From Methanocellales archaeon (GTDB taxonomy: Archaea; Halobacteriota; UBA148; JAUWXC01): a DNA stretch of 64,000 bases. The notes under the pieces are model-generated. The model was not told the DNA's origin. It saw nothing but the letters and a program-made list of their open reading frames with translations, and made no database searches. Position 1 is the first letter of the stretch, and each line of letters starts with the position of its first letter. The stretch covers positions 124,246 through 188,245 of the forward strand of contig JAUWQV010000001.1 of assembly GCA_030610945.1 (NCBI GenBank), read 5' to 3'. Both the position numbers and the translations under genes were made by a program. This document shows, piece by piece, positions 1 to 64,000 of the stretch.

Positions 1-295
1 AGGCAACGTATGTAAGATAGTATGTTCCATCAAGAAGGACAATTCTGGGATCCTCGAGACATTTTTCATACTCAAATTCCGAGAATAGTATGGGTTTCTC
101 TGCCCTTCTCACAACTTTCAAAGGACCATCCAGTTTAGAATAACCTATCGTTGAGCGGTTGTGTTTGTCCCATGCACGATAGAACATATGAACATACTGC
201 CCTTCTCTAATACAAGCCGGATTAAAAACTCCCTTATTTTCAAATTCCAGTTCGGTGGGCTCTAAAATAATGCCTTCTCTGTTTATTGTAATCAC
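1..295 (-). CDS. Glycosidase-related protein, GH130/DUF377 (PH1107-related) family; N-terminal part, continues past window start
   Basis: Not in ORF track because it runs off the window. My translation from GTG 295-293: VITINREGIILEPTELEFENKGVFNPACIREGQYVHMFYRAWDKHNRSTIGYSKLDG...EYEKCLEDPRIVLLDGTYYLTYVA. The GVFNPA, YRA, IGY and EDPR motifs fit the family. A GGTGA Shine-Dalgarno-like site lies about 8 nt upstream. Confidence 0.6.
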   Translation of the reverse strand, partial: MITINREGIILEPTELEFENKGVFNPACIREGQYVHMFYRAWDKHNRSTIGYSKLDGPLKVVRRAEKPILFSEFEYEKCLEDPRIVLLDGTYYLTYVA

Positions 296-413
296 GGTAA
301 ATCACCTTTATTAACACTTATAAACCTATATTATATTGATGTAATATGCCCATACAAATCGTTAGTGGTCTACTCGCAAAAGGTTCAAAATATTTGTCTT
401 GTTTAGGATAACA

Positions 414-1061
414 ATGAAAAGAATTGTAATTACAGGCGCGAACGGTACAATAGGAACTGTGCTCAGGAAAGGATTAAGTGAATATGAAATAACCCCGATA
501 GATTTACCAGAAGTAGATGTACGGGATTATGGAAGACACCTAAAAATTTTTCCTAGACACGATATTATAATTCATTTGGCCTGGCAGACCAATAGGTCGG
601 ACAATGTAGTGATGTTTTCTAATGTCTATAGAGCTGCAATCGAAGCGAATGTTCCAAGAGTTATAATGGCAAGCTCTGTTCATGCTGATAATTTTTATGA
701 TTGGAAAGGTCTAGGACTGTTAACACCTGACAGAACAGCTGTGCCAAATAGCCCCTATGGTGCAAGTAAAGTCGACATGGAAGCTTTAGGGAAATATTAT
801 AGTCAACATGGTTTGGAAGTTGTTTGTATCAGATTTGGGGGTGTGAATCCAGAAGATACGGTTGATGTTGAGGAGGAGGGATTCAAGAAAGTGTGGTTAA
901 GCCACAGAGATTGTGTGGGATTAGTTAAAACTTGTATAGACGCAGAAAGCATACCTAATGGCTTTATCATCATTTATGGGGTGTCTAACAATACGTACAG
1001 GGTTCACGATTATTCAAACCCATTAGGTTGGGCACCAAAAGATAATGCTGAATTATTTTGA
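414..1061 (+). CDS. NAD(P)-binding epimerase/dehydratase family protein (short form)
   Basis: MKRIVITGANGTIGTVL is a Rossmann GxxGxxG motif; PYGASK is a catalytic YxxxK motif. ATG at 414 is more plausible than the track start at 399. Confidence 0.6.
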   Translation: MKRIVITGANGTIGTVLRKGLSEYEITPIDLPEVDVRDYGRHLKIFPRHDIIIHLAWQTNRSDNVVMFSNVYRAAIEANVPRVIMASSVHADNFYDWKGLGLLTPDRTAVPNSPYGASKVDMEALGKYYSQHGLEVVCIRFGGVNPEDTVDVEEEGFKKVWLSHRDCVGLVKTCIDAESIPNGFIIIYGVSNNTYRVHDYSNPLGWAPKDNAELF

Positions 1062-1062
1062 A

Positions 1063-3891
1063 TCACTCGATATAAATCGCCGGCCTGCCTGGAATCGCAA
1101 GTCTCCTCTTGTTCTGCGGGTCGTAATCAGCGTTGACCTCTACTTTGACTCCGACTTCGCGCGCGATAAAGTCCCTAGCCTCTGCAAGTATGTCGCCCTC
1201 GTTTATTCTCATAGACTCCATCCGCTCTGAAGATATCTTCTGAACGAGCGCTGAAACTTCCTTGCCCCGTTTCCTCAACTCCGGGTCCTTCATAACGTCC
1301 TGCATTGCATCCCTGGCCTCCCTGCCGGCTGCGATATCAAGGACCTTCCATTTCCAGTCCTCTGCGGTGTAGATATATGCAGTCCTCGTGCCCTTTATTC
1401 TGGCGACTTCCATGATTTCTTTGATATCAGAAATCACGCGCTTGATGTATTCTTCAGCACTTTCAATGTCCTCGTCGATTGCAGATTCATCGTGTTGAGG
1501 CCACTCTGCTACAGAAATGAAGCCTTCTTCTTTACCCAGTTTTTCCCATATTTCCTCGCATATATGCGGCACGAACGGTGTTAAAAGCTTGGTCTGCGCC
1601 TCGATGAGCCAATTTATCAATTCTTTGTTGAAACCAGAAGTCCTTTTAGCATACCATTTCAGGTGGGTCTGCAGGTCGAAATATCCCTTATGGATGGCGG
1701 TCCTGAACTCCGTATCCTCCATCGCTTCCGTAGTTGCCTTGATCGTTCTGTTCACAACCGATTTGAACCATCTATCGATATATTTGGTGTCACTTCTGCC
1801 TTTCCCATAGTTTTCAGTGGCAAATTCGTACCACTGCGCCAGCTTGGAGCCTATGGACCTGGCAAACTCAGTATCCCAGTTGGGGTCATCAAGACCTTCT
1901 CCCCCGTACATCAGCGTCAGTCTTGTAGCGTCTGCACCATATTTCTCATGAATCTGCCGCAGGGTATAGAAATTGCCCTTGGACTTGCTCATTTTGACAC
2001 CGTCAACTTGAATGAAGCCATTGACGCCAATTCCACGCGGCCAGTATTTCTCTGGGAATATGGCAACATGGTTGAAGAGGCAGAAAGTAAGGTGATTTTG
2101 CACAAGGTCCTTGCCCGAATTTCTGAAGTCGAATGGATACCAGTACGTAAATTCGGACCTCATTTTCTCAAGTAGGGCTAACGAAACGCGGCTTTCCTTG
2201 GCAACGGTTTCTGCATCTCCCTTGCCAAGGAGTATGTAGTCAAAGACTGCATCACCCAGATTTTTGGCGTTAATGCCATGCTTTTTGTCTTCCAGACAAT
2301 GTGCGATGGTATAATACGCCATGTAAATCGTGGAATCAGAGAGGGATTCTATTACCCATTTTTCATCCCATGGAAGGGGGGTCCCAAGGCCAAACTCCCT
2401 GGTGCATGCCCACTCTCTCAACCAGTCAATGACATATTCGAACTGGCTTCTAACCTTGTCCGGATACAGCGTTACATTGCGCAGAGCTTCGTGCACTTTT
2501 GCCTTCCAATCCGGGTTAGAGTAGTTCAAAAACCATTGGTCAGACACGACCTTAACAATACATCTGGCCAAGCAGCGACAGACAACGTCGGCGGATAAAT
2601 CATAGAATGTTGTAGCTTTGTTCTCTTTGACTAAATCCCTGGCAAGAGTCTCCTTGACCCTTGAGACAGTTAGACCTGCGTATTTCCCTGTATTTTCTTT
2701 CAGTACGCCGGTATGGAATTCCTTTTTGTAAGTCTCCTTTGTCGCCTCCTCCAACTTTGGATCTGTCTGGCTCGATATCCCCATTTTTTCAACAACCTCA
2801 ATGGCAGGATGTTCACCAAAGCCATGCATCTTAATCAGGGAGATTGGTGTTATGTCTTTGACCAAGTCAGGAGATATCCCATACTTCTGCGGGTCCTTCT
2901 GAACAGCTCTCAAAGCAACGTAGTCATAGGGTGCATGTGAAGGTACTGACATTACCACCCCAGTTCCTGTCTCTGGTTCGACGAACGGCGCAGGGAGAAT
3001 CGGCACTTTTGTTCCGCTAACCTTGTTCGTGCAATACTTGCCCACGAGTTCGTTTTTCTTCAAGTGGCGCAACACCTGCACACTGTGTTTCTGCGCCTCC
3101 AGTTTCTCGACGGTTTCCTTGGATACAATCCAGCGCTCATCGTCGACGTTTATCTCCACATAATCTGCGTCAGGCCTAATCCACAGGTTTGTAACGCCGA
3201 AGGAAGTTTCAGGCCTGTAGGTTGCGGTTGGCAATACCACGCCATCTAACTCGAACTTTATTAAAAATACTTCCTCTGGCGTTACGCCTTCTCCTTCTAA
3301 TCTTGCATGGTCTCCCACTGGCGAGTTGCACCTGGGGCACCAGACTACAGGGTGCTCGCCCTTTGTGATGTATCCGCTATCTTTTAACTTGCGGAACTGC
3401 CATTTGATGAACGCATTGTAGTACGGATTTAGGGATGTAGTGATGAACTTTCTGCGCCAGTCCACGCCGACGCCCATGTCTTTTAGGTCCAACATCGTCT
3501 CCCTTGGAAAAAACGAAACCCAGTGTAGGGGGTCTGCGAATTTTGGAACCTCTTCCTGCGGAATGCCCATATCCAGTAGTATCTTTATCTGGCTGGGCTC
3601 ATGCTTCGCTATTCGTTGCGCTGCGGCAATAATCGGCGTGCCAGTACAGTGGAACCCAAAAGGGAATAGCACATTATAACCCATCATCCGCTTGTATCGT
3701 GCAAATACCTCCACCCTCATCAGGGAAAACCCGTGCCCCAGGTGGAGAAAACCATTCATGTAGGGATAGGGGAAATTTACGAAAAATTTCTCTTTGGCCT
3801 CATCCACACCTGACTCGAAAATCCGTGCCTCTTCCCATTTATTCTGCCACTTCCTCTCGATCAGTCGCCTGTCAATTCGGTCTGAATTCAA
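1063..3891 (-). CDS. leuS: Leucyl-tRNA synthetase (archaeal type)
   Basis: 942 aa. Class I HIGH-type motif (HLGHGFS) and KMSKS motif (KMSKSKGN). Archaeal LeuRS length and architecture. Confidence 0.95.
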   Translation of the reverse strand: MNSDRIDRRLIERKWQNKWEEARIFESGVDEAKEKFFVNFPYPYMNGFLHLGHGFSLMRVEVFARYKRMMGYNVLFPFGFHCTGTPIIAAAQRIAKHEPSQIKILLDMGIPQEEVPKFADPLHWVSFFPRETMLDLKDMGVGVDWRRKFITTSLNPYYNAFIKWQFRKLKDSGYITKGEHPVVWCPRCNSPVGDHARLEGEGVTPEEVFLIKFELDGVVLPTATYRPETSFGVTNLWIRPDADYVEINVDDERWIVSKETVEKLEAQKHSVQVLRHLKKNELVGKYCTNKVSGTKVPILPAPFVEPETGTGVVMSVPSHAPYDYVALRAVQKDPQKYGISPDLVKDITPISLIKMHGFGEHPAIEVVEKMGISSQTDPKLEEATKETYKKEFHTGVLKENTGKYAGLTVSRVKETLARDLVKENKATTFYDLSADVVCRCLARCIVKVVSDQWFLNYSNPDWKAKVHEALRNVTLYPDKVRSQFEYVIDWLREWACTREFGLGTPLPWDEKWVIESLSDSTIYMAYYTIAHCLEDKKHGINAKNLGDAVFDYILLGKGDAETVAKESRVSLALLEKMRSEFTYWYPFDFRNSGKDLVQNHLTFCLFNHVAIFPEKYWPRGIGVNGFIQVDGVKMSKSKGNFYTLRQIHEKYGADATRLTLMYGGEGLDDPNWDTEFARSIGSKLAQWYEFATENYGKGRSDTKYIDRWFKSVVNRTIKATTEAMEDTEFRTAIHKGYFDLQTHLKWYAKRTSGFNKELINWLIEAQTKLLTPFVPHICEEIWEKLGKEEGFISVAEWPQHDESAIDEDIESAEEYIKRVISDIKEIMEVARIKGTRTAYIYTAEDWKWKVLDIAAGREARDAMQDVMKDPELRKRGKEVSALVQKISSERMESMRINEGDILAEARDFIAREVGVKVEVNADYDPQNKRRLAIPGRPAIYIE

Positions 3892-3930
3892 GGAGTTACC
3901 TCCATTTTTAGAGCCAATAAAATAGAAGAG

Positions 3931-4539
3931 TTACTCCACCCTGCCAATCTTAATCAGCGAAAGTAGTGGAACCCCCACTATAGAATCCAAGCCCTTCTTG
4001 TCAATCACAACAGCAATGGCAAGTGGCTCTGCACCAAGCTCCCCTAGCAACTCCACCGCTTCGTGGGCAGTAGATCCCGTTGTGACCACGTCATCGACAA
4101 TGATACATTTTTTGCCCTCAATAGAAGCGAAATTATGGCTAATGGTACCCTTTACGTTTTGCTTCTCCGGCTCCCACCGCTGTTTTTTGGGATGAAGGAC
4201 TGACAGATCAGCACCCAATTCTTCCGCAACCAGCGTTGCAAATGGGATGCCACTTAAAACAATGCCCACTACGACCTCTATGTTTGCCTCAGGCAGTGAT
4301 TCCAGAGCCATATCAGCAAGTGCAGACGAGATGAGACTCATCCTCTGCGAACTCCTGCCTATTTGATTCCAGTTGACAAATATGTCCTTTGGCGCCGGGG
4401 CTTTCTTCTTTTCAGCCCTTGACAGCAGCCAAGTAGCAGTTTCGCGCGATACGTTAAGTTCGTCAGCGATTTCACCTGAACGGAGTCCTTTTTTCTTCAG
4501 TTCCATCGCTTTCCCGATAAGGTCATCAATACCTCTCAT
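3931..4539 (-). CDS. gfcR: Orotate phosphoribosyltransferase-like protein / GfcR-type regulator (HTH + PRT domain)
   Basis: N-terminal HTH (GLRSGEIADELNVSRETATWLL) followed by a PRTase PRPP loop (CIIVDDVVTTGST). Confidence 0.7.
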   Translation of the reverse strand: MRGIDDLIGKAMELKKKGLRSGEIADELNVSRETATWLLSRAEKKKAPAPKDIFVNWNQIGRSSQRMSLISSALADMALESLPEANIEVVVGIVLSGIPFATLVAEELGADLSVLHPKKQRWEPEKQNVKGTISHNFASIEGKKCIIVDDVVTTGSTAHEAVELLGELGAEPLAIAVVIDKKGLDSIVGVPLLSLIKIGRVE

Positions 4540-4540
4540 T

Positions 4541-5044
4541 CTACTCCTTCCTCCTGGTTCTTTTTAATTTAGACCCGCAAACCGGGCACACATCGCCCTG
4601 GGCGAAATACCTGCCACATCCAATACACCGTTTCTTCCATATTAAAACATCCCTGATTTTATGCTGCATGATTGGCTTAATCTGGATCCCAAGCCGAGAT
4701 GCCACATTTTGGATTGCATAGTCATCCGTGATGATACATGCGCCTTTACCGATATATTGGAGTGCTTTTGCTAATAAATGTATGTCGGTTTCAGACAGTA
4801 CGCCCACGTCCCCGGTTCTTCTAGCAGTCTTCACAACCTCGTCGATGTAACGCTGTTCTGCCGGCTCCACTTTCAGGCCAGTGCTTCTTGCCTGCTCAAA
4901 GAGTGTAATGGACCTTACGTCCTTCAACTCTCTCATCACACCAGGCACCGTGAGTGCCTCTGCGCTTCCTATTCGGTACCCGCACACAAAGACCGAGGAA
5001 TCCACTATAAGTAGGGCCATCATTTGTTTGATGTGCACGAACAA
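4541..5044 (-). CDS. nob1: Endoribonuclease Nob1 homolog (PIN domain + C-terminal zinc ribbon)
   Basis: PIN N-terminus (LIVDSSVF), acidic ITDDYAIQN, and a C-terminal CIGCG...CPVCG zinc ribbon. The true start is probably the MMALLIVD methionine near 5023. Confidence 0.7.
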   Translation of the reverse strand: MFVHIKQMMALLIVDSSVFVCGYRIGSAEALTVPGVMRELKDVRSITLFEQARSTGLKVEPAEQRYIDEVVKTARRTGDVGVLSETDIHLLAKALQYIGKGACIITDDYAIQNVASRLGIQIKPIMQHKIRDVLIWKKRCIGCGRYFAQGDVCPVCGSKLKRTRRKE

Positions 5045-5189
5045 ACCATAAATCTAATCCTATGCCCAAAACTCTTCATAGAGGGGTCAAAAAAGCGAAA
5101 ACTATATAGAGCGCCCCTTAAATCAATAGTGCCGTTATTCGATGATTTACTAAGGAGGTGGGAATACGACTGAATTACCAATTGCACCA

Positions 5190-5372
5190 GTGGATAGGAT
5201 TGCAAGAAAGGCTGGCGCGGACAGAGTAAGTGACGATGCAAAGGTGGCGTTAGCTAACATATTGGAAGATTATGGGCTCAAAGTATCAGCAGAGGCTGTG
5301 CGTCTGGCAAAACACGCTGGCAGAAAGACGTTGAAGGCAGAGGACATTAAATTAGCAGTACAAAGGCTTTAA
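5190..5372 (+). CDS. Archaeal histone (HMf family)
   Basis: [28 protein letters not shown]...[18 protein letters not shown] is a classical histone fold. The conserved ELPIAPV N-terminus is encoded in-frame upstream of the track start (see finding on 5151-5192), so the real start is probably near 5166. Confidence 0.9.
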
Positions 5373-5860
5373 AGCCATGTAATGACGCCGATGCTCGTCA
5401 TTGTTACGATGATACCGGCGATTAGCACGCCGCTGAGAATGGCTGGAAACGCGTATCTGGCCTTAATTCCAAACACAAGAGCGGCGGCGCAACCCGTCCA
5501 TGCACCCGTGACCGGCAGAGGAATGGCAACGAATAGCGCCAGGGCCAATGCGCCGTATTTTTGAACCGAATTGTTGTACCTCCTGTGTGTCCGGGCAAAC
5601 AGCCAGTCGAAGAAATGGTCAAAGGTTCTGGCTCGCCTTAGTTTTGCAGATACAGAATCCAGGAAAAGCAATAGAGGTATGATGGGGAGCATGTTCCCGA
5701 CGACCGACAGGAAGTACGCTGTGGCAGGGTCGATGCCGTATACTCCTATGGCAATGGGTATTGCAGCCCTGAGCTCAGCTATAGGGGCCATTGCGATCAA
5801 GACAACAATGACGCTTGAAGGGAGTGCCTGAAACCATTCTACGATATAAGATATGCACAT
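5369..5860 (-). CDS. Small multidrug-export-like membrane protein (COG2426 family)
   Basis: 163 aa with 4-5 hydrophobic helices. The pattern ([24 protein letters not shown]) matches my recollection of the Sm_multidrug_ex family. Confidence 0.5.
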
Positions 5861-5920
5861 TTACGTCCTCGTGTGAATAAATGTATATAGTATCTATAGA
5901 TATCGTTACCCTATGAGAGG

Positions 5921-6820
5921 GTGAGCGTGATGGAGGACAGGATAAAACTCGGAGAGAGGGGCGCCAAGGTCGGGGTCTTTGGCAACATAATACTGTCCAC
6001 TTTCAAGCTAATTGTTGGAATAGTATCCAACAGCACTGCAGTCATGGCTGATTCCATGCATTCACTCTCTGACGTCGCTACTTCGCTCATGGTCTGGGTT
6101 GGAATCAGGATGTCAGATAAACCACCGGACGAAGAGCATCCCTACGGGCATGGCGATGTTGAGCCAATTGTGGGGCTGCTAATCTCCATCGCCCTTGTAT
6201 TGGTTGGATTTGAGTTTGCCAGACATGCGATAAACGAGATTTTTACGGGAGTTGTGGCGCCCACACCGCTGGCGGCATATGCAACCGTGTTCGTAATTAT
6301 ATATAAAGAGGGCATGGCAAGGTATGTTCTAAGCGTTGCTGATAAGATTAAAAGTCCGGCCTTGAAGGCGGATGCCCAGCATCACAGAAGCGATGTATAT
6401 TCATCCATAGCTGTTTTGATTGGAGTGAGTGGGTCGATATTGTTCTATCCGATTCTGGACCCACTCGCGGGGATTGTCGTATCGCTAATCGTCATAAAAA
6501 TGGGTTTTGATGTAGGCAGAGAGAACATACAACAGCTGATGGGAACGGTGCCCTCGCCAGAGGTAAAGGAGAGAATTGAGCGCCTGGCTCTGAGCGTCAA
6601 AGGGGTTAAAATGGCCCACAATATCCGCATCCATTATTTTGGAGCATATGCAACAGTCGACCTCCATGTATGCGTAGATGAGTCATTGCTGTTGAGTGAA
6701 GCCCACAAGATAGCACACCAGGTACAGAGGAAAATAGTTGAAATCCCAGAGATATCATCTGCCTTGGTTCATGTGGAGCCGTTTGATGTACACCATAAAG
6801 AAGAACATGCTGAGAAATGA
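5921..6820 (+). CDS. Cation diffusion facilitator (CDF) family metal efflux transporter
   Basis: 299 aa with six TM helices. Contains SxxSDxxxS and HHRSD metal-site motifs and a C-terminal cytoplasmic domain. GTG start. Confidence 0.85.
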   Translation: MSVMEDRIKLGERGAKVGVFGNIILSTFKLIVGIVSNSTAVMADSMHSLSDVATSLMVWVGIRMSDKPPDEEHPYGHGDVEPIVGLLISIALVLVGFEFARHAINEIFTGVVAPTPLAAYATVFVIIYKEGMARYVLSVADKIKSPALKADAQHHRSDVYSSIAVLIGVSGSILFYPILDPLAGIVVSLIVIKMGFDVGRENIQQLMGTVPSPEVKERIERLALSVKGVKMAHNIRIHYFGAYATVDLHVCVDESLLLSEAHKIAHQVQRKIVEIPEISSALVHVEPFDVHHKEEHAEK

Positions 6821-6831
6821 TGCCGTGTCGC

Positions 6832-8034
6832 TCACCTATCGCTAATCTTGGCTTCGTGTAATGACCTTGTGATGAGCGTAGGCACATCCAGCATGGCTTC
6901 CACTCTGGCCACATCCTCAACTTTCGCAGACGTTGCCGGGCGCCTGGGAACCGCCTTGCACTCTCCTCTAGAGGATGTCGAGATATCAAATGTTCCAATT
7001 TTTTTCGCAAGTGTTACAATCTCGGATTTATCATACCCTATCAACGGGGCGTATATTGGAAAATCGATGCCAACGGATTCAGCGAGCAAATTCGCAGACG
7101 TCTGGGATGCGACCTGCCCCAGGGATGAGCCGGTTACGATCCCATACGCCTTTTCCTTCTTTGCAATCTCAACGGCAATCAAGTACATCATTCGCTTGCA
7201 CAGCACGCATGTTAGTTTTGGGGGGCAGTGTTCTTTGATGGACTGCAAGATATGCCCATGTGGTATCTCGTAAACAGTCATGAGATGGTTTGGCGCCCAT
7301 CTCTGCAAGATGTTAATGCATTTCGTCGCTTTAATTCTCATCGCATCATCCGAGAATGGAGTGATGTCATAAAACACAGGGATTATTTCACAGCCTCGCC
7401 TCATCATCAGCCACGCCGCCACAGGCGAGTCGATGCCTCCTGATATCAATGCGACCATCTTGCCCTGCGTACCAAGCGGCAGGCCACCAACGCCTTTGAC
7501 GATGTTATGATACACGTATGCCCTATCCTGCCTGACCTCGACGAATATCTCATGATCTGGCGAGGTTAGATTCACGCTGACGTTGCACTCCGTCAAGCGC
7601 TCTTCAACGGCAGCACCGCACACCCTTCCGATGTCCTCGCTGGAAAAATGATGAATGCCCGCCTTGTGGGGGCGTATGGCAAAGGATTCACCCTTGCCGA
7701 TGAGCACCTCCCCAACGTCTGCCGTTAGTTGTGCTATCGCATTAAGTTCTGGCTCTGTAGAAATCACAGGACTGGTTGAGACCACGCCAAACACGTTCGC
7801 TACGACATCTGCAATGTGCTCGTCAGAGGAGTGGATGAAGATTCTGCCCCAGTCCCTCCTGACGTTGGAGTATTCATTCTCGTGAAGTTGAAGCATTGCC
7901 TTAATATTGTCAACTAATGCCCTTTCGTAGCGACTGCGCACCCTATCGCTTTTCAGCCCGATTTCGCCATACCTGACCAGGATTGCATCGTAGTTGAGCA
8001 TTGTATCCACACCACTCCTATCCTTCCTGAGCAT
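6832..8034 (-). CDS. thiI: tRNA 4-thiouridine synthase ThiI (THUMP + PP-loop ATPase)
   Basis: PP-loop SGGIDSPVA; N-terminal ferredoxin-like/THUMP region; 400 aa. Confidence 0.85.
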   Translation of the reverse strand: MLRKDRSGVDTMLNYDAILVRYGEIGLKSDRVRSRYERALVDNIKAMLQLHENEYSNVRRDWGRIFIHSSDEHIADVVANVFGVVSTSPVISTEPELNAIAQLTADVGEVLIGKGESFAIRPHKAGIHHFSSEDIGRVCGAAVEERLTECNVSVNLTSPDHEIFVEVRQDRAYVYHNIVKGVGGLPLGTQGKMVALISGGIDSPVAAWLMMRRGCEIIPVFYDITPFSDDAMRIKATKCINILQRWAPNHLMTVYEIPHGHILQSIKEHCPPKLTCVLCKRMMYLIAVEIAKKEKAYGIVTGSSLGQVASQTSANLLAESVGIDFPIYAPLIGYDKSEIVTLAKKIGTFDISTSSRGECKAVPRRPATSAKVEDVARVEAMLDVPTLITRSLHEAKISDR

Positions 8035-8111
8035 AGTTTAATCTTGTGGAAACCGGCAAGGATTATCGAAAGGTAAAAAAGACATGACATGCATCTGTGC
8101 TGTAGGTTAAC

Positions 8112-8867
8112 ATGTTAGATGAAGTAATGATTACCAGGGCAATCGTCGAAGATTTTATGAAAACGTTTGTGGAGTACACAGACGTAGATGTTGCCATAGT
8201 CGGCGCAGGACCGTCCGGCATGGTAGCTGCCAAATACCTTGCCGAGGGGGGTGCAAAGGTAGTCGTTTTCGAGCGGAAACTCAGCGTTGGTGGTGGAATG
8301 TGGGGCGGGGGCATGATGTTCCCCCGTATTGTGATACAAGACGAGGCAAAACACATCTTGGATGATTTTGAGATTAATTACTGGAAGCACAAAGACGGAT
8401 ATTTTCTTGCAAATTCCATAGAGGTGGTCGGAAAACTCGTAAGCAAGACCATTGCTGCCGGCGCTGAAATATTCAACCTGATGAGTGTGGAAGACGTTGT
8501 GATCAGGGATGATAGGATAACGGGCGTGGTCATAAACTGGAGCGCTGTCGAGCTGGCTAAGTTGCACGTGGACCCCCTGAGCATTAGGTCCAAAGTGGTT
8601 ATCGATGGAACCGGGCACGATGCAGACGTATGCAGGACTGTTGAACGGAAAATCCCTGGCGCGCTGAAGGTTGTTGGCGAAAAGCCCATGTGGGCAGAGG
8701 TAGGGGAGAGGTTTCTCCTAGATGCGACGAAGGAAGTGTATCCAGGACTGATTGTAACAGGAATGGCAGCGAATGCCGTCACAGGAGGTCCGAGAATGGG
8801 GCCCATATTTGGTGGCATGATGCTTTCAGGTGAAAAGGCCGCAAAACTGGCGCTATCTAAGTTATAG
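8112..8867 (+). CDS. thi4: Thiazole synthase Thi4 (archaeal thiamine thiazole biosynthesis)
   Basis: FAD/NAD dinucleotide motif DVAIVGAGPSGMVAAKYLA, plus the TGHDADV and GMxxxxxxGxPRMGPxFGGM motifs typical of Thi4. Confidence 0.85.
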   Translation: MLDEVMITRAIVEDFMKTFVEYTDVDVAIVGAGPSGMVAAKYLAEGGAKVVVFERKLSVGGGMWGGGMMFPRIVIQDEAKHILDDFEINYWKHKDGYFLANSIEVVGKLVSKTIAAGAEIFNLMSVEDVVIRDDRITGVVINWSAVELAKLHVDPLSIRSKVVIDGTGHDADVCRTVERKIPGALKVVGEKPMWAEVGERFLLDATKEVYPGLIVTGMAANAVTGGPRMGPIFGGMMLSGEKAAKLALSKL

Positions 8868-8921
8868 GGTACCAAAAACCTTTAAATACGACGTCGATAA
8901 GTTAATCTGTGGGGTGGGGGA

Positions 8922-9239
8922 GTGAATTATCTCGACGCATTGGACTTATACTATGTTGGAGTTGCAATTATCGTCCTGTTTTTCACGTTATATAGTTCTG
9001 TGAACTTTCGGAGGACTGGCAAGAAGATACTAAAGGCGAGGATTTTCTTAAATGATGACATCCTGAGCAAAACGTGGGCATATGGCGCAGTCATAGGGGT
9101 ATCATTCGCCGTTCATGAAATCCTCAGTTCGTCTATGATTGCCTGCCATCCTCCGTACCTCTGCGAGATAATGAAACTCGTCTTCTTGACTGCGCTTCTA
9201 GGGCTGATATACGAGTGGTACGACTTCGGAAGGATTTAG
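8922..9239 (+). CDS. Hypothetical small membrane protein
   Basis: 105 aa with three hydrophobic segments. No recognisable family. Confidence 0.3.
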
Positions 9240-9718
9240 AGCTTATATCCGATTTTTCGCAGGAATGCCTTTCGCTCTTCTACGTCTTTTTGTCTTTCAA
9301 TGCCCTTTGCACTGGCGCCATCGACAACGCCGATAATTGCCTTTCCCATTTCGGTTTTTGCCACCAGCACTTCAACCGGATTGGAAGTGGCGCAGTAGAT
9401 GCCGCAGACCTCTGGTGTGCTTTTTATGGCATTCAGCACGTTGATGGGATACGCTTCCTTCAAGAATACCAGAAAGCTGTGTCCTGCACATATCCTTAAG
9501 GCGTTTTCTGCTGCAGCCTTCTTCAGCTCTGGGTCATTGCCCTCACACCTTACCAGACAGGGGCCAGATGCCTCGCAGAAGGCGATGCCGAACTTCGCGC
9601 CCGGAACTGTATTCACAATCGCCTCATACAGGTCTTCCACGGTCTTGATGAAGTGCGACTGGCCCAGAATTAGATTGGCGCCAGATGGCATATCTATTTT
9701 AACGGTTTGAATCTCCAT
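9236..9718 (-). CDS. Adenosine-specific kinase family protein (PF04008-like)
   Basis: [37 protein letters not shown] and FLRKIGYK match my recollection of this conserved archaeal family. Confidence 0.65.
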
Positions 9719-9766
9719 GCCGATACCTCAATAAACATATTTATCAACGCCCGGCCTTTTAATCAT

Positions 9767-10828
9767 ATGCCCATGTCCAGAACAGGCGTCGTATATCATG
9801 AAGACTACTTGAAGCACGAGACTGGAGAGCATCCAGAGCGGAAGGAGCGCCTGATTGCTACAATGGAGCTGCTCAAGGAAACGGGTGCGCTGACGAAACT
9901 AACGTGCATCGCTCCGAAAAAGGCAACTCCTGAGCAAATAGAGTATGTGCATGATGCCTCCTACGTAGAAGAGGTACGAATGCGCTGCCAGAGCGGCAGA
10001 GGGATGTTAGATTCTGATACTATATTATCCCAAGATTCTTATGAGGTTGCGCTTTTGGCAAGCGGAGGGGTTATTGGCGCTGTTGATGCTGTCATGAATG
10101 ACTTGAAAAGCGTCTTTGCGCTCATCCGCCCGCCAGGTCATCACGCGGAGGCTTCGCAGGGAATGGGGTTCTGCATATTCAATAACGTTGCGATAGCGGC
10201 GCGCCATGCCCAAAAACAACACAAACTGAAAAGAATTCTCATCGTGGACTGGGACGTGCATCACGGCAACGGCACGCAGCACATCTTTTATGACGATGCC
10301 TCAGTTCTGTATTTTTCCATTCATCAGAGTCCCCTCTATCCAGGAACTGGAAAGACGGATGAAATCGGCACTGGCGATGGAAAGGGTTTTACGGTAAATG
10401 TACCGCTACCGGGAGGGATAGGAGATGCGGGATACACATATGTTTTCAATGAAATTCTAATCCCAATCGCCCTCGAATTTCATCCTGAACTTATTCTAAT
10501 CTCAGCCGGGCAGGATGCACATTTCGCCGACCCCATAGGAGGGATGAACGTAACTGCAAAGGGATTCGGACATCTCGCCAGCATAGTCAAATCGATCGCG
10601 AACTCGACATGTGAAGGGAGAATAGTTGCAGCGCTGGAGGGAGGATACGACCTGACCGCGCTACCATATTCGGTTTTATCCATCCTCAACTCGTTTGGGG
10701 ATTTGGGCATGGACATAAAAGAGCCGATGACCGCGCCGCCCGCGCTGAAAGACGAAGTATCCAGCCAGGTCAGGGAAAAGGTAAAAGAAGTTAAGGAGGC
10801 GCAGAAGGAGTGTTGGGGTGTTTTGTGA
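9767..10828 (+). CDS. Histone deacetylase family protein (AcuC/HDAC class)
   Basis: RPPGHHA, DWDVHHGNGTQ and EGGY motifs. Start probably at MPMSRTGVVYHEDY (9767), because the track start overlaps the divergent gene. Confidence 0.85.
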   Translation: MPMSRTGVVYHEDYLKHETGEHPERKERLIATMELLKETGALTKLTCIAPKKATPEQIEYVHDASYVEEVRMRCQSGRGMLDSDTILSQDSYEVALLASGGVIGAVDAVMNDLKSVFALIRPPGHHAEASQGMGFCIFNNVAIAARHAQKQHKLKRILIVDWDVHHGNGTQHIFYDDASVLYFSIHQSPLYPGTGKTDEIGTGDGKGFTVNVPLPGGIGDAGYTYVFNEILIPIALEFHPELILISAGQDAHFADPIGGMNVTAKGFGHLASIVKSIANSTCEGRIVAALEGGYDLTALPYSVLSILNSFGDLGMDIKEPMTAPPALKDEVSSQVREKVKEVKEAQKECWGVL

Positions 10829-10834
10829 AGGCAA

Positions 10835-11251
10835 TTAAACCCCGCTCACCCTGTCAATACCCTTTATCCTGTCAAAATCTGGGTCAAAGCTCGCTATCTT
10901 CTTCACGTCATTTTCCAACATTATCGCTACATGCAAAGAGTCGGCTATTTTGAGATTTCTCTCGCGTTTTATGTCCAGGGCAGAGTAGAACGTCTTTACA
11001 GAAGGCGTCAGAAGCGAGATGTTGGGATGATGTGTTATGAAGTCCAGAGCCGATTTTGTTTTAGTATAAGGCATCTTTTCTTTCTCCAGTACCCACAGAA
11101 GTTCGTGAAGTGTGATGGGGGAGACAAAACCTTTGCCGTTTCCAGTAGCGACTTTCTGGAGCATTGCCTTTGCGTGATTAAAGTTCTCCTCTTTTTTAAG
11201 AAAAACGAGAAATACATTTGTATCTATGTATATATCTTGCATCACTCCCAC
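10835..11251 (-). CDS. vapC: PIN-domain toxin VapC
   Basis: IYIDTNVFL N-terminal acidic motif and C-terminal SFDPDFD. Overlaps the upstream AbrB-type gene by 10 nt. Confidence 0.8.
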   Translation of the reverse strand: MGVMQDIYIDTNVFLVFLKKEENFNHAKAMLQKVATGNGKGFVSPITLHELLWVLEKEKMPYTKTKSALDFITHHPNISLLTPSVKTFYSALDIKRERNLKIADSLHVAIMLENDVKKIASFDPDFDRIKGIDRVSGV

Positions 11252-11463
11252 AGCCTTTCTCTTGCTTCCTTAACGGCCTTCACGGGCTCCTTCACCTTTA
11301 TGGACCCGGCATATTTCTCGTAAAACTCCTCGAGTTTTTCAATCTGAATTTTGTCCTTTTGTGCTTCAAAGACGACGATATCGCCAGCTGATATCCCAAT
11401 TTTCTGCCTGATTTCCCTGGGGATGGTGACCTGATACTTCGTCGATACTTTTGACGATTGCAT
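11242..11463 (-). CDS. vapB: AbrB/SpoVT-family antitoxin VapB
   Basis: KVSTKYQVTIPREIRQKIGISAGD is a swapped-hairpin AbrB motif; 73 aa. Confidence 0.8.
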   Translation of the reverse strand: MQSSKVSTKYQVTIPREIRQKIGISAGDIVVFEAQKDKIQIEKLEEFYEKYAGSIKVKEPVKAVKEARERLWE

Positions 11464-11528
11464 TTCTTACACCCATTTTAAAATAGTATTACGTTTTTTA
11501 AATAGTTTACGGTCTGGAGGGTACTGGT

Positions 11529-12872
11529 CTATTTCCTAAAATACTTCTTCAGAAAAATTCTGAAGTCTTTATCGTCCGTCTTATCCATCCCGCTTATCTT
11601 GGCGATTTGCGCGCCCTTCAGCACCCTATAACCCCTTCCAATCGCCTCCGACACGTGCTTACCCAGCCCGCAGGTTTCCAGTTGGGATTTAAGCAAATCT
11701 TTTGCCTTGGTATGCGCCCTGGGAATCTCCACAACATACGTCCCATCTTCAATGTAAGGATGAAGGTTAGCGTGCTTCGTTTTAAATTTCTCGGCATGCG
11801 CCGCCGATCCAACAGGTGGACCAACATGCTTTTTGATGCTCGGTAGAGAAGCAACCTCCATCTCCAGCAGGATAATTGACTTTGCGCCAGACCAGACGCC
11901 GCTTCTGGACGCCCTGAAATCATTCCTATGAAGTAAGTCTTCTATGGACCTGGCTGCCTTGTACAATTGAGGATAGAGTATATCATCCACGACGTTCGGC
12001 GTATCAAACACGACAGCAAGCAACTCTGTTCCCCTGCGCTTCAACTCCTGGGCTAGCCCCTTATCGGTGAGCGGTTTTACCTGTGGAGGGAAAAAGAAAT
12101 GAATGCTGGGACTCTTTAGAAATTCCCTCGACGCGTCAACAAACGTGCAAAAGTTGTCCAGTGATACGGCCGCTGCAACGTTCCTAGATGGGTCAACGGG
12201 GTCAATGATGGCCAGCGGGGCATCATGCTCGAGAGTTCTGTGATTTTCTATATCAATGACGATGTCCCTGCGCCATTTACTCGCATTCTGCACCACGTCA
12301 AGGAAGGATTTGTATTTGATGATGAGAAGTTCGCAGAGGTAACCAGAGAACCCCATCGTCTTTAACTCTGAGCCGTAGACGCCTATGCCCTTCATGAATT
12401 GTTTGAGCAGGCGCGCCTCATCCTCCAACCCCTTGATTTTCTTCTTAACGTACTCATTATGAAACGGTGTCCGGTCCACAGCAGACCGGATAGCAGAGGC
12501 ATCCCGCACCTCAAAGCAGGGGACTATATCCACTTGGTATTCGCCAAAAAACGCCCGAATGTATGGATGTTCTGCATACCTCTCCTCGTATTTTGGTGCG
12601 ACCTTTTTGGCTATCTCAAGCCCCAGCGACTCGAGCGTTTCGTCTGTCGCAGATTCCGGGAACATGATAAATATATCAAGGTCCCTGTCGCCGGAAATCC
12701 ACGTGTTTCTCGCTGCCGAACCGACCAACAAGGCGTGCGCATCGATGCCGAGTTCTTTTGCGGTTGCGTTGACTTCGGCGATGATTTGATTGGTCAGTCT
12801 CTGCAATACTTCCTCTTCACTTTTACCAGGCGTGACCTTTCGCAGCACCTGAGAGCGCACCTTGTCAATCAC
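11529..12872 (-). CDS. cca: CCA-adding tRNA nucleotidyltransferase (archaeal class I)
   Basis: 447 aa. GSAARNTWISGDRDLDIF nucleotidyltransferase motif; archaeal CCA enzyme architecture. Confidence 0.9.
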   Translation of the reverse strand: MIDKVRSQVLRKVTPGKSEEEVLQRLTNQIIAEVNATAKELGIDAHALLVGSAARNTWISGDRDLDIFIMFPESATDETLESLGLEIAKKVAPKYEERYAEHPYIRAFFGEYQVDIVPCFEVRDASAIRSAVDRTPFHNEYVKKKIKGLEDEARLLKQFMKGIGVYGSELKTMGFSGYLCELLIIKYKSFLDVVQNASKWRRDIVIDIENHRTLEHDAPLAIIDPVDPSRNVAAAVSLDNFCTFVDASREFLKSPSIHFFFPPQVKPLTDKGLAQELKRRGTELLAVVFDTPNVVDDILYPQLYKAARSIEDLLHRNDFRASRSGVWSGAKSIILLEMEVASLPSIKKHVGPPVGSAAHAEKFKTKHANLHPYIEDGTYVVEIPRAHTKAKDLLKSQLETCGLGKHVSEAIGRGYRVLKGAQIAKISGMDKTDDKDFRIFLKKYFRK

Positions 12873-13408
12873 AATCTCACCTCGTGCAGGGCTTCGTAGA
12901 TTGGCCCTTTTGGCGTCAACGTGCTCTTTTTAAGTATGATGTGGTCGACTTTCATCGTCCCTACCTCGACATCAGATAAATCTTTAATAGTGCTAACCAA
13001 CTGCCCTTTCTGATCCATGGGAAGATGTTTAACCCTGGCTATGGTTGCGTGCGCCGCAAAGCGGTTATCTCTCTTAAATCCCAGCGGCTGGAGCACTTCT
13101 TCCACAGCAGTATGCAGGTGGTCAAAATCGCCCTCTGCACCAACCCAGATGACGTTTATGTGTCTTAAACTGGGAAAAACGCCAACACCCCTTACCTCGG
13201 CTTCAAAAGGAGATACATGCACATTCTGCAGCGCATCGCTTATCGGCTTGATTTGCGCCTCTTCTGTATCGCCCAGGAATTTTAGCGTGATGTGCACCTG
13301 TTCAGGCGTTACCACTTTCACACCGTAGTTTGAAAAGTGCTGCTGGAGGTCTGCCACCTTTTCCGTTAGAGCTGCTGGAAAATCCACTGCAATAAAAGTT
13401 CTGATCAT
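12869..13408 (-). CDS. thpR: RNA 2',3'-cyclic phosphodiesterase (2H family, ThpR/LigT)
   Basis: Two HxT/S motifs (HITLKFLG and HATIARV); 179 aa. 4-nt overlap with cca. Confidence 0.85.
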   Translation of the reverse strand: MIRTFIAVDFPAALTEKVADLQQHFSNYGVKVVTPEQVHITLKFLGDTEEAQIKPISDALQNVHVSPFEAEVRGVGVFPSLRHINVIWVGAEGDFDHLHTAVEEVLQPLGFKRDNRFAAHATIARVKHLPMDQKGQLVSTIKDLSDVEVGTMKVDHIILKKSTLTPKGPIYEALHEVRL

Positions 13409-13986
13409 TCTACTCCCAATCTCAGCTGCTGATACCGCGGGTATAGCCCGCTAAGGTCCACTACTTCCCTTATGACACCAGCAAGGATTTCTGCCCCGGT
13501 TTCTATGATGGGATTGTTCCCCTTGTTGACGAAATCATAGGCGGGGTCATCTAATGGGATGTTGATTTTCTTCACCATTGCCCTGTATTCCTTTAGATGC
13601 GGGTCTCTGGATTTTCTGGTCCATTCAGTAGCCATAGGCGATAGTCCGATCGATCGTAACTCCTGTTCAAAGCAGGGCCTTCTGAAGAGGGTGGATAGCA
13701 CATAAACTCCAACGGCAAAGCGCTCGTTTGGCTCTATATCTGGCAAGCGTTCGCCTACAAGGGCATATATGTCCTTGCCCTTGCCACCGACGTATGAATA
13801 TACCTTGGAGGGAGGGATATCCTCTTCTACTAGGTGCCCCAGATCTCTTAGGGCTCTCAAGTATCCTGTCAGGATTAACCTGTGCTGATCGTAACCTTGT
13901 TTCTTGATCTGACGGGTTATGCCACTAATCGAGAGCTTCTTTGCCCCCAGTATCTTGGCCAGAGTATCATAGAATTTCTGCTCCAT
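13405..13986 (-). CDS. Hypothetical protein with probable N-terminal winged-helix domain
   Basis: 193 aa. 4-nt overlap with thpR, so it is the first gene of the thpR-cca operon. No family recognised. Confidence 0.4.
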   Translation of the reverse strand: MEQKFYDTLAKILGAKKLSISGITRQIKKQGYDQHRLILTGYLRALRDLGHLVEEDIPPSKVYSYVGGKGKDIYALVGERLPDIEPNERFAVGVYVLSTLFRRPCFEQELRSIGLSPMATEWTRKSRDPHLKEYRAMVKKINIPLDDPAYDFVNKGNNPIIETGAEILAGVIREVVDLSGLYPRYQQLRLGVE

Positions 13987-14123
13987 ATTTCCACCAGAAC
14001 GTTAACTGATAACAGATGTAGTCAACTTGTTACCAGATTTGATAAAACTTTCTATTTTTTATTACCAAACCTGATGTTAAAAATCGTTTTAAACTGCCGC
14101 CAATATAACTCTGAAGGGACATT

Positions 14124-14390
14124 ATGCTTAACTCCACCATGCTCAAAACAATTAATAAGGATGATGAAGAGGTGGTAGTCTACACCACAGAAAGATGTCC
14201 GAGGTGCGAACAGTTAAAGCGTTCGTTAGAGTCGGATGAAGTGCCATATAAAGAAGTAGATATGTCCGCCCCTGCAGCACTCGCTGAACTGAGAGCAAAT
14301 GGTGTGTTCACCACATCTGCGCCAGTGCTGAAGGTTGGAGAGCGATTCTTTACATCCAAGGACTTATTTGAAGGAGAGGAGTCGGATTGA
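14124..14390 (+). CDS. Glutaredoxin-like protein (NrdH-like)
   Basis: CPRC redox motif in a thioredoxin-fold-sized 88-aa ORF. Overlaps the nrdD start. Confidence 0.7.
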   Translation: MLNSTMLKTINKDDEEVVVYTTERCPRCEQLKRSLESDEVPYKEVDMSAPAALAELRANGVFTTSAPVLKVGERFFTSKDLFEGEESD

Positions 14391-16657
14391 GCACAGATAT
14401 TAACGTAATCCAGAAAACACTTGAGGGTGCAGAAGCGCCCACAATGCCCAAGATTAGAACATCCGATGGACACATCTTGGATTGGGACAGAGAGGCTATC
14501 GTCAGACAGTTGCTGAAGGAAACAAAACTCAGCGAGGAGTTTTACGGCATCCCCTCTATCGATGAAGAGACAGCTAGAGAGGTGGCAAAGAAGGCGGAAA
14601 AGCGTATTAGGTCGATAGGAGTGAAATACCTCTCTGGGCCGCTGGTAAGAGAGATTGTAAATGTAATTCTATTGGAAGATTATCACCAGGAATGGCGGAA
14701 CATTTCCACAAGGGTTGGCACGCCAGTGTACGATGCCCATATGATAGACATAGGCAACGGCTTTGAGGCTAATGAGAACGCGAACCTGCAGGACAATGCT
14801 GAAACCTCGCACAAGAAGAAGGCAGATAAGATTTCAAAGGAGCAATATTTGTTATTGCTGCCTCCCCACCTATCCGATGCACACCTGAACGGGGACATTC
14901 ACATACATGACCTGGAATACCTTGGTACACGCGGTTTTTGCCAAGATTGGGACCTGCGGTACTTCTTATATTATGGATTGATGCCGGATGGCTCTGGTAC
15001 GAAGGCTAGCGTTGCGGGTCCGGCAAAGAGGGCGGAGGTTGCAATACTGCATGCTGTAAAGGCGTTAGGTAGCGCGCAGACGAATTTTGCGGGCGGACAG
15101 GGCTTCTACAATTTCCTGACGTTTCTCGCCCCCTATTTTGAGGGGTTTTCATATGATGAAATAGAGCAATTGATGCAGATGTTCGTCTACGAAATGACGC
15201 AGATGATGGTGGCCAGAGGGGGGCAAATCGTCTTCAGTTCGGTGCAGCTCACCCCAGGAGTTCCCAAAATATGGAAGGACAAGCCCGCGGTGTATAAGGG
15301 AAAAGTATGGAACGGCGAGCAGGCGCCGCTTAAAACGTATGGCGAGTTTGAGCGCGAAGTACGGCTGGCATTCAAAGCGCTGATGAACGTCATGCTGAAG
15401 GGCGATTACTGGGGCAAGCCGTTCAACTTCCCCAAACCCGAAATCTCCATCGAGCCCGATTTCATGACCGAGAATGAAGAGTTTAACAGAGCCCATCCAG
15501 AGTTGCCGACCTATGGTGAATTGTATGACCTTGCGTTTGAGCTGGCAGCGAAATATGGGTCGCCGTACTTTGACAATCAGCTGCCTGAGTACAGGGGTGC
15601 CGGAAAGGGCATTTCGTGCTATCAATGTTGCGCCTACCACTTTTCCTCTACGGCTGAAGATGATGACGAGTTTGAAGACAAACTGTATTTCAGGAATGGC
15701 AAACATTTCTCAATGGGCGCATGGCAGGTCGTCTCGGTCAACTGTCCCAGGGCGGCGTATAGGGCAGAATATGATGATGAGAGATTGTTCAGCGAGCTGA
15801 AGCGATTGATGGATGTCGCCATCGAATTGTTCAAGGTCAAGAAAAAGTGGATGGACATCGTAATCAAGAACAACAGGATGCCATTCGTCGTACAGCGCCC
15901 AAAGGATTCCCTCACAGGCAAGAAGGGGGATGTGGCAGTTTATACACAGGACCTCGTTTACACGATTGGCGTCGTCGGAATAAACGAGATGGTTCAACAT
16001 CACATAGGTGCACAGCTGCATGAATCCCAGGAAGCGTTCAAACTCGCGATAAGAGCGATGACCGAGATGGAGTTCTATACTAAAGAACTGAGTGAAAAAC
16101 ACAACATGACAATCGCGTTAGCCAGAACGCCGGCTGAAACGACGGCACAGCGATTTGCGGTATCAGACCTTTTACATAGCGATTTTGCAACCTTTGCCGA
16201 AAAAGTCATCAAAGGCGATGTAGAAAAGGCAAAATCCCTCACAAAAGAGACGAGAGATCTGCCAATCTATTACACCAATGGCACGCATACATTCCCAGGT
16301 GCAAACATATCGCTTATCGACAGGATCAACATCGAACACGCGTTCTTCCCCATCGTGGATGGAGGGGATATCCTGCATATATTCATGGGTGAGTCGACTC
16401 CGGATCCAAAAGGGCTGAAGGAGCTCGCCATGAACATCGCAAAGAACACGCAGGCTGGCTATTTTGCGTTTACAAGGGACATGACCCTCTGCATGGATGA
16501 TTTCCACGTCGAAGCCGGTTTACAGGAGACGTGCAGCAACTGCGGGTCGAGCAACGTTGAGCACCTATCACGTGTAACTGGCTATATCCAGGCGGTATCA
16601 GGATGGAACGCTGCCAAGAAGCAGGAGTTGAAGGATAGGGTGAAGTATGAGATTTGA
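14387..16657 (+). CDS. nrdD: Anaerobic ribonucleoside-triphosphate reductase
   Basis: 756 aa. N-terminal ATP-cone-like region, a C-terminal CxxC zinc site (CSNCGS) and the glycyl-radical motif RVTGY. Confidence 0.9.
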   Translation: MSTDINVIQKTLEGAEAPTMPKIRTSDGHILDWDREAIVRQLLKETKLSEEFYGIPSIDEETAREVAKKAEKRIRSIGVKYLSGPLVREIVNVILLEDYHQEWRNISTRVGTPVYDAHMIDIGNGFEANENANLQDNAETSHKKKADKISKEQYLLLLPPHLSDAHLNGDIHIHDLEYLGTRGFCQDWDLRYFLYYGLMPDGSGTKASVAGPAKRAEVAILHAVKALGSAQTNFAGGQGFYNFLTFLAPYFEGFSYDEIEQLMQMFVYEMTQMMVARGGQIVFSSVQLTPGVPKIWKDKPAVYKGKVWNGEQAPLKTYGEFEREVRLAFKALMNVMLKGDYWGKPFNFPKPEISIEPDFMTENEEFNRAHPELPTYGELYDLAFELAAKYGSPYFDNQLPEYRGAGKGISCYQCCAYHFSSTAEDDDEFEDKLYFRNGKHFSMGAWQVVSVNCPRAAYRAEYDDERLFSELKRLMDVAIELFKVKKKWMDIVIKNNRMPFVVQRPKDSLTGKKGDVAVYTQDLVYTIGVVGINEMVQHHIGAQLHESQEAFKLAIRAMTEMEFYTKELSEKHNMTIALARTPAETTAQRFAVSDLLHSDFATFAEKVIKGDVEKAKSLTKETRDLPIYYTNGTHTFPGANISLIDRINIEHAFFPIVDGGDILHIFMGESTPDPKGLKELAMNIAKNTQAGYFAFTRDMTLCMDDFHVEAGLQETCSNCGSSNVEHLSRVTGYIQAVSGWNAAKKQELKDRVKYEI

Positions 16658-16758
16658 GTTTCCCCAAACAAAACCATATTAGATAATTTTAAACCCTGTG
16701 GTGTTAACAACTCATAGCGCACAATGGCGCGATAAAAAGTCAAAATGAGCGTGATTTT

Positions 16759-17490
16759 ATGAAGGTGAACTTCGGCGGCATTGTTCACATATCAACCGTA
16801 GACTGGTACGGCAAGGTTGCCATGGTCATATTTTTCAGAGGCTGCCCATTTAGATGCCCTTACTGCCAGAACTATGCTCTCCTGAAGGAGGAGAACTTCG
16901 TTGATGCGGAGACGATTGAGGCAGAAATTAAAAAGGCGAAAAAATTCGTAAGTGCTGTCGTCTTCTCTGGCGGAGAGCCATTAGCGCAGCCTGAGCAAAT
17001 AAAGCGTCTGGCAGGGTTTGCGAAAAAACTGGGACTTCTCGTTGGCGTGGAAACCAACGGATACTATCCAGAGCAACTCAAGGAATTGATAGACGCAAGA
17101 CTGATCGACAGGGTCTTCCTAGATGTCAAGGCGCCGCTATCCCCGGAAAAATATGAGAGGGTAGCAGGCGTCAGCAATGGAAACGTCGTCGCCTTGGTGA
17201 AACGCTCTCTCGAAGTCAGCAAGAACTTTGACCTGGAAGTCAGGACGACGATTTTCAAGGGCCTCATCTTTAATGAAGAAGACATTAAAGCAATCGCAGA
17301 AGGGATATCGTCTTATGGGAATATCCCATACGTCCTCCAGCAGGGCAGACCTGAGCAGGGATGGAGCGAGGAATTGAAGCAGCATAATCCGCCAAGCAGA
17401 GAAGAGCTTTTGGCGTTAGGGAAGATTGCTAAACAATATCTTAAAAATGTGAAGGTCAGGACAAAAGAGTTTGGTGAGGAATCAGTTTGA
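16759..17490 (+). CDS. nrdG: Anaerobic RNR activating enzyme (radical SAM)
   Basis: CPFRCPYCQN is the CxxxCxxC radical-SAM cluster motif; GGEP SAM motif. Lies directly downstream of nrdD. Confidence 0.85.
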   Translation: MKVNFGGIVHISTVDWYGKVAMVIFFRGCPFRCPYCQNYALLKEENFVDAETIEAEIKKAKKFVSAVVFSGGEPLAQPEQIKRLAGFAKKLGLLVGVETNGYYPEQLKELIDARLIDRVFLDVKAPLSPEKYERVAGVSNGNVVALVKRSLEVSKNFDLEVRTTIFKGLIFNEEDIKAIAEGISSYGNIPYVLQQGRPEQGWSEELKQHNPPSREELLALGKIAKQYLKNVKVRTKEFGEESV

Positions 17491-18032
17491 AGGTTATCGG
17501 ATTTGTGGGCCTGCCAGCGTCGGGAAAGACAGAGGCAGCCAAGGTGGCACAGGAACTTGGCATCCCAATCATTAGGATGGGGGATGTCGTGCGCGAAGAG
17601 GTAAAAAGAAGAGGGCTGGACATCACCGAGGAGAACGTTGGAAAGGTGGCGAATGATATTAGGGCCAAAGAAGGCATGGGCGCGGTAGCTGTGCGCTGCA
17701 TTCCGCTTATCAAGGCAATGGATGAGGATATAGTCGTAGTCGATGGCTTGCGTGGAGGCGCAGAAGCAGAGGCATACAAGAAGGTATTTGACGCCCAATT
17801 TACGTTGATTGCGATACTTGCTTCCCGGAAAAACAGATTCGCGCGCGCACTTGCACGAAAAAGGAGCGATGATGTAGTTGACTGGGAAGGATTCAAACAG
17901 AAAGATGATAGGGAGTTGCACTGGGGGCTGAAAGAAGCCATAAGGATGGTAAATGTGTTGATAGACAATAACGGCACCCTGGAGGAGTTTAGAGAGAATG
18001 TCAGAGCAGCCCTGGAAGGGATTAAGAACTAA
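17487..18032 (+). CDS. UPF0200-type P-loop nucleotide kinase (dephospho-CoA kinase-like)
   Basis: Walker A motif GLPASGKT; 181 aa; adjacent UPF0201-like partner gene. Confidence 0.6.
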   Translation: MKVIGFVGLPASGKTEAAKVAQELGIPIIRMGDVVREEVKRRGLDITEENVGKVANDIRAKEGMGAVAVRCIPLIKAMDEDIVVVDGLRGGAEAEAYKKVFDAQFTLIAILASRKNRFARALARKRSDDVVDWEGFKQKDDRELHWGLKEAIRMVNVLIDNNGTLEEFRENVRAALEGIKN

Positions 18033-18393
18033 GGTCTGGGCACCCGTATATGCGACGGAGAGCGTGGAGAGTGTGGAAAAGGCAATCACAAATATTTTCC
18101 CGGATGCCCGGCTCAACTTTGAGGAGAATAAACTAATCGGAGATGCTTCCCTGGATAAATTACAGGAGTTGCTCAGGAAACAGAAGATACGCAACTCTGC
18201 CAGGACAGTGCTTCTCAACAGCAAAAGAGGGGATAAAATCGAGTTCGACCTCAACAAACAGGTTGCGTTTGTGGGCAAAGTGAATCTTGAAAAGGGTCCG
18301 CTGGGAAGCATTCATGTGAGCGTCGAAACTGATGACCCGGAGGAATTGATAGGGTGGCTTGCATCTTCAAGTGAGGTGAAACATGAGGATTAG
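17998..18393 (+). CDS. UPF0201-type putative RNA-binding protein
   Basis: About 130 aa. Conserved neighbour of UPF0200 kinases in archaea (from recollection). Start uncertain. Confidence 0.45.
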   Translation: MSEQPWKGLRTKVWAPVYATESVESVEKAITNIFPDARLNFEENKLIGDASLDKLQELLRKQKIRNSARTVLLNSKRGDKIEFDLNKQVAFVGKVNLEKGPLGSIHVSVETDDPEELIGWLASSSEVKHED

Positions 18394-19138
18394 TTTTTCA
18401 TCCCTGGCTACGACCAATAACCCGTTTGAGTGGGTGTATAAGTTAGAGGAGATGGGGTTTAGCGGCTGGGAAATTGTTGGTGAGGGCAGGCAGAAGCTCA
18501 CAGAGGAGATGGGCAAAAAAATCAAGGAAGTGCAGGAGGCTACAAATCTGGAATTCACGGTACACCTGCCTTTCTCTGACCTGAATCTCGCTAGTCTGAA
18601 TCAGGGGATATGGGATGAGACTATGAGGCAGATGAACGGCGCCATACGCTCGGTAGGAGATTTCACGGACCTGATGGTCGTGCATCCCGGGCACCTTTCG
18701 CCCTTGGGAGCGGAATTGCCTGACAAGGCGTGGAAGCAGAACATTGTCGGTATACAAAAACTATGCGACGTTGCGGAGGATTATAACGTCACAATATGCG
18801 TGGAGAACATGCCAGACATCGGATTTCTGTTCGGCAAGTTCCCAGAAGAGTTAGTAGGTATGGTAGAAAATGTGGGCAGGGAGAATGTTGGCATCGCCCT
18901 TGACATAGGGCATGCCAATCTTGTGGGCAAATTGGATGAGTTTTTAAATTTGAAGGCAAAACACGTCCACATACATGACAATCTTGGCAAGAGAGATGAC
19001 CATCTTCCGCTTGGGCGCGGCATGATAGATTGGAAGATGGTGATGAAAAAATTAAAAGACCACAAGGGCAGGTTTGTCATCGAGGCTAGAACCCTGGAGG
19101 AAGGAGAAGAAAGCCTGAAATACCTAAGACGGCTTTGA
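18383..19138 (+). CDS. Sugar phosphate isomerase/epimerase (xylose isomerase-like TIM barrel)
   Basis: The pattern VHLPF...VVHPG...CVEN...DIGHA...HIHDN fits AP endonuclease 2/xylose isomerase-like TIM barrels. Confidence 0.7.
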   Translation: MRISFSSLATTNNPFEWVYKLEEMGFSGWEIVGEGRQKLTEEMGKKIKEVQEATNLEFTVHLPFSDLNLASLNQGIWDETMRQMNGAIRSVGDFTDLMVVHPGHLSPLGAELPDKAWKQNIVGIQKLCDVAEDYNVTICVENMPDIGFLFGKFPEELVGMVENVGRENVGIALDIGHANLVGKLDEFLNLKAKHVHIHDNLGKRDDHLPLGRGMIDWKMVMKKLKDHKGRFVIEARTLEEGEESLKYLRRL

Positions 19139-20332
19139 TGTGCATAGCTCAATCAATCGCTTCTCGCCGCTGCGTGACCCTCTGGCAATGATTAAATCTC
19201 CCGCCTTAGTGATGGTTTTTCCACCTGGGCGATATACCCACGTATCTGCTCTTCTAATAGCCAGAATGAACATGCCGGTTTCTGTTTCCAGCCTCAACGC
19301 CTTCAATGTATTTCCATCAACTTTAGAGGCGTCTTTTACCTCTATTTTGGCGATAATTTCATCCGACTCCTTGATTGCGAGCATGAATACAGGATGGAGT
19401 TTGATGTCCCTCAAAACAACATCCGCGATTTCGTCAGCTGCATCTGAGATGACCTCTGAGGATGTTGCAAGATGTAGCAATCCTCTCAGGCTGTTCACAT
19501 CATCGACATGCTTTGACGCTGCTAATACCCAGTGCTCTAACTCATATTTCATCTCGTCTATCTGTGCTTCTAATATCTCCACCTCGTGCGCGATCTCCTC
19601 GCTGTAAAAAAGTAGGGCGGAATAAGCAAGCCCGACCGCCAGTTCTGATAGATTTTTCATCTCGATGATGATATCTACGGCTTTAGTAAGATCATTCAAC
19701 AATCTCCCTTTCTTGGGGAGCTTGAACTCACATTTATCCCCTGTGGCCAATTTACATAACATCGCCACCCCTTCATCCGGCCCCTTGGCGAATAAAACGT
19801 CGCCCGCCTCCATGGCCGTCTTTTTATTGGGGTCATATACCCACTCCGCGTTACGTCTGAGCGCTATGACCACCATGCCCGTCTTCGTTTCTAGTTTGAA
19901 CTCACCCAGAGTTTTTCCAGCGAGGGAGGATTTTTCGCTAATCCTGACGCATGTGACGGTTTCTTCTGCACTTGGAATTGCAATTTTCAACTCAGGAGGG
20001 AGGCCCAATTCCCTGAGTACGATGTTGGCAATATCTCCCGCTGCGTTGGATATTTTTTCAGCAGCAGAGGCTATCTGCAGCACGCCAGAAAGCTCCTCTG
20101 CCTCCTCTATGCGCCTGGCACCCAGCATCGCTGTTATGCGTGCATGATAGCTCATAACGTCCATCTCCTCCTCCAGCCGAAGCACTTCTTCGGCGATGTC
20201 CTTGCTGTCATACAGAACAGCGGAATACGCCAGGTCCACCATCAATTCGGAGATGTCCTTCATGTGTTTCAGAAGGTTTTTCATGCCCTGTGGTTCATAT
20301 TCGATTTCTTCAGTCATACCAATCCCAATCAT
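19124..20332 (-). CDS. Duplicated PhoU-like + TrkA-C (RCK_C) domain regulatory protein
   Basis: 402 aa with an internal duplication. Each half is a helical PhoU-like segment followed by a TrkA-C-like beta domain (GKTLGEFKLETKTGMVVIALRR and GNTLKALRLETETGMFILAIRR). Confidence 0.65.
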   Translation of the reverse strand: MIGIGMTEEIEYEPQGMKNLLKHMKDISELMVDLAYSAVLYDSKDIAEEVLRLEEEMDVMSYHARITAMLGARRIEEAEELSGVLQIASAAEKISNAAGDIANIVLRELGLPPELKIAIPSAEETVTCVRISEKSSLAGKTLGEFKLETKTGMVVIALRRNAEWVYDPNKKTAMEAGDVLFAKGPDEGVAMLCKLATGDKCEFKLPKKGRLLNDLTKAVDIIIEMKNLSELAVGLAYSALLFYSEEIAHEVEILEAQIDEMKYELEHWVLAASKHVDDVNSLRGLLHLATSSEVISDAADEIADVVLRDIKLHPVFMLAIKESDEIIAKIEVKDASKVDGNTLKALRLETETGMFILAIRRADTWVYRPGGKTITKAGDLIIARGSRSGEKRLIELCTSKPS

Positions 20333-20363
20333 TCACTGTGGTTAATAAATGCTTTTCTCCAAT

Positions 20364-20930
20364 TCATAACACCGCCATGATGACGACAAACAGTATCAGG
20401 ATGCCAAACACATCACAAACACTGGTAACTATGGGAATCGTCGTATCATCGGGGTCTATGCCCTTTTTGTACGAAAGAAACGCAGCCAAGACTGTTGTGA
20501 TGATGACAATTAAGATGAGTAAAACGCCTGATATGGAAGATATCAGGACCATTTTAATCAAACCAACGCTCTCAAAGCCCATTAAAACGCAGAATAGGTG
20601 CCCTAAAATCCCGATTGCAAAGAATGAAAGTACACCAACGATGGAAACGCCAAGCACGTTGCTTCTCAACACAGGGTCGGTTGGCGTGAGGCTGATAACA
20701 CCAAGGTGGAGCGCAGATGTAATCCGAGAGCTGAGTATGGCGCCCAGATTTCCGCCCATGCCAATCGTGACCGGGATTAACACGAACAATCCAGGGAACG
20801 TGAACAGGATGTTCTTAAAGGTGTCGAGAGCCAGTCCAGATAAAATTCCAAGGACAGCACAAAATGTGAGCAGGGGGAGCGCGGTTTTCATGATTATTAT
20901 GGCATTGTACCTTTTCACTAAGAGTGCCAA
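20364..20930 (-). CDS. MgtE-like divalent cation transporter, membrane domain only
   Basis: 188 aa with five TM helices. GMGGNLG and DPDD motifs of the MgtE/SLC41 membrane domain. Confidence 0.7.
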   Translation of the reverse strand: MALLVKRYNAIIIMKTALPLLTFCAVLGILSGLALDTFKNILFTFPGLFVLIPVTIGMGGNLGAILSSRITSALHLGVISLTPTDPVLRSNVLGVSIVGVLSFFAIGILGHLFCVLMGFESVGLIKMVLISSISGVLLILIVIITTVLAAFLSYKKGIDPDDTTIPIVTSVCDVFGILILFVVIMAVL

Positions 20931-20931
20931 C

Positions 20932-21531
20932 CTACACCACCCCCGTGATAATTCTCACTGCTATAAAGAACGCGAGCACCGTAAGCACGTCCCCAGCAGA
21001 GGTCACCATTGGCCCCATGACATTATCGGGATCGATTCCATGTTTGAATATCGTGAATGCAAATATTATAACCAAACCGATTAGTATGAATGCTGATAGC
21101 GCCCAAACCGTCAGAGATACTGCTGCCAGAGAAACTATGCCAATGCACTCTCTACCAAGCGCCAGCGTCATGGCATAAGCGAGAAACGCGATCACAACTG
21201 CCATTGTCGCCCCTTCTCCCAGCGACGCTATAACGCTGTGTACAAGGTTCTCATCGCCCCTCAAGTCCGGCTTGATGATGCCTTGATGTAAAGCAGACCC
21301 AAGCCTAGAGCCGAATGCACCGGCTATGCTGCCCCGCATTCCCAACAACGGCGGGATTAACACGAGCAGGCCTGGAAGAGTACTCAGCGCATCCTCCATA
21401 CTTGCGAGAACGACACCAGCGAACAGACCAGATATGATGCATACCAAGAGTGGCAGAGAGGACTGTTTGATGATAAAACGCACGCTGACATAGTCTTTTA
21501 GATATTTGGCCCCTTGCTCTTTATCCAGCAT
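20932..21531 (-). CDS. MgtE-like divalent cation transporter, membrane domain only (paralog)
   Basis: 199 aa. GMRGSIAG and DPDN motifs. Lies 1 nt upstream of its paralog. Confidence 0.7.
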   Translation of the reverse strand: MLDKEQGAKYLKDYVSVRFIIKQSSLPLLVCIISGLFAGVVLASMEDALSTLPGLLVLIPPLLGMRGSIAGAFGSRLGSALHQGIIKPDLRGDENLVHSVIASLGEGATMAVVIAFLAYAMTLALGRECIGIVSLAAVSLTVWALSAFILIGLVIIFAFTIFKHGIDPDNVMGPMVTSAGDVLTVLAFFIAVRIITGVV

Positions 21532-22030
21532 CTATAGTTTGTATCGCCCATTTCTTATTTAAGTGATTTGAAAAAGGGGCGCCTTTTAGTGGCTCAATAA
21601 AACTCGGGCATCATCCTGGTTTTTCTTCTTTCTCTTCTTCTTTTTCCTTCTTTTTGATTGTCTTGGGCTTCTTCCAGGATTCCAGCATCTCTTTTAACTC
21701 TTTGATGGGCTCAAGTCTCATGATACCTAAAAAGTCTTTCTCAGATAAATCAGTTGGGTCGCCTCAGCAAGTGAAAGAAAGCATTACCTGTACGAAAAAA
21801 GCGCTCAATCGTTTTTCCATACCCATTATACATCTTCTCATCCAGTTTTGTGACGGGCCCTCGAGCAAACCAGAGAAATGCCGCTGCCACCCTCTCATAT
21901 GCGCTACTTACGGCCCTGTCGAGTTCCAGTGCGAACCGCAGTATGGATGAAATTTTCATCTTCCCCCTCTTACTTTTGTAAATTGATAAAAATTGTGCTG
22001 TTAAAGAATATAAGGATTTTGCACAACATC

Positions 22031-22663
22031 CTACACATATTTTAAGATGCCCCTGAGGTCATGCACCACTACAGATGCGTGTTTAAGCAGCTCTGAATCA
22101 GGATTGAAGGCGATGCCCAATCCGGCACATCTTAGGAATGTGATGTCATACCTGCTATCACCCACAGCAACGCATTTTGCATTTGGTATATGCAATTTCT
22201 GCGTTAGGTTGCAAAAAGCTTCATCCTTCTTGACAACGTCCACATTGAGTATTTCTTCACCGGTCAGGCGGTCTTCTGCATCGCATACTAAATCGTTCGC
22301 CACTACATGCTCAATTCCCAATCTACCTGCAACACTTCGTGCCATGGCATTAAGTCCACCGGTGATAATGGCAGTTTTCACGCCCCTGCTCTTGAGATCT
22401 TTTACGACTTGCGCCGCATAGGGCATTAACTCGTAGTTGGACAGTACGTCTGTGATTTGCTGCATCGTGGGCCTAAAAGGGTGCCATAGGGCAGCGTCCC
22501 TCCGCATAAACTCGGCATAATCTATCCTCCCCTTGACATACTCTTTCAGGTTTCCCATTGCCGGCTCTATGGTGCCAAAATGCCTGTGCAACGTTCCCCA
22601 TGAATTTCTCCCCTTGACAAGAGTCCCGTCCATATCAAATGCGATAAGTTCGTATCGCGGCAT
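22031..22663 (-). CDS. HAD-superfamily hydrolase, phosphoserine phosphatase (SerB)-like
   Basis: FDMDGTLV (HAD motif I), ITGG (motif II region) and GDSRYD (motif IV). Confidence 0.7.
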   Translation of the reverse strand: MPRYELIAFDMDGTLVKGRNSWGTLHRHFGTIEPAMGNLKEYVKGRIDYAEFMRRDAALWHPFRPTMQQITDVLSNYELMPYAAQVVKDLKSRGVKTAIITGGLNAMARSVAGRLGIEHVVANDLVCDAEDRLTGEEILNVDVVKKDEAFCNLTQKLHIPNAKCVAVGDSRYDITFLRCAGLGIAFNPDSELLKHASVVVHDLRGILKYV

Positions 22664-22669
22664 GATAAA

Positions 22670-23038
22670 CTACGCCTTTACACAAAGTGCTTCATTCTCT
22701 TTCTTTGGCGCATTCTTGACGAACCTGTTCTCTAATTTAAAAGCATAAAAAAAGACGGGTGCCCCTTCTGGAACGTTTCGCCACAGAGACGTATCAATGC
22801 ATTCCGCCCCCAATTCATCAACAAGACCTTGATATGTAGCCGCTTCTATCCTGTAGATGCGTATTGCAAAATTTTCAAGCGCCCCGCTCTGCTTGTTTCT
22901 CACCCTGTAGATGCCTTTATTGTAAAATTTATCTGAGATGAATGTGCAGCTCCCGCTTTGGAGCGTTTCCTGGATTCGCAACGAGTCGAGAGGGATTAGA
23001 TGTCCAACCCGGCCGAGTTCTACCTGAAATTCATCCAT
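22670..23038 (-). CDS. Hypothetical protein
   Basis: 122-aa ORF co-oriented with, and 6 nt upstream of, the HAD hydrolase gene. No family recognised. Confidence 0.35.
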   Translation of the reverse strand: MDEFQVELGRVGHLIPLDSLRIQETLQSGSCTFISDKFYNKGIYRVRNKQSGALENFAIRIYRIEAATYQGLVDELGAECIDTSLWRNVPEGAPVFFYAFKLENRFVKNAPKKENEALCVKA

Positions 23039-23088
23039 GTAAAAATAAATTAGGATTGTGCATATTTATAGATTCCGAGTTTGGCCCT

Positions 23089-23994
23089 CTATTTCGGATA
23101 CGGAATTACAATTTCTATGAATTCCTTCGCAATGGATGTGTTCTTGAAGACTGTCTTTGCTTCCTTCAATAATGGTGTTGCGTCTTCAGAATAGCGCGAG
23201 CTGATGTGGACCAACACGAGCTCTTTTACGCCCGCTTTGGATGCAACCGTTGCAGCTTCTTTTGCCGTAGAATGCCCGGATTCAATTGCCCAGTCTTGTA
23301 GATCGTCGCTTAAAGTGCCGTCATGTATGAGTAAGTTTGCATCCTTCGCTGCTTCTATCACGACGCTACAGGGCCTTGTGTCACCGGTGTAAACGATTTT
23401 TCTCCCAAGTCTCGAAGGACCTACAACCTGCTCTGGCTTGATTTCCTTGCCAGCAACGAACACGGATTTGCCTGAATGTAATTTCGAGAACAATGGGCCT
23501 GGTGGAACGCCCAATTCGATGGCTTTTTCTCTATCGAATCTACCCAGCAATGGCTTTTCCTCCAGCACATATCCGAGACTTGGAACGCCGTGGTCGGTTT
23601 TTATCGCCCTAACCGTATATTCGGGGTGTTCAACGACGTCGCCTGGTTTGAGCTCGTGGTCTTCAATCTTGAAACTCAGTTTGTAGTAGCCCAATCCGAT
23701 AAGTACCTTAACAAGTTCGCGAATCCATCTGGGTCCGTAGATGTGCAGTGGTTCGGTTCTCCCCTGGAAGCTCATGGTTTGTATCAGCCCAGGGACGCCA
23801 AGAAAGTGGTCCCCATGATAATGCGTGATGAAGATAGATGTGAGATTCATCATTCCTGTTTTTGCCCTCATCATCTGCTGCTGCGTCCCCTCGCCACAGT
23901 CGAACAAAAGGAGTTCTCCCTTTCGATTGACCATGACGGCTGAGGGATTTCTATTAGGTGTTGGAAGGGAGCCCCCTGTGCCAAGGAATATCAC
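23089..23994 (-). CDS. rnz: Ribonuclease Z (tRNA 3' endonuclease, metallo-beta-lactamase)
   Basis: HYHGDH zinc motif, N-terminal LGTGGSLPT, 301 aa. Confidence 0.9.
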   Translation of the reverse strand: MIFLGTGGSLPTPNRNPSAVMVNRKGELLLFDCGEGTQQQMMRAKTGMMNLTSIFITHYHGDHFLGVPGLIQTMSFQGRTEPLHIYGPRWIRELVKVLIGLGYYKLSFKIEDHELKPGDVVEHPEYTVRAIKTDHGVPSLGYVLEEKPLLGRFDREKAIELGVPPGPLFSKLHSGKSVFVAGKEIKPEQVVGPSRLGRKIVYTGDTRPCSVVIEAAKDANLLIHDGTLSDDLQDWAIESGHSTAKEAATVASKAGVKELVLVHISSRYSEDATPLLKEAKTVFKNTSIAKEFIEIVIPYPK

Positions 23995-24012
23995 TTTGAG
24001 CGTAACATCACC

Positions 24013-25035
24013 TCATTTTCTCAAGACGATTATCCGGCGGGTCAAACTTTTATGAACCCGCTGCCGATGGTGCCCGATGGTCGTGAAACCTGCATCCCCT
24101 GCAATTTTTTCTATGGGAATTTGTGACACCACTACGGCTTTGTTACCCGGCAGGAGGGTGCGATGTATTTCCTTTAATGAGCAATCATATAAATCTTCCA
24201 GTGACCTAGCCCTAAACAAGGCTGACCTGCCATACGGCGGATCCGTCACAACCGCATCCACTGAGTTGTCAGCCAATCCTAGATTGCGGGCATCGCCGAT
24301 CATCAACTCACCACTTATGCCATAGTGCCGTAGATTTGTGTTGGCGCCAAGTACCATCTTGCGCTGTACATCTGCGCCGACGCATCTGGCGCCGGTCAGC
24401 CCTGCCTCGATTAGTATGCCTCCAGTCCCGCAGAAGGGATCCAGTAATGTTCCTCCTCCGCAGATAGAGGAAATATTCACCAAGGCCCTTGCTACCCGCG
24501 GCAATAATGCCCCTGGGTGGAAAAATAGTCTGCGATGGGGGCGCCTGGATTCGTACTGGGTCCTGTCCACAGAATACATCAATTTGCCGAATGCGCATTT
24601 GCCTTGAGTAAGAACGAGGCGGAACACCACGTCAGGATTTTTGAGATCAACCCTATAGCCTCGCTTGTAAATAATGGCACCTGCCTGCTTCTCCAAGCCA
24701 GAAATATCAAGCATGTGTTCCTTGACCTGCTTAGCCCTCACGCAAAAGGTTTCGTCCTTTTTGAGGTTTAAATCCACAGTGCCAACTAAATCGGCGATTG
24801 AATCAGTGTCGGCAGGACAAACCCCGAGCACCTCTAAGATGTTGTGAGTCATGGCAAGGCGTGATGCAATGGACGGCATCTCCTCGATTTCGATGATGAA
24901 GAGCATATCCAAATCAGCGACTTCTTTAAAGCACGTGTCAAATGCCTCTAAGCAGCCTAAAACTTCTGCCTTGGGTAGTGTTTCATGCTCGCCTGACAGC
25001 TCAAATGCGACCTTCATGGTGGCAATATATTGCAC
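24013..25035 (-). CDS. THUMP-domain tRNA (guanine-N2)-methyltransferase (Trm11/TrmG10-like)
   Basis: SAM motif DPFCGTGG and catalytic DPPYG; N-terminal THUMP-like region. Confidence 0.75.
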   Translation of the reverse strand: MQYIATMKVAFELSGEHETLPKAEVLGCLEAFDTCFKEVADLDMLFIIEIEEMPSIASRLAMTHNILEVLGVCPADTDSIADLVGTVDLNLKKDETFCVRAKQVKEHMLDISGLEKQAGAIIYKRGYRVDLKNPDVVFRLVLTQGKCAFGKLMYSVDRTQYESRRPHRRLFFHPGALLPRVARALVNISSICGGGTLLDPFCGTGGILIEAGLTGARCVGADVQRKMVLGANTNLRHYGISGELMIGDARNLGLADNSVDAVVTDPPYGRSALFRARSLEDLYDCSLKEIHRTLLPGNKAVVVSQIPIEKIAGDAGFTTIGHHRQRVHKSLTRRIIVLRK

Positions 25036-25049
25036 ACTGACCCCTTAAG

Positions 25050-25057
25050 TTTATATA
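25050..25057 (+). promoter_or_regulatory. Consensus archaeal TATA box (TTTATATA) upstream of tbp
   Basis: An exact TTTATATA lies 40-60 nt upstream of the candidate tbp start codons (25098/25110) in the intergenic region. Confidence 0.5.
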
Positions 25058-25088
25058 AGGCGGAAAAAGTAAAGACCTTGTGTGTTAG

Positions 25089-25661
25089 GTGTTATACATG
25101 CTCTCCCCCATGCACGTGAAAAAAAGCATTAAAATTGAGAATGTCGTTGCGTCCACGGCAATAGGGCAAGAGATAGACCTCAAGTCGATTGCACATAGAC
25201 TTGAAGACGCTGAATATGTGCCAAAACGGTTCCCGGGCCTGGTGTACAGAACCAAAAACCCTAAAACTGCCGCACTGGTATTCAGGTCCGGAAAGGTCGT
25301 GTGCACGGGTGCGAAGAGCGTAGGGGATGTTGCCGGAGGGCTGAAAAAAGTCTTCAAAAAAATGAGGGAGATCGGCATCGATGTCAAAGAAAGCCCGATA
25401 ACGATTCAAAATATCGTCGCGTCCGCTGACCTTGAGAAGGAGTTAAACCTGAATGCGATAGCCATCGGCTTGGGCTTGGAGAATGTCGAATACGAGCCTG
25501 AGCAGTTTCCAGGGCTGGTATACAGGTTATCAGAGCCAAAGGTAGTGATATTAGTATTTGGGTCCGGCAAGTTGGTAATCACTGGCGGCAAGAGGATAGA
25601 GGACGTTGAGGCGGCAGTGGAAAAAATTGCAAAGGATTTGGAAGGATTAAATATCTTGTGA
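25089..25661 (+). CDS. tbp: TATA-box binding protein
   Basis: Two direct repeats (IENVVAS...FPGLVYR and IQNIVAS...FPGLVYR). The true start is probably ATG at 25098 or 25110. Confidence 0.95.
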
Positions 25662-26362
25662 CTGGCCATATGAGCGAACTATGCGATATATTATGGGAAG
25701 CTTATGAGGGTTGCGGCGAACAATACAAGACATATACGCAACCCATATCAAAGTATATCAGAGAACACACTAAATCCACTCTAGCTCTGGCATTCTTGGC
25801 CGGCATCATATGTGGCGGCATACTGCAATCGGATATCGCCAAACTGCTGATGGTTACCTTGGTCGGTGGAATCCCTGGCGCAATCTCCCTTGGAACGCTG
25901 ATGGGGATGCACCCAGTTACCTGTGCATTGATAGCAGTTGCTGCCAATTTCGTCGTTGCCGCAGCAGCAATAAATTTCCTGTACTTCATAGAAAAAGAGC
26001 CAAAGGTTGCGATAATCGTGAACAGGATTAGAGGGCGTTTTTCTGGCTTCTTGGAGCCATTTATGAGATTTGCTGGGGAGAAGGGCGTTTTTCTTTCTGT
26101 AGTGCTGTTCACATTTGGCATAGGTCTGACAACGGTGTTCATAGTCGATTTGATTAAGGCGGATATACAAGATGCAAAGAAGGCGATACTACTTGGACTC
26201 GTCCTGGCAGCAGTTTTCTGGATAACAGTGTATCAGGTCTTGGTGACCGTCATACCGCCAACAGTTGTATCCATGGTAATCGTCGCTGCCATACTTCTTA
26301 TGGTATTCTATTCCAGGATAAGGGAGTGGGTTCTATGTCACTTGAAGGGGCACCCTGTATAA
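25658..26362 (+). CDS. Hypothetical polytopic membrane protein
   Basis: 234 aa with about six hydrophobic helices. Overlaps the tbp stop codon by 4 nt. Confidence 0.4.
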
Positions 26363-26391
26363 AGAGTAAATCAAAAATTAACGACGATTTA

Positions 26392-27229
<838 letters not shown>

Positions 27230-27233
27230 TTAA

Positions 27234-28202
27234 TTACTTTTTCTTAAGCGATGGTATGATTTCCCTGCCCATTAGTTTAATGGCAGCAGATTTATCTGGA
27301 CCGATTGGCGAGCCGATTACGACCTGCGTAACGCCTAGCTCGTACAGTTCATGAATCCTTTGAAGGCAGTGCTCCGGTGAGCCGTAGATGGAAAATGCAT
27401 TGACCATTTTGTCTGTGACAGACGCAAACGCTGTGTGATAATCGCCCCTTGCAAGGGCAGTTCTAATATTCAGTGCCGTTTCAAGACTTATTCCATGCCG
27501 CCCCAATATGAATTTCGGCGTGCCCGCAACGATGTATGCGACGATGGGTAAAACGGCTTCCTTTGCCTTTTTTTCGTCCAGGTCAACAGAAAAGCTCGTG
27601 TACGCGGCTATGTCAAAGCCCTTCTTTATGTGCTTTAGCCTTGAAATTGCATACTTAAAATCCAGAGGATGTGAGGCGTTGATTAAAACGCCATCTCCGA
27701 TGAGGCTTGCTGTTTCGAGCATCCTGGGACCTTGAGCACCTATATAGATAGGTATCTTCGAGGCAGGGCAAGTCAACTGCGCACCATTCAGCTTGAAAAA
27801 TTCGCCATTAAACGTAACGCGCTCGCCTGTCAACAGGCACCTGATGATTTTTACTGCTTCCTTCAACCTTGCTACAGGTTTCTCGCGATGAATACCTATT
27901 GACGCCAGTGTGGTTTCATCGCCAGCGCCAACACCGAGCATGGCTCGCCCGCCAGAGACTTCATCAAGGGAAGCTACTGCAGATGCGGTCAGTGCAGGAT
28001 GGATGTGATACGGATTCGTGGCACCTGGGCCAAGTTTAACTTTTTCGGTCTTCTCTGCCAACAAGGATAATGCCACATAGGCGTTTCTGTTGTTGTAGTG
28101 GTCCGTAACCCAAACTGCGTCAAATCCGCATTCTTCAGCAAGAATGGCATGCGAAACCAGTTCGCTCAGCGGAATATTTGGAACAAATTCAATACCAAGC
28201 AC
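27234..28202 (-). CDS. mer: F420-dependent 5,10-methylenetetrahydromethanopterin reductase
   Basis: 322-aa luciferase-like TIM barrel. The N-terminal GIEFVPN and overall pattern are typical of Mer. Other F420-dependent LLM members cannot be excluded without a search. Confidence 0.75.
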   Translation of the reverse strand: MLGIEFVPNIPLSELVSHAILAEECGFDAVWVTDHYNNRNAYVALSLLAEKTEKVKLGPGATNPYHIHPALTASAVASLDEVSGGRAMLGVGAGDETTLASIGIHREKPVARLKEAVKIIRCLLTGERVTFNGEFFKLNGAQLTCPASKIPIYIGAQGPRMLETASLIGDGVLINASHPLDFKYAISRLKHIKKGFDIAAYTSFSVDLDEKKAKEAVLPIVAYIVAGTPKFILGRHGISLETALNIRTALARGDYHTAFASVTDKMVNAFSIYGSPEHCLQRIHELYELGVTQVVIGSPIGPDKSAAIKLMGREIIPSLKKK

Positions 28203-28240
28203 TAAACCACCATATTAAGATAGTTCTTGAATTAAAAAGG

Positions 28241-29044
28241 CTACCGTTTCAATCTAATGTGCACCTGACCGGAAACGCGCAAGTTAAGCGCTTTTGTTGC
28301 ACTGCCCCCTCTCAGGGAAATTTCAAGAAAACCATGACTCCCGACCGTGAGCAATAGCCCAGATGCCTCCGCATATGCTCTGACGAATGGCATCCGCTGG
28401 CCGCATACTTCCGCCTCGTCGCCATAGCGCAGGTGCTGCAGGGCAAGCGAGCCCGGAATGTTGGTTATGAGGTTCCCAAACCCGTCAATGTAAATGACTT
28501 CGCCGCTCAGCGCTTCATTGGATGCTTCCACCTTGCCAAAGTCAAGGTTTATGAAATCGTCTATCGGTTTGAATCTCGAAATGCCATAGTCCTTGGACAA
28601 TTCTGCCGCCACAGGAGCGAAAACATCCCTGCCATGAAATGTGGCTGACTTTGGTGGTTCATGCTCGATAAGATATACCGTGAAATTGCCTAAACTCCTC
28701 GCTGCCGGAATCAGAAGACCGTTATCGGGTCCAACCAGATATTGCTCGCCTGCCTTAATTACCAGCGCGCGTCTCTTCGTGCCAACGCCGGGGTCGATGA
28801 CCGCTACGTGAATCGTTTTGTCTGGAAATTCCCTGGCAGCATACATCAACGCGAATGCACCCGCCCTAATATTCTGGGGCGGAACGTTGTGCGAGATGTC
28901 AATAATCGTGGCATCAGGATTAATTTTAAGAATAGCGGCCTTCATCAGCGCTGGATATAAATCTCCAAAGTCCGTGAGCAAGGTGATTATAGGCATAGTT
29001 ACACTACTTTCGTTTATCTCATTATCGACACGTATATTAAGCAT
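28241..29044 (-). CDS. SAM hydroxide adenosyltransferase / SAM hydrolase (DUF62, fluorinase-like)
   Basis: ITLLTDFG, VIDPGVGTKRR and GPDNGLL motifs. Confidence 0.8.
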   Translation of the reverse strand: MLNIRVDNEINESSVTMPIITLLTDFGDLYPALMKAAILKINPDATIIDISHNVPPQNIRAGAFALMYAAREFPDKTIHVAVIDPGVGTKRRALVIKAGEQYLVGPDNGLLIPAARSLGNFTVYLIEHEPPKSATFHGRDVFAPVAAELSKDYGISRFKPIDDFINLDFGKVEASNEALSGEVIYIDGFGNLITNIPGSLALQHLRYGDEAEVCGQRMPFVRAYAEASGLLLTVGSHGFLEISLRGGSATKALNLRVSGQVHIRLKR

Positions 29045-29095
29045 CTCCTTAAACCATCGATTTTAAAGTTCAAAAGTGTGTAACTAGAAGTAAGA

Positions 29096-29347
29096 ATGTT
29101 AGAGATAAGAGTGAGAGTCGGACCAAAAGGACAGGTAGTTATCCCACAAGTGTTCAGGAAGGCACTAAAAATAGCCCCAAAATCTGAGGTGATTTTCAAG
29201 TTAGAGGACAACATACTCATTATCAAAAAACCAAGAAAGGATGTGATCAAGACTTTCGAAATGATTGCAAAGTCCCGCCCTATGTTCACCAGAAAAATGC
29301 ATCCGCATGAGGCATACGAAGAGGAACTTGCGACGAGGTTAGGATGA
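29096..29347 (+). CDS. AbrB/SpoVT-family antitoxin (VapB-like)
   Basis: VGPKGQVVIPQVFRKALKI motif; 83 aa. The stop overlaps the ATG of a truncated PIN ORF (ATGA). Confidence 0.7.
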   Translation: MLEIRVRVGPKGQVVIPQVFRKALKIAPKSEVIFKLEDNILIIKKPRKDVIKTFEMIAKSRPMFTRKMHPHEAYEEELATRLG

Positions 29348-29439
29348 TATGCATAGACTCCATGGTGCCCATCTATGTGATTTTGTATTCACTGCCGAAA
29401 AGAATAAATAGTATATACAATAACTTTTATGTGAGTTAA
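29344..29439 (+). pseudogene. Truncated vapC (PIN) remnant, 31 codons
   Basis: My translation is MICIDSMVPIYVILYSLPKRINSIYNNFYVS*. The first ~13 residues match the PIN N-terminal strand with the catalytic Asp (IDS). It has a classic 4-nt ATGA overlap with the antitoxin stop. The PIN fold cannot be completed. Confidence 0.4.
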
Positions 29440-29454
29440 TGTAAGTGATATAAT

Positions 29455-29658
29455 ATGCAATGCGAATTTCAACCCTCAAAACATGCCAAGGATCAGATGG
29501 TCCTTAGGGGCATTTCAAAAAGGGAGGTTTTGAATTGTATCTTGAAAGGAGCGAAAAGGTTGCAGGAAAAAAAAATCATTGGCATCTTCGGAAAATTGGA
29601 GGTTGTCTTTCAGAAGAGGCCTTGCCATTATTATATCATAACGACTTACTGGAGATGA
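29455..29658 (+). CDS. DUF4258-family putative toxin
   Basis: The KHAKDQMVLRGISKREV...IITTYW pattern is typical of DUF4258. It is followed 1 nt later by a YgiT-type zinc-finger gene. Confidence 0.6.
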   Translation: MQCEFQPSKHAKDQMVLRGISKREVLNCILKGAKRLQEKKIIGIFGKLEVVFQKRPCHYYIITTYWR

Positions 29659-29659
29659 A

Positions 29660-29989
29660 TTGATGAAGTGCCCTATATGTGAAGAAGGTATGGAAAGAAA
29701 AAAGGTCCCATATACTGTAGGAAGTGTCAAACTCGGCATCTTTGAGGCAGATGTTTGCTCGTCTTGTAGTGAAATATTCTTTACAGAGAAGTCGTCTGAT
29801 GCCATAGATAGGAAGGCAAAGGAATTGGGACTCTGGGGGCTTGAGAAAAAAGGGAGGATTGGATATTCTGGAAATTCTCTCATCGTGAGAATCCCAAAAA
29901 AAGTGGCCGAATTCATGAAGCTGAAAAAAGGAGAGGGGGTTCTCATCAAGCCTGAAGGTAAAAAGCGGCTGGTCATCGAGATAGAGTAA
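29660..29989 (+). CDS. YgiT-type zinc-finger protein fused to SpoVT/AbrB-like domain (putative antitoxin)
   Basis: MKCPICEEG...CSSCSE is a two-CxxC zinc ribbon. The C-terminal SLIVRIPKKVAEFMKLKKGEGVLI is AbrB-like. Confidence 0.6.
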   Translation: MMKCPICEEGMERKKVPYTVGSVKLGIFEADVCSSCSEIFFTEKSSDAIDRKAKELGLWGLEKKGRIGYSGNSLIVRIPKKVAEFMKLKKGEGVLIKPEGKKRLVIEIE

Positions 29990-30012
29990 TTGATTACTGA
30001 AAAATGCCGCAG

Positions 30013-30915
30013 TCACACCAAATTCCTCAATCCAGCTTTCTCTACTATTTCCAATGCTCTTATGCGCTCCCCGGAGCTCAAGCGCCTGTTGATCTCAGGA
30101 TATTGATTCGCCCGGTGATAAGGCATGTACTGAAACATGAGGTTGAACCGCACCCCCGGCATGTGCTTCGCAACCCATGCAACAAGTGGCTTCGTACAGC
30201 ATTCGAGATGATTGGGCAATACAAGATGTCGTATAATAACATCCGCATCCTCGTGCGCTAACAGAAAGTTTCGCGTAGTAATGTCCCAGTAATTGTTTAC
30301 ATTTGAGTATTTCTTCGCGCACTCGTCATTTCCATACCTGAAATCCGCTAAATACACATCTATCACGCCGCTCAACAACTCCATCGCCTCTTTGGAGCAG
30401 TACATATTAGAATTCCATATCACGGGCGTGTTTACGTTGCATTTGTCCATGATTTGTAATATGGTGTGCAGGTGCGGTGTTGGGTCGCCGCCAACGAAGT
30501 TTACATTTTTCGCACCCTGATAGTTTCTCATTGCAATAATCTCTGCCATCCTCGCTGGCAAAACCGGCGTTCCAGACGTTGGAGCAGTCGATATATCCCA
30601 GTTCTGGCAGTAGACGCATGAAAAGGTGCAGCCCGTGAAGAAAATCGTGTGCGATGGCACCAATTCTGGCTCCTCGCCATAATGGAGAAACTCCGAGGCA
30701 TAGTACGAGACCGCCTCAACGCCGCAGTATCCGACTTCGTGCTCTAGCCGGTTCACACCACAGCGCCGCTCACAGAAATGGCAGTGCCGCAGTATTTCAT
30801 TTGCCTTTTCTATTTTCGCGCTTAATGACGAGGTTCGCTTTGCAAGCAGATATTTCGCTAAACACTTCCCGCTCAAAATGTCAAAATACCGCCCAATTCT
30901 TTGTACCTGCGACAT
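30013..30915 (-). CDS. Radical SAM protein (PflX / pyruvate formate-lyase activase-like)
   Basis: CTFSCVYCQNW CxxxCxxC motif; 300 aa. Confidence 0.8.
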   Translation of the reverse strand: MSQVQRIGRYFDILSGKCLAKYLLAKRTSSLSAKIEKANEILRHCHFCERRCGVNRLEHEVGYCGVEAVSYYASEFLHYGEEPELVPSHTIFFTGCTFSCVYCQNWDISTAPTSGTPVLPARMAEIIAMRNYQGAKNVNFVGGDPTPHLHTILQIMDKCNVNTPVIWNSNMYCSKEAMELLSGVIDVYLADFRYGNDECAKKYSNVNNYWDITTRNFLLAHEDADVIIRHLVLPNHLECCTKPLVAWVAKHMPGVRFNLMFQYMPYHRANQYPEINRRLSSGERIRALEIVEKAGLRNLV

Positions 30916-30918
30916 AGC

Positions 30919-32814
30919 TTAATGTGGTACCGCTTTGTCTGGTAGCGTAATCCCAATCCTGGCGTCAGAGGCGAACTTTTTGAGGCGTTTGAGTAACCCA
31001 CCTTTTCTCCTGCCCATAAGACTGTGCTCAAGAACGTCATTGATTGACGCTACAGGAATGATTTTAATCGCATCCTTGTACTTGTCCTCGATCAGCACGT
31101 CGTTCTCATTCGCCTTGGGAATTAATACCGTTTTAATGCCAGATTTGGCGGCTGCCTCAATTTTATATGTCACACCTCCAACTGGCAATACCTCGCCCCT
31201 AACAGACAAAGAGCCTGTCATCGCAACGCTCTGGTCGATAGGGACACCTTCAAGTGCAGATAGGACGGCTGTAGCGACGGAGATGGATGCACTATCACCT
31301 TCCACGCCTTCATAGGTTCCAATGAACTGGATGTGAATGTCCTTGTTCGAGATATCATGGCCGGTGAACTTCTTAAAGAACGCCGAGACGTTTTGCACCG
31401 ACTCCCTGGCTATATCCTGGAGCTGCCCGGTGGCGATGACTTTTCCCTCTTCCTTTGACTGGGCAGGCGTCACCTCAGCGACGATGGGGAGAACTACCCC
31501 TGAGTCACCGCCAACAATAGCAAGTCCATTCACCCTGCCAATCTCTGCACCCGTGCTTCTGAACATTTTGTAATCCGTTCTTTGCTCGAGATATCTATCT
31601 GCTGCCTGCTGCTCTATGGAGCGGGACATCTTCTTGGCATTCCTGACGTGCTCGGCTGTTGTGAGTTCGGCGCCTTCGGCGCTGGCAATATCGCCGGCAA
31701 CCCTGACCAACCCACCGAGGTCTCTCAGCTTTAGGGTTAACCGACCTTTTCGACCGGAGCGCCGTCGCGCCTCTAGGATGATTTCCTTAACTGCATCTAC
31801 AGTAAAGTGAGGAATTTTTTTGTCTTTCTTCACTTCCTGCGCGACAAATCTGACCAATTTGCGCCGATTCTCTGGCGTGTCATCCATGGTATCCCGCACG
31901 TAGACTTCATAGCCATATCCCTTTATTCTTGAGCGCAACGCGGGATGCATCTCTTTTATTGATTCAAGATTGCCGGCAGCCACCATGATAAAGTCACACG
32001 GCACCGGCTCTGTTTTAACCATCGCTCCTGAGCTGCGCTCAGACTGTCCGGTAATCGAATATTCGCCTTCCTGCAAAGCGGTAAGCAGGCTATACTGTGA
32101 CTCGGGTCGCAGGAGGTTGATTTCATCGATGAAGAGAACACCTTTATGCGCCTTATGAATGGCTCCTGCCTCTACCCTATCGTGAGCGGGTGTCTCGAGC
32201 CCTCCTGACTGGAAGGGGTCGTGCCTTACATCCCCTAACAGGGCACCTGAATGCGAGCCGGTAGCATCGATGTACGGAGCAGTATCCTTGCCTTCGCCTG
32301 ATACTAACAACTTAGGAACAAGCGCTTCTTCTCTTGGCGTAACATACCTGAGCGCAACAAAGATGAGGACTGCGGCAATGATTCCAAAAAGCAGTTGATG
32401 TGTAATAATGGAGTATATGATGATTGCCATGACGAATAGCATGTACATCAGACTGCGCATCTGGGTTTTTTTCTGTGCCTCTGCCCTGTGAGATTCGACG
32501 ATTTGTTTTCCTTTCCCAGCAGGAACGACCCTAACCCTTGGATTGTTGTTATCATCGGGATTATAATAGACCAAAACATCCTGCATCTCTTCTTTTGGGA
32601 GAAGTTTAGCCATAGCCTTAGCTAACATCGATTTGCCGGTTCCCGGCGTACCGATTAGCATCACATGGCGGCGCTGCTTGGCCGCCTTTTTTACCACTTC
32701 GACCGCGTGCTCCTGACCTATGACCTGGTCGACCAAAATCTCGGGCACCTTGATGTCGCTGGTCGCAGTTATTTCCAATCCGCCCAAAACATCATCCATC
32801 GTTGTCCTCAACAT
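30919..32814 (-). CDS. lonB: Archaeal membrane-bound Lon protease (LonB)
   Basis: Walker A GTPGTGKS. Two TM helices are inserted in the AAA+ domain (MYMLFVMAIIIYS...IAAVLIFVAL). C-terminal Ser-Lys protease domain (GDSASI, KIEAA). Confidence 0.9.
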   Translation of the reverse strand: MLRTTMDDVLGGLEITATSDIKVPEILVDQVIGQEHAVEVVKKAAKQRRHVMLIGTPGTGKSMLAKAMAKLLPKEEMQDVLVYYNPDDNNNPRVRVVPAGKGKQIVESHRAEAQKKTQMRSLMYMLFVMAIIIYSIITHQLLFGIIAAVLIFVALRYVTPREEALVPKLLVSGEGKDTAPYIDATGSHSGALLGDVRHDPFQSGGLETPAHDRVEAGAIHKAHKGVLFIDEINLLRPESQYSLLTALQEGEYSITGQSERSSGAMVKTEPVPCDFIMVAAGNLESIKEMHPALRSRIKGYGYEVYVRDTMDDTPENRRKLVRFVAQEVKKDKKIPHFTVDAVKEIILEARRRSGRKGRLTLKLRDLGGLVRVAGDIASAEGAELTTAEHVRNAKKMSRSIEQQAADRYLEQRTDYKMFRSTGAEIGRVNGLAIVGGDSGVVLPIVAEVTPAQSKEEGKVIATGQLQDIARESVQNVSAFFKKFTGHDISNKDIHIQFIGTYEGVEGDSASISVATAVLSALEGVPIDQSVAMTGSLSVRGEVLPVGGVTYKIEAAAKSGIKTVLIPKANENDVLIEDKYKDAIKIIPVASINDVLEHSLMGRRKGGLLKRLKKFASDARIGITLPDKAVPH

Positions 32815-32854
32815 AATTGGAATCTACAATATAATATCTTTCTGGCTGATGTGC

Positions 32855-34168
32855 TTACCTCTCAAGGGCGTCAAGGGCAAGCGTTAGTATATCAACCACC
32901 GATGACACAGGGGGCGCATAACAGGTCTCGATGTGTCGCAGTTGCCCACATGTCGCTCCGCTTTTAATCATAAATGATAGCGCATCAATCCTCTCTTTCA
33001 CGCCCTCCTCAGAGATGAGCTGTGCACCAATTAATCGTTCCTCTGCGAATAGCAGCTTGGCACAAATCTTTTTCCCACCAGGATAACAATGCGCTCTGGT
33101 CAATCCATGCGCCTTTCCTTCAGTTGGCACCAATCCCGCCTGCTTGGCAGCATACGAGGTTAATCCAACAGATCCAACCTGAAGACCTGCAATAACTGAT
33201 ACGACCGGGTTTACGGCAGGAGCAAATATTGCATCCCCTCCACAGACATTCTCTGCCACAACCCTGGCCTGCTGGACAGCTGTTCCCCCCAGCATACTGA
33301 GTGTGGGGCGAGCGGTTATATGATGGGCAACTTCTACACAGCCCCCTGCGGCATAGACGCTTGCGCTCTTGGCCATGCGCATGGAAGGGGCAACTTGTAT
33401 GCCTCCTGTCTCGCCAATTTTAATGCCCGCCTGTTTAGCAAGGCCGACGTTTGGCTTTGTGCCATGGGATATGATTACCAAATCTGCCGGGATTATCTCT
33501 TTGCCAACGGTAACAAATTCCACATGTTCGGGGCCGTTAATCGAGCCAAGTGGAGAGCCTGTGATGACCTTCGCACCCAAACTTTCCAACTTATTTTGAA
33601 CGATGGTCGTCATATCCGGGTCGAGATACCCAGGGAGTAGATACGGTGACGGTGCCACCATCGTGGTGTTGATTCCAGAGGTGATTAACGCCGATGTTAT
33701 TTCAAGGGTTGTAGGGTCCGCACCTGCCACTACAGCATTTGTCGCATTTTTCATGGCTTCCTTGATTTTTTTACCATCCTCAATGCTTTTAATGAAAAAA
33801 ACGCCGTTTTTGTCGATGCCGGGTATCTGCGGAATGTCGTGGGCAACACCGGTCGCTATCACGAGGTGACCATAAGCACGTTTCTCGCCTTCAACGATGA
33901 TGGAGTTATTCTCAATGTCGATGGCAGTGACCTCTGTGTTGGTGCGCAGATCAATGCTCTTGTCCTTGTAATAGGCGAAATCATGCATCATAAGGTCTTC
34001 AAAAGAGGTTATGTCGCCAGACAAAACAAAGGAGATGTCACGCGGGGAATATGCCACGTATTGATCCTTGGTAAAAAGGGTGATTCCTATATTAGGGTCT
34101 TTTTCGCGAACGTACGAAGCAACTGACGCCCCGGCGAGCCCGCTGCCAATAATCACAAGTTCTGGCAT
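32855..34168 (-). CDS. FAD-dependent pyridine nucleotide-disulfide oxidoreductase (Nox/CoADR-like)
   Basis: N-terminal GSGLAG FAD motif, a second dinucleotide motif, 437 aa. See the finding about the apparently missing N-terminal redox cysteine. Confidence 0.75.
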   Translation of the reverse strand: MPELVIIGSGLAGASVASYVREKDPNIGITLFTKDQYVAYSPRDISFVLSGDITSFEDLMMHDFAYYKDKSIDLRTNTEVTAIDIENNSIIVEGEKRAYGHLVIATGVAHDIPQIPGIDKNGVFFIKSIEDGKKIKEAMKNATNAVVAGADPTTLEITSALITSGINTTMVAPSPYLLPGYLDPDMTTIVQNKLESLGAKVITGSPLGSINGPEHVEFVTVGKEIIPADLVIISHGTKPNVGLAKQAGIKIGETGGIQVAPSMRMAKSASVYAAGGCVEVAHHITARPTLSMLGGTAVQQARVVAENVCGGDAIFAPAVNPVVSVIAGLQVGSVGLTSYAAKQAGLVPTEGKAHGLTRAHCYPGGKKICAKLLFAEERLIGAQLISEEGVKERIDALSFMIKSGATCGQLRHIETCYAPPVSSVVDILTLALDALER

Positions 34169-34261
34169 GACATCAACTTATTAAACACCTTGTTTATAAT
34201 ATTGTTGCATTAAAAAGCCTAAAGTTTATAATAATAAAGACGATTATGCGTAGGGGTTAAT

Positions 34262-35101
34262 GTGAAAATCATTGGAGGGTCAGCATCGCAGTTGCTCGCA
34301 AGCAGGGTTGCGTCCAGATTGGGCTGCGAACTTATTAGGGTTGAGTACAAACGGTTCCCTGATGGCGAATCGTACGTGCGCGTGCAGGACGACATCGATG
34401 AGGTTTTAATAATCCAGAGTACAGTCGTAGATAGTGATTGGATTTGCCTGCTGCAGTTGATCGATGCATGCGAGGGTGCGAAGCATATCAGAGTGGTGAT
34501 ACCGTATGTTGGATACGCACGCCAAGACAGCCAGTCGCACCCGGGGGAGGCAATAAGTGCAAGGGCTTTGGCAAAAACCGTTCACGCAGATGAAATTTTC
34601 ACGATAAACATCCACAATCCGTCCATCCTGAAGTATTTTAGCGGAAAGGCACGCGACTTGGATGCGGCGCCCTCCATCGGGAGATATGTCAGTTCCCTTA
34701 AACTTAACAAGCCCATCATAATCGCGCCTGATAATGGAGCAAGGGCACTGGCTGAATCCGCTGCCTCAAACCTCGGCATCGATTTTGATGTTTTGGAAAA
34801 GAAGCGGCTGAGTGGCGATGAAGTAGAGATAAGGGCAAAGCACCTTGACGTTACGGACAGGGATGTCGTCATAATAGATGACATAATCTCAACCGGCGGA
34901 ACGATGGCAGAGACGATTGAATTGCTCAGAAGGCAAAAGCCGAACGACATCTATACAGCCTGCGTACACCCAGTACTCGTGAGGGATGCGGTTAGCAGAC
35001 TATTTCAGGCAGGTGCAAAGGATATCATCGCAACAGACACTATTGAAAAGGGCGTAAGCGTTGTCAGCGTTGCGCCGATAATTGCCGAAGCGCTGAAGTG
35101 A
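34262..35101 (+). CDS. prs: Ribose-phosphate pyrophosphokinase
   Basis: FPDGE, the YARQD-like motif (GYARQDS) and the PRPP loop VVIIDDIISTGGT. GTG start. Confidence 0.9.
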   Translation: MKIIGGSASQLLASRVASRLGCELIRVEYKRFPDGESYVRVQDDIDEVLIIQSTVVDSDWICLLQLIDACEGAKHIRVVIPYVGYARQDSQSHPGEAISARALAKTVHADEIFTINIHNPSILKYFSGKARDLDAAPSIGRYVSSLKLNKPIIIAPDNGARALAESAASNLGIDFDVLEKKRLSGDEVEIRAKHLDVTDRDVVIIDDIISTGGTMAETIELLRRQKPNDIYTACVHPVLVRDAVSRLFQAGAKDIIATDTIEKGVSVVSVAPIIAEALK

Positions 35102-35107
35102 TGCGCT

Positions 35108-36121
35108 ATGGGGCGAGGCACAATGCTGGAGATAGATGGCTCGCATGGAGAGGGTGGGGGGCAGATTCTCAGAACCGCAGTTGCGCTCGCTACCTTGACC
35201 GGGAAAAGTGTCAAAATTAAAAACATAAGAGCAAGTAGATCAAAACCTGGACTTGCTCCACAGCACCTGGAAGCGGTGCGCTGTATGTCATCGCTGACGG
35301 ATGCAGAAGTTAGTGGATTGGCGCTGAGGTCGACGGAAATCACATTTGCCCCCAGGGGAATTAAGGGAGGCGAACATGAGATTGACATAGGCACGGCAGG
35401 CAGCATCCCCCTTCTTTTGGAGTGCATCATGCCTGCAGCCACACGTGCGGAGGATGTTCTTTCCTTGAACATAAGAGGGGGAACAGATGTCAGATGGGCG
35501 CCGTCAATCGACTATGTAAGGTATGTTTTCCTGCCAGCAATAGCCAAGATGGGTTACAACGCTGAGATCGAGGTTGTCCGGAGGGGTTATTACCCGCGCG
35601 GCGGGGGTCTTGTCAGAGCAGTCATCCATCCTTCGGGGCTGAAGGGTGTTGAGTTTACACCTCCGGAAGAAATTACGATAAAGGGCATTTCCCATAGCTC
35701 GCGTCTGCCAGAACATGTTGCGCTCAGGCAGGCAGCGTCTGCAAAACAGATTTTAAGCGATGCGGGATACGATGCCTCCATATCCATCGAGACCAATAAC
35801 TATGAATCCACCGGCAGCGGCATCACGCTCTGGTGCGATAACATCGGTGGATGTGCGATAGGCGAAAGGGGCAAGCCTGCCGAGGAGGTTGGCAGAGAGG
35901 CAGCAGAATTCCTCTTGGGAGAACTAAACTCAGGTGCAAGCGTTGATGTACATCTCGCGGACCAACTCATACCCTACATGGCACTCGCCAAAGGCGAATC
36001 TGGCATTACGGCAAGAGAGTTTACAGTGCACACGAAAACGAATATCTGGGTGGTGGAGCAGTTTTTAGACGTAGAGTTTGACGCGCACGAAAATGAACTT
36101 GTCAAGATCGCTAAGAGATGA
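35108..36121 (+). CDS. rtcA: RNA 3'-terminal phosphate cyclase
   Basis: IDGSHGEGGGQILRTA N-terminal signature and the H-containing DVHLADQL motif; 337 aa. Confidence 0.9.
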   Translation: MGRGTMLEIDGSHGEGGGQILRTAVALATLTGKSVKIKNIRASRSKPGLAPQHLEAVRCMSSLTDAEVSGLALRSTEITFAPRGIKGGEHEIDIGTAGSIPLLLECIMPAATRAEDVLSLNIRGGTDVRWAPSIDYVRYVFLPAIAKMGYNAEIEVVRRGYYPRGGGLVRAVIHPSGLKGVEFTPPEEITIKGISHSSRLPEHVALRQAASAKQILSDAGYDASISIETNNYESTGSGITLWCDNIGGCAIGERGKPAEEVGREAAEFLLGELNSGASVDVHLADQLIPYMALAKGESGITAREFTVHTKTNIWVVEQFLDVEFDAHENELVKIAKR

Positions 36122-36740
36122 TTTCTAAGAATGTGGGTGGAATGATCTCTGAGAGGCAGATTTGCTCGCTGACGTTCATTATCTTGATTCCACTTTCCTG
36201 CGCCTGCCTGGCATTTATGATTATCACAATGGGCTGATCGGTCCTATATTTTGCAACCCTGATCGCTTCGTCAAAACTAGTGCTTAGATGGAGATACCTC
36301 TGATTGACTGTCTTCAGCCCAACCTCAAGTATTCTATCCGCCTCCTCCTCTGTTGTGCCGTAGTACAGCTCTGGCCGCTCATTAAGGGGGAAATCCAGAT
36401 CGACGTCAACTGAGTGCGCGTACCTTGCCCTGATCTTGTCCTCTTTTATTTCATACCTCCCCTTTACGTCGGATTCGATCAACGCGAAAAGATGTTCCCT
36501 GTAAAACCACCTGTACCTATCTTCCAGTGCGGTAATTAAAGACTCCATATCCACCCATCCTCGTTTGTCCATCTCAAGACGCAACTTTTCCGGGAAATGC
36601 CGCAGCGCACCTGACACCATCTTTCCGAGCTGTATCGTCCTTCCCCCATCCAGGATGGGTCGTCCGGCCTGATCGCATTGACATTTCTCGCCCCTGAAAT
36701 ATCCATGAGTGGGGCACATCCTTATTTGATCTGTTTCCAT
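36111..36740 (-). CDS. kptA: RNA 2'-phosphotransferase (KptA/Tpt1)
   Basis: LRHFPEKL, RARYAHSV and RYLHLS motifs. N-terminal Cys/His knuckle (CPTHGYFRGEKCQC). Convergent 11-nt overlap with rtcA. Confidence 0.85.
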   Translation of the reverse strand: METDQIRMCPTHGYFRGEKCQCDQAGRPILDGGRTIQLGKMVSGALRHFPEKLRLEMDKRGWVDMESLITALEDRYRWFYREHLFALIESDVKGRYEIKEDKIRARYAHSVDVDLDFPLNERPELYYGTTEEEADRILEVGLKTVNQRYLHLSTSFDEAIRVAKYRTDQPIVIIINARQAQESGIKIMNVSEQICLSEIIPPTFLEIIS

Positions 36741-36787
36741 TTTTAGTCCCCCTAAAGATGTGAAGTAGAAATATTACGTTTTGCCAT

Positions 36788-37966
36788 CTATGTTAAGGTT
36801 CTGGTGATATCTTTGATTACGTCCACCAATGCGTCCACTTCTTCCTGAGTATTGTATAGCGCAAAAGATGCGCGGACAGAGCCGGGAATGCCTAAAAACT
36901 GGTGGGCTGGCATGGCACAGTGATGGCCGCTCCTCGCGCAAATTCCGTGCTCATCGAGCACCATCGACACGTCATGAGAATCCATCGATGCGACGTTGAA
37001 TGAGACCACTCCCGCTCGTTTTAATGGGCCGTATACCTCGACATTCGGCAGTTCTGCTAAACGGGATGCTGCATCCCGCGCCAGCGATGTCACATGATGC
37101 TCTATGTCGGTTACGCCAACGTTTTCCACATACTCTACGGCGGCGCCCAGCCCAATCACGCCAGGTATGTTAGGAGTGCCGGGTTCGAAGCATGCTGGGG
37201 ACTCATCCAGTTCAAAGGAGTTCCTGGTGACTGATTTGGTGCCTCCTCCCCCTGAATACACGGGCTCGAGTTGGTCTGGATGCTTAACATACAACACGCC
37301 AGTGCCAGGAGGGCCCAACAATCCTTTGTGACCTGGAAATGCCAGAAAGTCGCAATCCAGTTTTTCAACGTCCACGGGCATGTGCCCCAAGGATTGCGCT
37401 CCATCTACCAGGAGTGCTGCACCGTTCTCATGTGCGAGTTTTGCAATTTCTTGGATGTTCAAAATCGAGCCGAATACATTTGAGATGTGCGTAATTGCGA
37501 TTAATTTCGTGCGCTCTGTCATTGCATCTTCGATTGACCCCGGGCTTAAAATGCCCTGCCGGTCAGACTCAATGACACTTACTTCAACGCCTTTTGGGCG
37601 GAGCCTGAGCCATGGAAGTAGATTGGAGTGATGCTCGAGAATGCTCGTGATGATGTGGTCGCCTTTTGACCATTTCATCCCCAGGGCGACCATGTTGATG
37701 GCTTCAGTTGTATTTTTGGTAAAAATCGTCTGGCATTCCTTTGCGCCTATGAATTTCGCAACTTTCCTTCGCGCCCCATCATATCGCTCGGTCGTCGTCC
37801 TCGCGAGTTTGTATGCTCCGCGCCCATAATTGGAAGCGTATTCGAAGAAATACTCGTTCATCGCCTCTACGACTGGCCTTGGTGTCTGTGATGTGGCGGC
37901 ACTGTCGAGATATATCACGCGGTCAAGAACCGGGAAATCCTTCCTGAGTTGCACGACGTCATACAT
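36788..37966 (-). CDS. Cysteine desulfurase (class V aminotransferase, SufS/CsdA-like)
   Basis: The PLP-lysine region FPGHKGLLGP is recognisable, as is the active-site Cys region (RSGHHCA); 392 aa. Confidence 0.85.
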   Translation of the reverse strand: MYDVVQLRKDFPVLDRVIYLDSAATSQTPRPVVEAMNEYFFEYASNYGRGAYKLARTTTERYDGARRKVAKFIGAKECQTIFTKNTTEAINMVALGMKWSKGDHIITSILEHHSNLLPWLRLRPKGVEVSVIESDRQGILSPGSIEDAMTERTKLIAITHISNVFGSILNIQEIAKLAHENGAALLVDGAQSLGHMPVDVEKLDCDFLAFPGHKGLLGPPGTGVLYVKHPDQLEPVYSGGGGTKSVTRNSFELDESPACFEPGTPNIPGVIGLGAAVEYVENVGVTDIEHHVTSLARDAASRLAELPNVEVYGPLKRAGVVSFNVASMDSHDVSMVLDEHGICARSGHHCAMPAHQFLGIPGSVRASFALYNTQEEVDALVDVIKDITRTLT

Positions 37967-38014
37967 GAGACGTAAGAATATATCTTGAGATTAGAAATAT
38001 GTTGCGAGTTGTCT

Positions 38015-38782
38015 TCATACTCGTAATTTGTGTGAGATTCGTTCAAAGCCAATTTCTCTGAACTTTTTTAGAATTCCATCTGCATTTGTTATGATGACCT
38101 GCATATCGTCCTTAGACAACTCCATGCATGCCGAGTTGCTGTTATGCCTGACTCTGATGTCGGTGAGCCCCTTGCTTCGCAGGAACTCTTCTGCATCTCT
38201 TATCTGGCGCAGTTTCTCCTTCGTGATTCTCTGCCCGCAGGGTATGCGCGTGGCCAGGCAGGATTCGGATGGCTTGTCCGCATTGGGCAGATTCAGGCGA
38301 GCTGCCATCTCCTTAGCCTCGGATTTTGTAACGCCAAAATCGAGCAGGGGTGTGAAAACGCTAAATTCTTTCAGCGCTCTGTAGCCAGGCCGGTTTTCAT
38401 CAAGGTCGGATGCGTTGGTCCCATCCACGATTGTACTCGCGCCTGCAATCTTCCTCAACTCTGACAGCATGCGCTTCTTGCAGTGATAGCACCTATCGGG
38501 AGGGTTTTGCACGAATTTTGGGTGAGCGAGCATATCCAACTTCATAATCTTATGTGGCATTCCAATCTTAGTGGCGACCCGCTTCGCGCCTTCCAGCTCC
38601 CCTGGAGACAATAATCCCAAGTCTATCGTGATGGCTGACACTCTTTCAGCCAGGGCATCATACGCCAGGGAGGCCACGACAGAACTGTCAACTCCTCCTG
38701 AAAATGCAACTAAAACGTCGCGCTTCTGTGCCAGCGCTGCCCTGATTTTATCCATTTTTTCCGCTATATTATCGGCTTTCAT
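38015..38782 (-). CDS. PP-loop ATP pyrophosphatase, LarE-like sulfur transferase (TIGR00268-like)
   Basis: PP-loop AFSGGVDSSV and the conserved Cys motif SCLATRIP. Confidence 0.7.
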   Translation of the reverse strand: MKADNIAEKMDKIRAALAQKRDVLVAFSGGVDSSVVASLAYDALAERVSAITIDLGLLSPGELEGAKRVATKIGMPHKIMKLDMLAHPKFVQNPPDRCYHCKKRMLSELRKIAGASTIVDGTNASDLDENRPGYRALKEFSVFTPLLDFGVTKSEAKEMAARLNLPNADKPSESCLATRIPCGQRITKEKLRQIRDAEEFLRSKGLTDIRVRHNSNSACMELSKDDMQVIITNADGILKKFREIGFERISHKLRV

Positions 38783-38825
38783 ATCGGCAAAATTATCTAT
38801 AAGGGTTCAGGTATTAATTACTTGC

Positions 38826-40163
38826 ATGAGCTGGAGACCGACTTTTGGGACAAATGGCATTCGGGGCATTGTAAATGAAGAGTTGACGCCTGAGATTGCG
38901 CTGAGACTGTGCCTGAGTCTGGGAACGCTGTGCAGCGGAGATATTGCGATAGGGAGAGATACGCGAGTCTCAGGGGAGATGATTAAGAGCGCTGCAATGT
39001 CTGGCTTACTGGCGACGGGAAACAAGGTCATCAACCTTGGCATTGCACCCAGTCCTGCGATTCAGTATTATGGAAAGCATAACGCGGATGCTGGCGTCAT
39101 CGTAACGGCGTCGCACAATCCCAAGGAATACAATGGCCTGAAGTTTATAGACGGGGCGGGCATGGAGTTCAGCAGGGAGCATGAGAAAGAGGTTGAAAAG
39201 GCCTATAATAAAGGCGAATTCAAGATGGTTAAGTGGAGCGAAACTGGGGAGTTAACCACAGCCAATGCAATTCCGGATTACAAAGAGGGTATCAAGAAAC
39301 TGGTCGATGTTGAAAATATCAAGGGCAGAAAGTTCAAGGTTGTAGTGGACCCGGGGAATAGCGCAGCATGTGGAGTGGCATCTTCTATTTTGCGCGAACT
39401 TGGATGTGAGGTAATTGAGATAAACGCAGAGCCAGATGGAACGTTTCCAGGAAGGTCTCCTGAGCCGACCGCTGATGTACTGGGAGATTTAATGGCGATG
39501 GTTAAAAAGAGCGGGGCAGACTTCGGCGTTGCCTATGATGGCGATGCCGACAGGGCAGTCTTTGTAGATGAACGTGGTGAATTCGTCAGCGAGGACGTGT
39601 TGCTTGCGATATTTGCGAAGAGCGCGCTGGAAAGGAAAAAGGGAGTTGTCGTAACGCCCGTGAGCTCGTCGTCATGCGTTGCTGAGGTTGTTGAACATTG
39701 TGGCGGGGAGATCGTTTGGACACCTGTGGGGAGCATATACGTCGCGAGAAAGATGATTGAGACGAGGGCGGTTTTCGGCGGCGAGGGGAACGGTGGCCTG
39801 ATTTTCCCGGAACACCAGTATTGTAGGGATGGCGTCGCAGCAACAGCAAAAATGCTTGAAATGCTATGCACTGGAAAAACTCTGTCACAGCTTGCTGACG
39901 AGATTCCCAGATACTATCACATAAAGGAGAAATTGAAGGTTAAGAACAAAAACGAGGTGATGGAGAAGGTCAAGGATACCGCCAGGGGCAAGGTGGACAC
40001 GACCGATGGCGTAAAGATTTGGCATGATGATGGCTGGGTGCTGGTTCGCGCCTCGGGAACTGAGCCCATCATCAGGATATTCGCGGAGTCGAAATCACAG
40101 AAGATGGCGAAGGAGTTGCTGCAGGAAGGGATTGAACTTGTCAAACGGGCTGAGCATACATGA
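38826..40163 (+). CDS. glmM: Phosphoglucosamine/phosphomannomutase (archaeal GlmM-type alpha-D-phosphohexomutase)
   Basis: FGTNGIRG, the active-site TASHNP, the metal loop DGDADR and GEGNGG. ATG at 38826; the track ORF is over-extended upstream. Confidence 0.85.
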   Translation: MSWRPTFGTNGIRGIVNEELTPEIALRLCLSLGTLCSGDIAIGRDTRVSGEMIKSAAMSGLLATGNKVINLGIAPSPAIQYYGKHNADAGVIVTASHNPKEYNGLKFIDGAGMEFSREHEKEVEKAYNKGEFKMVKWSETGELTTANAIPDYKEGIKKLVDVENIKGRKFKVVVDPGNSAACGVASSILRELGCEVIEINAEPDGTFPGRSPEPTADVLGDLMAMVKKSGADFGVAYDGDADRAVFVDERGEFVSEDVLLAIFAKSALERKKGVVVTPVSSSSCVAEVVEHCGGEIVWTPVGSIYVARKMIETRAVFGGEGNGGLIFPEHQYCRDGVAATAKMLEMLCTGKTLSQLADEIPRYYHIKEKLKVKNKNEVMEKVKDTARGKVDTTDGVKIWHDDGWVLVRASGTEPIIRIFAESKSQKMAKELLQEGIELVKRAEHT

Positions 40164-41047
40164 AGACGATGGTTACGGGGTGCAACGGGTTTATCGGCAC
40201 CCATCTGGTCAGGCGATTGTTGAATGAAGGCTTTCGGGTGAGAGGATACGACCTAAAGAAATCGTCGATCACTGACCCCAATTTTGAATTTATCCAGGGC
40301 GACATACTTGATATGGAAAAACTACGCGAAAGCATGGATGGGTGCGAAAGCGTGTTTCACCTCGCAGCCCAGACCACCGTCCCAGAATCAACTTCGGACC
40401 CATACCACGACTTCAAGACAAATGCAGAGGGCACCTTCAACGTGCTTCTTGCAGCAAAAGAATTAGGCGCTAAAGTCATCTATACGTCCACCTCCACGGT
40501 GTACGGGCTTGCAGACACGCCAACCAACGAATCGCACCCGCTAAAGCCAATCTCGTTCTATGGCGCATCCAAGGCGGCAGGCGACCTGTACTGCTTTGCA
40601 TTTCACCATACCTTTGAGGCGGATACGGTCATACTCAGATTGTACAATGTATATGGTCCGGGCAACGGCAAGGGCGTGATGTATGACTTGTTCAAGAAGC
40701 TGGAGCGTGATTCCTCGCACTTAGAGGTTATCGGAACCGGACTGCAGAGGAAGGATTACGTCTATATCGATGATGTAATCGATGCATTTCTAATCACCTA
40801 TGAAAAAGGAGCATCTGGCGAGGCGTATAACGTCGGCAGCGGCGTCTCCGTGACCGTAAACGAAATTGTGAAAAATATCCTTGATATTTTGCAATTGAAC
40901 CCAGAGATCACGTATACCGGTCAATCCTGGGAGGGGGATGTCGAGTCTGCCCTGGCTGATATTTCCAGGTTTAAAAGTCTGGGATGGCGCCCAAAGGTCA
41001 GCATAGAGGATGGTATTAGAAGGACGTATGAGTGGCTTAAAGATTAG
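40160..41047 (+). CDS. NAD-dependent epimerase/dehydratase (UDP-glucose 4-epimerase-like)
   Basis: VTGCNGFIGTHL Rossmann motif and YGASK catalytic YxxxK; 295 aa. Confidence 0.85.
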   Translation: MKTMVTGCNGFIGTHLVRRLLNEGFRVRGYDLKKSSITDPNFEFIQGDILDMEKLRESMDGCESVFHLAAQTTVPESTSDPYHDFKTNAEGTFNVLLAAKELGAKVIYTSTSTVYGLADTPTNESHPLKPISFYGASKAAGDLYCFAFHHTFEADTVILRLYNVYGPGNGKGVMYDLFKKLERDSSHLEVIGTGLQRKDYVYIDDVIDAFLITYEKGASGEAYNVGSGVSVTVNEIVKNILDILQLNPEITYTGQSWEGDVESALADISRFKSLGWRPKVSIEDGIRRTYEWLKD

Positions 41048-41595
41048 CGATCTCTGCTCATTTGCTCTGCTTCCTCTAAAACCCTACCGTAAACCGTTAT
41101 GTCAATTCTAAAGCCAGAGTCAATCAATTTTTTAAGCAAAACTTTAAATTCACTAAGATCGACTATCCCCTTCTTTAAAGCCTCCAAAAGAACTCCTAAC
41201 GTTCCAGTAAAAGTAAGTCCGAGAAATTCAGCGGCAATTCTTGCTCTCTTGTCATCTAGAATAATCAAATCGGCTTTTTTCTCCATGTTGAAACCCTGCA
41301 GGTTACAACTCTCCCAGACATCCGTCTGGGAAATAGCCAAAAGCAGTGCATGTTCTTCCCCTTTATGGATGTTCAAATCGCTTAAATTTTTGTTATGTAT
41401 GTGAACCTCTTCGGTTTTTATAAATCCTCTCTTGAGAAAATCGGTGACCTCTTCAGGAAAATCTGCTTTCTTTGCTACGATCTCTTTAAAAGCTGCCCTT
41501 GGTATGTGAATTTCTCCATAAAGTAATTTAAGCAGGTCAAGCCTTTTTATCTTCGAAAGAAAAATTAATGGAGAGGCATTAGATACTACTAGCAC
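41044..41595 (-). CDS. DUF3368-family PIN-like putative toxin, carrying a 17-aa in-frame insertion
   Basis: NASPLIFLSKIKRLDLL...IP N-terminus, GEEHA...ILDDKRAR core. The 17 extra residues (ISQTDVWESCNLQGFNM) are absent from the paralog at 42132-42632. Confidence 0.65.
   Translation of the reverse strand: MLVVSNASPLIFLSKIKRLDLLKLLYGEIHIPRAAFKEIVAKKADFPEEVTDFLKRGFIKTEEVHIHNKNLSDLNIHKGEEHALLLAISQTDVWESCNLQGFNMEKKADLIILDDKRARIAAEFLGLTFTGTLGVLLEALKKGIVDLSEFKVLLKKLIDSGFRIDITVYGRVLEEAEQMSRDR
41284..41334 (-). repeat. 51-bp double-hairpin element, copy 1 (inside DUF3368 CDS)
   Basis: Minus-strand reading: ATT-TCCCAGAC-GGAT-GTCTGGGA-GA-GTTGTAACC-TGCAG-GGTTTCAAC-ATG. It shares exact 16-mer, 10-mer and 7-mer blocks in the same order with 43263-43313. 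Confidence 0.75.
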
Positions 41596-41912
41596 TTTTT
41601 AATCCTCTTCAGATCTTTTTCAAGTTCTTGCAGGTCGTAGTTTATGGTCATCCCCTTTGAGGATAAAATTTCAATCATTTCCCACAGGTTACGTTCTGCT
41701 ATCTCTGCTGCTTTCCACAGGGAGACTTTGCCTTCTTTGTATAGGTCCAATGCATGATCAACCTTGTATTCCTGCAAGGCTTTGTGAATGAGTTTTCTGA
41801 TAAAGGTTGCCTTGTCTAGGTGCTCTTTTTTTGTGAACTCTTCTATTTCTTTCACGTCCTCAGGGAAGAGGCGCGTGGATACGGTTATAGCCTTGGTCGC
41901 CATTTTTATCAC
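41589..41912 (-). CDS. UPF0175-family antitoxin
   Basis: DLYKEGKVSLWKAAEIAERNLWEMIEILSSKG is typical of UPF0175. 7-nt overlap with the DUF3368 gene. Confidence 0.65.
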   Translation of the reverse strand: MIKMATKAITVSTRLFPEDVKEIEEFTKKEHLDKATFIRKLIHKALQEYKVDHALDLYKEGKVSLWKAAEIAERNLWEMIEILSSKGMTINYDLQELEKDLKRIKKC

Positions 41913-42131
41913 GTCTGCATTTTAATTAAATGTAAACATCTTATTTAAGACTTTTGATAAGAGAGATTTGGAAAAATTCTGCAAAACATATTTTTATTCC
42001 CAAGATTCTCGCTCGTTCTGAGACTCCTCCCAGAGATCGTAAAATTTTTGGGAATTCACCATAAAAGCACGGTTAGATTGTTTCCAACAGACAAACATAG
42101 ATTAGAAGTTGAGGTTTTAGAGTAGTCAATA

Positions 42132-42632
42132 CTACCGTCCAAGTTCATGTAGGATGCCAAGTAGGACCAAGAAATTAGGATCGCCAGACTTGAACAGCTT
42201 TTTTAACATGTCCTCTGCCTCATCACTGGTTACAAGATGTTTCTTTAACCCCCATAATGGGAGATAACAAACAGAAACACACCTAAGCCCGACCTTTGAT
42301 GCTGTGCTAATTGCGAGTTTATCGTCCAATAAAACCTCTGGTAAATCCAACTGAAGTGCCAGCGCAATGGCTGCACACTCCCCCCTCCCCAACCGTTCCC
42401 TTCTAAGAAATGATCTAAAGTACCTCATTCCGATGTCGTTCAGCTCTTTTCTCTCGATAAACTCCTCTTGTTCCAAAAGATGTATTCGCTGAACGTGTCT
42501 TTTCGGCTTTTTATGTTCGTCAAAAACCTCGGTCGGAACATAAATTTTCGAGTATCTCTTCTTTGCGAGCGATATCAGACGTTCGTCTTTAGGCAAATCG
42601 ATGATCATAGATGCGTCGGCGGAGGCTTTCAT
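42132..42632 (-). CDS. DUF3368-family PIN-like putative toxin
   Basis: GRGECAAIALALQLDLPEVLLDDKLA core; 166 aa. Paired with the upstream UPF0175 gene. Confidence 0.6.
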   Translation of the reverse strand: MKASADASMIIDLPKDERLISLAKKRYSKIYVPTEVFDEHKKPKRHVQRIHLLEQEEFIERKELNDIGMRYFRSFLRRERLGRGECAAIALALQLDLPEVLLDDKLAISTASKVGLRCVSVCYLPLWGLKKHLVTSDEAEDMLKKLFKSGDPNFLVLLGILHELGR

Positions 42633-42634
42633 TC

Positions 42635-42952
42635 CTAAACCTCGACGTCAAACTCCTCAAGAAGTAACTTCTTTATGTTTCCGACATCTATTTTTCTGGA
42701 TACTTTTTTGCTTTCGAGAAAATCGATGAAATCCAGTAGCGGTAACTTTGCGAGCTCTGCTGCTTTCTGGATAGATACGTCTCCTTTGTTATACAACTCC
42801 AATGCCAGTTCTTTTCTTTTCTCCTCGATTCCCATCTCGAAGATTTCTCTGATAACCATTGATTTGCCCTTTCTCTCCAATTTCCCCAGCTCATCAAGCT
42901 CTACCACAAAGTTTTTGTGGACCCTAAAGCCGACATACTCGGTTTTCGCCAT
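42635..42952 (-). CDS. UPF0175-family antitoxin
   Basis: LELYNKGDVSIQKAAELAKLPLLDFIDFLESKK. Confidence 0.65.
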   Translation of the reverse strand: MAKTEYVGFRVHKNFVVELDELGKLERKGKSMVIREIFEMGIEEKRKELALELYNKGDVSIQKAAELAKLPLLDFIDFLESKKVSRKIDVGNIKKLLLEEFDVEV

Positions 42953-43016
42953 TCAAATCACATGAAAACATTGTTGTCATATAATTTAAAGCTATCGCCA
43001 AAACTGTGATCCACTT

Positions 43017-43337
43017 CTAAAACAATTTCGAAAAATCGTTGTAAACATTTTTTCTATATCCAACAAACAGGATGACTACTCGCTGATTTTCCTTATCTAC
43101 TTCATAAATTGCCCTGTAATCGCCTATCCTCAGGACACAAAAGTTAGAGTATTTTAAATGTTTGCCCTTTTCGCCTGGAAACTCTTCGAGTTCCTTAATT
43201 TTGTTTTTTATCCTCTCTCTTGTTTGCTTGTCCAGTTTTTCTAAAAATTCTTTTGCTTTTGGATGTTGAAACGCCAAAGGCGTTACAACTCTCCCAGATG
43301 TTCCATCTGGGATATGAAGGAGGACCCCGAACTTCAT
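43017..43337 (-). CDS. relE: RelE/ParE-family toxin carrying a 17-aa in-frame N-terminal insertion
   Basis: KEFLEKLDKQTRERIKNKIKELEE...LRIGDYRAIYEVDKENQRVVILFVGYRKNVY. Residues 9-25 (IPDGTSGRVVTPLAFQH) are encoded by the 51-bp element. Confidence 0.75.
   Translation of the reverse strand: MKFGVLLHIPDGTSGRVVTPLAFQHPKAKEFLEKLDKQTRERIKNKIKELEEFPGEKGKHLKYSNFCVLRIGDYRAIYEVDKENQRVVILFVGYRKNVYNDFSKLF
43263..43313 (-). repeat. 51-bp double-hairpin element, copy 2 (inside relE CDS)
   Basis: Minus-strand reading: A-TCCCAGATG-GAA-CATCTGGGA-GA-GTTGTAACGCC-TTT-GGCGTTTCAAC-AT. It is translated in a different frame from copy 1. Confidence 0.75.
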
Positions 43338-43565
43338 TTAAAGTTCCTCTAATGGAGCGAGAATTTCCGGTTTTTCTCTTGCTTCTTCACTTCTTTCTAC
43401 AAGCATCTTGTAAAACTGGCGGGTCCTTTCTCTCTCCTCATAGAGGGTTATTATGGTTTTGATGGCGTCACTTCTGCTTTTAAATTTGCCTTCGGCAACC
43501 CACCGATCTATTTCCTTAACGGTTTCATCCGGAACTCTTAATTGGACCTGGACCATTGTCCTCAC
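43338..43565 (-). CDS. Ribbon-helix-helix (CopG-type) antitoxin
   Basis: VQLRVPDETVKEIDRWVAEGKFKSRSDAIKTII is an RHH pattern. The stop abuts the relE start. Confidence 0.65.
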   Translation of the reverse strand: MRTMVQVQLRVPDETVKEIDRWVAEGKFKSRSDAIKTIITLYEERERTRQFYKMLVERSEEAREKPEILAPLEEL

Positions 43566-43566
43566 C

Positions 43567-43586
43567 TGTAAACATTATTGTTTACA
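43567..43586. promoter_or_regulatory. Perfect inverted repeat TGTAAACA-TTAT-TGTTTACA, candidate operator of the RHH-relE module
   Basis: 8-4-8 palindrome starting 2 nt upstream of the RHH antitoxin start codon. Confidence 0.4.
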
Positions 43587-43679
43587 AATTACTTAAATAC
43601 TTCGTCCCCCCTTTTGTTTTACTTTTATAATCGTAAAGTATTTAAATACGTAGTACTATTTAAAAAAGTGGGAGGAATA

Positions 43680-43916
43680 ATGGAGACAGCAAAGGTGAGC
43701 ACTAAATATCAGATAGTCGTGCCAAAAAAGGTTAGAGACATGATGGGCATAGAAAAAGAGGACATTTTGCTCTTTAAGATAGAGGATAGTGGGGTTAAAC
43801 TGGAAAAGTTTGATGAACTGCTGAAAAAGCATGTTGGAACGGTTAAACTGAAGAAGGGGTTCAAGGTTCTGAGAAGAGAGTTCAATGAAGAAATGGCACA
43901 AGAGGCGGTAAAGTGA
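43680..43916 (+). CDS. vapB: AbrB/SpoVT-family antitoxin VapB
   Basis: KVSTKYQIVVPKKVRDMMGI. GGAGGA lies 4 nt upstream of the ATG at 43680. Confidence 0.8.
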   Translation: METAKVSTKYQIVVPKKVRDMMGIEKEDILLFKIEDSGVKLEKFDELLKKHVGTVKLKKGFKVLRREFNEEMAQEAVK

Positions 43917-44311
43917 AGGTCTTGATAGACACATCAATTTTCATGTCTATATTTGCCAGGGATGTACATACTGCTAAGTCGGTCAAGCTCTTCAAAGATG
44001 TCCTTGAGAAACACGAAGGCTTTTTCTGCAGCATGACCATAAACGAGTTGATATGGGTGTTAAAAAAGTCAGATTATGATGCCAAGTTTATCCGTGAAAA
44101 GATAGAGTTCATCTTCTCTTCTCCACTAAAATTTCTCGCTACCGATGAAGGCATTTTCATTGTCTCGGTTGAACAAATGGAAAAATACGGACTATCATAC
44201 GGCGATAGTCAGATAATTACTCAAGCAATCGTTAACGGTCTAGACGGCATAGCCAGCTTTGACAAGGATTTTGATATGGTTAAAGAGATGCCCAGAATTG
44301 AGACGATTTAG
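43913..44311 (+). CDS. vapC: PIN-domain toxin VapC
   Basis: VLIDTSIF, YGDSQIITQA and SFDKDFD acidic motifs. 4-nt overlap with vapB. Confidence 0.8.
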   Translation: MKVLIDTSIFMSIFARDVHTAKSVKLFKDVLEKHEGFFCSMTINELIWVLKKSDYDAKFIREKIEFIFSSPLKFLATDEGIFIVSVEQMEKYGLSYGDSQIITQAIVNGLDGIASFDKDFDMVKEMPRIETI

Positions 44312-44387
44312 TCGCAAATTCATATCGTTAACTTTTGTAGGTTATCGCTTAAACGAAGTATATACAATCGTTCATAAAATGTAGACT

Positions 44388-44603
44388 TTAAATTTTTTTA
44401 TCAAGTAATTCTAACAATTGCCACGCTCGTATTATTTTTATATGTTCAAATTCTTCCAGATCGAGGAGATGCCTATCACCGGAGATGATATAATCGGCAT
44501 CTGCTTCGATAGCACCAGCTTCTGCTCTTCTTATTATTTCAGATTCATTACCATCCCAAAAAGTCGCAGAAATCAGAACATTAGTATCGAGGATGGTCTT
44601 CAT
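44388..44603 (-). pseudogene. Internally deleted PIN-domain toxin (71 aa)
   Basis: The N-terminal ILDTNVLISA is joined almost directly to the C-terminal ADYIISGDRHLLDL. About 60 residues of a normal ~135-aa PIN toxin appear to be missing. Confidence 0.5.
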
Positions 44604-44607
44604 CCCT

Positions 44608-44871
44608 CTACCTCTTTTTTCTGACTTCGTGGATCATTGTATCTACATCGTCCCTTGATATCCCCAGTTCCTTGGCCCTCTTTCTTATCGGTTTTACAAT
44701 TTCATCGAAAGTCCTTTCTATTACCGTTCTTTCTATCTTTTTAAAAATCACAGTGTTGTCTTTGCCGAAAACAAAGAACTGATCCCCGCTTCGGATCCCG
44801 AGCTCGCGTCTGATAGCGCCCGGAATCACCACTTGACCTTTTGGAGAGATTTTAGTCGTTTTGACTTCCAT
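44608..44871 (-). CDS. AbrB/SpoVT-family antitoxin
   Basis: ISPKGQVVIPGAIRRELGIRSGD; 87 aa. Lies upstream of the truncated PIN. Confidence 0.75.
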   Translation of the reverse strand: MEVKTTKISPKGQVVIPGAIRRELGIRSGDQFFVFGKDNTVIFKKIERTVIERTFDEIVKPIRKRAKELGISRDDVDTMIHEVRKKR

Positions 44872-44882
44872 GGTATCACCAT

Positions 44883-44898
44883 GTAAAATATGTTTTAC
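44883..44898. promoter_or_regulatory. Inverted repeat GTAAAA-TATG-TTTTAC upstream of the AbrB antitoxin gene
   Basis: Lies 12 nt upstream of the start codon at 44871. Short and AT-rich, so weak. Confidence 0.25.
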
Positions 44899-44936
44899 TT
44901 ATTCTTAAGACTTATGGATGAAAAACAGTAATATAT

Positions 44937-45158
44937 TCACAGCTCGCCAAGCAAATCTTCAACAGAAGTAATTTCCCTAACCCGACCTACTTTAATATCC
45001 CGGTCGCTTTTACGGAGTGCTTCCATCGTTTTCGGATTAGTGATAATTTCAACTGAATCAATGAGTGCTTCGATGTCTTCTCGCGTAGCCATCTTCTCTT
45101 CCATCCTCTTTAGCTCTTGATATAATATATGATATATATCTTCAATTGTAACGGTCAT
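44937..45158 (-). CDS. Putative antitoxin (RelB/Phd-like), orphan copy
   Basis: 73 aa. Paralog of 46024-46239, with DNA similarity extending into the upstream region. No toxin gene follows it. Confidence 0.45.
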   Translation of the reverse strand: MTVTIEDIYHILYQELKRMEEKMATREDIEALIDSVEIITNPKTMEALRKSDRDIKVGRVREITSVEDLLGEL

Positions 45159-45312
45159 GTTCTTTCATCAGATTCATGTCCATAATAAGCATTTCGATTT
45201 GCATAATAAGTTCCTGGCGGCGTTGGTCCAAACCAAAAAGTTATAAATCAGTTAGACATTTATGCAAGCAAGCTTCTGACAGGTCGGATTTAATACTAAT
45301 GAGGATCAACAC

Positions 45313-45612
45313 ATGCTTGACTACATCAGAAATTTGATCAAACGTAGGGACTACGTAGTTAAATTACATACAAGAAAACGGATGATAGAAAGAAAGATTA
45401 AGATAGGTGAAGTTAAAGAGGCTATAGCAAACGGCGAGATAATAGAAGAATATCTTGACGACAAGCCGTTGCCAAGTTATCTGATATATGGGAAAACGCT
45501 AAAGGACCGGCCGATTCATGTTGTGGTCGGTGTCGATGAAGACGTAATCGCAATAATAACAGTATATGAACCAGAGTCCGAAAAATGGATTGGTTATAAG
45601 AGGAGGAGATGA
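45313..45612 (+). CDS. DUF4258-family putative toxin
   Basis: HTRKRMIERKIKIGEVKEAIANGEIIEEYLDDKPLPSYLIYG...PIHVVVG...IITVYEP is a strong DUF4258 pattern. Confidence 0.7.
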   Translation: MLDYIRNLIKRRDYVVKLHTRKRMIERKIKIGEVKEAIANGEIIEEYLDDKPLPSYLIYGKTLKDRPIHVVVGVDEDVIAIITVYEPESEKWIGYKRRR

Positions 45613-45863
45613 AAATGCCCAGACTGAAAATTTGTCCAGATTGCGGGGGGAAAATGCAGAAGGGGAGGACAAAATTCATAACAGAATCTGATGAAGTTTT
45701 GATAGCAATAGAAAATCTGCCAGCTGATATTTGCATCCAGTGTGGTGCAGAATATCTTTCAGCAGATGTCGATGAGTACATCGAAACGGTTGTTGATAAG
45801 GTGGTTGCAAAGAAGATCAAGCCACATCGAGAATTGGTCTACCGAGCTGTGGTCAGTGCATAA
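45609..45863 (+). CDS. YgiT-type zinc-finger protein (putative antitoxin)
   Basis: CPDCGG...CIQCGAEY two-CxxC pattern. 4-nt overlap with the DUF4258 gene. Confidence 0.7.
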   Translation: MKMPRLKICPDCGGKMQKGRTKFITESDEVLIAIENLPADICIQCGAEYLSADVDEYIETVVDKVVAKKIKPHRELVYRAVVSA

Positions 45864-46027
45864 CGCAGTAACTCACCGGAAAGCCAGCCACCTTTACATG
45901 CAATGGGTCTTTCTGTAAACCGTTTGATTTTCTTGTCAAGTTCCTCAAGGGCTTTCTTATTCTTTCTGATGATTTTGAGGGACTCAAGAAAAGTATCTGT
46001 TCGCTTGACTGTCCAAGTCATGTTCAC
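45839..46027 (-). pseudogene. 3'-truncated RelE/ParE-like toxin (62 aa)
   Basis: The RelE-like N-terminal half (FLESLKIIRKNKKALEELDKKIKRFTERP...LSGEL) is present, but the C-terminal beta-sheet (RxGDYR...) is missing. The last 25 nt overlap the convergent YgiT gene. Confidence 0.45.
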
Positions 46028-46239
46028 AGCTCGTCAAGCAAATCTTTAACAGAAGTAACTTCCCTAACCCGACCTGCTTTAACATCCCGGTCGCTTTTAC
46101 GGAGTGCTTCCATCGTTTTTGGATTGCTAAGAATTTCAACTGAGTCAATGAGTGCTTCGATGTCTTCTCGCGTAACCATCTTCTCTTCCATCCTCTTTAG
46201 CCCTTGGTATACGTCTTCAATTGTAACTAAACCAGTCAT
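46024..46239 (-). CDS. Putative antitoxin (RelB/Phd-like)
   Basis: 71 aa. 4-nt overlap with the truncated RelE-like ORF. Paralog of 44937-45158. Confidence 0.5.
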   Translation of the reverse strand: MTGLVTIEDVYQGLKRMEEKMVTREDIEALIDSVEILSNPKTMEALRKSDRDVKAGRVREVTSVKDLLDEL

Positions 46240-46393
46240 ATTCTTTCATTTAGATTCGTGCCCATATAATCATTTCGACCCACATATTAGTAATCTTGGG
46301 TATTAACAACGCACGATATATGCCTAGTGCTGATTCCTTGTCAGTCTTTTTTACTTGTAACATAAAAAAGCCAAAAAGGATAAAAAATAGAGA

Positions 46394-46414
46394 AGAAGGG
46401 GATTAGCCCCTTCT
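46394..46414 (-). terminator. Stem-loop followed by a T-run, downstream of the 402-aa surface protein gene
   Basis: AGAAGGGG-ATTAG-CCCCTTCT (8-bp stem) lies 23 nt past the stop and is followed on the minus strand by CTCTATTTTTTAT. Confidence 0.55.
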
Positions 46415-46436
46415 TAGCCATATTTTCAGCTTATTT

Positions 46437-47645
46437 TCACTCTTCGCGTCTGAGTACCAGATATGCGACTGCAAGCAATCCTGCGATTGCGAACACAGCC
46501 TCAAAGCCCGGCGTCGGTGGTGTTACCGTTGGTGTTACCGTTGGTGTTACTGTTGGTGTCACGGTCGGCGTTACCGTGGGCGTCACGGTTGGTGTTGCTG
46601 TTGGTGTTGATGTCGGAGTCGGCGTTGCTCGTGCATATAATCGGTCCACTGTTATCGATGCTGTTGTCGAATGCCCCGCTTCATCGGTTGCCACGACCGT
46701 GAAGACATTGTTTCCAAATGATAATGACACGACTTGACTATAGGGTGTTGCTGGTGTTATTGATACCCCATTAAATGTAAGTGTGGAAAGGTTGGTTTCA
46801 GTCACAGTTCCAGAGATCGTCGTTGTGCTATGATATGTGCGTGTGCCTTCTGAACTCGAGACGGTTACTGTTGGTGCTGTGTTGTCCACAGTAACGGTAA
46901 CTGTGTAGTTAGTCCCTGTATTCCCTGCATTATCCGTTGCATTTACCCCAAGAGCATATGTTCCTGCTACACTGGGAACTGTGTAATCTCCTTCCCAGCC
47001 TCCGTCGGTGGCTGTTCCGCTGGTCATTTCCAGAGCAGTTCCGTTCACGTCCACTGACGCTGTGCCGTTTGCATCTGTAACGTTCACAATTATATGAATT
47101 GGAGCTCCACCTTGAACTATCGAGTCGTTTATGGTCACGAGACTTACCACCGGTGCTGTGTTTTCGATTACGAGCACATTAAATGATTTAGGGGAGATTG
47201 CAGTCGTGTTATCAGTCGCGTACACGGTCCAGGTGTAAGTGGTGTTGATGGTATGCGTTTTGGCTGTCGCATTAAATCCAAAAGCTACTATGTCTGTGGG
47301 GTTAAAAACTTCTGGGCTAAAAGTCCATGAAAGATTGGTCGTATCGTTACTGAAGTCCGTAGTGATATTACACCAGTCCGTTCCACTGTCGAACGTAAAT
47401 CCCGATATATTATAGCTGATGTTTACCTCAGTTATGTATTCCGCAGCACTGCCACCGTTTAACACCGTGATGTTGAACGTTTCAGATACCCCGCCTTTCA
47501 CGTCAAGATCGCTGCCCGTCGTGGTGTTGGTCACTGTGATGTCAACGGCATTCACAGGCATCACGAACACAGCAAAAACTAAAAGCACCAGCACTGCCGT
47601 CAATACTATGGTAGGAGGCTTCCTATTTGTATTACCTATCTTCAT
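46437..47645 (-). CDS. Secreted surface glycoprotein-like protein with PGF-CTERM archaeosortase sorting signal
   Basis: Signal peptide (VLLVFAVFVMPVNA), many NxT/S sequons, a (TPTV)n linker, then PGFEAVFAIAGLLAVAYLVLRREE (PGF motif + TM + basic tail). Confidence 0.8.
   Translation of the reverse strand: MKIGNTNRKPPTIVLTAVLVLLVFAVFVMPVNAVDITVTNTTTGSDLDVKGGVSETFNITVLNGGSAAEYITEVNISYNISGFTFDSGTDWCNITTDFSNDTTNLSWTFSPEVFNPTDIVAFGFNATAKTHTINTTYTWTVYATDNTTAISPKSFNVLVIENTAPVVSLVTINDSIVQGGAPIHIIVNVTDANGTASVDVNGTALEMTSGTATDGGWEGDYTVPSVAGTYALGVNATDNAGNTGTNYTVTVTVDNTAPTVTVSSSEGTRTYHSTTTISGTVTETNLSTLTFNGVSITPATPYSQVVSLSFGNNVFTVVATDEAGHSTTASITVDRLYARATPTPTSTPTATPTVTPTVTPTVTPTVTPTVTPTVTPPTPGFEAVFAIAGLLAVAYLVLRREE
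46515..46625 (-). repeat. Coding 12-bp tandem repeat (GGTGTTACCGTT-like), Thr-Pro-Thr-Val linker
   Basis: Encodes TPTPTSTPTATPTVTPTVTPTVTPTVTPTVTPTVTPP. Confidence 0.8.
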
Positions 47646-47809
47646 CTGACCCCCCCCCTAAGGGGTTTCATAATTTTTGTCCTGCTGAGTATTTCAGTTG
47701 CAATCATACAAATACTATTCGGAAAAACGCCCACAACATCAACAAAAATCAGGAACAGGAGAGTCGAGAGAATCCTCTCTTCCTCAAAGATAATAAAAAA
47801 TATAGAAAG

Positions 47810-47829
47810 AAGGGATTTTCATCCCTTCC
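47810..47829 (-). terminator. Stem-loop followed by T-runs, downstream of the 688-aa surface protein gene
   Basis: GAAGGGAT-TTTC-ATCCCTTC (8-bp stem) lies 25 nt past the stop and is followed on the minus strand by TTTCTATATTTTTTATTATC. Confidence 0.55.
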
Positions 47830-47853
47830 TTATTTTAGTTGTTTACGTTCCTT

Positions 47854-49920
47854 TCACTCTTCGCGTCTGAGTACCAGATATGCGACTGCAAGCAATCCTG
47901 CGATTGCGAACACAGCCTCAAAGCCCGGCGTCGGTGGTGTTACCGTTGGTGTTACCGTTGGTGTTACCGTTGGTGTTACTGTTGGTGTTACTGTTGGTGT
48001 TGGTATTGGTGCCGATGCAAGGACGTTGAAGGTTGCTGTCTCCTTCGTACCGTCGGCGTTGACCTCAACATCCCATTTGCCCAGGGTGTAGTCAGTCGTG
48101 TCGAACTCGGCTGTCACTGCACCATCTGCGACCTTCGTGGTCACGATAGCAAGCGAGGCATCTGGCCCTGTCAGCGTGACAGTTGCGAGTTTGCCGTCCT
48201 TCCTGTTCGTCGTGGCTTCGATTATCAGCGTAGCACCTGCTCCTACATCAGCGGTGGGTGATATTGTCACCTTGTCGTCCTCGACCTTGAACTCCGTGGT
48301 CGCGGTCATGTCGTCGCTACCGGGCATCTCAGTCGTGTAGTAGTTGAACGTGTCCTTGATTTGTGACAGTGTCAGGCCCGAGTAGGTGCCGGAGTAAGAT
48401 GCTTTAACATCTGCAAGAGCTGCATTTCTGCCTGGATGTATGACGAACACGGTGTATGTGCCCTTGGTCAACATAGTTGAGAATGGTTTCTTCGTGAACG
48501 TCCAGTCATCTGAGTTGACAGAGACCGAGCCATTCCACGAACAAGCACCATTGTCGTTCCTGAATGCCAGCATGTAGATAGTTGTGGCACCATTCGCGAC
48601 ACCTGTAACCTCCATGGTCGTGGTGTCGGTCTTGGCCATAACGTCAGGTGCGGTCACGGCTACGTCGCCTTCTATCAGCAGTATCGATGTGGCTGCATCT
48701 GCTGATACACCTGTATTAGACGTCAGGTTACCATTGTGTGCATATATGTCAACTCTGTAGGTGCCTGGCAGCATGGTTGCCGTGTCCCACTTGTACTCGT
48801 ACACGTCGGAACTGTCCTTGGCGTCGTATGCCCAGATCTTGTAGGCATCAGCACTGTCTTTGATTGTGACGGTTGCACCCTCATAGCCCGTCACGGTACC
48901 GGTGATTGTCACCTTTGTGCCGATTGTGGCTATTGTCGGTGCGTCTACAGATACCACAGCATCGGATACGGAAACATCAACTGTTGCGGTTTTTGTAGTT
49001 GTAGTGTCCCTTACCTTCACGGTGTACGTGCCTGTGTCGTTGAATGTCATCGTCAACTTGAACGTGCTGTCAGATTTTATCGTGATGGTCGCGTTGTTGT
49101 TATCGCCTGCCGATAGTGCTGTGCCAATGTCGTTAAAGCTGAGTACGATGGTGTTCTTGTCCACAGGTGTCGTGGTTACATAAACGGTGTCACCTGCAGG
49201 TGCAGTGATTGTGAGCGTCGTTTTCTCACCCTTGACCACTGAGGTCTTGCTTGCACTTATCGCTATGTCTGCACTCTCTATCGCCAGCGATAAGGTGTTG
49301 GACTTCATGTCCAATCCCTCTGCTGCACTGGTGTTGGTCTTTACCTGCACCGTGTACGTGCCTGCCTTGAACCCGGTTGTGTTTAAACAGAAGGTCTTGA
49401 TGAGTGACATCGTTACATTCTTCAGAGCCTGAGTGTCTCCATCAGTCCCCAGTATGTTGCCATCTGGGTCCTTGACCTCTATGTTGGCTGCGTCGCCGTT
49501 AGGTATGTTCGTACTTACATCAAGTGTGAGATTCGTGCCCGCTGTCGTGCTGGATACCGAGGTGGTGCCGTACTTTAGATCAATGGTTAGAATCGGAGCA
49601 CTTACGGACATATCCGCAGCTCCAGTAGCATTACCACTGCAGTTGTATGTACCTGCCGAAAGTATGCTGGAGTCGTAATCAGCGCTGGTTAGACTGAAAG
49701 TTAACCCCTTTATCGAGTCTGGAGTTAACCCTATGATTGTAGTCGCAGATTCATTGTTGTCAAAGTTTAATTGCTGGCCAATTAGCACATTGTTGGTGCC
49801 GCCAACGGTTATGTCGTTTTTGTCTCCGCCTGCTGCCGCACTCACTGGCGTCACAAACGCTCCAAAGAATGTCAGAATCATTAGTGTCGCTAGAAATGTA
49901 GCTGTAATTTTGTTCTTCAT
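47854..49920 (-). CDS. Large secreted surface (S-layer-like) protein with PGF-CTERM sorting signal
   Basis: Signal peptide (MILTFFGAFVTPVSA) and a Thr/Val-rich body with repeated beta-domain character. The (TPTV)n linker and PGF-CTERM tail match those of the neighbouring gene. AAGGAGGT lies upstream of the ATG. Confidence 0.8.
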   Translation of the reverse strand: MKNKITATFLATLMILTFFGAFVTPVSAAAGGDKNDITVGGTNNVLIGQQLNFDNNESATTIIGLTPDSIKGLTFSLTSADYDSSILSAGTYNCSGNATGAADMSVSAPILTIDLKYGTTSVSSTTAGTNLTLDVSTNIPNGDAANIEVKDPDGNILGTDGDTQALKNVTMSLIKTFCLNTTGFKAGTYTVQVKTNTSAAEGLDMKSNTLSLAIESADIAISASKTSVVKGEKTTLTITAPAGDTVYVTTTPVDKNTIVLSFNDIGTALSAGDNNNATITIKSDSTFKLTMTFNDTGTYTVKVRDTTTTKTATVDVSVSDAVVSVDAPTIATIGTKVTITGTVTGYEGATVTIKDSADAYKIWAYDAKDSSDVYEYKWDTATMLPGTYRVDIYAHNGNLTSNTGVSADAATSILLIEGDVAVTAPDVMAKTDTTTMEVTGVANGATTIYMLAFRNDNGACSWNGSVSVNSDDWTFTKKPFSTMLTKGTYTVFVIHPGRNAALADVKASYSGTYSGLTLSQIKDTFNYYTTEMPGSDDMTATTEFKVEDDKVTISPTADVGAGATLIIEATTNRKDGKLATVTLTGPDASLAIVTTKVADGAVTAEFDTTDYTLGKWDVEVNADGTKETATFNVLASAPIPTPTVTPTVTPTVTPTVTPTVTPPTPGFEAVFAIAGLLAVAYLVLRREE
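47932..48012 (-). repeat. Coding 12-bp tandem repeat, Thr-Pro-Thr-Val linker
   Basis: Encodes PIPTPTVTPTVTPTVTPTVTPTVTPP. Confidence 0.8.
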
Positions 49921-50153
49921 TATTTATTTAACCTCCTTTAGTTTATTTCTTGGCCCCACATGGGACCTTTTCTTGAAGAGTGATGTGCTATCTCTTATAT
50001 AGACTTTTGCTTGCCCATTCCCATTCGGAAATGGGACAATCGCAAAGACATCATTGTCGTTTCTAAATCGCCTAAACTTTTAGACAATTGTCGAAACGGT
50101 CCTCACCCTCCTAATCCCGTCATTTTGGGTTATGAAATAACATTAGACCTATT

Positions 50154-50222
50154 CCCTTTTAAAGCTTTTGTGGTTCTTTTGGATTATTGCCACGTTTTTC
50201 TGATTTTCTAAAAATTGTCGAT
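50154..50222. repeat. Intergenic repeat, copy A (CCCTTTTAAA...CTTTTGTGGTT...CTGATTTTCTAAAAATTGTCGAT)
   Basis: Aligns by eye with 52340-52406 and 53233-53291. The 23-nt core differs by 1 nt from copies B and C. Confidence 0.7.
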
Positions 50223-50245
50223 GCAAACAAAAGGTTTTATATCTG

Positions 50246-50265
50246 TGTGCACATATGTGTGCACA
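50246..50265. promoter_or_regulatory. Two copies of the palindromic octamer TGTGCACA spaced by TATG, candidate vapB operator
   Basis: Located 9 nt upstream of the vapB ATG (50274) and just downstream of a TTTTATAT TATA-like box. Confidence 0.45.
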
Positions 50266-50273
50266 GATTAAAG

Positions 50274-50495
50274 ATGACCAAGACCATTTCGCTGTCCGAT
50301 GAGGCGTATGATATACTGAAGAGGATGAAAACAGGAAAGGAGAGCTTCTCGGACACCATCAAGAAGCTAGCCGGAAGAGGGAAGTTGAGCGAGGTTCTTG
50401 ACCTCTACCCGGAGATAATGGATAAAGAGTACGAGAAATCAGCCAAGGAGTTAAGAAAGAAGATAGACGCCAAGCTGAAGGACATGGGACTATGA
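50274..50495 (+). CDS. vapB: VapB-type antitoxin (PF02697-like)
   Basis: MTKTISLSDEAYDILKRMKTGKESFSDTIKKL matches the family pattern. 4-nt overlap with vapC. Confidence 0.7.
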   Translation: MTKTISLSDEAYDILKRMKTGKESFSDTIKKLAGRGKLSEVLDLYPEIMDKEYEKSAKELRKKIDAKLKDMGL

Positions 50496-50899
50496 AGTGC
50501 CTTGACACGACGTACTTTGTCGATTTAATCAGAAAACCGTCCGCCATCAGGGACATAACGATGAGATTGGATGAGGAGGATAGGTGCGCCACGACCGTTT
50601 TTAACGTCTATGAGGCACTGTTTGGAAGTTATGCGGTGGATGATGAAAAGGGCGAGAAGATACGAGAGAAGATAAGCAAAGCCGCCAGCAGGCTGGAAGT
50701 CCTGGAATTCCGTTATGTGGATGCATTGAAGGCAGCCGAGATAGGCGGAGCATTGCTTAAAAAGAAAAAAAGAGTCGGTGCAGATGCCATCACGGCTGCG
50801 ATCGCAATAAACAACGGCTGCGAGGCGGTTGTCACGAGAAACAAGAAGCATTTTGGGTGGATAAAAGACCTAACCGGCTTGGAAGTTGAGACATACTAG
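50492..50899 (+). CDS. vapC: PIN-domain toxin VapC
   Basis: CLDTTYFVD, GADAITAAIA and VVTRNKKHF motifs. Confidence 0.8.
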   Translation: MKCLDTTYFVDLIRKPSAIRDITMRLDEEDRCATTVFNVYEALFGSYAVDDEKGEKIREKISKAASRLEVLEFRYVDALKAAEIGGALLKKKKRVGADAITAAIAINNGCEAVVTRNKKHFGWIKDLTGLEVETY

Positions 50900-50949
50900 T
50901 CAAGGTTCCAAAACCTTAAAACGTTTGCACGAAAGATTTTTATATTGTG

Positions 50950-50967
50950 AATTCCCAAATGGGAATT
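50950..50967. promoter_or_regulatory. Perfect 8-2-8 inverted repeat AATTCCCA-AA-TGGGAATT, candidate operator
   Basis: Ends 10 nt upstream of the AbrB-type antitoxin ATG at 50977. Confidence 0.4.
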
Positions 50968-50976
50968 GTGATTAGT

Positions 50977-51204
50977 ATGGAAGCGAAGATGCATTCCGGA
51001 AAATTGTACATACCGAAGAGATTTCTCAAGGCATTGAACATCCAACCCAACTCTGAGATTGAGGTTGAATTAGAGAACGATCATATAGTCATCAGACCAA
51101 GCGTAGGGGTGGATAAAGGAGCTAAGAGATTGTTAGAGTTACTAAAAAATCCGCCATATGGATTGGCAGAGGATAAGGAGTACTCATATGAGGATATTGA
51201 TTGA
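50977..51204 (+). CDS. AbrB/SpoVT-family antitoxin
   Basis: SGKLYIPKRFLKALNIQPNSEIEVELENDHIVIRP. The internal ATG at 50977 is preferred over the track start. Confidence 0.7.
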   Translation: MEAKMHSGKLYIPKRFLKALNIQPNSEIEVELENDHIVIRPSVGVDKGAKRLLELLKNPPYGLAEDKEYSYEDID

Positions 51205-51661
51205 TACTGAAATATGGGCGTATGCGTACAAGAAGCCAAAGAAGGACTGGTTCGAGAGTGAAAAGGAGTATGAGAAGCAGATATCTTTGCATGAACGTGC
51301 AGGGGAGTTTGTGAAGGATAAGCTCATGAATGATGTTATATTCATGTCGCATCAAGAGATCGCAGAGATATGGCATGTTTTAACCATGCGAGGGAGAGGG
51401 ATATCAGGGGATGTGGCGTATGATATCATCAAAGCCCTACTTGACACAAGCACCGTGATTCAAGTGGGAATTACAAAAAGCGATGTTACCAGGGCTATTG
51501 AGCTCAGCAGGGAAACGAAAATACATATATGGGACTTTCTAGTGGTTCTTCCGTGCGAACAATTAGATAGGATTTATACAATGGATGAGCATTTCAGGCA
51601 CAAAGCCTTTCAAGAGATTGCCCCAGTTGAGAACCCGCTGGGCGTGTGGTTAACGATGTGA
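51188..51661 (+). CDS. PIN-domain toxin
   Basis: MRILIDTEIW, HIWDFLV and IYTMDEHF acidic motifs. Confidence 0.7.
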   Translation: MRILIDTEIWAYAYKKPKKDWFESEKEYEKQISLHERAGEFVKDKLMNDVIFMSHQEIAEIWHVLTMRGRGISGDVAYDIIKALLDTSTVIQVGITKSDVTRAIELSRETKIHIWDFLVVLPCEQLDRIYTMDEHFRHKAFQEIAPVENPLGVWLTM

Positions 51662-51676
51662 AGATGTCACGGCGAG

Positions 51677-52084
51677 CTACTTCTCAAGCCTGACGATGTC
51701 ATCGAATTTATCATAGTGAGTATCAAGCGAGTAAATCTCCTTTATCCTCATCTTCCGCATGGTTAAAATGTGATGTGCATCTATGAAGTCAATATCGTAT
51801 TTATCGTAAAGTTCCAGGATCTTATCTGACATAGCGTGATTTTCCGCCCCGATCAATTTCAAGCCACTGCAACCTAAAAATGCTGAGAGGTACTCCCTTA
51901 TCTCGTTTTTGGGCTTTTTGGCTCTCTCAAGGACGTGTGCGATCTCTGCCAGTGTAAATATCGTCGTGACGGCTTTCTCCCTTCCATCCGATATCCTCAG
52001 CATTATTTCTCGCATATCGTCGAGCTTCGCCTTTGGCGCCCTGAGCATAACACCAAGCGGAATAGAAGCATCGAGATATCTCAT
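51677..52084 (-). CDS. PIN-domain toxin
   Basis: MRYLDASI, DFIDAHH and IYSLDTHYD. ATGA overlap with the upstream antitoxin stop. Confidence 0.7.
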   Translation of the reverse strand: MRYLDASIPLGVMLRAPKAKLDDMREIMLRISDGREKAVTTIFTLAEIAHVLERAKKPKNEIREYLSAFLGCSGLKLIGAENHAMSDKILELYDKYDIDFIDAHHILTMRKMRIKEIYSLDTHYDKFDDIVRLEK

Positions 52085-52338
52085 TCTTCCTCGCGCTCCG
52101 CGGTATGAGCAAAAGCCTCGTGCATGAGCTTCACAGGATCGTCTGCAAAGCCCTCTAAACACCCTTCACATACCTCAACGAAGTTTTTCTTATGTCTGAC
52201 CAGTTTTATCTCGCAGGCTATCTCATCTTTTGGCCCTATGTTCTGTTCATCCCGTACCTCAGCAGGAATTAGTATCCTGCCCTTATCGTCCACGGTTCCC
52301 ACAAATTCATCCATATTTCCCACTATAGAAATATTCAT
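52081..52338 (-). CDS. AbrB/SpoVT-family antitoxin
   Basis: VGTVDDKGRILIPAEVRDEQNIGPKDEI. Start taken at MNISIV (52338). Confidence 0.65.
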   Translation of the reverse strand: MNISIVGNMDEFVGTVDDKGRILIPAEVRDEQNIGPKDEIACEIKLVRHKKNFVEVCEGCLEGFADDPVKLMHEAFAHTAEREEE

Positions 52339-52339
52339 A

Positions 52340-52406
52340 TTTAAAACTTTTGTGGTTCTTTTGTGGTTATTCGCTATGTTTCTCTGATTTTCTAAAAATC
52401 GTCGAT
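52340..52406. repeat. Intergenic repeat, copy B
   Basis: TTTAAAACTTTTGTGGTTCTTTTGTGGTTATTCGCTATGTTTCTCTGATTTTCTAAAAATCGTCGAT. Begins 2 nt from the antitoxin start codon on the opposite strand. Confidence 0.7.
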
Positions 52407-52488
52407 TTTGGTGGTTGAGGAGTAGTTTTGCCGTTTGAGGTGAACGAAAGGGACATAATGGCGAAGTGCAACCCCTCATGACCACAAA

Positions 52489-53190
52489 TTACAATTTCTC
52501 CGCTATCTTTTCAAGAAGTTCAACCGCTCGATTTTGGCCCTTCACCAGTGAATCCTGGCCCACTATCATTTTATCTTGACCTTTTACCAGTGAATTCTGC
52601 CCTTCTATTAATGACGTCTGACCCTCTGTTAATGAATCCAGACTTTGTATCATTTTATCTTGGCCCTTGACCAGTGAATCTTGACCTTCTATTATTTTAT
52701 CTTGCCCTTCTGTTAATGAATCCAGACTTTGTATCATTTTATCTTGGCCCTTGACCAACACATCTTGACCCTCCGTCAACGAATCCAGACTTTGTATCAT
52801 TTTATCTTGGCCTTCTGATAGGGCTTCTGTGTTCCTCTCGATCCCCTGAATCGATTTAACCCCAACATCGAGTTTTCTTCCAATATCGCTCAATTCGTCT
52901 GTAGGTGCCTTGAAAAATACTGAGGGCAAGTCCACTTTGTAGGATATTTCTTCCTGATTTACTTCATCTATTGCGGCTCCAACATTCGCACATTTATCCC
53001 TAAGTTCCTTTATTAGATTTTTAACTGAAGGGGCTGCCCCACCGCAGACAATCTTTACGGTGCCGTCAATATCGTTATAAACCATACCTCTGATGTTAAG
53101 GCTTTTAGCAATATTTTCAACCAGATTCCTGAATCCTATATCTTGAACCCTGCCTTTTATCTGGATGTTGTAGTTTTTGTAGACTTGCAT
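52489..53190 (-). CDS. Acylphosphatase-like domain protein with a C-terminal array of about 14 heptad repeats (LxxGQDx)
   Basis: The N-terminus (IKGRVQDIGFRNLVENIAKSLNIRGMVYNDIDGTVKIVCGG) has the acylphosphatase-like VQGVGFR pattern. The C-terminus is MIQSLDS/LTEGQDx/LVKGQDK repeated. Confidence 0.6.
   Translation of the reverse strand: MQVYKNYNIQIKGRVQDIGFRNLVENIAKSLNIRGMVYNDIDGTVKIVCGGAAPSVKNLIKELRDKCANVGAAIDEVNQEEISYKVDLPSVFFKAPTDELSDIGRKLDVGVKSIQGIERNTEALSEGQDKMIQSLDSLTEGQDVLVKGQDKMIQSLDSLTEGQDKIIEGQDSLVKGQDKMIQSLDSLTEGQTSLIEGQNSLVKGQDKMIVGQDSLVKGQNRAVELLEKIAEKL
52524..52818 (-). repeat. Coding 21-bp (heptad) tandem repeat array with higher-order 63/84-bp units
   Basis: GAATCCAGACTTTGTATCATTTTATCTTGGCC recurs three times on the plus strand. 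Translates to the LxxGQDx heptads. Confidence 0.75.
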
Positions 53191-53232
53191 CGTATTTTAC
53201 TTCCCCTTGGTTAGACATCTTATGGAATAACG

Positions 53233-53291
53233 CCCTTTTAAATCTTTTGTGGTTATTACCCTGTTCCTCTGATTTTCTAAAAATCGTCGAT
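53233..53291. repeat. Intergenic repeat, copy C
   Basis: CCCTTTTAAATCTTTTGTGGTTATTACCCTGTTCCTCTGATTTTCTAAAAATCGTCGAT. The 23-nt core is identical to copy B. It lacks the internal CTTTTGKRGTT duplication seen in A and B. Confidence 0.7.
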
Positions 53292-53347
53292 TTTTATAGG
53301 TAGTCCACGTTTATATATCGTGTCATAATATTACCGATAGTGGTAAG

Positions 53348-53578
53348 ATGAAATTAAAGGTCGTCTTAGAACCTGCAGAAGAGGGAGGATACACTGTATA
53401 CGTACCTTCACTTCCTGGTTGTATTTCTGAGGGAGATTCACGAGAGGAGGCACTAGAGAATATCAAAGAAGCGATATCCCTTTACTTAGAGCCTGATGAA
53501 GAAAAACTAGCACTAAAACAAAAAGGTATGCAGGTGTATATGAGATTGCTATATGAAACTTCCAGTATAGATGTCTAG
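53348..53578 (+). CDS. hicB: HicB-family antitoxin (UPF0150), apparently solo
   Basis: EEGGYTVYVPSLPGCISEGDSREEALENIKEAISLYLE is the canonical HicB N-terminal domain. No intact hicA is adjacent. Confidence 0.65.
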   Translation: MKLKVVLEPAEEGGYTVYVPSLPGCISEGDSREEALENIKEAISLYLEPDEEKLALKQKGMQVYMRLLYETSSIDV

Positions 53579-53622
53579 ATGCTTTGTTGTCGAGTGCAAC
53601 TCTTCACAGGTGTGATGTGGAG

Positions 53623-54030
53623 TTAGGATATTTCCCCTGGTAACTTTACCTCGATTTCTGCTATTTTTCTAAACATTTCATCCCTCGTAACCAAGACACA
53701 TCTGTGAACTTTGCATGTAGAGGCGATCATCGCATCTGGAAGTCTCGCCTTATATTTGGCTCTGATTATTGCTGCTTCTTTCGCGATGTACAGGTCTACA
53801 TCGATGATCGTGAAGTTGTTAATAGCCCTTATGTCTACGAGAAATCTTTCTCCTTTTTTGATTTCCCCTCTGGAGTGGAAGCCGCTCAGAATCTCTGCTA
53901 CGCAGATCACAGAGGTGAATCCAACATGTTTTCCCCCATGAATGTTTTCGAATAGTCTCTTCGCTAGTTGATAATTTTCTTCTTCGTTCAGAATGCTCAG
54001 GAAGATGTTGGTGTCTATAAATAGCCTCAT
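53623..54030 (-). CDS. vapC: PIN-domain toxin VapC
   Basis: MRLFIDTNIFL, LPDAMIAST and LVTRDEMF. Confidence 0.75.
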   Translation of the reverse strand: MRLFIDTNIFLSILNEEENYQLAKRLFENIHGGKHVGFTSVICVAEILSGFHSRGEIKKGERFLVDIRAINNFTIIDVDLYIAKEAAIIRAKYKARLPDAMIASTCKVHRCVLVTRDEMFRKIAEIEVKLPGEIS

Positions 54031-54034
54031 GCGA

Positions 54035-54289
54035 TTACTTCTCTCGTTCTTTGCCTGTTCTGTGCTCCCATTCATCCCTCATTTGCATCTGGTACTCCAG
54101 ACTCTTTCCAAATATACCCTTCCCCAGTCCAACAAGGTCTGCTATTGGATTCTTTGGAGCTTTCTTCAACACGATCTTCTCGTCTTCAATTTCGAATACC
54201 ACTTTTTCCCCTGTCTTGATATCCAGCAGTCTTCTCAGCCGTTGAGGGATGGTAACCTGTCCTTTTTTGGTGATTTTGCTACACTCCAT
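54035..54289 (-). CDS. vapB: AbrB/SpoVT-family antitoxin VapB
   Basis: ITKKGQVTIPQRLRRLLDIKTGEKVVFEIEDEKIVL. Confidence 0.75.
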   Translation of the reverse strand: MECSKITKKGQVTIPQRLRRLLDIKTGEKVVFEIEDEKIVLKKAPKNPIADLVGLGKGIFGKSLEYQMQMRDEWEHRTGKEREK

Positions 54290-54293
54290 GATA

Positions 54294-54313
54294 TGGTATT
54301 ACTATTTGGTAAT
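54294..54313. promoter_or_regulatory. Inverted repeat GTATTAC-TATTTG-GTAATAC upstream of vapB
   Basis: Begins 5 nt upstream of the antitoxin start (54289). Confidence 0.3.
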
Positions 54314-54384
54314 ACTTAAGAGTTTTGGCGTGTTATATGGTAGTGAACAAAACTCGTAAACACTCTTATCGAAAATACTTGCGT

Positions 54385-54560
54385 GTGCTGAGGTGACATC
54401 CTCCCATGATTGAAATCATGGGCATCGGTTCTTGATTTATGAAGGAACGACATTGGTGCTCCTCCATATCAACGGGCCTGCCACAGACCCAATACTCCTT
54501 GAGATGTTGTTCTCTCGGAGATACCTTTTCAGGATGTTCAACGCTCCGTTCACGTCTGCG
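54385..54560 (-). ncRNA. Candidate TnpB-associated omega/reRNA region (3' end of tnpB plus right-end hairpin)
   Basis: Inferred by analogy with characterised IS200/IS605 TnpB systems. Only the hairpin is directly seen; extent unverified. Confidence 0.25.
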
Positions 54561-55636
54561 TTCATCTCGTTACCGCATTTGCACCGATAAAGACCCCTGT
54601 GCTTCCTGTTTGATTTCCTGACCAAACCGCACACAGAACAGGTCTTGCTCGTATCTCGCTCGCTGACTTTAACGAATCGTATGCCAGATAGCTTGGCTTT
54701 GTACTCTATCTGGATCAGGAGCTTGGCAAATCCCCACGAATGTAGCTTCTGGTTACCTCTTTTTCCCCAATTTTTATCCTTTCGTATGTTCTTTATATCA
54801 CCCACGACTATCGTTCCTATCTTGTTTCTCTCTGCTTGTTCTATCACCTTTTTTGTGGCCGTATGGATTATTTGGCTGATTTGCGTCTTTTTCCTCCGAT
54901 GCATTCTGGTTACGCTCTTACATCCCTTTTTGTCATGCTGCTCCATCGTCTTGCTCTGGACTTTGGCCGTCTCTTTGTTGAAGTAATGCTGAACCGCCAG
55001 TGCTTGTCCGCCCGAGTAAATCTTTGATTGACCGTTTGTATCAACTGTTGCCATCAAATTGATTATTCCAACATCAACAGCCATTATGTCGGGATATTCT
55101 TTCAATCTCCTCTCTGGGATTTCGTAAACAATATGAGCCATCCACTTGCCGTTTTGATATAGCACATTGCACATCTTGGGCATGCCTTTGATGTCCCTCC
55201 ACATCTTGATTTCAAAGGTAAGCTTATCAATGCCATTCTCTTTTTTGAATTTCCTTGACATTGAGAGGGCGATTTCACCATCAGATATTGAGAACTGCTG
55301 ATAAAACGTCAGCGGGCTTAACCTATCCTTCTTGCGAAACATCGGAGGTCTCGCATCCTCGTCGGCCTTTCGCAATTTGAACCACGAAACGTAGTTATCC
55401 TGTAGGTTTTTTACGACCGCTTGTGCTGTCTGGGATGGCAATAACTTGTACCAGTGATTGTCTTTCAAGGTCTTCTTTTGGTCGTACCAGCTCGGTATCT
55501 TGCCCGTTTTATCCCACTGCTCCCTTCTCATCCAGTTGTCAGTATTGTAGAGCTTGGTCGCATAGAAGGCAAGCTTCTTGAGACACTCTTCCTGCTCTAG
55601 CGTTGAATTCAGTCGGTATTTTACACATAGCTTCAT
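54437..55636 (-). CDS. tnpB: TnpB (OrfB) RNA-guided endonuclease-type transposase accessory protein
   Basis: 400 aa from MKLCVKYRLN. RuvC-like motifs (AVDVGI..., the E and D regions) and the zinc finger CSVCG...CKCG. Confidence 0.85.
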   Translation of the reverse strand: MKLCVKYRLNSTLEQEECLKKLAFYATKLYNTDNWMRREQWDKTGKIPSWYDQKKTLKDNHWYKLLPSQTAQAVVKNLQDNYVSWFKLRKADEDARPPMFRKKDRLSPLTFYQQFSISDGEIALSMSRKFKKENGIDKLTFEIKMWRDIKGMPKMCNVLYQNGKWMAHIVYEIPERRLKEYPDIMAVDVGIINLMATVDTNGQSKIYSGGQALAVQHYFNKETAKVQSKTMEQHDKKGCKSVTRMHRRKKTQISQIIHTATKKVIEQAERNKIGTIVVGDIKNIRKDKNWGKRGNQKLHSWGFAKLLIQIEYKAKLSGIRFVKVSERDTSKTCSVCGLVRKSNRKHRGLYRCKCGNEMNADVNGALNILKRYLRENNISRSIGSVAGPLIWRSTNVVPS

Positions 55637-56046
55637 GTTCGTACCTTTTGAGATTCGATATATCTCTGAATCACGTCTTTTGTCACGTCGCCCATCGTCC
55701 CGCAGTAGTAGCTCGGATTCCAGAGATGCCCTCTCCACATTTGGTTTTTCACAACAGGAAATCTCTCAAACGTGAACTTCGCAGTAATGCCTTTAAATAT
55801 CTTCACTATTTGAGATGGTGAAAACTTTGGATGTGCTGTTATGAACAAGTGGACATGGTCTGGCATTACCTCTTGCTCCCTCAGTAAGATGCCTTTATCC
55901 TCGGCGATTTGTTCGTGTAATTGCATCAAATACTCCTTCACCTCTCCCGTCAATACCTTCCTTCGGTACTTTGTCGACCACACCATATGATAGTTGATAT
56001 TATACACACAACCCCTTGCACTTACCCAGTGTTCTTGTTTTGCCAT
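55633..56046 (-). CDS. tnpA: IS200/IS605 TnpA (Y1 HUH transposase)
   Basis: HUH motif (DHVHLFI), YHMVWSTKYRRKVL, and a C-terminal catalytic Tyr region (YIESQ). Confidence 0.85.
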   Translation of the reverse strand: MAKQEHWVSARGCVYNINYHMVWSTKYRRKVLTGEVKEYLMQLHEQIAEDKGILLREQEVMPDHVHLFITAHPKFSPSQIVKIFKGITAKFTFERFPVVKNQMWRGHLWNPSYYCGTMGDVTKDVIQRYIESQKVRT

Positions 56047-56195
56047 CAAGACACATATGGTTACCATATGCCATATACTTTACGGGCTGTATCCCACGAC
56101 TGAAGTCGTAGGGATTAGCCCTGATTTTTTCCTAACTGAAAGTGCGTTAATAACCAATGACTTAAGATTGCATGAGATTGTAAAAGACAGTCGAC

Positions 56196-57014
56196 CTACA
56201 GCCTTTCCCATCGTCTCTTCTGATACACCACGACTGCTATGATGAGGATTGCAATTATAATCCCTGCATAAATCAGGCGGCTTGTCAAGACCTGGTGCCC
56301 GGAGGCACCTCTTGCGCTATCATACGCCCTCACCGCATTATCGTAGGCGTTATTAGCGGCTGCAATCGACTCGTTCATCTGTCCTAGGGCATAAAAGCTC
56401 TCGCTCGTGTTGTAGTCAGTTTTTGCCCTTTGAAGATGTTCTTCCGCTTCAGCAACGTCTGCTCCCGCATCTTTAGCATCTACAATAACACCCTCGACCT
56501 CTACAATCTTGCTCCATGCCCTATCTTTTGCACTCCGCGCCTCGTCAATGAGCCCGCTCGTCACATATCTCGTAATCGTATGTATGGTGGCTTTAGGAGG
56601 AGGATCTGTCTGCGTTGCCTCTATCAAAACGATTGCCACCTTAACACCAACCGAGGGAGCGTTGCCGCTTAACTTGATCGTTACGGTATTGTAGTCATGA
56701 TGGTCGAACACGAAACTAAATTTGCTCCCGGTATACGTCTCGGGCGCCTCATCATCCATGATGATGTTCCAGACGGGGTTTACCAACTCCGTTCGCAGCT
56801 CAAGCCTCGTTGCCCCTTCTAGACTCGGGGTCGTTTCCTTCAGAACGAGTTGTGTGAACACATCTCCGTCGACAATCAAATCACCGCTCGGCGTGACAGT
56901 CTCGGACTTAAACTCGAAATTGGTCTCCGCGAGAACGGGTGTCGCGAGGGAGAGTAAAATCAGGACCGCTAATGCGAATGCACCCAATCTAGCGCCTCTC
57001 ATCATATACCTCAC
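56196..57014 (-). CDS. Signal-peptide protein with extracytoplasmic domain, helical segment and C-terminal TM anchor
   Basis: N-terminal LGAFALAVLILLSLATPVLA and C-terminal IYAGIIIAILIIAVVVYQKRRWERL. The start lies 3 nt after the cetZ stop. Confidence 0.5.
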   Translation of the reverse strand: MRYMMRGARLGAFALAVLILLSLATPVLAETNFEFKSETVTPSGDLIVDGDVFTQLVLKETTPSLEGATRLELRTELVNPVWNIIMDDEAPETYTGSKFSFVFDHHDYNTVTIKLSGNAPSVGVKVAIVLIEATQTDPPPKATIHTITRYVTSGLIDEARSAKDRAWSKIVEVEGVIVDAKDAGADVAEAEEHLQRAKTDYNTSESFYALGQMNESIAAANNAYDNAVRAYDSARGASGHQVLTSRLIYAGIIIAILIIAVVVYQKRRWERL

Positions 57015-57017
57015 CAG

Positions 57018-58196
57018 TTAGAACAACGGCCTAAGCGATTCGTCCGTATCCATCAATTTATCGTACTTCTTGCCACTCTTGCTGGCAACCTCTTTAATGC
57101 TATCCTGCGCATCAACCGCAAGTTTCTGCAATTCCTTAACCCTTGGAATCTCAGACACGCCAGACAAAAGGACCACGGCAGCCACGTACCTGCTGTTAGG
57201 AATGGGATAATCGCCGCCCCTGACCTCTGTGCCGTCTATCATATCCTCGATCCACACCTTTGCCCGGTCTATCCCCTTCCTGTTCAACTCGCCTGGAGGG
57301 CCTGCCAGTAACACCAGGGCCCTTTCAGCAGACCCGACGTCGCACTGCAGCGTTAATCGACCCATAACCGCTCTTCGCACCAAGGATGTTATTCGTGTGG
57401 TAGCGTCAAGCGTCTCTATAGATACCTTTTTCCGTTTGAATAAACTAGAGATTATATTAGAGAAGGTACCGCTTTTGAGGGGCAACTCCTCCCTTGCATA
57501 ACCAATCACCGAGATGCCTCCGCCTTTTAATGTGTTGATTATTTCGGAGGTGTCAACAACCAACTGGCCCACGCCGCTTCTCTCAAGCCTTTCGCCCGCA
57601 CCAATGAGGATACCGAATCGCCTCACGACCTCGTCATTCATAGATGCATAAGCGTCCTCAAGCGTCTCGCCTCCCTTCTTCCACAACTCATTATCGAACA
57701 AGAAGAGATTGTCGACTTCTTTCGCCAGTGTCATGAAACTCCTGGCTGCGTTCAGGGTGTAGAGCCCACCCTCCTCCTTTGCCGGTAAAAGCCCAAGGGC
57801 ATAGACGGGTTCGCTATACAGTGTTTTTAATCTGCGCGCCAGGACGGGTGCGCCACCAGAGCCGGTACCGCCACCCAGCCCGGCAACAATTAGAAATGCA
57901 TCAATTTTATGTGTTCCCCTCTTATCAATGGCACTCTGCATAGTATAGATTTCATCAGTGGCTATTTTTGCACCAAGTTCGTTGTCTGCCCCTACGCCAT
58001 GGCCTTTCACAATAGATTGTCCTATTAATACCCTATCTTCCATAGGTATATTCTTTAAACCCATGAGGTCTGCCTTAGCCGTGTTGATACACATCGCCCT
58101 TTCAATGCTATGCTGACCCGTTCGCTTATCATACTCCACAAAAAGGTCTGCTATCCTTCCGCCTGCTTGTCCATAACCGATTACGAACAGTTTCAT
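57018..58196 (-). CDS. cetZ: Tubulin/FtsZ-superfamily GTPase, CetZ-like
   Basis: N-terminal IGYGQAGGRIAD, the tubulin-type signature GGGTGSG (AGLGGGTGSGGAP), GVGADNELG and NAARSF. The 392-aa length and motif order fit CetZ rather than FtsZ. Confidence 0.8.
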   Translation of the reverse strand: MKLFVIGYGQAGGRIADLFVEYDKRTGQHSIERAMCINTAKADLMGLKNIPMEDRVLIGQSIVKGHGVGADNELGAKIATDEIYTMQSAIDKRGTHKIDAFLIVAGLGGGTGSGGAPVLARRLKTLYSEPVYALGLLPAKEEGGLYTLNAARSFMTLAKEVDNLFLFDNELWKKGGETLEDAYASMNDEVVRRFGILIGAGERLERSGVGQLVVDTSEIINTLKGGGISVIGYAREELPLKSGTFSNIISSLFKRKKVSIETLDATTRITSLVRRAVMGRLTLQCDVGSAERALVLLAGPPGELNRKGIDRAKVWIEDMIDGTEVRGGDYPIPNSRYVAAVVLLSGVSEIPRVKELQKLAVDAQDSIKEVASKSGKKYDKLMDTDESLRPLF

Positions 58197-58288
58197 TTAT
58201 ATCCTCTCACTAATTGTAAGTCTACCATCTCTTTTTAACTGCTAATTATGGATATAGATAGGATATACCACCCTATATAAATGTATTT

Positions 58289-58996
58289 TTAATTAGACTT
58301 GCCATGGCGAAGGATAAGATACTCATTGTAAGCGTTCGTTAGCCTAACAGCATCAACCGGCATCAACGCATGCTTGTCATCAATCATGGGCAACTTGGAT
58401 GCGTCAACGCCTTTTTCCAGTTTTACGATTATGCCCAATAAGCTCAAAGTTGTATTATCAAAAATGATGTCGCGTACTGTTCCCACAAGAGTGCCGTCGT
58501 TGTATATGACGCTCTGCCCTAACAAAGTCTTCGCAGATGTCCCGGGTGGTGCATCTTTATATTGATGCAGCAGGGATTCAACCAACCGGTCCCTTTTATC
58601 AAGCAGGTCTATGTTTATCCCCAGGAGTTTTGCGGGCCCCCCAAGGTCCACGACGTCGCCGAGGCGGGTAAATTCCTCTTTAAAGCTGTACAGCATTGCA
58701 TACGCCAGGCACTGTGCATATGCAAACGGATAGTCCTTTGCAAATTTGCCATGAATTTTTCTGGCCCTTTTATCCTCGGGATTGCGGAGAAAGTCGTCTG
58801 CTATCTCCTTGACCTTGGACGCAAAGACGACCTCCACGTCTGACTCCTTCTTTAACGCACCAACAGCTCTCGGGATTGCAAATTTGATGTAATGTTCTAG
58901 GGGCCTCTCGTCCACTGGCTCGAGTAGAAAATTCCAGGGAAACAGTCGCGATTGCAGATAGTTAAAGGCCTTATCTGCGCTTAGTTTTATCGACAT
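58289..58996 (-). CDS. Hypothetical protein with probable C-terminal PRC-barrel domain
   Basis: The C-terminal LLGQSVIYNDGTLVGTVRDIIFDNTTLSLLGIIV...MPVDAV is a PRC-barrel-like pattern. The N-terminal ~150 aa are unrecognised. Confidence 0.45.
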   Translation of the reverse strand: MSIKLSADKAFNYLQSRLFPWNFLLEPVDERPLEHYIKFAIPRAVGALKKESDVEVVFASKVKEIADDFLRNPEDKRARKIHGKFAKDYPFAYAQCLAYAMLYSFKEEFTRLGDVVDLGGPAKLLGINIDLLDKRDRLVESLLHQYKDAPPGTSAKTLLGQSVIYNDGTLVGTVRDIIFDNTTLSLLGIIVKLEKGVDASKLPMIDDKHALMPVDAVRLTNAYNEYLILRHGKSN

Positions 58997-59888
58997 GGTA
59001 TTTCCTTATGAACTTGATAATCTGCTGTATTTTTGGTTTATCTTCTTCAACTGGAGCGGGAGCCTCCATACTGCAGAGCTTCCATGCCCACCTTCCAAAA
59101 TCCGTTACTTCGTACTTATCGCCATGCTTCTCGACCAGGGGACATTCCCATTCATCCTGCACCAGGTACTCTAGCCCCTCTTCAAGCCTCTTATTATACA
59201 TATCGGTTACGAGATCCTTGTATTCCTCATCCTCAATGTCACAGATTTCCTGAAGTTTCTTTAAAGTCAGTGCAGATTTTGAGTCGACTAAGATACTAAA
59301 AGCGATAAAAGCGTAGTCCTTTTCCTTAAGGCGCTGCCAGTTTATATCCACCTGATTTGGGACGCCCAGCACCTTTTTCGCTGATTCCTGGAGGATTGTA
59401 GTCACATAATTGAGAGAGCTGAGTGCTGCAAGGTCACTGACCTCCTGGGCTTTGAGGTGTATGCCCTTGGCAGATATGTCCGCATTTTTAAACCCGAGCT
59501 TGGATTGGGGTTTGTCAAAGAATATGTCCGTTATTGCCATGAAATAGTCCTTGGAAATCGGTTCATGCTCACTATCATAGGGGAATGTATCGCCCCTTCT
59601 TTGGTCCAGACTGGGAGCAAAATCGGATGTCAACTCGAGGAGTTCAGATATGACTTCAGAGATGTTCGCATAAGCACCCTCTGTTTCGCTCGTAATCACT
59701 TTCAGTTCACGTGCCTTCTTCTCCAAGTCCAACCTTAATTTGCCGGTGATGCCTTTTTCGAGTAACTTTTCAATCTCTGCTAACTCCTTCTTCTTGTTAT
59801 CCATTTCTTCGGCATCGATGTCCTTCTTAAGAGACCGGTATTTTTCGGCCAGGGTGTTTATCCGTTCGTTAAAGGCAACCTTACTCAT
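58971..59888 (-). CDS. Hypothetical protein with N-terminal coiled-coil
   Basis: 305 aa. Charged heptad-like N-terminus (KKDIDAEEMDNKKKELAEIEKLLEK). 26-nt overlap with the next gene. Confidence 0.4.
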   Translation of the reverse strand: MSKVAFNERINTLAEKYRSLKKDIDAEEMDNKKKELAEIEKLLEKGITGKLRLDLEKKARELKVITSETEGAYANISEVISELLELTSDFAPSLDQRRGDTFPYDSEHEPISKDYFMAITDIFFDKPQSKLGFKNADISAKGIHLKAQEVSDLAALSSLNYVTTILQESAKKVLGVPNQVDINWQRLKEKDYAFIAFSILVDSKSALTLKKLQEICDIEDEEYKDLVTDMYNKRLEEGLEYLVQDEWECPLVEKHGDKYEVTDFGRWAWKLCSMEAPAPVEEDKPKIQQIIKFIRKYHVDKTKRR

Positions 59889-59945
59889 AGCACATTCTCC
59901 ATCGGTAACATAAATTACTAGGTGATGTATATAATAGTTGTTAGT

Positions 59946-61124
59946 ATGAAATACATGGCACTCGTCGGAGATGGAATGGCCGATTACCCCTTAGAGGAGT
60001 TAAACGGCAAGACGCCCCTGCAGGCTGCCTATACGCCAAACATGGATTTCATCGCAGGCAATGGAAGGAATGGTGTCGTAAGGACCGTGCCAGAGGGCAT
60101 GGTGCCCGGTAGTGACATCGCGAATTTATCCATCATGGGCTATGACCCAAGGAAATATTATCCGGGCAGGGGACCTCTCGAGGCTGCAAGTATGGGCATT
60201 TCTCTTGACAGGGATGAAGTGGCATTCAGGTGCAATCTCGTAACCGTGAAAAATGGCGTGCTCATCGATTACAGCGCGGGACATATTTCAAGCGAAGAGG
60301 CGCGAACCTTAATCGAATACCTCGATGAAAAATTGGATGGCAATGCCCGTTTTTATCCAGGGATTAGTTACAGGCACATATTGGTGCTCAAAGGGGGTGA
60401 GGATGCAGCATGTACGCCTCCGCATGACATCGTTGGACGCTCCATCGAAGAATATTCGCCCATGGGCAGGGATGCGGAAATTTTGAGGAAACTGATGCAT
60501 AACTCCGTCCATCTTTTAGAAGACCACGAGGTCAACGTGAAACGAGGAAGAGAGGGCAAAAATCCTGCCAACATGATATGGCCCTGGGGTCCTGGAAAAT
60601 CACCAAACATGCCATCCTTTGAGGAAAAATTTGGCGTCGGGGGCTCTGTAATTGCGGCGGTTGACCTGATAAAGGGCATCGGTAAATGCATTGGGCTTAA
60701 AGTCATCGACGTGCCAGGCGCCACCGGATATTTGGACACTAATTATAAGGGAAAGGCAGATTATGCGCTCAGGTCTCTTGTTGATGAGGACTTTTGCTTC
60801 GTGCACGTGGAGGCCCCGGATGAGGCTGGACACAGCGGAGACATGGAAGCAAAGATAAAAGCCATAGAGAACTTTGATGAAAAGGTTGTTGGGAGAGTGC
60901 TAAGGGGGCTGAAGAGATACGATAAATACAAGGTTATGGTATTGCCAGACCACCCAACGCCGATTTCAATTAGAACGCATACCTGCGACGAAGTCCCATT
61001 CGCCATCTTCTCGCCAAGTGATGCTGCAGATGATGTAAAAGCATTTGATGAGCGTTCTGCCAGAAGGGGCTCTTTGGGAGCGATCGAAGGGGGAGAGCTG
61101 ATGGAACTTTTCATTAAAGGGTGA
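59946..61124 (+). CDS. apgM: Cofactor-independent phosphoglycerate mutase, archaeal type
   Basis: LVGDGMADYP, HVEAPDEAGH and LPDHPTP motifs. Confidence 0.85.
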   Translation: MKYMALVGDGMADYPLEELNGKTPLQAAYTPNMDFIAGNGRNGVVRTVPEGMVPGSDIANLSIMGYDPRKYYPGRGPLEAASMGISLDRDEVAFRCNLVTVKNGVLIDYSAGHISSEEARTLIEYLDEKLDGNARFYPGISYRHILVLKGGEDAACTPPHDIVGRSIEEYSPMGRDAEILRKLMHNSVHLLEDHEVNVKRGREGKNPANMIWPWGPGKSPNMPSFEEKFGVGGSVIAAVDLIKGIGKCIGLKVIDVPGATGYLDTNYKGKADYALRSLVDEDFCFVHVEAPDEAGHSGDMEAKIKAIENFDEKVVGRVLRGLKRYDKYKVMVLPDHPTPISIRTHTCDEVPFAIFSPSDAADDVKAFDERSARRGSLGAIEGGELMELFIKG

Positions 61125-61130
61125 GGTTGT

Positions 61131-61676
61131 ATGAAAAAAGCATCTAAAATCGCACTTATCTTATTTATAGCAGCAATAGTAGTGGCATCTGCACTCTTAT
61201 ATGCTGGGCATGACGCGAGCGGTCCTGCGCCGACACCGACTCCTACGCCAACCCTGCCAGAGGGGCATCCGTCAATACCAAACGCGAGAATAAAAACGAT
61301 ATCATTCGACAAAGATACGTATTATGCTGGTGATACGGTGGTCGCAATGCTGGAAGTGGAGAATACAGGAGATGCGAGCATCACCTCTGAAAGAGTCGAT
61401 ATCAGGGCTACATGCACGAGATTAGATGACCCCATTGCAAACTTTGCCCTCAATTTCAAAAGCGAGGAAGAGAGGACAGAAACCTACCCCATGGAATTTT
61501 CAGAACTGATAGAGCCGGGACAAACAGGAACGTTAGCGGCTGCTTTTAACACGCCAGCAGAGGTAGAGGTGAGCGGGACAAAAGTAAGTCTGGCAGGTGA
61601 TTACAACATAATGGCAACACTGAGCGTGGACGGCGTAACCGTAGACGCAAAGGAGTTGACGTTAACTCTTCATTGA
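61131..61676 (+). CDS. N-terminally anchored extracytoplasmic protein with PT linker and Ig-like domain
   Basis: TM helix IALILFIAAIVVASALLY, a PAPTPTPTPTLP linker, then a beta-rich ~130-aa domain. Confidence 0.45.
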   Translation: MKKASKIALILFIAAIVVASALLYAGHDASGPAPTPTPTPTLPEGHPSIPNARIKTISFDKDTYYAGDTVVAMLEVENTGDASITSERVDIRATCTRLDDPIANFALNFKSEEERTETYPMEFSELIEPGQTGTLAAAFNTPAEVEVSGTKVSLAGDYNIMATLSVDGVTVDAKELTLTLH

Positions 61677-61679
61677 GGT

Positions 61680-62447
61680 GTGGTTTTGCATATAGAGGCA
61701 TTTACCATCCAGAGAATTCCCTTGATTAGGGAGGGGGATGATGTTGGCACGATTATATCCAACTCCGCGCAATTAAAAGATAGAGATATAATCGTCATTG
61801 CATCCTCGATTGTCGCAAAGTCAGAAGGGGGGGTGCTTCGGCTAGAGGATGTTACGCCGGGCGCTGAAGCCAAGCGAATTGCACATGCGAATGATGAAGA
61901 TGTGAGATTTGTCCAGGTGGTCTTGAATGAGAGCGAAGAGGTACTAATCGAGAGCCCGTTCATGTTGACTCAGACTCATACAGGGCATATCTGCGCGAAT
62001 GCTGGCGTGGATAGGTCCAATGTAGAGGGTGGATTTGTTTTATTATTACCAAAAGACCCTGATGGAAGCGCGAAGAGGATTAGGGATGCGATTGAGAGGG
62101 AGACTAACAAGCATGTCTGCGTGATTATCGCCGATACCTGTGGCAGGCCATTCAGGATAGGGCAGACCGGCATCGCAATCGGATGCGCTGGCATTTCACC
62201 AACAAAGGACTGGAGAGGAGAAAAAGATCTGTTCGGTAGGACGTTAGAGGCAACTAATGAGGCGGTCATCGACGAACTGGCGGGCTTTGCAAACCTGATG
62301 ATGGGGGAAGGAAAAGATGCAACTCCGGTAGTGATAATTAGGGGAGTTGAGTGGCAGGAGAGCGAGGAGGGGGTTCGCAAAATTCACAGGCCGGATGCCG
62401 AGGATTTGATTAAGAGGGCTCTCAGGGCGGGTAAAGATAGGCAATAA
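61680..62447 (+). CDS. cofE: Coenzyme F420-0:L-glutamate ligase
   Basis: PLIREGDD, ANAGVDRSN, the ADTCGRPFRIGQTGIAIG motif and MGEGKDATPVVIIRG. GTG start. Confidence 0.85.
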   Translation: MVLHIEAFTIQRIPLIREGDDVGTIISNSAQLKDRDIIVIASSIVAKSEGGVLRLEDVTPGAEAKRIAHANDEDVRFVQVVLNESEEVLIESPFMLTQTHTGHICANAGVDRSNVEGGFVLLLPKDPDGSAKRIRDAIERETNKHVCVIIADTCGRPFRIGQTGIAIGCAGISPTKDWRGEKDLFGRTLEATNEAVIDELAGFANLMMGEGKDATPVVIIRGVEWQESEEGVRKIHRPDAEDLIKRALRAGKDRQ

Positions 62448-62490
62448 GGGGTTTGTTTTAAAGCATATTTTATAATCGTAATGCTAAACC

Positions 62491-62889
62491 CTAAACGTCT
62501 TCCTGCCTCTTGTTCACCCAGTACCAGATTGTCTGCGCAGAAATATTTCTCTTAACCTTATCCGAGATGTGTTTGGCTATTTTTTCGTATCCCCATCTCT
62601 TTTGTTCCCTTAACTTCCTCGCATCCTTAACAAGGTTCCAGTCATAACGGTCTGCATATCCCACCAGTCTTTTAATACCGTGCATACCCAGCATGGTGTG
62701 CACGAATGGGTGTAGACTGTCAACGATACTGGGCGGGAACTGTATCGCCTTCACGTTTTTCCTCGTTCGTATTATCTCGCCGATATCCTGCAAACTCATC
62801 TTGTAGCCGATGTGGACTGCAGTGGCATCCTTAGGAATCTTCTTGATATCCTCTTTCCGATAAACGACAAAATTCACTTCTTTTATCAT
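62491..62889 (-). CDS. Hypothetical protein with C-terminal HTH-like segment
   Basis: 132 aa. YEKIAKHISDKVKRNISAQTIWYWV resembles a resolvase/Hin-type HTH. Family not recognised. Confidence 0.35.
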   Translation of the reverse strand: MIKEVNFVVYRKEDIKKIPKDATAVHIGYKMSLQDIGEIIRTRKNVKAIQFPPSIVDSLHPFVHTMLGMHGIKRLVGYADRYDWNLVKDARKLREQKRWGYEKIAKHISDKVKRNISAQTIWYWVNKRQEDV

Positions 62890-62956
62890 GTCATCTCCTG
62901 ATATATCTCATATTATTTATATTTAATAAATGTTGGCAAACTTTTAGAACCAGAAA

Positions 62957-63073
62957 TGCCCCAGCCGGGATTTGAACCCGGGTCTTAGACTGTCTGCACA
63001 GACTTTTGATCAAACTTTTTAGTAAAAAGTTTGTGCCGCAGGCCTAAAGGATAGTCCACTACCCTACTAGGGC
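62957..63073 (-). tRNA. tRNA-Arg(GCG) with a 44-nt intron at the canonical 37/38 position
   Basis: Hand-folded. Acceptor GCCCUAG/CUGGGGC, D arm GGGU-AGUGGACUA-UCCU, anticodon stem UAGGC/GUCUA, loop CU-GCG-G...A, T arm CCGGG-UUCAAAU-CCCGG, discriminator A, no encoded CCA. The intron is 63035-62992. The bulge-helix-bulge has central helix CUGC/GCAG flanked by the 3-nt bulges GGC and ACA. Confidence 0.8.
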
Positions 63074-63115
63074 GCATTATACTATCACATTGTAACATTC
63101 ATAAACCTGTCGCGG

Positions 63116-64000
63116 TCATTTGTCCAGCGTTCTCACAATTCTAGCGATGTCGTCCCCCACGTCCGATGTTTTGGATGCGCCGCCCATATCAGGCGTCCTG
63201 ACTTTGCCCTCTTTGATGTTTTGCCCTATCGCCCTCAGCACAGAGCCTGTTGCCTCTTTCTCGCCCAGGTGTTCTAACAGCATCGCACCGGCCCAGATTG
63301 TAGCAATTGGATTTGCCTTCTGCATGCCCTTGTACTTTGGCGCAGAACCATGAATTGGCTCAAACATGCTCGTTCCCTCAGGATTGATGTTTCCACCCGG
63401 CGCGAGCCCCATACCGCCCTGAATCATCGCGCCCAAATCGGTGATGATGTCACCAAACATGTTAGGCGTAACCACCACATCGAACCACTCTGGATTCTTC
63501 ACGAACCACATTGTAATCGCATCCACATAGTTAAAGTCGGTCTTAACATCAGGATAGCCAGTCGCAACCTTCCTGAAAATCTCGCGCCAGAAGCCGTATA
63601 TGTCTGGCAGCACATTCGCCTTGTCAACGCTGGAAAGATGTTTTTTCCTCTCCCTGGAGAGTTCGAACGCATATCGAATGACGCGTTCTGTGCCTTTCCT
63701 GCTAATCAGCCCAATCTGATATGCGATTTCATCAGCATCCGAATCGATATCGATGTCAAACTTGACCTTGTATAATTTCCGCACAACTTCCAATTCTTGA
63801 TGGGTCCTGCCCTCTTTTGCCCCACCGCCAATTCCAATATAGAAATCTTCAGTATTCTCCCTCACGACGACGAAGTCAATGTCATCAGGTCCCTTGTCCT
63901 TCAAAGGCGTCCAGATGCCCTCTAACAACTTGATGGGTCTGAGATTGATGTACTGGTCGAAGTAAAATCGCATCGCCAGTAGAATACCCTTTTCCAGTAT
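63116..64000 (-). CDS. 3-isopropylmalate / homoisocitrate dehydrogenase family protein (C-terminal part; N-terminus beyond window end)
   Basis: [24 protein letters not shown] and [18 protein letters not shown] motifs of beta-decarboxylating dehydrogenases. LeuB and AksF cannot be separated by eye. Confidence 0.85.

Follow-up and report, generated by a model that had tools for sequence, protein, structure and literature searches.

A 48-51-nt double-hairpin insertion in archaeal toxin genes: a probable miniature mobile element

The 64-kb stretch of DNA analysed here (the window) is of archaeal origin: its genes include those for an archaeal-type CCA-adding enzyme, a PGF-CTERM sorting-signal protein and an anaerobic ribonucleotide reductase. 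The host clade consists of uncultured methanogen-related archaea whose metagenome-assembled genomes (MAGs) are labelled Methanocellales or Methanosarcinales. At ~41-45 kb of the window, toxin-antitoxin pairs are arranged in series, and two of the toxin genes, one of the DUF3368 (PIN-like) family and one of the ParE/RelE family, each contain a copy of a short element (Table 1). The element is composed of two unlike imperfect hairpins with a 2-nt linker between them, and has a core of 46-49 nt and a net insertion of 48-51 nt. On the coding strand of the window genes it reads TCCCAGA-loop-TCTGGGA GA GTTGTAAC-loop-GTTTCAAC AT. On the + strand, copy 1 (c1) reads GTTGAAACC-CTGCA-GGTTACAAC TC TCCCAGAC-ATCC-GTCTGGGA AAT, and its hairpin 2 contains a T.T mismatch just past the outer 4 bp. 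The AT copies of the target lie at 41285-41286 for c1 and at 43263-43264 for copy 2 (c2). Because AT is repeated at both c1 junctions, c1 may be placed at 41285-41332 just as well as at the span given in the table.

Table 1. Features of the window and copies of the element in related archaea. Flanks are given in orientation B.
Feature	Position or host locus	Strand or sense-strand orientation	Size and parts	Left flank	Right flank	Basis
c1 host gene, DUF3368 (PIN-like) toxin	41044..41595	-	183 aa			Pfam PF11848, E = 1.4e-13
c1, net insertion in DUF3368 toxin gene	41287..41334	-	48 nt	CTCCAT	AGCCAAAAGC	Empty-site orthologues and covariance model
c1 hairpin 2	41287..41309	-	arms 41287-41295 and 41301-41309			Sequence, fold, pair counts
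c1 hairpin 1	41312..41331	-	arms 41312-41319 and 41324-41331, 4-nt loop			Sequence, fold, covariation
c2 host gene, ParE/RelE-family toxin	43017..43337	-	106 aa			Pfam PF05016 match, residues 25-99
c2, net insertion near 5' end of ParE/RelE toxin gene	43265..43315	-	51 nt	TTGGAT	GGAGAAAAAC	L008 empty site
c2 hairpin 2	43265-43289	-				
c2 hairpin 1	43292-43312	-				
IS200/IS605 tnpA	55636-56067					
IS200/IS605 tnpB	54440-55738					
IS200/IS605 end hairpins	56084-56121 and 54403-54422					
c3	L004, Elp3 site B (acetyltransferase domain)	B	51 nt	GAGGAT	GTTGAGAAGG	
c4	L013, Elp3 site A (radical-SAM domain, residues 191-207)	B	51 nt	GA[A/G][C/G]AT	GCGCAAAAAG	
c5	L009, 3' end of PGF-CTERM protein gene	A	51 nt			
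c6	L206/L207 (CP017966.2), 295-nt tRNA-Lys(CUU) intron	B	64 nt			
c7	L206/L207, 295-nt tRNA-Lys(CUU) intron	B	with 11-nt insert			
c8	L206/L207, 295-nt tRNA-Lys(CUU) intron	B	partial, only hairpin 2			

Several controls separate the two window copies from chance. The pattern TCCCAGA-N(3-9)-TCTGGGAGAGTTGTAAC matches twice in the window (41302-41331 and 43282-43312, both on the minus strand), against 0.00 matches expected from 100 shuffles. Both copies fold into two adjacent hairpins, with energies of -24 and -26 kcal/mol for the two; the corresponding z values are -4.9 and -6.3, and none of 200 shuffled sequences folds equally well. Covariance models score c1 at 70.8 and 64.5 bits and c2 at 82 bits, and models based on three copies and on four, with every position scored, detect no third copy in the window. 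c1 is present unchanged in two independent public assemblies (Logan SRR14865926 and ENA ERZ4220937) and is therefore not an assembly artefact. Shuffle controls and three independent assemblies thus rule out chance or artefact as the origin of the copies. An earlier note on this DNA had reported the double hairpin at the first position and its recurrence at the second; both observations hold, and further copies (c3-c8) occur in related archaea.

To define the inserted segment in the DUF3368 gene, orthologues with empty sites provide the right comparison, rather than the 166-aa paralog that the earlier note had used. Four orthologues (89-96% protein identity; 167 aa where complete) are shorter by exactly 16 residues, ISQTDVWESCNLQGFN. 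The host gene itself supplies the Met beside the insert (LLLA|MEKKADL), which leaves a net insertion of 48 nt and 16 residues instead of the 51 bp and 17 residues first reported; that the insertion is in frame stands. The empty site reads GGCT|ATGGAG in loci L006 and L007 (97.2% nucleotide identity), as well as in L008, and the filled site in the window reads GGCT-AT-[46 nt]-AT-GGAG. A syntenic 987-kb contig labelled 'Methanosarcinales archaeon' (CP061209.1) is 97.2% identical over the DUF3368 gene, and its site is empty. The segment occurs in 0 of 56 aligned DUF3368 homologues, which supports the view, already held in the earlier note, that it is a lineage-specific insertion rather than an ancestral part of the protein. 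In an AlphaFold2 model of the DUF3368 protein (mean pLDDT 86.6), the added residues 88-103 lie between a helix (78-89) and a strand (110-112) that bears the conserved Asp-Asp. Residues 92-104 have pLDDT values below 50, and the model thus indicates that the insert probably forms a disordered surface loop.

The recurrence of the element in an unrelated toxin gene, previously placed at 43263-43313, was likewise borne out, with the position refined to 43265-43315. The host is a ParE/RelE gene, and the syntenic ParE orthologue in L008 (GCA_030018435.1) has 89 residues compared with 106 in the window; the 17 added residues, 9-25 (IPDGTSGRVVTPLAFQH), are near the N-terminus. The orthologous ParE site of L009 holds c2 in identical form (51/51 nt). 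The 1.5 kb around it differs by 7% between the window and L009, and the neighbouring part of ParE by ~13%; for the identity of c2, P = 0.02 to 0.0008. c2 is better conserved than its host gene.

Six further copies were found in related archaea (c3-c8). We call the orientation that begins with TCCCAGA orientation A and that beginning with GTTGAAAC orientation B. The sense strand shows orientation A for c1, c2 and c5; for c3, c4 and c6-c8 it shows orientation B. In Elp3, c3 corresponds to an exact 17-aa gap relative to the solved structure of Methanocaldococcus infernus Elp3 (6IAD), between FEDV and KNDILI, and is missing from the closest orthologue (L091, 92.8% nucleotide identity). c4 is missing from the L012 orthologue, which is 93% identical at the amino acid level. 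A model of L013 Elp3 (mean pLDDT 82.9) places site A in a low-confidence linker between two helices and site B in a beta-hairpin loop. c5 is a diverged copy flanked by TACTTG and GTGCTCAGACGC, with which the C-terminal tail of the protein reads ..AYLCRRSKI* in place of ..AYLVLRREE*. Finally, c6-c8 are nested in tandem and in the same orientation in an intron at the canonical 37/38 position of tRNA-Lys(CUU). Empty-site orthologues are thus available for five independent insertion sites: DUF3368, ParE, Elp3 site A, Elp3 site B and the 3' end of the PGF-CTERM gene. Translated, c1 (ISQTDVWESCNLQGFN) and c2 (IPDGTSGRVVTPLAFQH) use different reading frames, which rules out homology of the two inserts at the protein level, and at least three combinations of frame and orientation are read among the copies. 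With both orientations and different frames in use, the similarity within the family is one of nucleotides and not of protein.

The stems are conserved as paired structures. Across four copies, 97% of stem cells are paired, and four pairs have changed on both sides and none on one side only. For hairpin 1, six copies are 98% paired with three covarying pairs, and none of 500 shuffles reached the observed covariation score. In c4, compensatory flips produce the stems TCGCAGA/TCTGCGA and GTTGTAAT/ATTTCAAC. c5 has C-G rather than G-C as the fourth pair of hairpin 2, and it retains the unpaired T that follows the outer four pairs of this hairpin in every copy. We conclude that the hairpins are under selection. 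Such selection might act on a functional RNA motif, such as a nuclease site or a protein-binding site by which toxin expression is tuned, instead of on selfish DNA. This would accord with the presence of two copies in the toxin genes of adjacent toxin-antitoxin pairs, with the stability of the hairpins as RNA and with the conservation of c2 above that of its host gene. However, the element lies on sense strands in both orientations and in unrelated hosts (toxins, Elp3, a surface protein and a tRNA intron). Its stems are Watson-Crick paired on both strands with no G.U signature, Rfam contains no matching family, and the relics described below have lost the structure yet stay in frame. We therefore give very little credence to an RNA motif. 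The structured mRNA motif that the earlier note had offered as an alternative is disfavoured by the two orientations, the different frames, the tRNA intron and the short translated relics.

Insertion length follows the context of the copy. All five in-gene copies have lengths divisible by three (48, 51, 51, 51 and 51 nt), four of them are free of stop codons in the host frame, and the consensus lacks stop codons in four of its six reading frames. The intron copies, 64 nt long or with an 11-nt insert, have lengths that are not multiples of three. This difference between genes and intron is what selection on translated copies predicts. The location of c6-c8 could also be taken to mean that the element is itself an archaeal bulge-helix-bulge intron, spliced from mRNA, whose frame preservation is incidental. 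In L012, the orthologous tRNA-Lys intron is ~49 nt long and has two adjacent hairpins, which on its face would favour an intron; the element's covariance model does not detect it, and we rejected it as a family member. When folded with 18-nt flanks, the copies form two independent hairpins, without a common closing helix or a bulge-helix-bulge motif. An intron is also hard to reconcile with both orientations on sense strands, with the multiple-of-three lengths and mostly open frames expected of translated sequence, and with relics of 15-18 nt that are plainly translated. The chance that the element is a spliced intron is close to negligible.

The relics are found at both Elp3 sites. At site B, 18 nt remain, corresponding to the first 17-18 nt of orientation B, in L012, L013, L090, P0062 and P0063; at site A, L090 retains 15 nt from the hairpin-1 side. 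On the Elp3 tree, ((L004,(L010,L011)),(L014,(L012,L013))), site B is full in L004, reduced to the relic in L012 and L013, and empty in L010, L011, L014 and L091. Within the L012/L013 group, both relic-bearing and empty Elp3 genes are present. The ParE region shows a similar distribution, as the filled L009 is 96.2% identical to the empty L008 and 92.8% identical to the filled window. Presence and absence are patchy on both trees and seamless, with empty alleles in sister lineages. Such a pattern calls for repeated loss without a scar, for more than one insertion at exactly the same nucleotide, or for an exchange of alleles among strains.

This distribution might have arisen without any movement if the copies were old and immobile, with patchiness produced by homologous recombination among strains and chance precise deletion and with the hairpins maintained only through the self-correction of palindromes in intra-strand templated repair. 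The low copy number is in line with such a history, as are the relics in several lineages, which imply that both Elp3 sites were occupied long ago. SNPs flanking c2 (CAT..CCAAAAGC versus CAC..CCGAAGGC) are also compatible with a short gene-conversion tract. In contrast, the absence of c1 from an orthologue with 97.2% nucleotide identity and of c4 from one with 93% amino acid identity marks both insertions as recent. Stem sequences are identical across hosts whose Elp3 proteins are only ~79% identical, and the nested, tandem, same-orientation copies of the tRNA intron imply repeated insertion. We regard old, immobile copies as quite improbable.

Searches beyond the window point to a restricted family. 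In ~330 kb of related loci, with every position scored, and ~580 kb of distant archaeal loci, scanned with speed filters on, the covariance models retrieved only c4 and the intron cluster besides L009, which was chosen because it contains the element and is set apart in the count. The copy number thus looks low. An exact-core pattern, which represents the 'C' variant and misses the 'G' variant (TCGCAGA/TCTGCGA), had no match in 185,579 GTDB species-representative genomes, none in IMG/VR, and three in JGI metagenomes. One of the latter is a true copy, and the other two (L003 and L005) are chance matches representing one homologous tRNA-like sequence that ARAGORN did not call. Relaxed searches of IMG/VR with hairpin 2 and with the G variant returned 113 and 5 loci, respectively, all of them chance matches; the second hairpin was found in none. 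PLSDB and phage BLAST searches gave no meaningful match. In the virus, plasmid and phage collections searched, the element was not found outside the clade. A peptide census, in which 12 concatenated open-frame translations were compared with 5.8 billion proteins, gave 47 candidates, of which only the window protein and P0060 had E <= 10; this census is insensitive, because an exact 17-aa match amounts to just 24 bits. Against Rfam, the element gave nothing at E <= 10 save noise far below gathering scores, which excludes a known RNA family, and the tRNA-intron region gave no match. In the literature that we searched, whose coverage is incomplete, there is no archaeal precedent for such an element.

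The junctions reveal a shared target context. AT is found at both junctions in four of five sites, c3 being counted among them with AT on one side and GT on the other; it is on both sides of c1, c2 and c4. Four of the five sites, taken in orientation B, conform to ..SAT | element | AT-R-N-N-S-A-R-A-A-R-S. The GTTGAAAC end adjoins ..SAT at these four sites (CCAT, GGAT, GGAT and [C/G]AT), with a further AT beyond the other end, and a T-run usually precedes the site. Downstream, AT-N4-A[AG]AA is present at four of five sites compared with 1.6% of the AT dinucleotides of the window (binomial P = 4e-7); this motif was chosen after seeing the sites, and the P value is indicative only. c5 has neither a clean AT junction nor a duplication nor the target pattern, and this, together with the low copy number, weighs against a mobile family. 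The AT data fit a target duplication and insertion beside a target AT equally well. Terminal inverted repeats are absent: one end is AT+GTTGAAAC and the other, taken from the opposite strand, is AT+N+TCCCAGA. Only AT is complementary between them, and each end is formed by its own palindromic hairpin.

These junctions are also the basis of the main rival mechanism, in which a site-selective tyrosine or serine recombinase, or else an enzyme of the DDE type, would move the element in double-stranded form or in that of a small circle. AT would then serve as the crossover core or result from a target duplication of 2 bp, and the T-run/AT/A-run would be a preferred bent target. The AT found at both junctions in four of five sites would suit such an enzyme, the surroundings of the target, T-rich upstream and with an A-run downstream, come close to a palindrome, and the left end of the element, AT|GTTGAAAC, mimics the target AT|NNNSARAA in the manner of an attachment site. 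However, a DDE enzyme would require terminal inverted repeats, which are absent, and a double-stranded circle of 50 bp is sterically implausible. None of the copies has a linked recombinase, and the compensatory stems and the conserved unpaired T fit a folded hairpin better than duplex DNA. We consider a recombinase or DDE enzyme unlikely.

The hairpin-based alternative is a transposase of the HUH/Y1 type, which recognises hairpins in single-stranded DNA. This is a tentative assignment, one that we hold to be possible rather than probable. The only Y1 transposase gene in the window is the tnpA of an IS200/IS605 element, which the earlier note, placing it 13 kb away, had put forward as a possible mobiliser in trans. 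Its end hairpins (CCCTACGACT..AGTCGTGGG and CCCATGATT..AATCATGGG) are unrelated in sequence to both hairpins of the element, so that neither a role as specific mobiliser nor a parental relationship is supported, and derivation of the element from this IS is not demonstrable. Among all loci scanned, IMG/VR, PLSDB and phage records, we found no autonomous partner, parent IS or cognate enzyme. Outside element copies, no solo hairpin 2 was detected in 91 loci, and the covariance models found no separated hairpins in the window and ~0.9 Mb of related archaeal loci. The anatomy of the element poses further difficulties for an HUH/Y1 enzyme. The two hairpins differ from each other, in contrast to IS608-type elements, whose left and right ends are alike, and they extend to the ends of the element, which leaves no space for guide tetranucleotides of the IS608 type. 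Equally, the AT seen on both sides might represent a target duplication of 2 bp or the core of a recombinase site, and either would imply a different class of enzyme.

Comparison with known systems helps to place the element. Rickettsia palindromic elements are also found in non-coding RNA genes. They are short palindromic repeats that are inserted in frame in unrelated protein genes, where the encoded peptide is compatible with the fold (PMC10969869). The element shares this behaviour with its five in-frame insertions of 48 or 51 nt in unrelated genes; the earlier suggestion that it lands in open reading frames without breaking them is supported, and the repeat is one at nucleotide level. In contrast, Rickettsia palindromic elements are ~100-150 bp long and bacterial, and each of their families encodes a conserved peptide in one frame. 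The present element has a core of 46-49 nt, is archaeal, has two separate hairpins and encodes peptides that vary with frame and orientation. It fails the definition of a Rickettsia palindromic element in size and in having no fixed frame.

IS200/IS605 elements have no terminal inverted repeats, cause no target duplication, carry a hairpin at each end and insert 3' of a tetra- or pentanucleotide, and their described end-only derivatives, the PATEs, are ~270 nt long (PMC7290912). With PATEs and REP-RAYT systems, the element has in common the lack of terminal inverted repeats, imperfect end hairpins with an irregular T in the stem, seamless presence and absence, a brief conserved sequence where insertion takes place, and the company of a Y1 transposase gene within the window. 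It differs from PATEs in being much smaller, in having two hairpins that match neither each other nor those of the resident IS, and in the AT present at both of its junctions; REPs are extragenic by definition, whereas the element is also found in genes. On these comparisons, the element resembles Rickettsia palindromic elements in behaviour and end-only derivatives of IS200/IS605 in structure.

Prokaryotic MITEs, including the archaeal ones of Sulfolobus and Haloquadratum, are likewise small, non-coding, present at multiple sites and presumably mobilised in trans, and occasionally fuse in frame with host open reading frames (PMC10969869). However, MITEs are defined by the terminal inverted repeats of a parent IS and by target duplications of fixed length. 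The ends of the element are not inverted repeats, and the element fails the canonical MITE definition. Archaeal bulge-helix-bulge introns provide a last parallel, as short structured insertions tolerated in tRNA genes, where some copies of the element are also located. The element differs from them in that its junctions have no bulge-helix-bulge, its occurrence is independent of orientation, and it is translated within coding sequence.

We conclude that the copies are insertions related at the nucleotide level, with no terminal inverted repeats, with a recurrent junction and target pattern, and with a patchy, seamless distribution. The explanation that best accommodates these observations, to which we assign a probability of roughly 70%, is that c1 is a member of a low-copy, non-autonomous family of very small hairpin-ended insertion elements in this archaeal clade. 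Its present-day mobility, the class of its enzyme and its excision are inferred. In the mechanism that we propose, an enzyme acting in trans would recognise both hairpins, most probably in folded single-stranded form, as HUH/Y1 transposases of the IS200/IS605 type do. Integration would take place at an AT dinucleotide whose surroundings read T-rich / AT / N4 / A-run, and the same enzyme could remove the element without a scar. Insertions into coding sequence would often add a surface loop of 16-17 residues rather than kill the gene, given that 51 nt equal 3 x 17 and that four of six frames are stop-free, and later in-frame deletions would shrink such loops to relics of 5-6 residues. Taken to its limit, this mechanism would describe a minimal and hitherto unrecognised class of mobile element that consists of two hairpins alone (~49 nt) and moves as folded single-stranded DNA. 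Such a class would combine a homing-like preference for a target of ~10 nt with scarless excision, repeated hits at unchanging positions of conserved genes such as Elp3, colonisation of tRNA introns and a role as a constant supplier of new 16-17-residue loops to archaeal proteins. We offer this broader picture as a conjecture that is less likely than not to be right.

In its behaviour, the element is like a minute mobile element of a kind for which we found no description in archaea. If this reading is right, selfish DNA inside protein-coding genes would extend from bacteria of the Rickettsia type to archaea, at about one-third of the element size. The copies would then form a natural series from selfish insertion to protein part, from a 51-nt copy through a 17-aa disordered loop to a 5-6-aa relic, visible both in the universally conserved Elp3 and in toxin genes. 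The anatomy would point to a hairpin-recognising enzyme, and the sequences found here would allow a direct biochemical search for it. Insertions of this kind would also inflate the apparent novelty of proteins in MAGs and could mislead the alignment of orthologues.

Both copies of the double-hairpin element found in the window lie within toxin genes, and none lies in an antitoxin gene. The surrounding region is densely packed with type II toxin-antitoxin modules, at least five pairs being clustered there (see the table below). In the related archaeal locus L009, the ParE orthologue that carries copy 2 (L009:1033-1389) has an internal 23-nt deletion, which shifts the frame and lengthens the ORF to 118 aa; the ParE toxin gene is decaying in this strain.

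Copy 5, also in L009, is hosted by a gene of the same PGF-CTERM surface-protein family that is represented in the window, where the second pair of direct repeats spans the 3' ends of paralogous members bearing PGF-CTERM tails. Immediately past copy 5, at L009:620-715, the last codons of the gene are tandemly duplicated together with a terminator-like hairpin (GACGCGAAGAGTAAACAAAATAG-AAGGGATGAAAATCCCTT). The periodic repeat of the window has an 84-nt unit with seven registers at 61-75% identity, and its 21-nt periodicity probably reflects a coding repeat of seven residues.

Coordinates of features in the window and of the compared tRNA-Lys(CUU) genes
Feature	Location	Strand	Details
Toxin-antitoxin cluster	window 41044-44603		UPF0175/DUF3368 x2; RHH/ParE; AbrB-MazE-like/PIN; truncated PIN-like ORF
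Direct repeats, pair 1	window 44933-45124 / 46020-46211		92% identical
Direct repeats, pair 2	window 46435-46594 / 47852-48011		92% identical
Degenerate 21-nt periodic repeat	window 52528-52800		inside ORF 52489-53190 (minus, 233 aa)
IS200/IS605-type element	window 54403-56121		tnpA overlaps tnpB
tnpA (Y1_Tnp)	window 55636-56067	minus	
tnpB (OrfB_IS605 + Cas12f1-like TNB)	window 54440-55738	minus	
Left-end hairpin of IS200/IS605-type element	window 56084-56121		bulged T present
Right-end hairpin of IS200/IS605-type element	window 54403-54422		perfect 9-bp stem
tRNA-Lys(CUU) gene, orthologue comparison	L012:16398-16521 (approximate)	minus	
tRNA-Lys(CUU) gene, compared orthologue	L205:19476-19659		
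tRNA-Lys(CUU) gene, compared orthologue	L206:18521-18890		

Two matches to the search pattern, L003:1440-1468 and L005:2215-2243 in metagenome loci, were rejected as element copies, being chance matches. The sequence around them contains a T-arm and an acceptor end resembling those of a tRNA (GGTCGCAGGTTCGAGCCCTGCCCGGGGAG), and ARAGORN called no tRNA in it; it could represent an unusual or long-variable-arm tRNA from an unrelated organism.

The tRNA-Lys(CUU) orthologues of the relatives L012, L205 and L206 share an intron at the canonical position, the length of which varies widely (49, 110 and 295 nt, respectively). The 49-nt intron of L012 consists of two adjoining hairpins (CAAACTTTT..AAAAGTTTG and ATCAAAA..TTTTGAT). 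It is similar to the element in size and architecture but not in sequence, and it gave no match to the element's covariance model. Within the L206 intron, three 27-nt units are arranged in tandem (L206:18558-18638), each containing the palindrome AAGCGTTCTATTAGAACGCTT; they appear to be a second small palindromic repeat nested there, unrelated to the element.

Follow-up and report, generated by a model that had tools for sequence, protein, structure and literature searches.

A 51-nt double-hairpin insertion in an archaeal relE gene, probably a copy of a very small non-coding mobile repeat family

REPs and REPINs are built of hairpin units of 20–40 nt that contain no ORF and are thought to be moved as single-stranded DNA (ssDNA) by RAYT, a Y1 HUH transposase related to IS200/IS605 (PMC3733652, PMC3116915). 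REPs are mostly intergenic and often follow stop codons (PMC3733652, PMC3116915). The palindromic repeats of Rickettsia (RPEs) and the intragenic REPs lie in frame and are translated, and homologs free of the insert exist (PMC10969869, PMC3733652). In transposition by HUH/Y1 enzymes, the hallmarks are hairpins, no terminal inverted repeats (TIRs), no duplication, a short 5′ target, and an orientation tied to the strand (PMC5027513). Mitochondrial hairpin elements consist of one or two hairpins and are intergenic, occasionally lying in rRNA or protein genes; they are polymorphic between close relatives, often without target duplications (PMC2800124, PMC4478555).

Here we describe an insert in an archaeal relE gene that is probably a copy of a very small, non-coding, non-autonomous mobile repeat family of uncultured Methanocellales/Methanosarcinales-like archaea. 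The window denotes the whole stretch of DNA analysed (64,000 nt, from a Methanocellales archaeon), and all features are listed in Table 1. A Methanosarcinales archaeon (CP061209.1) is syntenic with the window at about 90–96% nucleotide identity.

The host gene belongs to the RelE/ParE toxin family, judging from its match to PF05016 (ParE_toxin/RelE; 1.8e-12, 48 bits against a cutoff of 23) and from its pairing with the ribbon-helix-helix (RHH) antitoxin gene that adjoins it upstream. The same RHH-relE gene pair is found in L003–L006, L009, and L010. The extent of the profile match should be noted. It covers residues 25–99 only, and alignments of RelE structures in the PDB to the window protein begin at residue 24–26, both starts corresponding to RelE position 4–10. 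The initial annotation had assigned residues 9–25 (IPDGTSGRVVTPLAFQH) to the element and regarded them as an insert. Translation confirms the assignment, and these residues are absent from 47 of 49 RelE homologs (the window's own protein excluded), so that the segment is not a general feature of the family. The closest insert-free homologs (P0003, P0004, and P0005) are 82–89% identical to the window protein and 89 aa long, exactly 17 aa shorter than its 106 aa. Their gap falls exactly at residues 9–25, and their N-terminus reads MKFKV-FLHPKAKEF. The insert sits between strand 1 and helix 1. In the AlphaFold model, residues 8–22 have pLDDT values below 50 and the core is modelled at 73–84, by which the insert is predicted to be a disordered loop.

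The same difference is found at the DNA level. The relE alleles of the window, L001, L003, and L006 are filled, whereas those of L004/L005 (…CTCCAC/CCAAAG…), L009/L010 (…CTTCAC/CCGAAG…), and L011 (…CTTCAT/CCTACG…) are empty (slashes mark the site), and the two kinds of alleles differ by exactly the 51 nt. Judged by this comparison of sequences, the 51 nt of the element were inserted into relE after codon 8 and before codon 9. Its plus strand is ATGTTGAAACGCCAAAGGCGTTACAACTCTCCCAGATGTTCCATCTGGGAT, and its sense strand reads A-TCCCAGATG-GAA-CATCTGGGA-GA-GTTGTAACGCC-TTT-GGCGTTTCAAC-AT. The sequence folds into two adjacent hairpins both as RNA (z −5.1) and as ssDNA (−17.6 kcal/mol, z −7.4). The AT of the His8 codon recurs as the final two bases of the insertion (43263–43264).

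Table 1. Features of the window and of contigs carrying further copies. Positions outside the window are those of the respective contig; bit scores are from covariance model R1.
Feature	Position	Strand	Remarks
Double-hairpin element, copy 2	43263–43313	−	51-nt insertion in relE
Hairpin 1 of copy 2	43292–43312	−	9-bp stem, 3-nt loop
Hairpin 2 of copy 2	43265–43289	−	4 bp, T-T mismatch, 6 bp, TTT loop
AT directly 5′ of copy 2	43314–43315	−	bases 2 and 3 of the His8 codon CAT
relE/parE-family toxin gene, 106 aa	43017–43337	−	insertion after codon 8
RHH antitoxin gene, relE partner	43338–43565	−	Pfam PF01402
Double-hairpin element, copy 1	41285–41332	−	48-nt insertion in DUF3368/PIN gene; 2 kb from relE copy
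Hairpin 1 of copy 1	41312–41331	−	
Hairpin 2 of copy 1	41287–41309	−	
DUF3368 (PIN-like) toxin gene, 183 aa	41044–41595	−	Pfam PF11848; interrupted after residue 87–88
UPF0175 antitoxin gene, partner of the interrupted DUF3368 gene	41589–41912	−	Pfam PF03683
PGF-CTERM genes	46437–47645; 47854–49920		empty versions, ending …AYL/VLRREE-stop
Complete IS200/IS605 (Y1 tnpA + tnpB)	54393–56131		11 kb from element; tnpA at 55633–56067
Copy in L028 (JGI contig)	1594–1646	antisense to gene	in frame inside Elp3 gene; 54 bits
Copy in L022	2282–2334		53 bits
Copy in L022	6516–6562		37 bits
Copy in L022	5523–5572		22 bits

A second copy interrupts the DUF3368/PIN gene. Its sense strand is T-TCCCAGAC-GGAT-GTCTGGGA-GA-GTTGTAACC-TGCAG-GGTTTCAAC-AT. 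Here too the insertion is recognized from empty counterparts: the orthologs P0052–P0054 have 167 aa against 183 aa, an alignment with the paralog also shows the gap, and the empty sites in L003, L007, and L008 read …GGCT-AT-GGAGA… where the window has …GGCT-AT-[46 nt]-AT-GGAGA…. In the sister strain L003 the relE site is filled and the PIN site is empty; the PIN insertion is therefore younger or polymorphic.

The initial annotation had described a two-copy repeat with three ordered blocks, and the repeat is present as described. The blocks ATGTTGAAAC, TTACAACTCTCCCAGA, and TCTGGGA occur in the same order in both copies, and the 16-mer TTACAACTCTCCCAGA is found exactly twice in the window against 0.07 expected occurrences, with two matches in 0 of 100 shuffles. 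The similarity of the two loci is significant beyond this 16-mer. A covariance model built from the window copies, a search that the initial annotation had proposed, returns them at 86 bits (E 3e-19) and 69 bits (E 4e-15), and nothing else in the 64-kb window exceeds 17 bits. The size that had been given for both places, 51 bp, applies to the relE copy, but copy 1 is 48 nt long (16 aa). Both copies form two adjacent hairpins (z −3.1 to −5.1 as RNA, −5.3 and −7.4 as ssDNA). The compensatory differences between the stems are as they had been stated: stem 1 has a T:A pair in copy 2 where copy 1 has C:G, and it is longer by one pair in copy 2; stem 2 preserves its pairing, together with the T-T mismatch, despite a different apical sequence. 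Since the copies are unlike in their loops and upper stems, neither was copied from the other, and other sources must exist.

Further members were found by relaxed pattern scans followed by covariance models. With model R1, four copies were detected in L028 and L022 (Table 1). Compared with the Elp3 structure of M. infernus (PDB 6IAD), the Elp3 of L028 has exactly 17 extra residues (VETLSELQQSQMSHLGR). L022 is an uncultured Methanocellales MAG (GTDB representative, CAYPOB01) with three copies within 7.3 kb. None of them lies inside a gene: the first is found upstream of a gene, another adjoins a start codon, and the remaining one immediately follows a stop codon between convergent genes. Model R2, which gave 35–75 bits in L028, L022, L011, and L006, revealed a second subfamily with TCGCAGATC…GATCTG(A)CGA as hairpin 1 and GTTCTCAAATC-TTT-GATTTGGAAC as hairpin 2. 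In L006 and L011, a subfamily-2 copy lengthens the 3′ tail of PGF-CTERM genes by 51 nt; the window has two empty versions of these genes. The copy in the tail introduces a stop codon and leaves a basic C-terminal tail. In all, there are about seven independent insertion sites (relE, PIN, Elp3, the PGF-CTERM tail, and three intergenic spacers), a small number obtained from carrier stretches of 7–20 kb.

Searches of wider collections added little. Scans of collections need exact patterns and therefore miss diverged copies. Strict scans of genome and metagenome contigs with the 17-mer core and one stem arm gave no match; for metagenomes this negative is weak, because the collection lacks the short element-bearing JGI contigs L003 and L006. 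With relaxed exact patterns, a single further locus was obtained from 185,579 genomes and another single one from the JGI metagenome collection. Only chance matches were obtained in five scans of viral contigs (L002, L012, L013, and L031–L038; at most 23 bits with the covariance model), and BLAST against plasmids and phages gave nothing meaningful. No Rfam family matched the locus, where only noise was found (E at least 0.8). Six-frame translations of both copies, searched against a set of 5.8 billion proteins with an E ceiling of 10 that conceals weaker matches, gave only P0007, and the peptide of the antisense frame matched only an unrelated tandem-repeat protein (P0072) in a library of representative proteins. 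No copy lies in 20 kb of sequence surrounding a relE gene that is more distant (L039). The Nitrospirales locus L021 was rejected as a member: it scores 22–25 bits, was pre-selected by the search pattern, and is probably a chance match.

The small copy number in the window might by itself suggest a chance resemblance or an assembly artefact. The E-values of the covariance model and the occurrence of members in unrelated contigs argue against both. Four assemblies of independent origin carry the relE insertion (the window, Logan SRR14865926, JGI 3300029812, and JGI 3300033145), which is therefore not an assembly artefact. We assign a negligible probability to this explanation. Readings of the element as a CRISPR repeat, a C/D-box RNA, or an H/ACA RNA were also rejected, the required motifs being missing from the sequence.

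A unit of the family consists of 1–2 nt, hairpin 1, a 2-nt linker, hairpin 2, and 1–2 nt, about 45–52 nt in total. Hairpin 1 has 8–9 bp with a CAGA/TCTG core and a loop of 3–5 nt. Hairpin 2 has 4 bp, one unpaired or mismatched T, 3–6 more bp, and a loop of 3–5 nt; the T after its fourth base pair is common to both subfamilies. All eight folded copies form hairpins as ssDNA (z −4.7 to −7.4), and seven of them form two, the second hairpin of L022c being degenerate. When seven copies were aligned, 96.7% of the cells were paired, and six of the 19 pairs had changed on both sides, including changes from T:A to C:G, from C:G to G:C, and from G:C to C:G to T:A. The covariation score was reached by none of 500 shuffles, and sliding the partner by 1–3 columns lowered the paired fraction to 37–46%, though the alignment was fitted to the model and contains only seven copies.

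The conserved feature is the structure and not a peptide: the reading frames differ, the Elp3 copy lies on the opposite strand of its gene, and other copies are not translated. The element contains no ORF on direct reading. The window copies are read in different frames relative to the element, with two of the three frames open on each strand. The claim of the initial annotation that the reading frame differs and that conservation is at the level of nucleotides and structure is thus borne out by the frame comparison, the compensatory pairs over seven copies, the antisense copy in Elp3, and the intergenic copies. Copies within genes are 48 or 51 nt long, multiples of 3. The mid-gene copies in relE, PIN, and Elp3 are in frames without stop codons and are therefore translated as an extra loop of 16–17 aa.

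An element with strong hairpins inside ORFs may also be considered at the RNA level, as a bulge-helix-bulge (BHB) intron or a coding gap bypassed by the ribosome, the product being the normal RelE of 89 aa. Matching take-off and landing codons are characteristic of T4 gene 60 and the mitochondrial bypass elements, and the CAT before the relE copy and at its end could be such codons. The borders of copy 1 have no matching codons, however, and no bypass is needed in relE since its frame has no stop codon. As for an intron, neither copy allows its first bases to pair with the start of the exon downstream, and the two copies have different flanks. Two 3-nt bulges with a 4-bp helix between them, extending over both splice sites, cannot be formed in either copy, the folds of which hold only the two internal hairpins. 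In addition, the Elp3 copy is antisense and others are intergenic. An RNA-level explanation is, on these grounds, highly unlikely.

The initial annotation had proposed a possible duplication of CAT around the relE copy. The repeat at the border is AT, and the C is coincidental; AT does stand on both sides, but this feature is lacking in subfamily 2. Copies 1 and 2, L022b, and L022c have AT on both borders, and the empty sites have a single AT, as in the empty relE allele L011 (CTTCAT/CCT). AT…AT is absent from L028 (AC), L022a (TT), and subfamily 2 (G/…/G). On the 5′ side, AT is present in four of the six subfamily-1 sites, and no single conserved tetranucleotide was found. The arrangement AT…AT has two possible readings: a duplication of 2 bp, or the entry, between A and T, of a unit whose first base is T and whose last base is A.

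Upstream of the element, TTTT-N3-4-A[T/C] is found in four of six subfamily-1 sites compared with 1.7% of the AT sites in the window, an enrichment with P of about 1e-6 for a motif that was defined after seeing the data. Aligned with a single 2-nt gap, the PIN target agrees at 20 of 20 positions with the reverse complement of the relE target as kept in L006. This match has a local score of 18, compared with null scores of 7.0 ± 1.4 that reach at most 15 among 4000 sites. The targets in relE, PIN, and Elp3 are dyad-symmetric (CTTTT…AT…AAAAG), and the element can therefore sit in either orientation relative to the target similarity. Copies within one contig share a strand (two of two on the minus strand in the window, three of three in L022), a bias that rests on five copies in two contigs and for which GC skew is uninformative. 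The orientation of the copies relative to neighbouring genes varies.

Some of these observations recall a conventional MITE or mini-IS, in which a DDE transposase duplicates a 2-bp AT or a serine recombinase acts at a palindromic AT. With serine integrases, a palindromic crossover dinucleotide would permit either orientation. The single AT of the empty sites, the AT at either border of copies 1 and 2, and the opposite orientations of the element in near-identical targets in the window are all consistent with such an enzyme. On the other hand, the dyad symmetry of the targets alone explains the reversed similarity, and AT…AT is not universal. The element has no TIRs either: of eight positions compared between its 5′ end, ATCCCAGA, and its 3′ end in reverse complement, GTTGAAAC, two match, and the same holds for all members. 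A double-stranded circle or synaptic substrate of 46–49 bp would be physically implausible. We therefore regard a conventional MITE or a serine recombinase as quite improbable.

The element is polymorphic between sister strains, and the alleles of relE bear on how it spreads. In the antitoxin-toxin region, the filled allele L006 differs by 7.3% from the empty L009/L010 and by 12.9% from the window. L006 is thus nearer the empty alleles than the window, and therefore the filled alleles are not monophyletic. The element itself is identical between L006 and the window at 51 of 51 positions (50 of 51 for L003), while their flanks are about 13% apart; with a rate of 0.129, the 51 nt would remain unchanged with a calculated probability of about 9e-4. 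L006 also shares the CAT and CCAAAAGC of the window directly beside the element. The identity may be due either to repeated hits by near-identical copies or to a short conversion tract, and the flanking bases fit both.

A conversion tract would also suit a different history, in which the element entered each gene once long ago, by whatever mechanism, and is now passed on only from allele to allele, through homologous recombination or gene conversion and without active transposition, the hairpins being under selection, for example for a transcript-stabilising or terminator-like function as in REPs. Consistent with this, L006 has the element-flanking bases of the window in a gene that otherwise resembles the empty L009/L010, the stems are kept by compensatory changes even among the paralogous PGF-CTERM copies, and one copy immediately follows a stop codon in the space separating two convergent genes. 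Against it, the family occupies at least seven unrelated sites and the copies differ in loops and upper stems, so that independent insertions, from different source copies, must have taken place several times. A sister strain with the relE copy also lacks the PIN copy, and the inconsistent orientation relative to genes argues against a common RNA function. An old entry followed only by recombination is accordingly considered unlikely, and a family that is still mobile is preferred.

The element is a non-coding, TIR-less, structure-constrained, and polymorphic insertion with a target preference. For a mobile family, we infer that the element would be mobilised in trans as folded ssDNA by a hairpin-recognising enzyme, since the hairpins are its sole conserved feature, TIRs and a clear duplication are absent, the target is short and 5′, and copies keep to one strand per contig irrespective of gene direction. 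The most plausible enzyme would be an HUH/Y1 tyrosine transposase of the IS200/IS605-RAYT kind. The point of entry may be the A/T step of the target or a position 3′ of …AT, and CTTTTNNNAT would be a candidate target for strand transfer. Toxin genes and surface loops would then be merely places that tolerate in-frame insertion.

The window contains a complete IS200/IS605 that is absent from the syntenic L007 and is inserted 3′ of TTAG. Its hairpins are set back from the two ends, by 17 nt and 9 nt, and are similar to each other, whereas the hairpins of the element are 1–3 nt from the ends and unlike each other. The terminal position and the unlikeness of the hairpins mean that the element does not have the classical end geometry of IS200/IS605. 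A derivation of hairpin 1 from the hairpins of the IS200/IS605 in the window was rejected, as their similarity lies within the null (score 11, its 99th percentile) and the TCCC...GGGA foot that they share is not conserved in the family. Within the carrier stretches of 7–20 kb, no transposase is linked to the family.

As a bolder and tentative possibility, which we hold to be less probable than not, the family could represent a new class of minimal transposable element: a single-stranded 'dumbbell' of 45–52 nt with two hairpins and 2–3-nt linkers. An archaeal nuclease/ligase specific for hairpins (HUH or other) would cut it out and insert it again between A and T of the dyad-symmetric CTTTT-N3-4-AT-N3-4-AAAAG, with repeated 'homing' to the same site in diverged alleles. 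If so, no smaller site-specific mobile DNA would be known from cellular genomes, and archaeal proteins would have in it a natural source of in-frame loop insertions.

Should active mobility of any kind apply to the family, it would provide a minimal substrate for an archaeal DNA-transposition activity, with a sequence-defined target testable in vitro, and a route by which loops of 16–17 residues arise in archaeal toxins, Elp3, and surface proteins. In practice, such insertions interrupt metagenome assemblies, make orthologs look more divergent than they are, and can pass for protein features specific to a lineage.

Comparison with the known systems places the family as follows. Like RPEs and intragenic REPs, it is a small non-coding hairpin repeat that lies in frame in unrelated genes and is translated. 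RPEs, however, are bacterial and about 100–150 bp long, whereas the present elements are archaeal, 45–52 nt long, and composed of two different hairpins. A GTAG or CGTC tag marks one end of REPs and RPEs (PMC3733652); neither tag is found at either end of the element, the nearest tetranucleotide to the REP tag being GTAA inside hairpin 2. The element resembles REP/REPIN-RAYT systems in forming hairpins and in having neither MITE-type TIRs nor an ORF. It differs from REPINs in that its two hairpins are not inverted copies of each other, and no RAYT, in such systems a single-copy gene with the repeats on its flanks, was found in the stretches of 7–20 kb. The literature searched describes neither REPs nor RAYTs for archaea. 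It likewise holds no archaeal report of small in-frame hairpin repeats, which is absence of evidence only, and none of the elements in it is this small (45–52 nt) with two unlike hairpins and no inverted ends.

IS200/IS605 and PATEs, their non-autonomous derivatives (PMC5027513), share with the element the lack of TIRs and the presence of hairpins, which in IS200/IS605 serve for recognition. IS200/IS605 also make no target duplication, insert 3′ of a short specific sequence, and have a strand-tied orientation (PMC5027513). Elements derived from them would be expected 3′ of a conserved tetra- or pentanucleotide and in an orientation set by the lagging-strand template. Unlike the element, they have subterminal hairpins, about 10–20 nt away from the cleavage sites, that are similar to each other, and their minimal ends together exceed 70 nt. 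The archaeal MITEs of Sulfolobus, Halobacterium, and Haloquadratum (PMC10969869) are likewise non-autonomous archaeal repeats, but they have TIRs and target duplications matching those of a parent IS and are at least 80 bp long; the present family has no TIRs or parent IS, has AT…AT at some sites only, and is 45–52 nt long. Mitochondrial elements such as the Allomyces double-hairpin elements, the yeast GC clusters, and the sponge RHEs also have adjacent hairpins, are dispersed, and are polymorphic for presence or absence. This likeness is one of form and does not bear witness to common descent; those elements are organellar and their sequences are unrelated. Since it has no GTAG or CGTC tag, no TIRs or parent IS, and no IS200/IS605 end geometry, the family belongs, by this comparison, to none of these systems, matching RPEs and intragenic REPs in behaviour and the mitochondrial hairpin elements in form.

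The double-hairpin element, a probably mobile repeat of about 45-52 nt, has a second subfamily, which lies in the C-terminal tails of PGF-CTERM surface-protein genes in L006 and L011, contigs with a filled and an empty relE allele, respectively; the window has empty sites for it (see the table). The insertion changes the protein end from …AYLVLRREE* to …AYLCRRSKI*, and the host of one of the L011 copies is a gene fragment. The 3' regions of the two paralogs in the window are 92% identical over 160 nt.

Positions of the second subfamily, the PGF-CTERM genes, and the IS200/IS605 element
Feature	Position	Strand	Remarks
Second-subfamily copy	L006 566-618		C-terminal tail of PGF-CTERM surface-protein gene
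Second-subfamily copy	L011 112-164		PGF-CTERM gene tail
Second-subfamily copy	L011 1080-1131		PGF-CTERM gene tail
Empty site	window 46437-46470		
Empty site	window 47854-47887		
PGF-CTERM paralog	window 46437-47645	minus	
PGF-CTERM paralog	window 47854-49920	minus	
12-nt GGTGTTACCGTT-type repeats	window 46519-46611		Thr/Pro-rich linker
12-nt GGTGTTACCGTT-type repeats	window 47936-48016		Thr/Pro-rich linker
IS200/IS605 (complete)	window 54393-56131	minus	
tnpA	window 55633-56067		Y1
tnpB	window 54437-55738		OrfB_IS605 and Cas12f-like TNB

The relE alleles of L006 (1033-1389) and L011 (2231-2530) have C-termini altered by frameshift or replacement, and some alleles are therefore decaying, with or without the element. 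A lone hairpin-1-like unit, ATG-TCACAGACC-CTT-GGTCTGTGA-GGTAT, is also observed in L011 (206-234, minus strand) without hairpin 2; it may represent one half of the element, or else a copy that has decayed. In the sequence at 7668-7736 of L021, a Nitrospirales MAG locus, hairpin 2 is perfect (GTTGTAAC-GTCAG-GTTTCAAC-AT); hairpin 1 is poor and interrupted, and the covariance-model score is 22-25 bits. This resemblance is probably due to chance, since the search pattern itself selected the locus.

The surroundings of the window copies should be noted. Positions ~41000-54300 form a dense toxin-antitoxin island (G+C 0.42-0.45 versus 0.48) with two UPF0175/DUF3368 pairs, one RHH/RelE pair, one HicB-like gene, and several MazE- or VapB-like/PIN pairs. 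The island contains or adjoins both double-hairpin copies and the IS200/IS605 element. An 80-nt sequence is found upstream of toxin-antitoxin operons in three copies that are 71-84% identical (50144-50222, 52326-52406, and 53223-53291), possibly a promoter/operator region common to these operons. The ORF at 52489-53190, which holds a 21-nt periodic repeat array (52528-52800), encodes an acylphosphatase domain and a beta-roll or ice-binding-like repeat. Elsewhere in the window, a 117-nt Rfam tRNA match (62957-63073, minus strand; 43.7 bits), which is not called by ARAGORN, is presumably an archaeal tRNA gene with an intron.

The IS200/IS605 element is missing at the syntenic site of the contig L007, where the empty junction reads …CAGTTAG|CTCAGCAC…. 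The insertion point lies 3' of TTAG, and insertion caused no duplication. Of the two hairpins, the left one, TCCCTACGAC-TTCA-GTCGTGGGA, has an extrahelical T and is located 17 nt from the end, and the right one, CCCATGAT-TTCA-ATCATGGG, is located 9-10 nt from the end.
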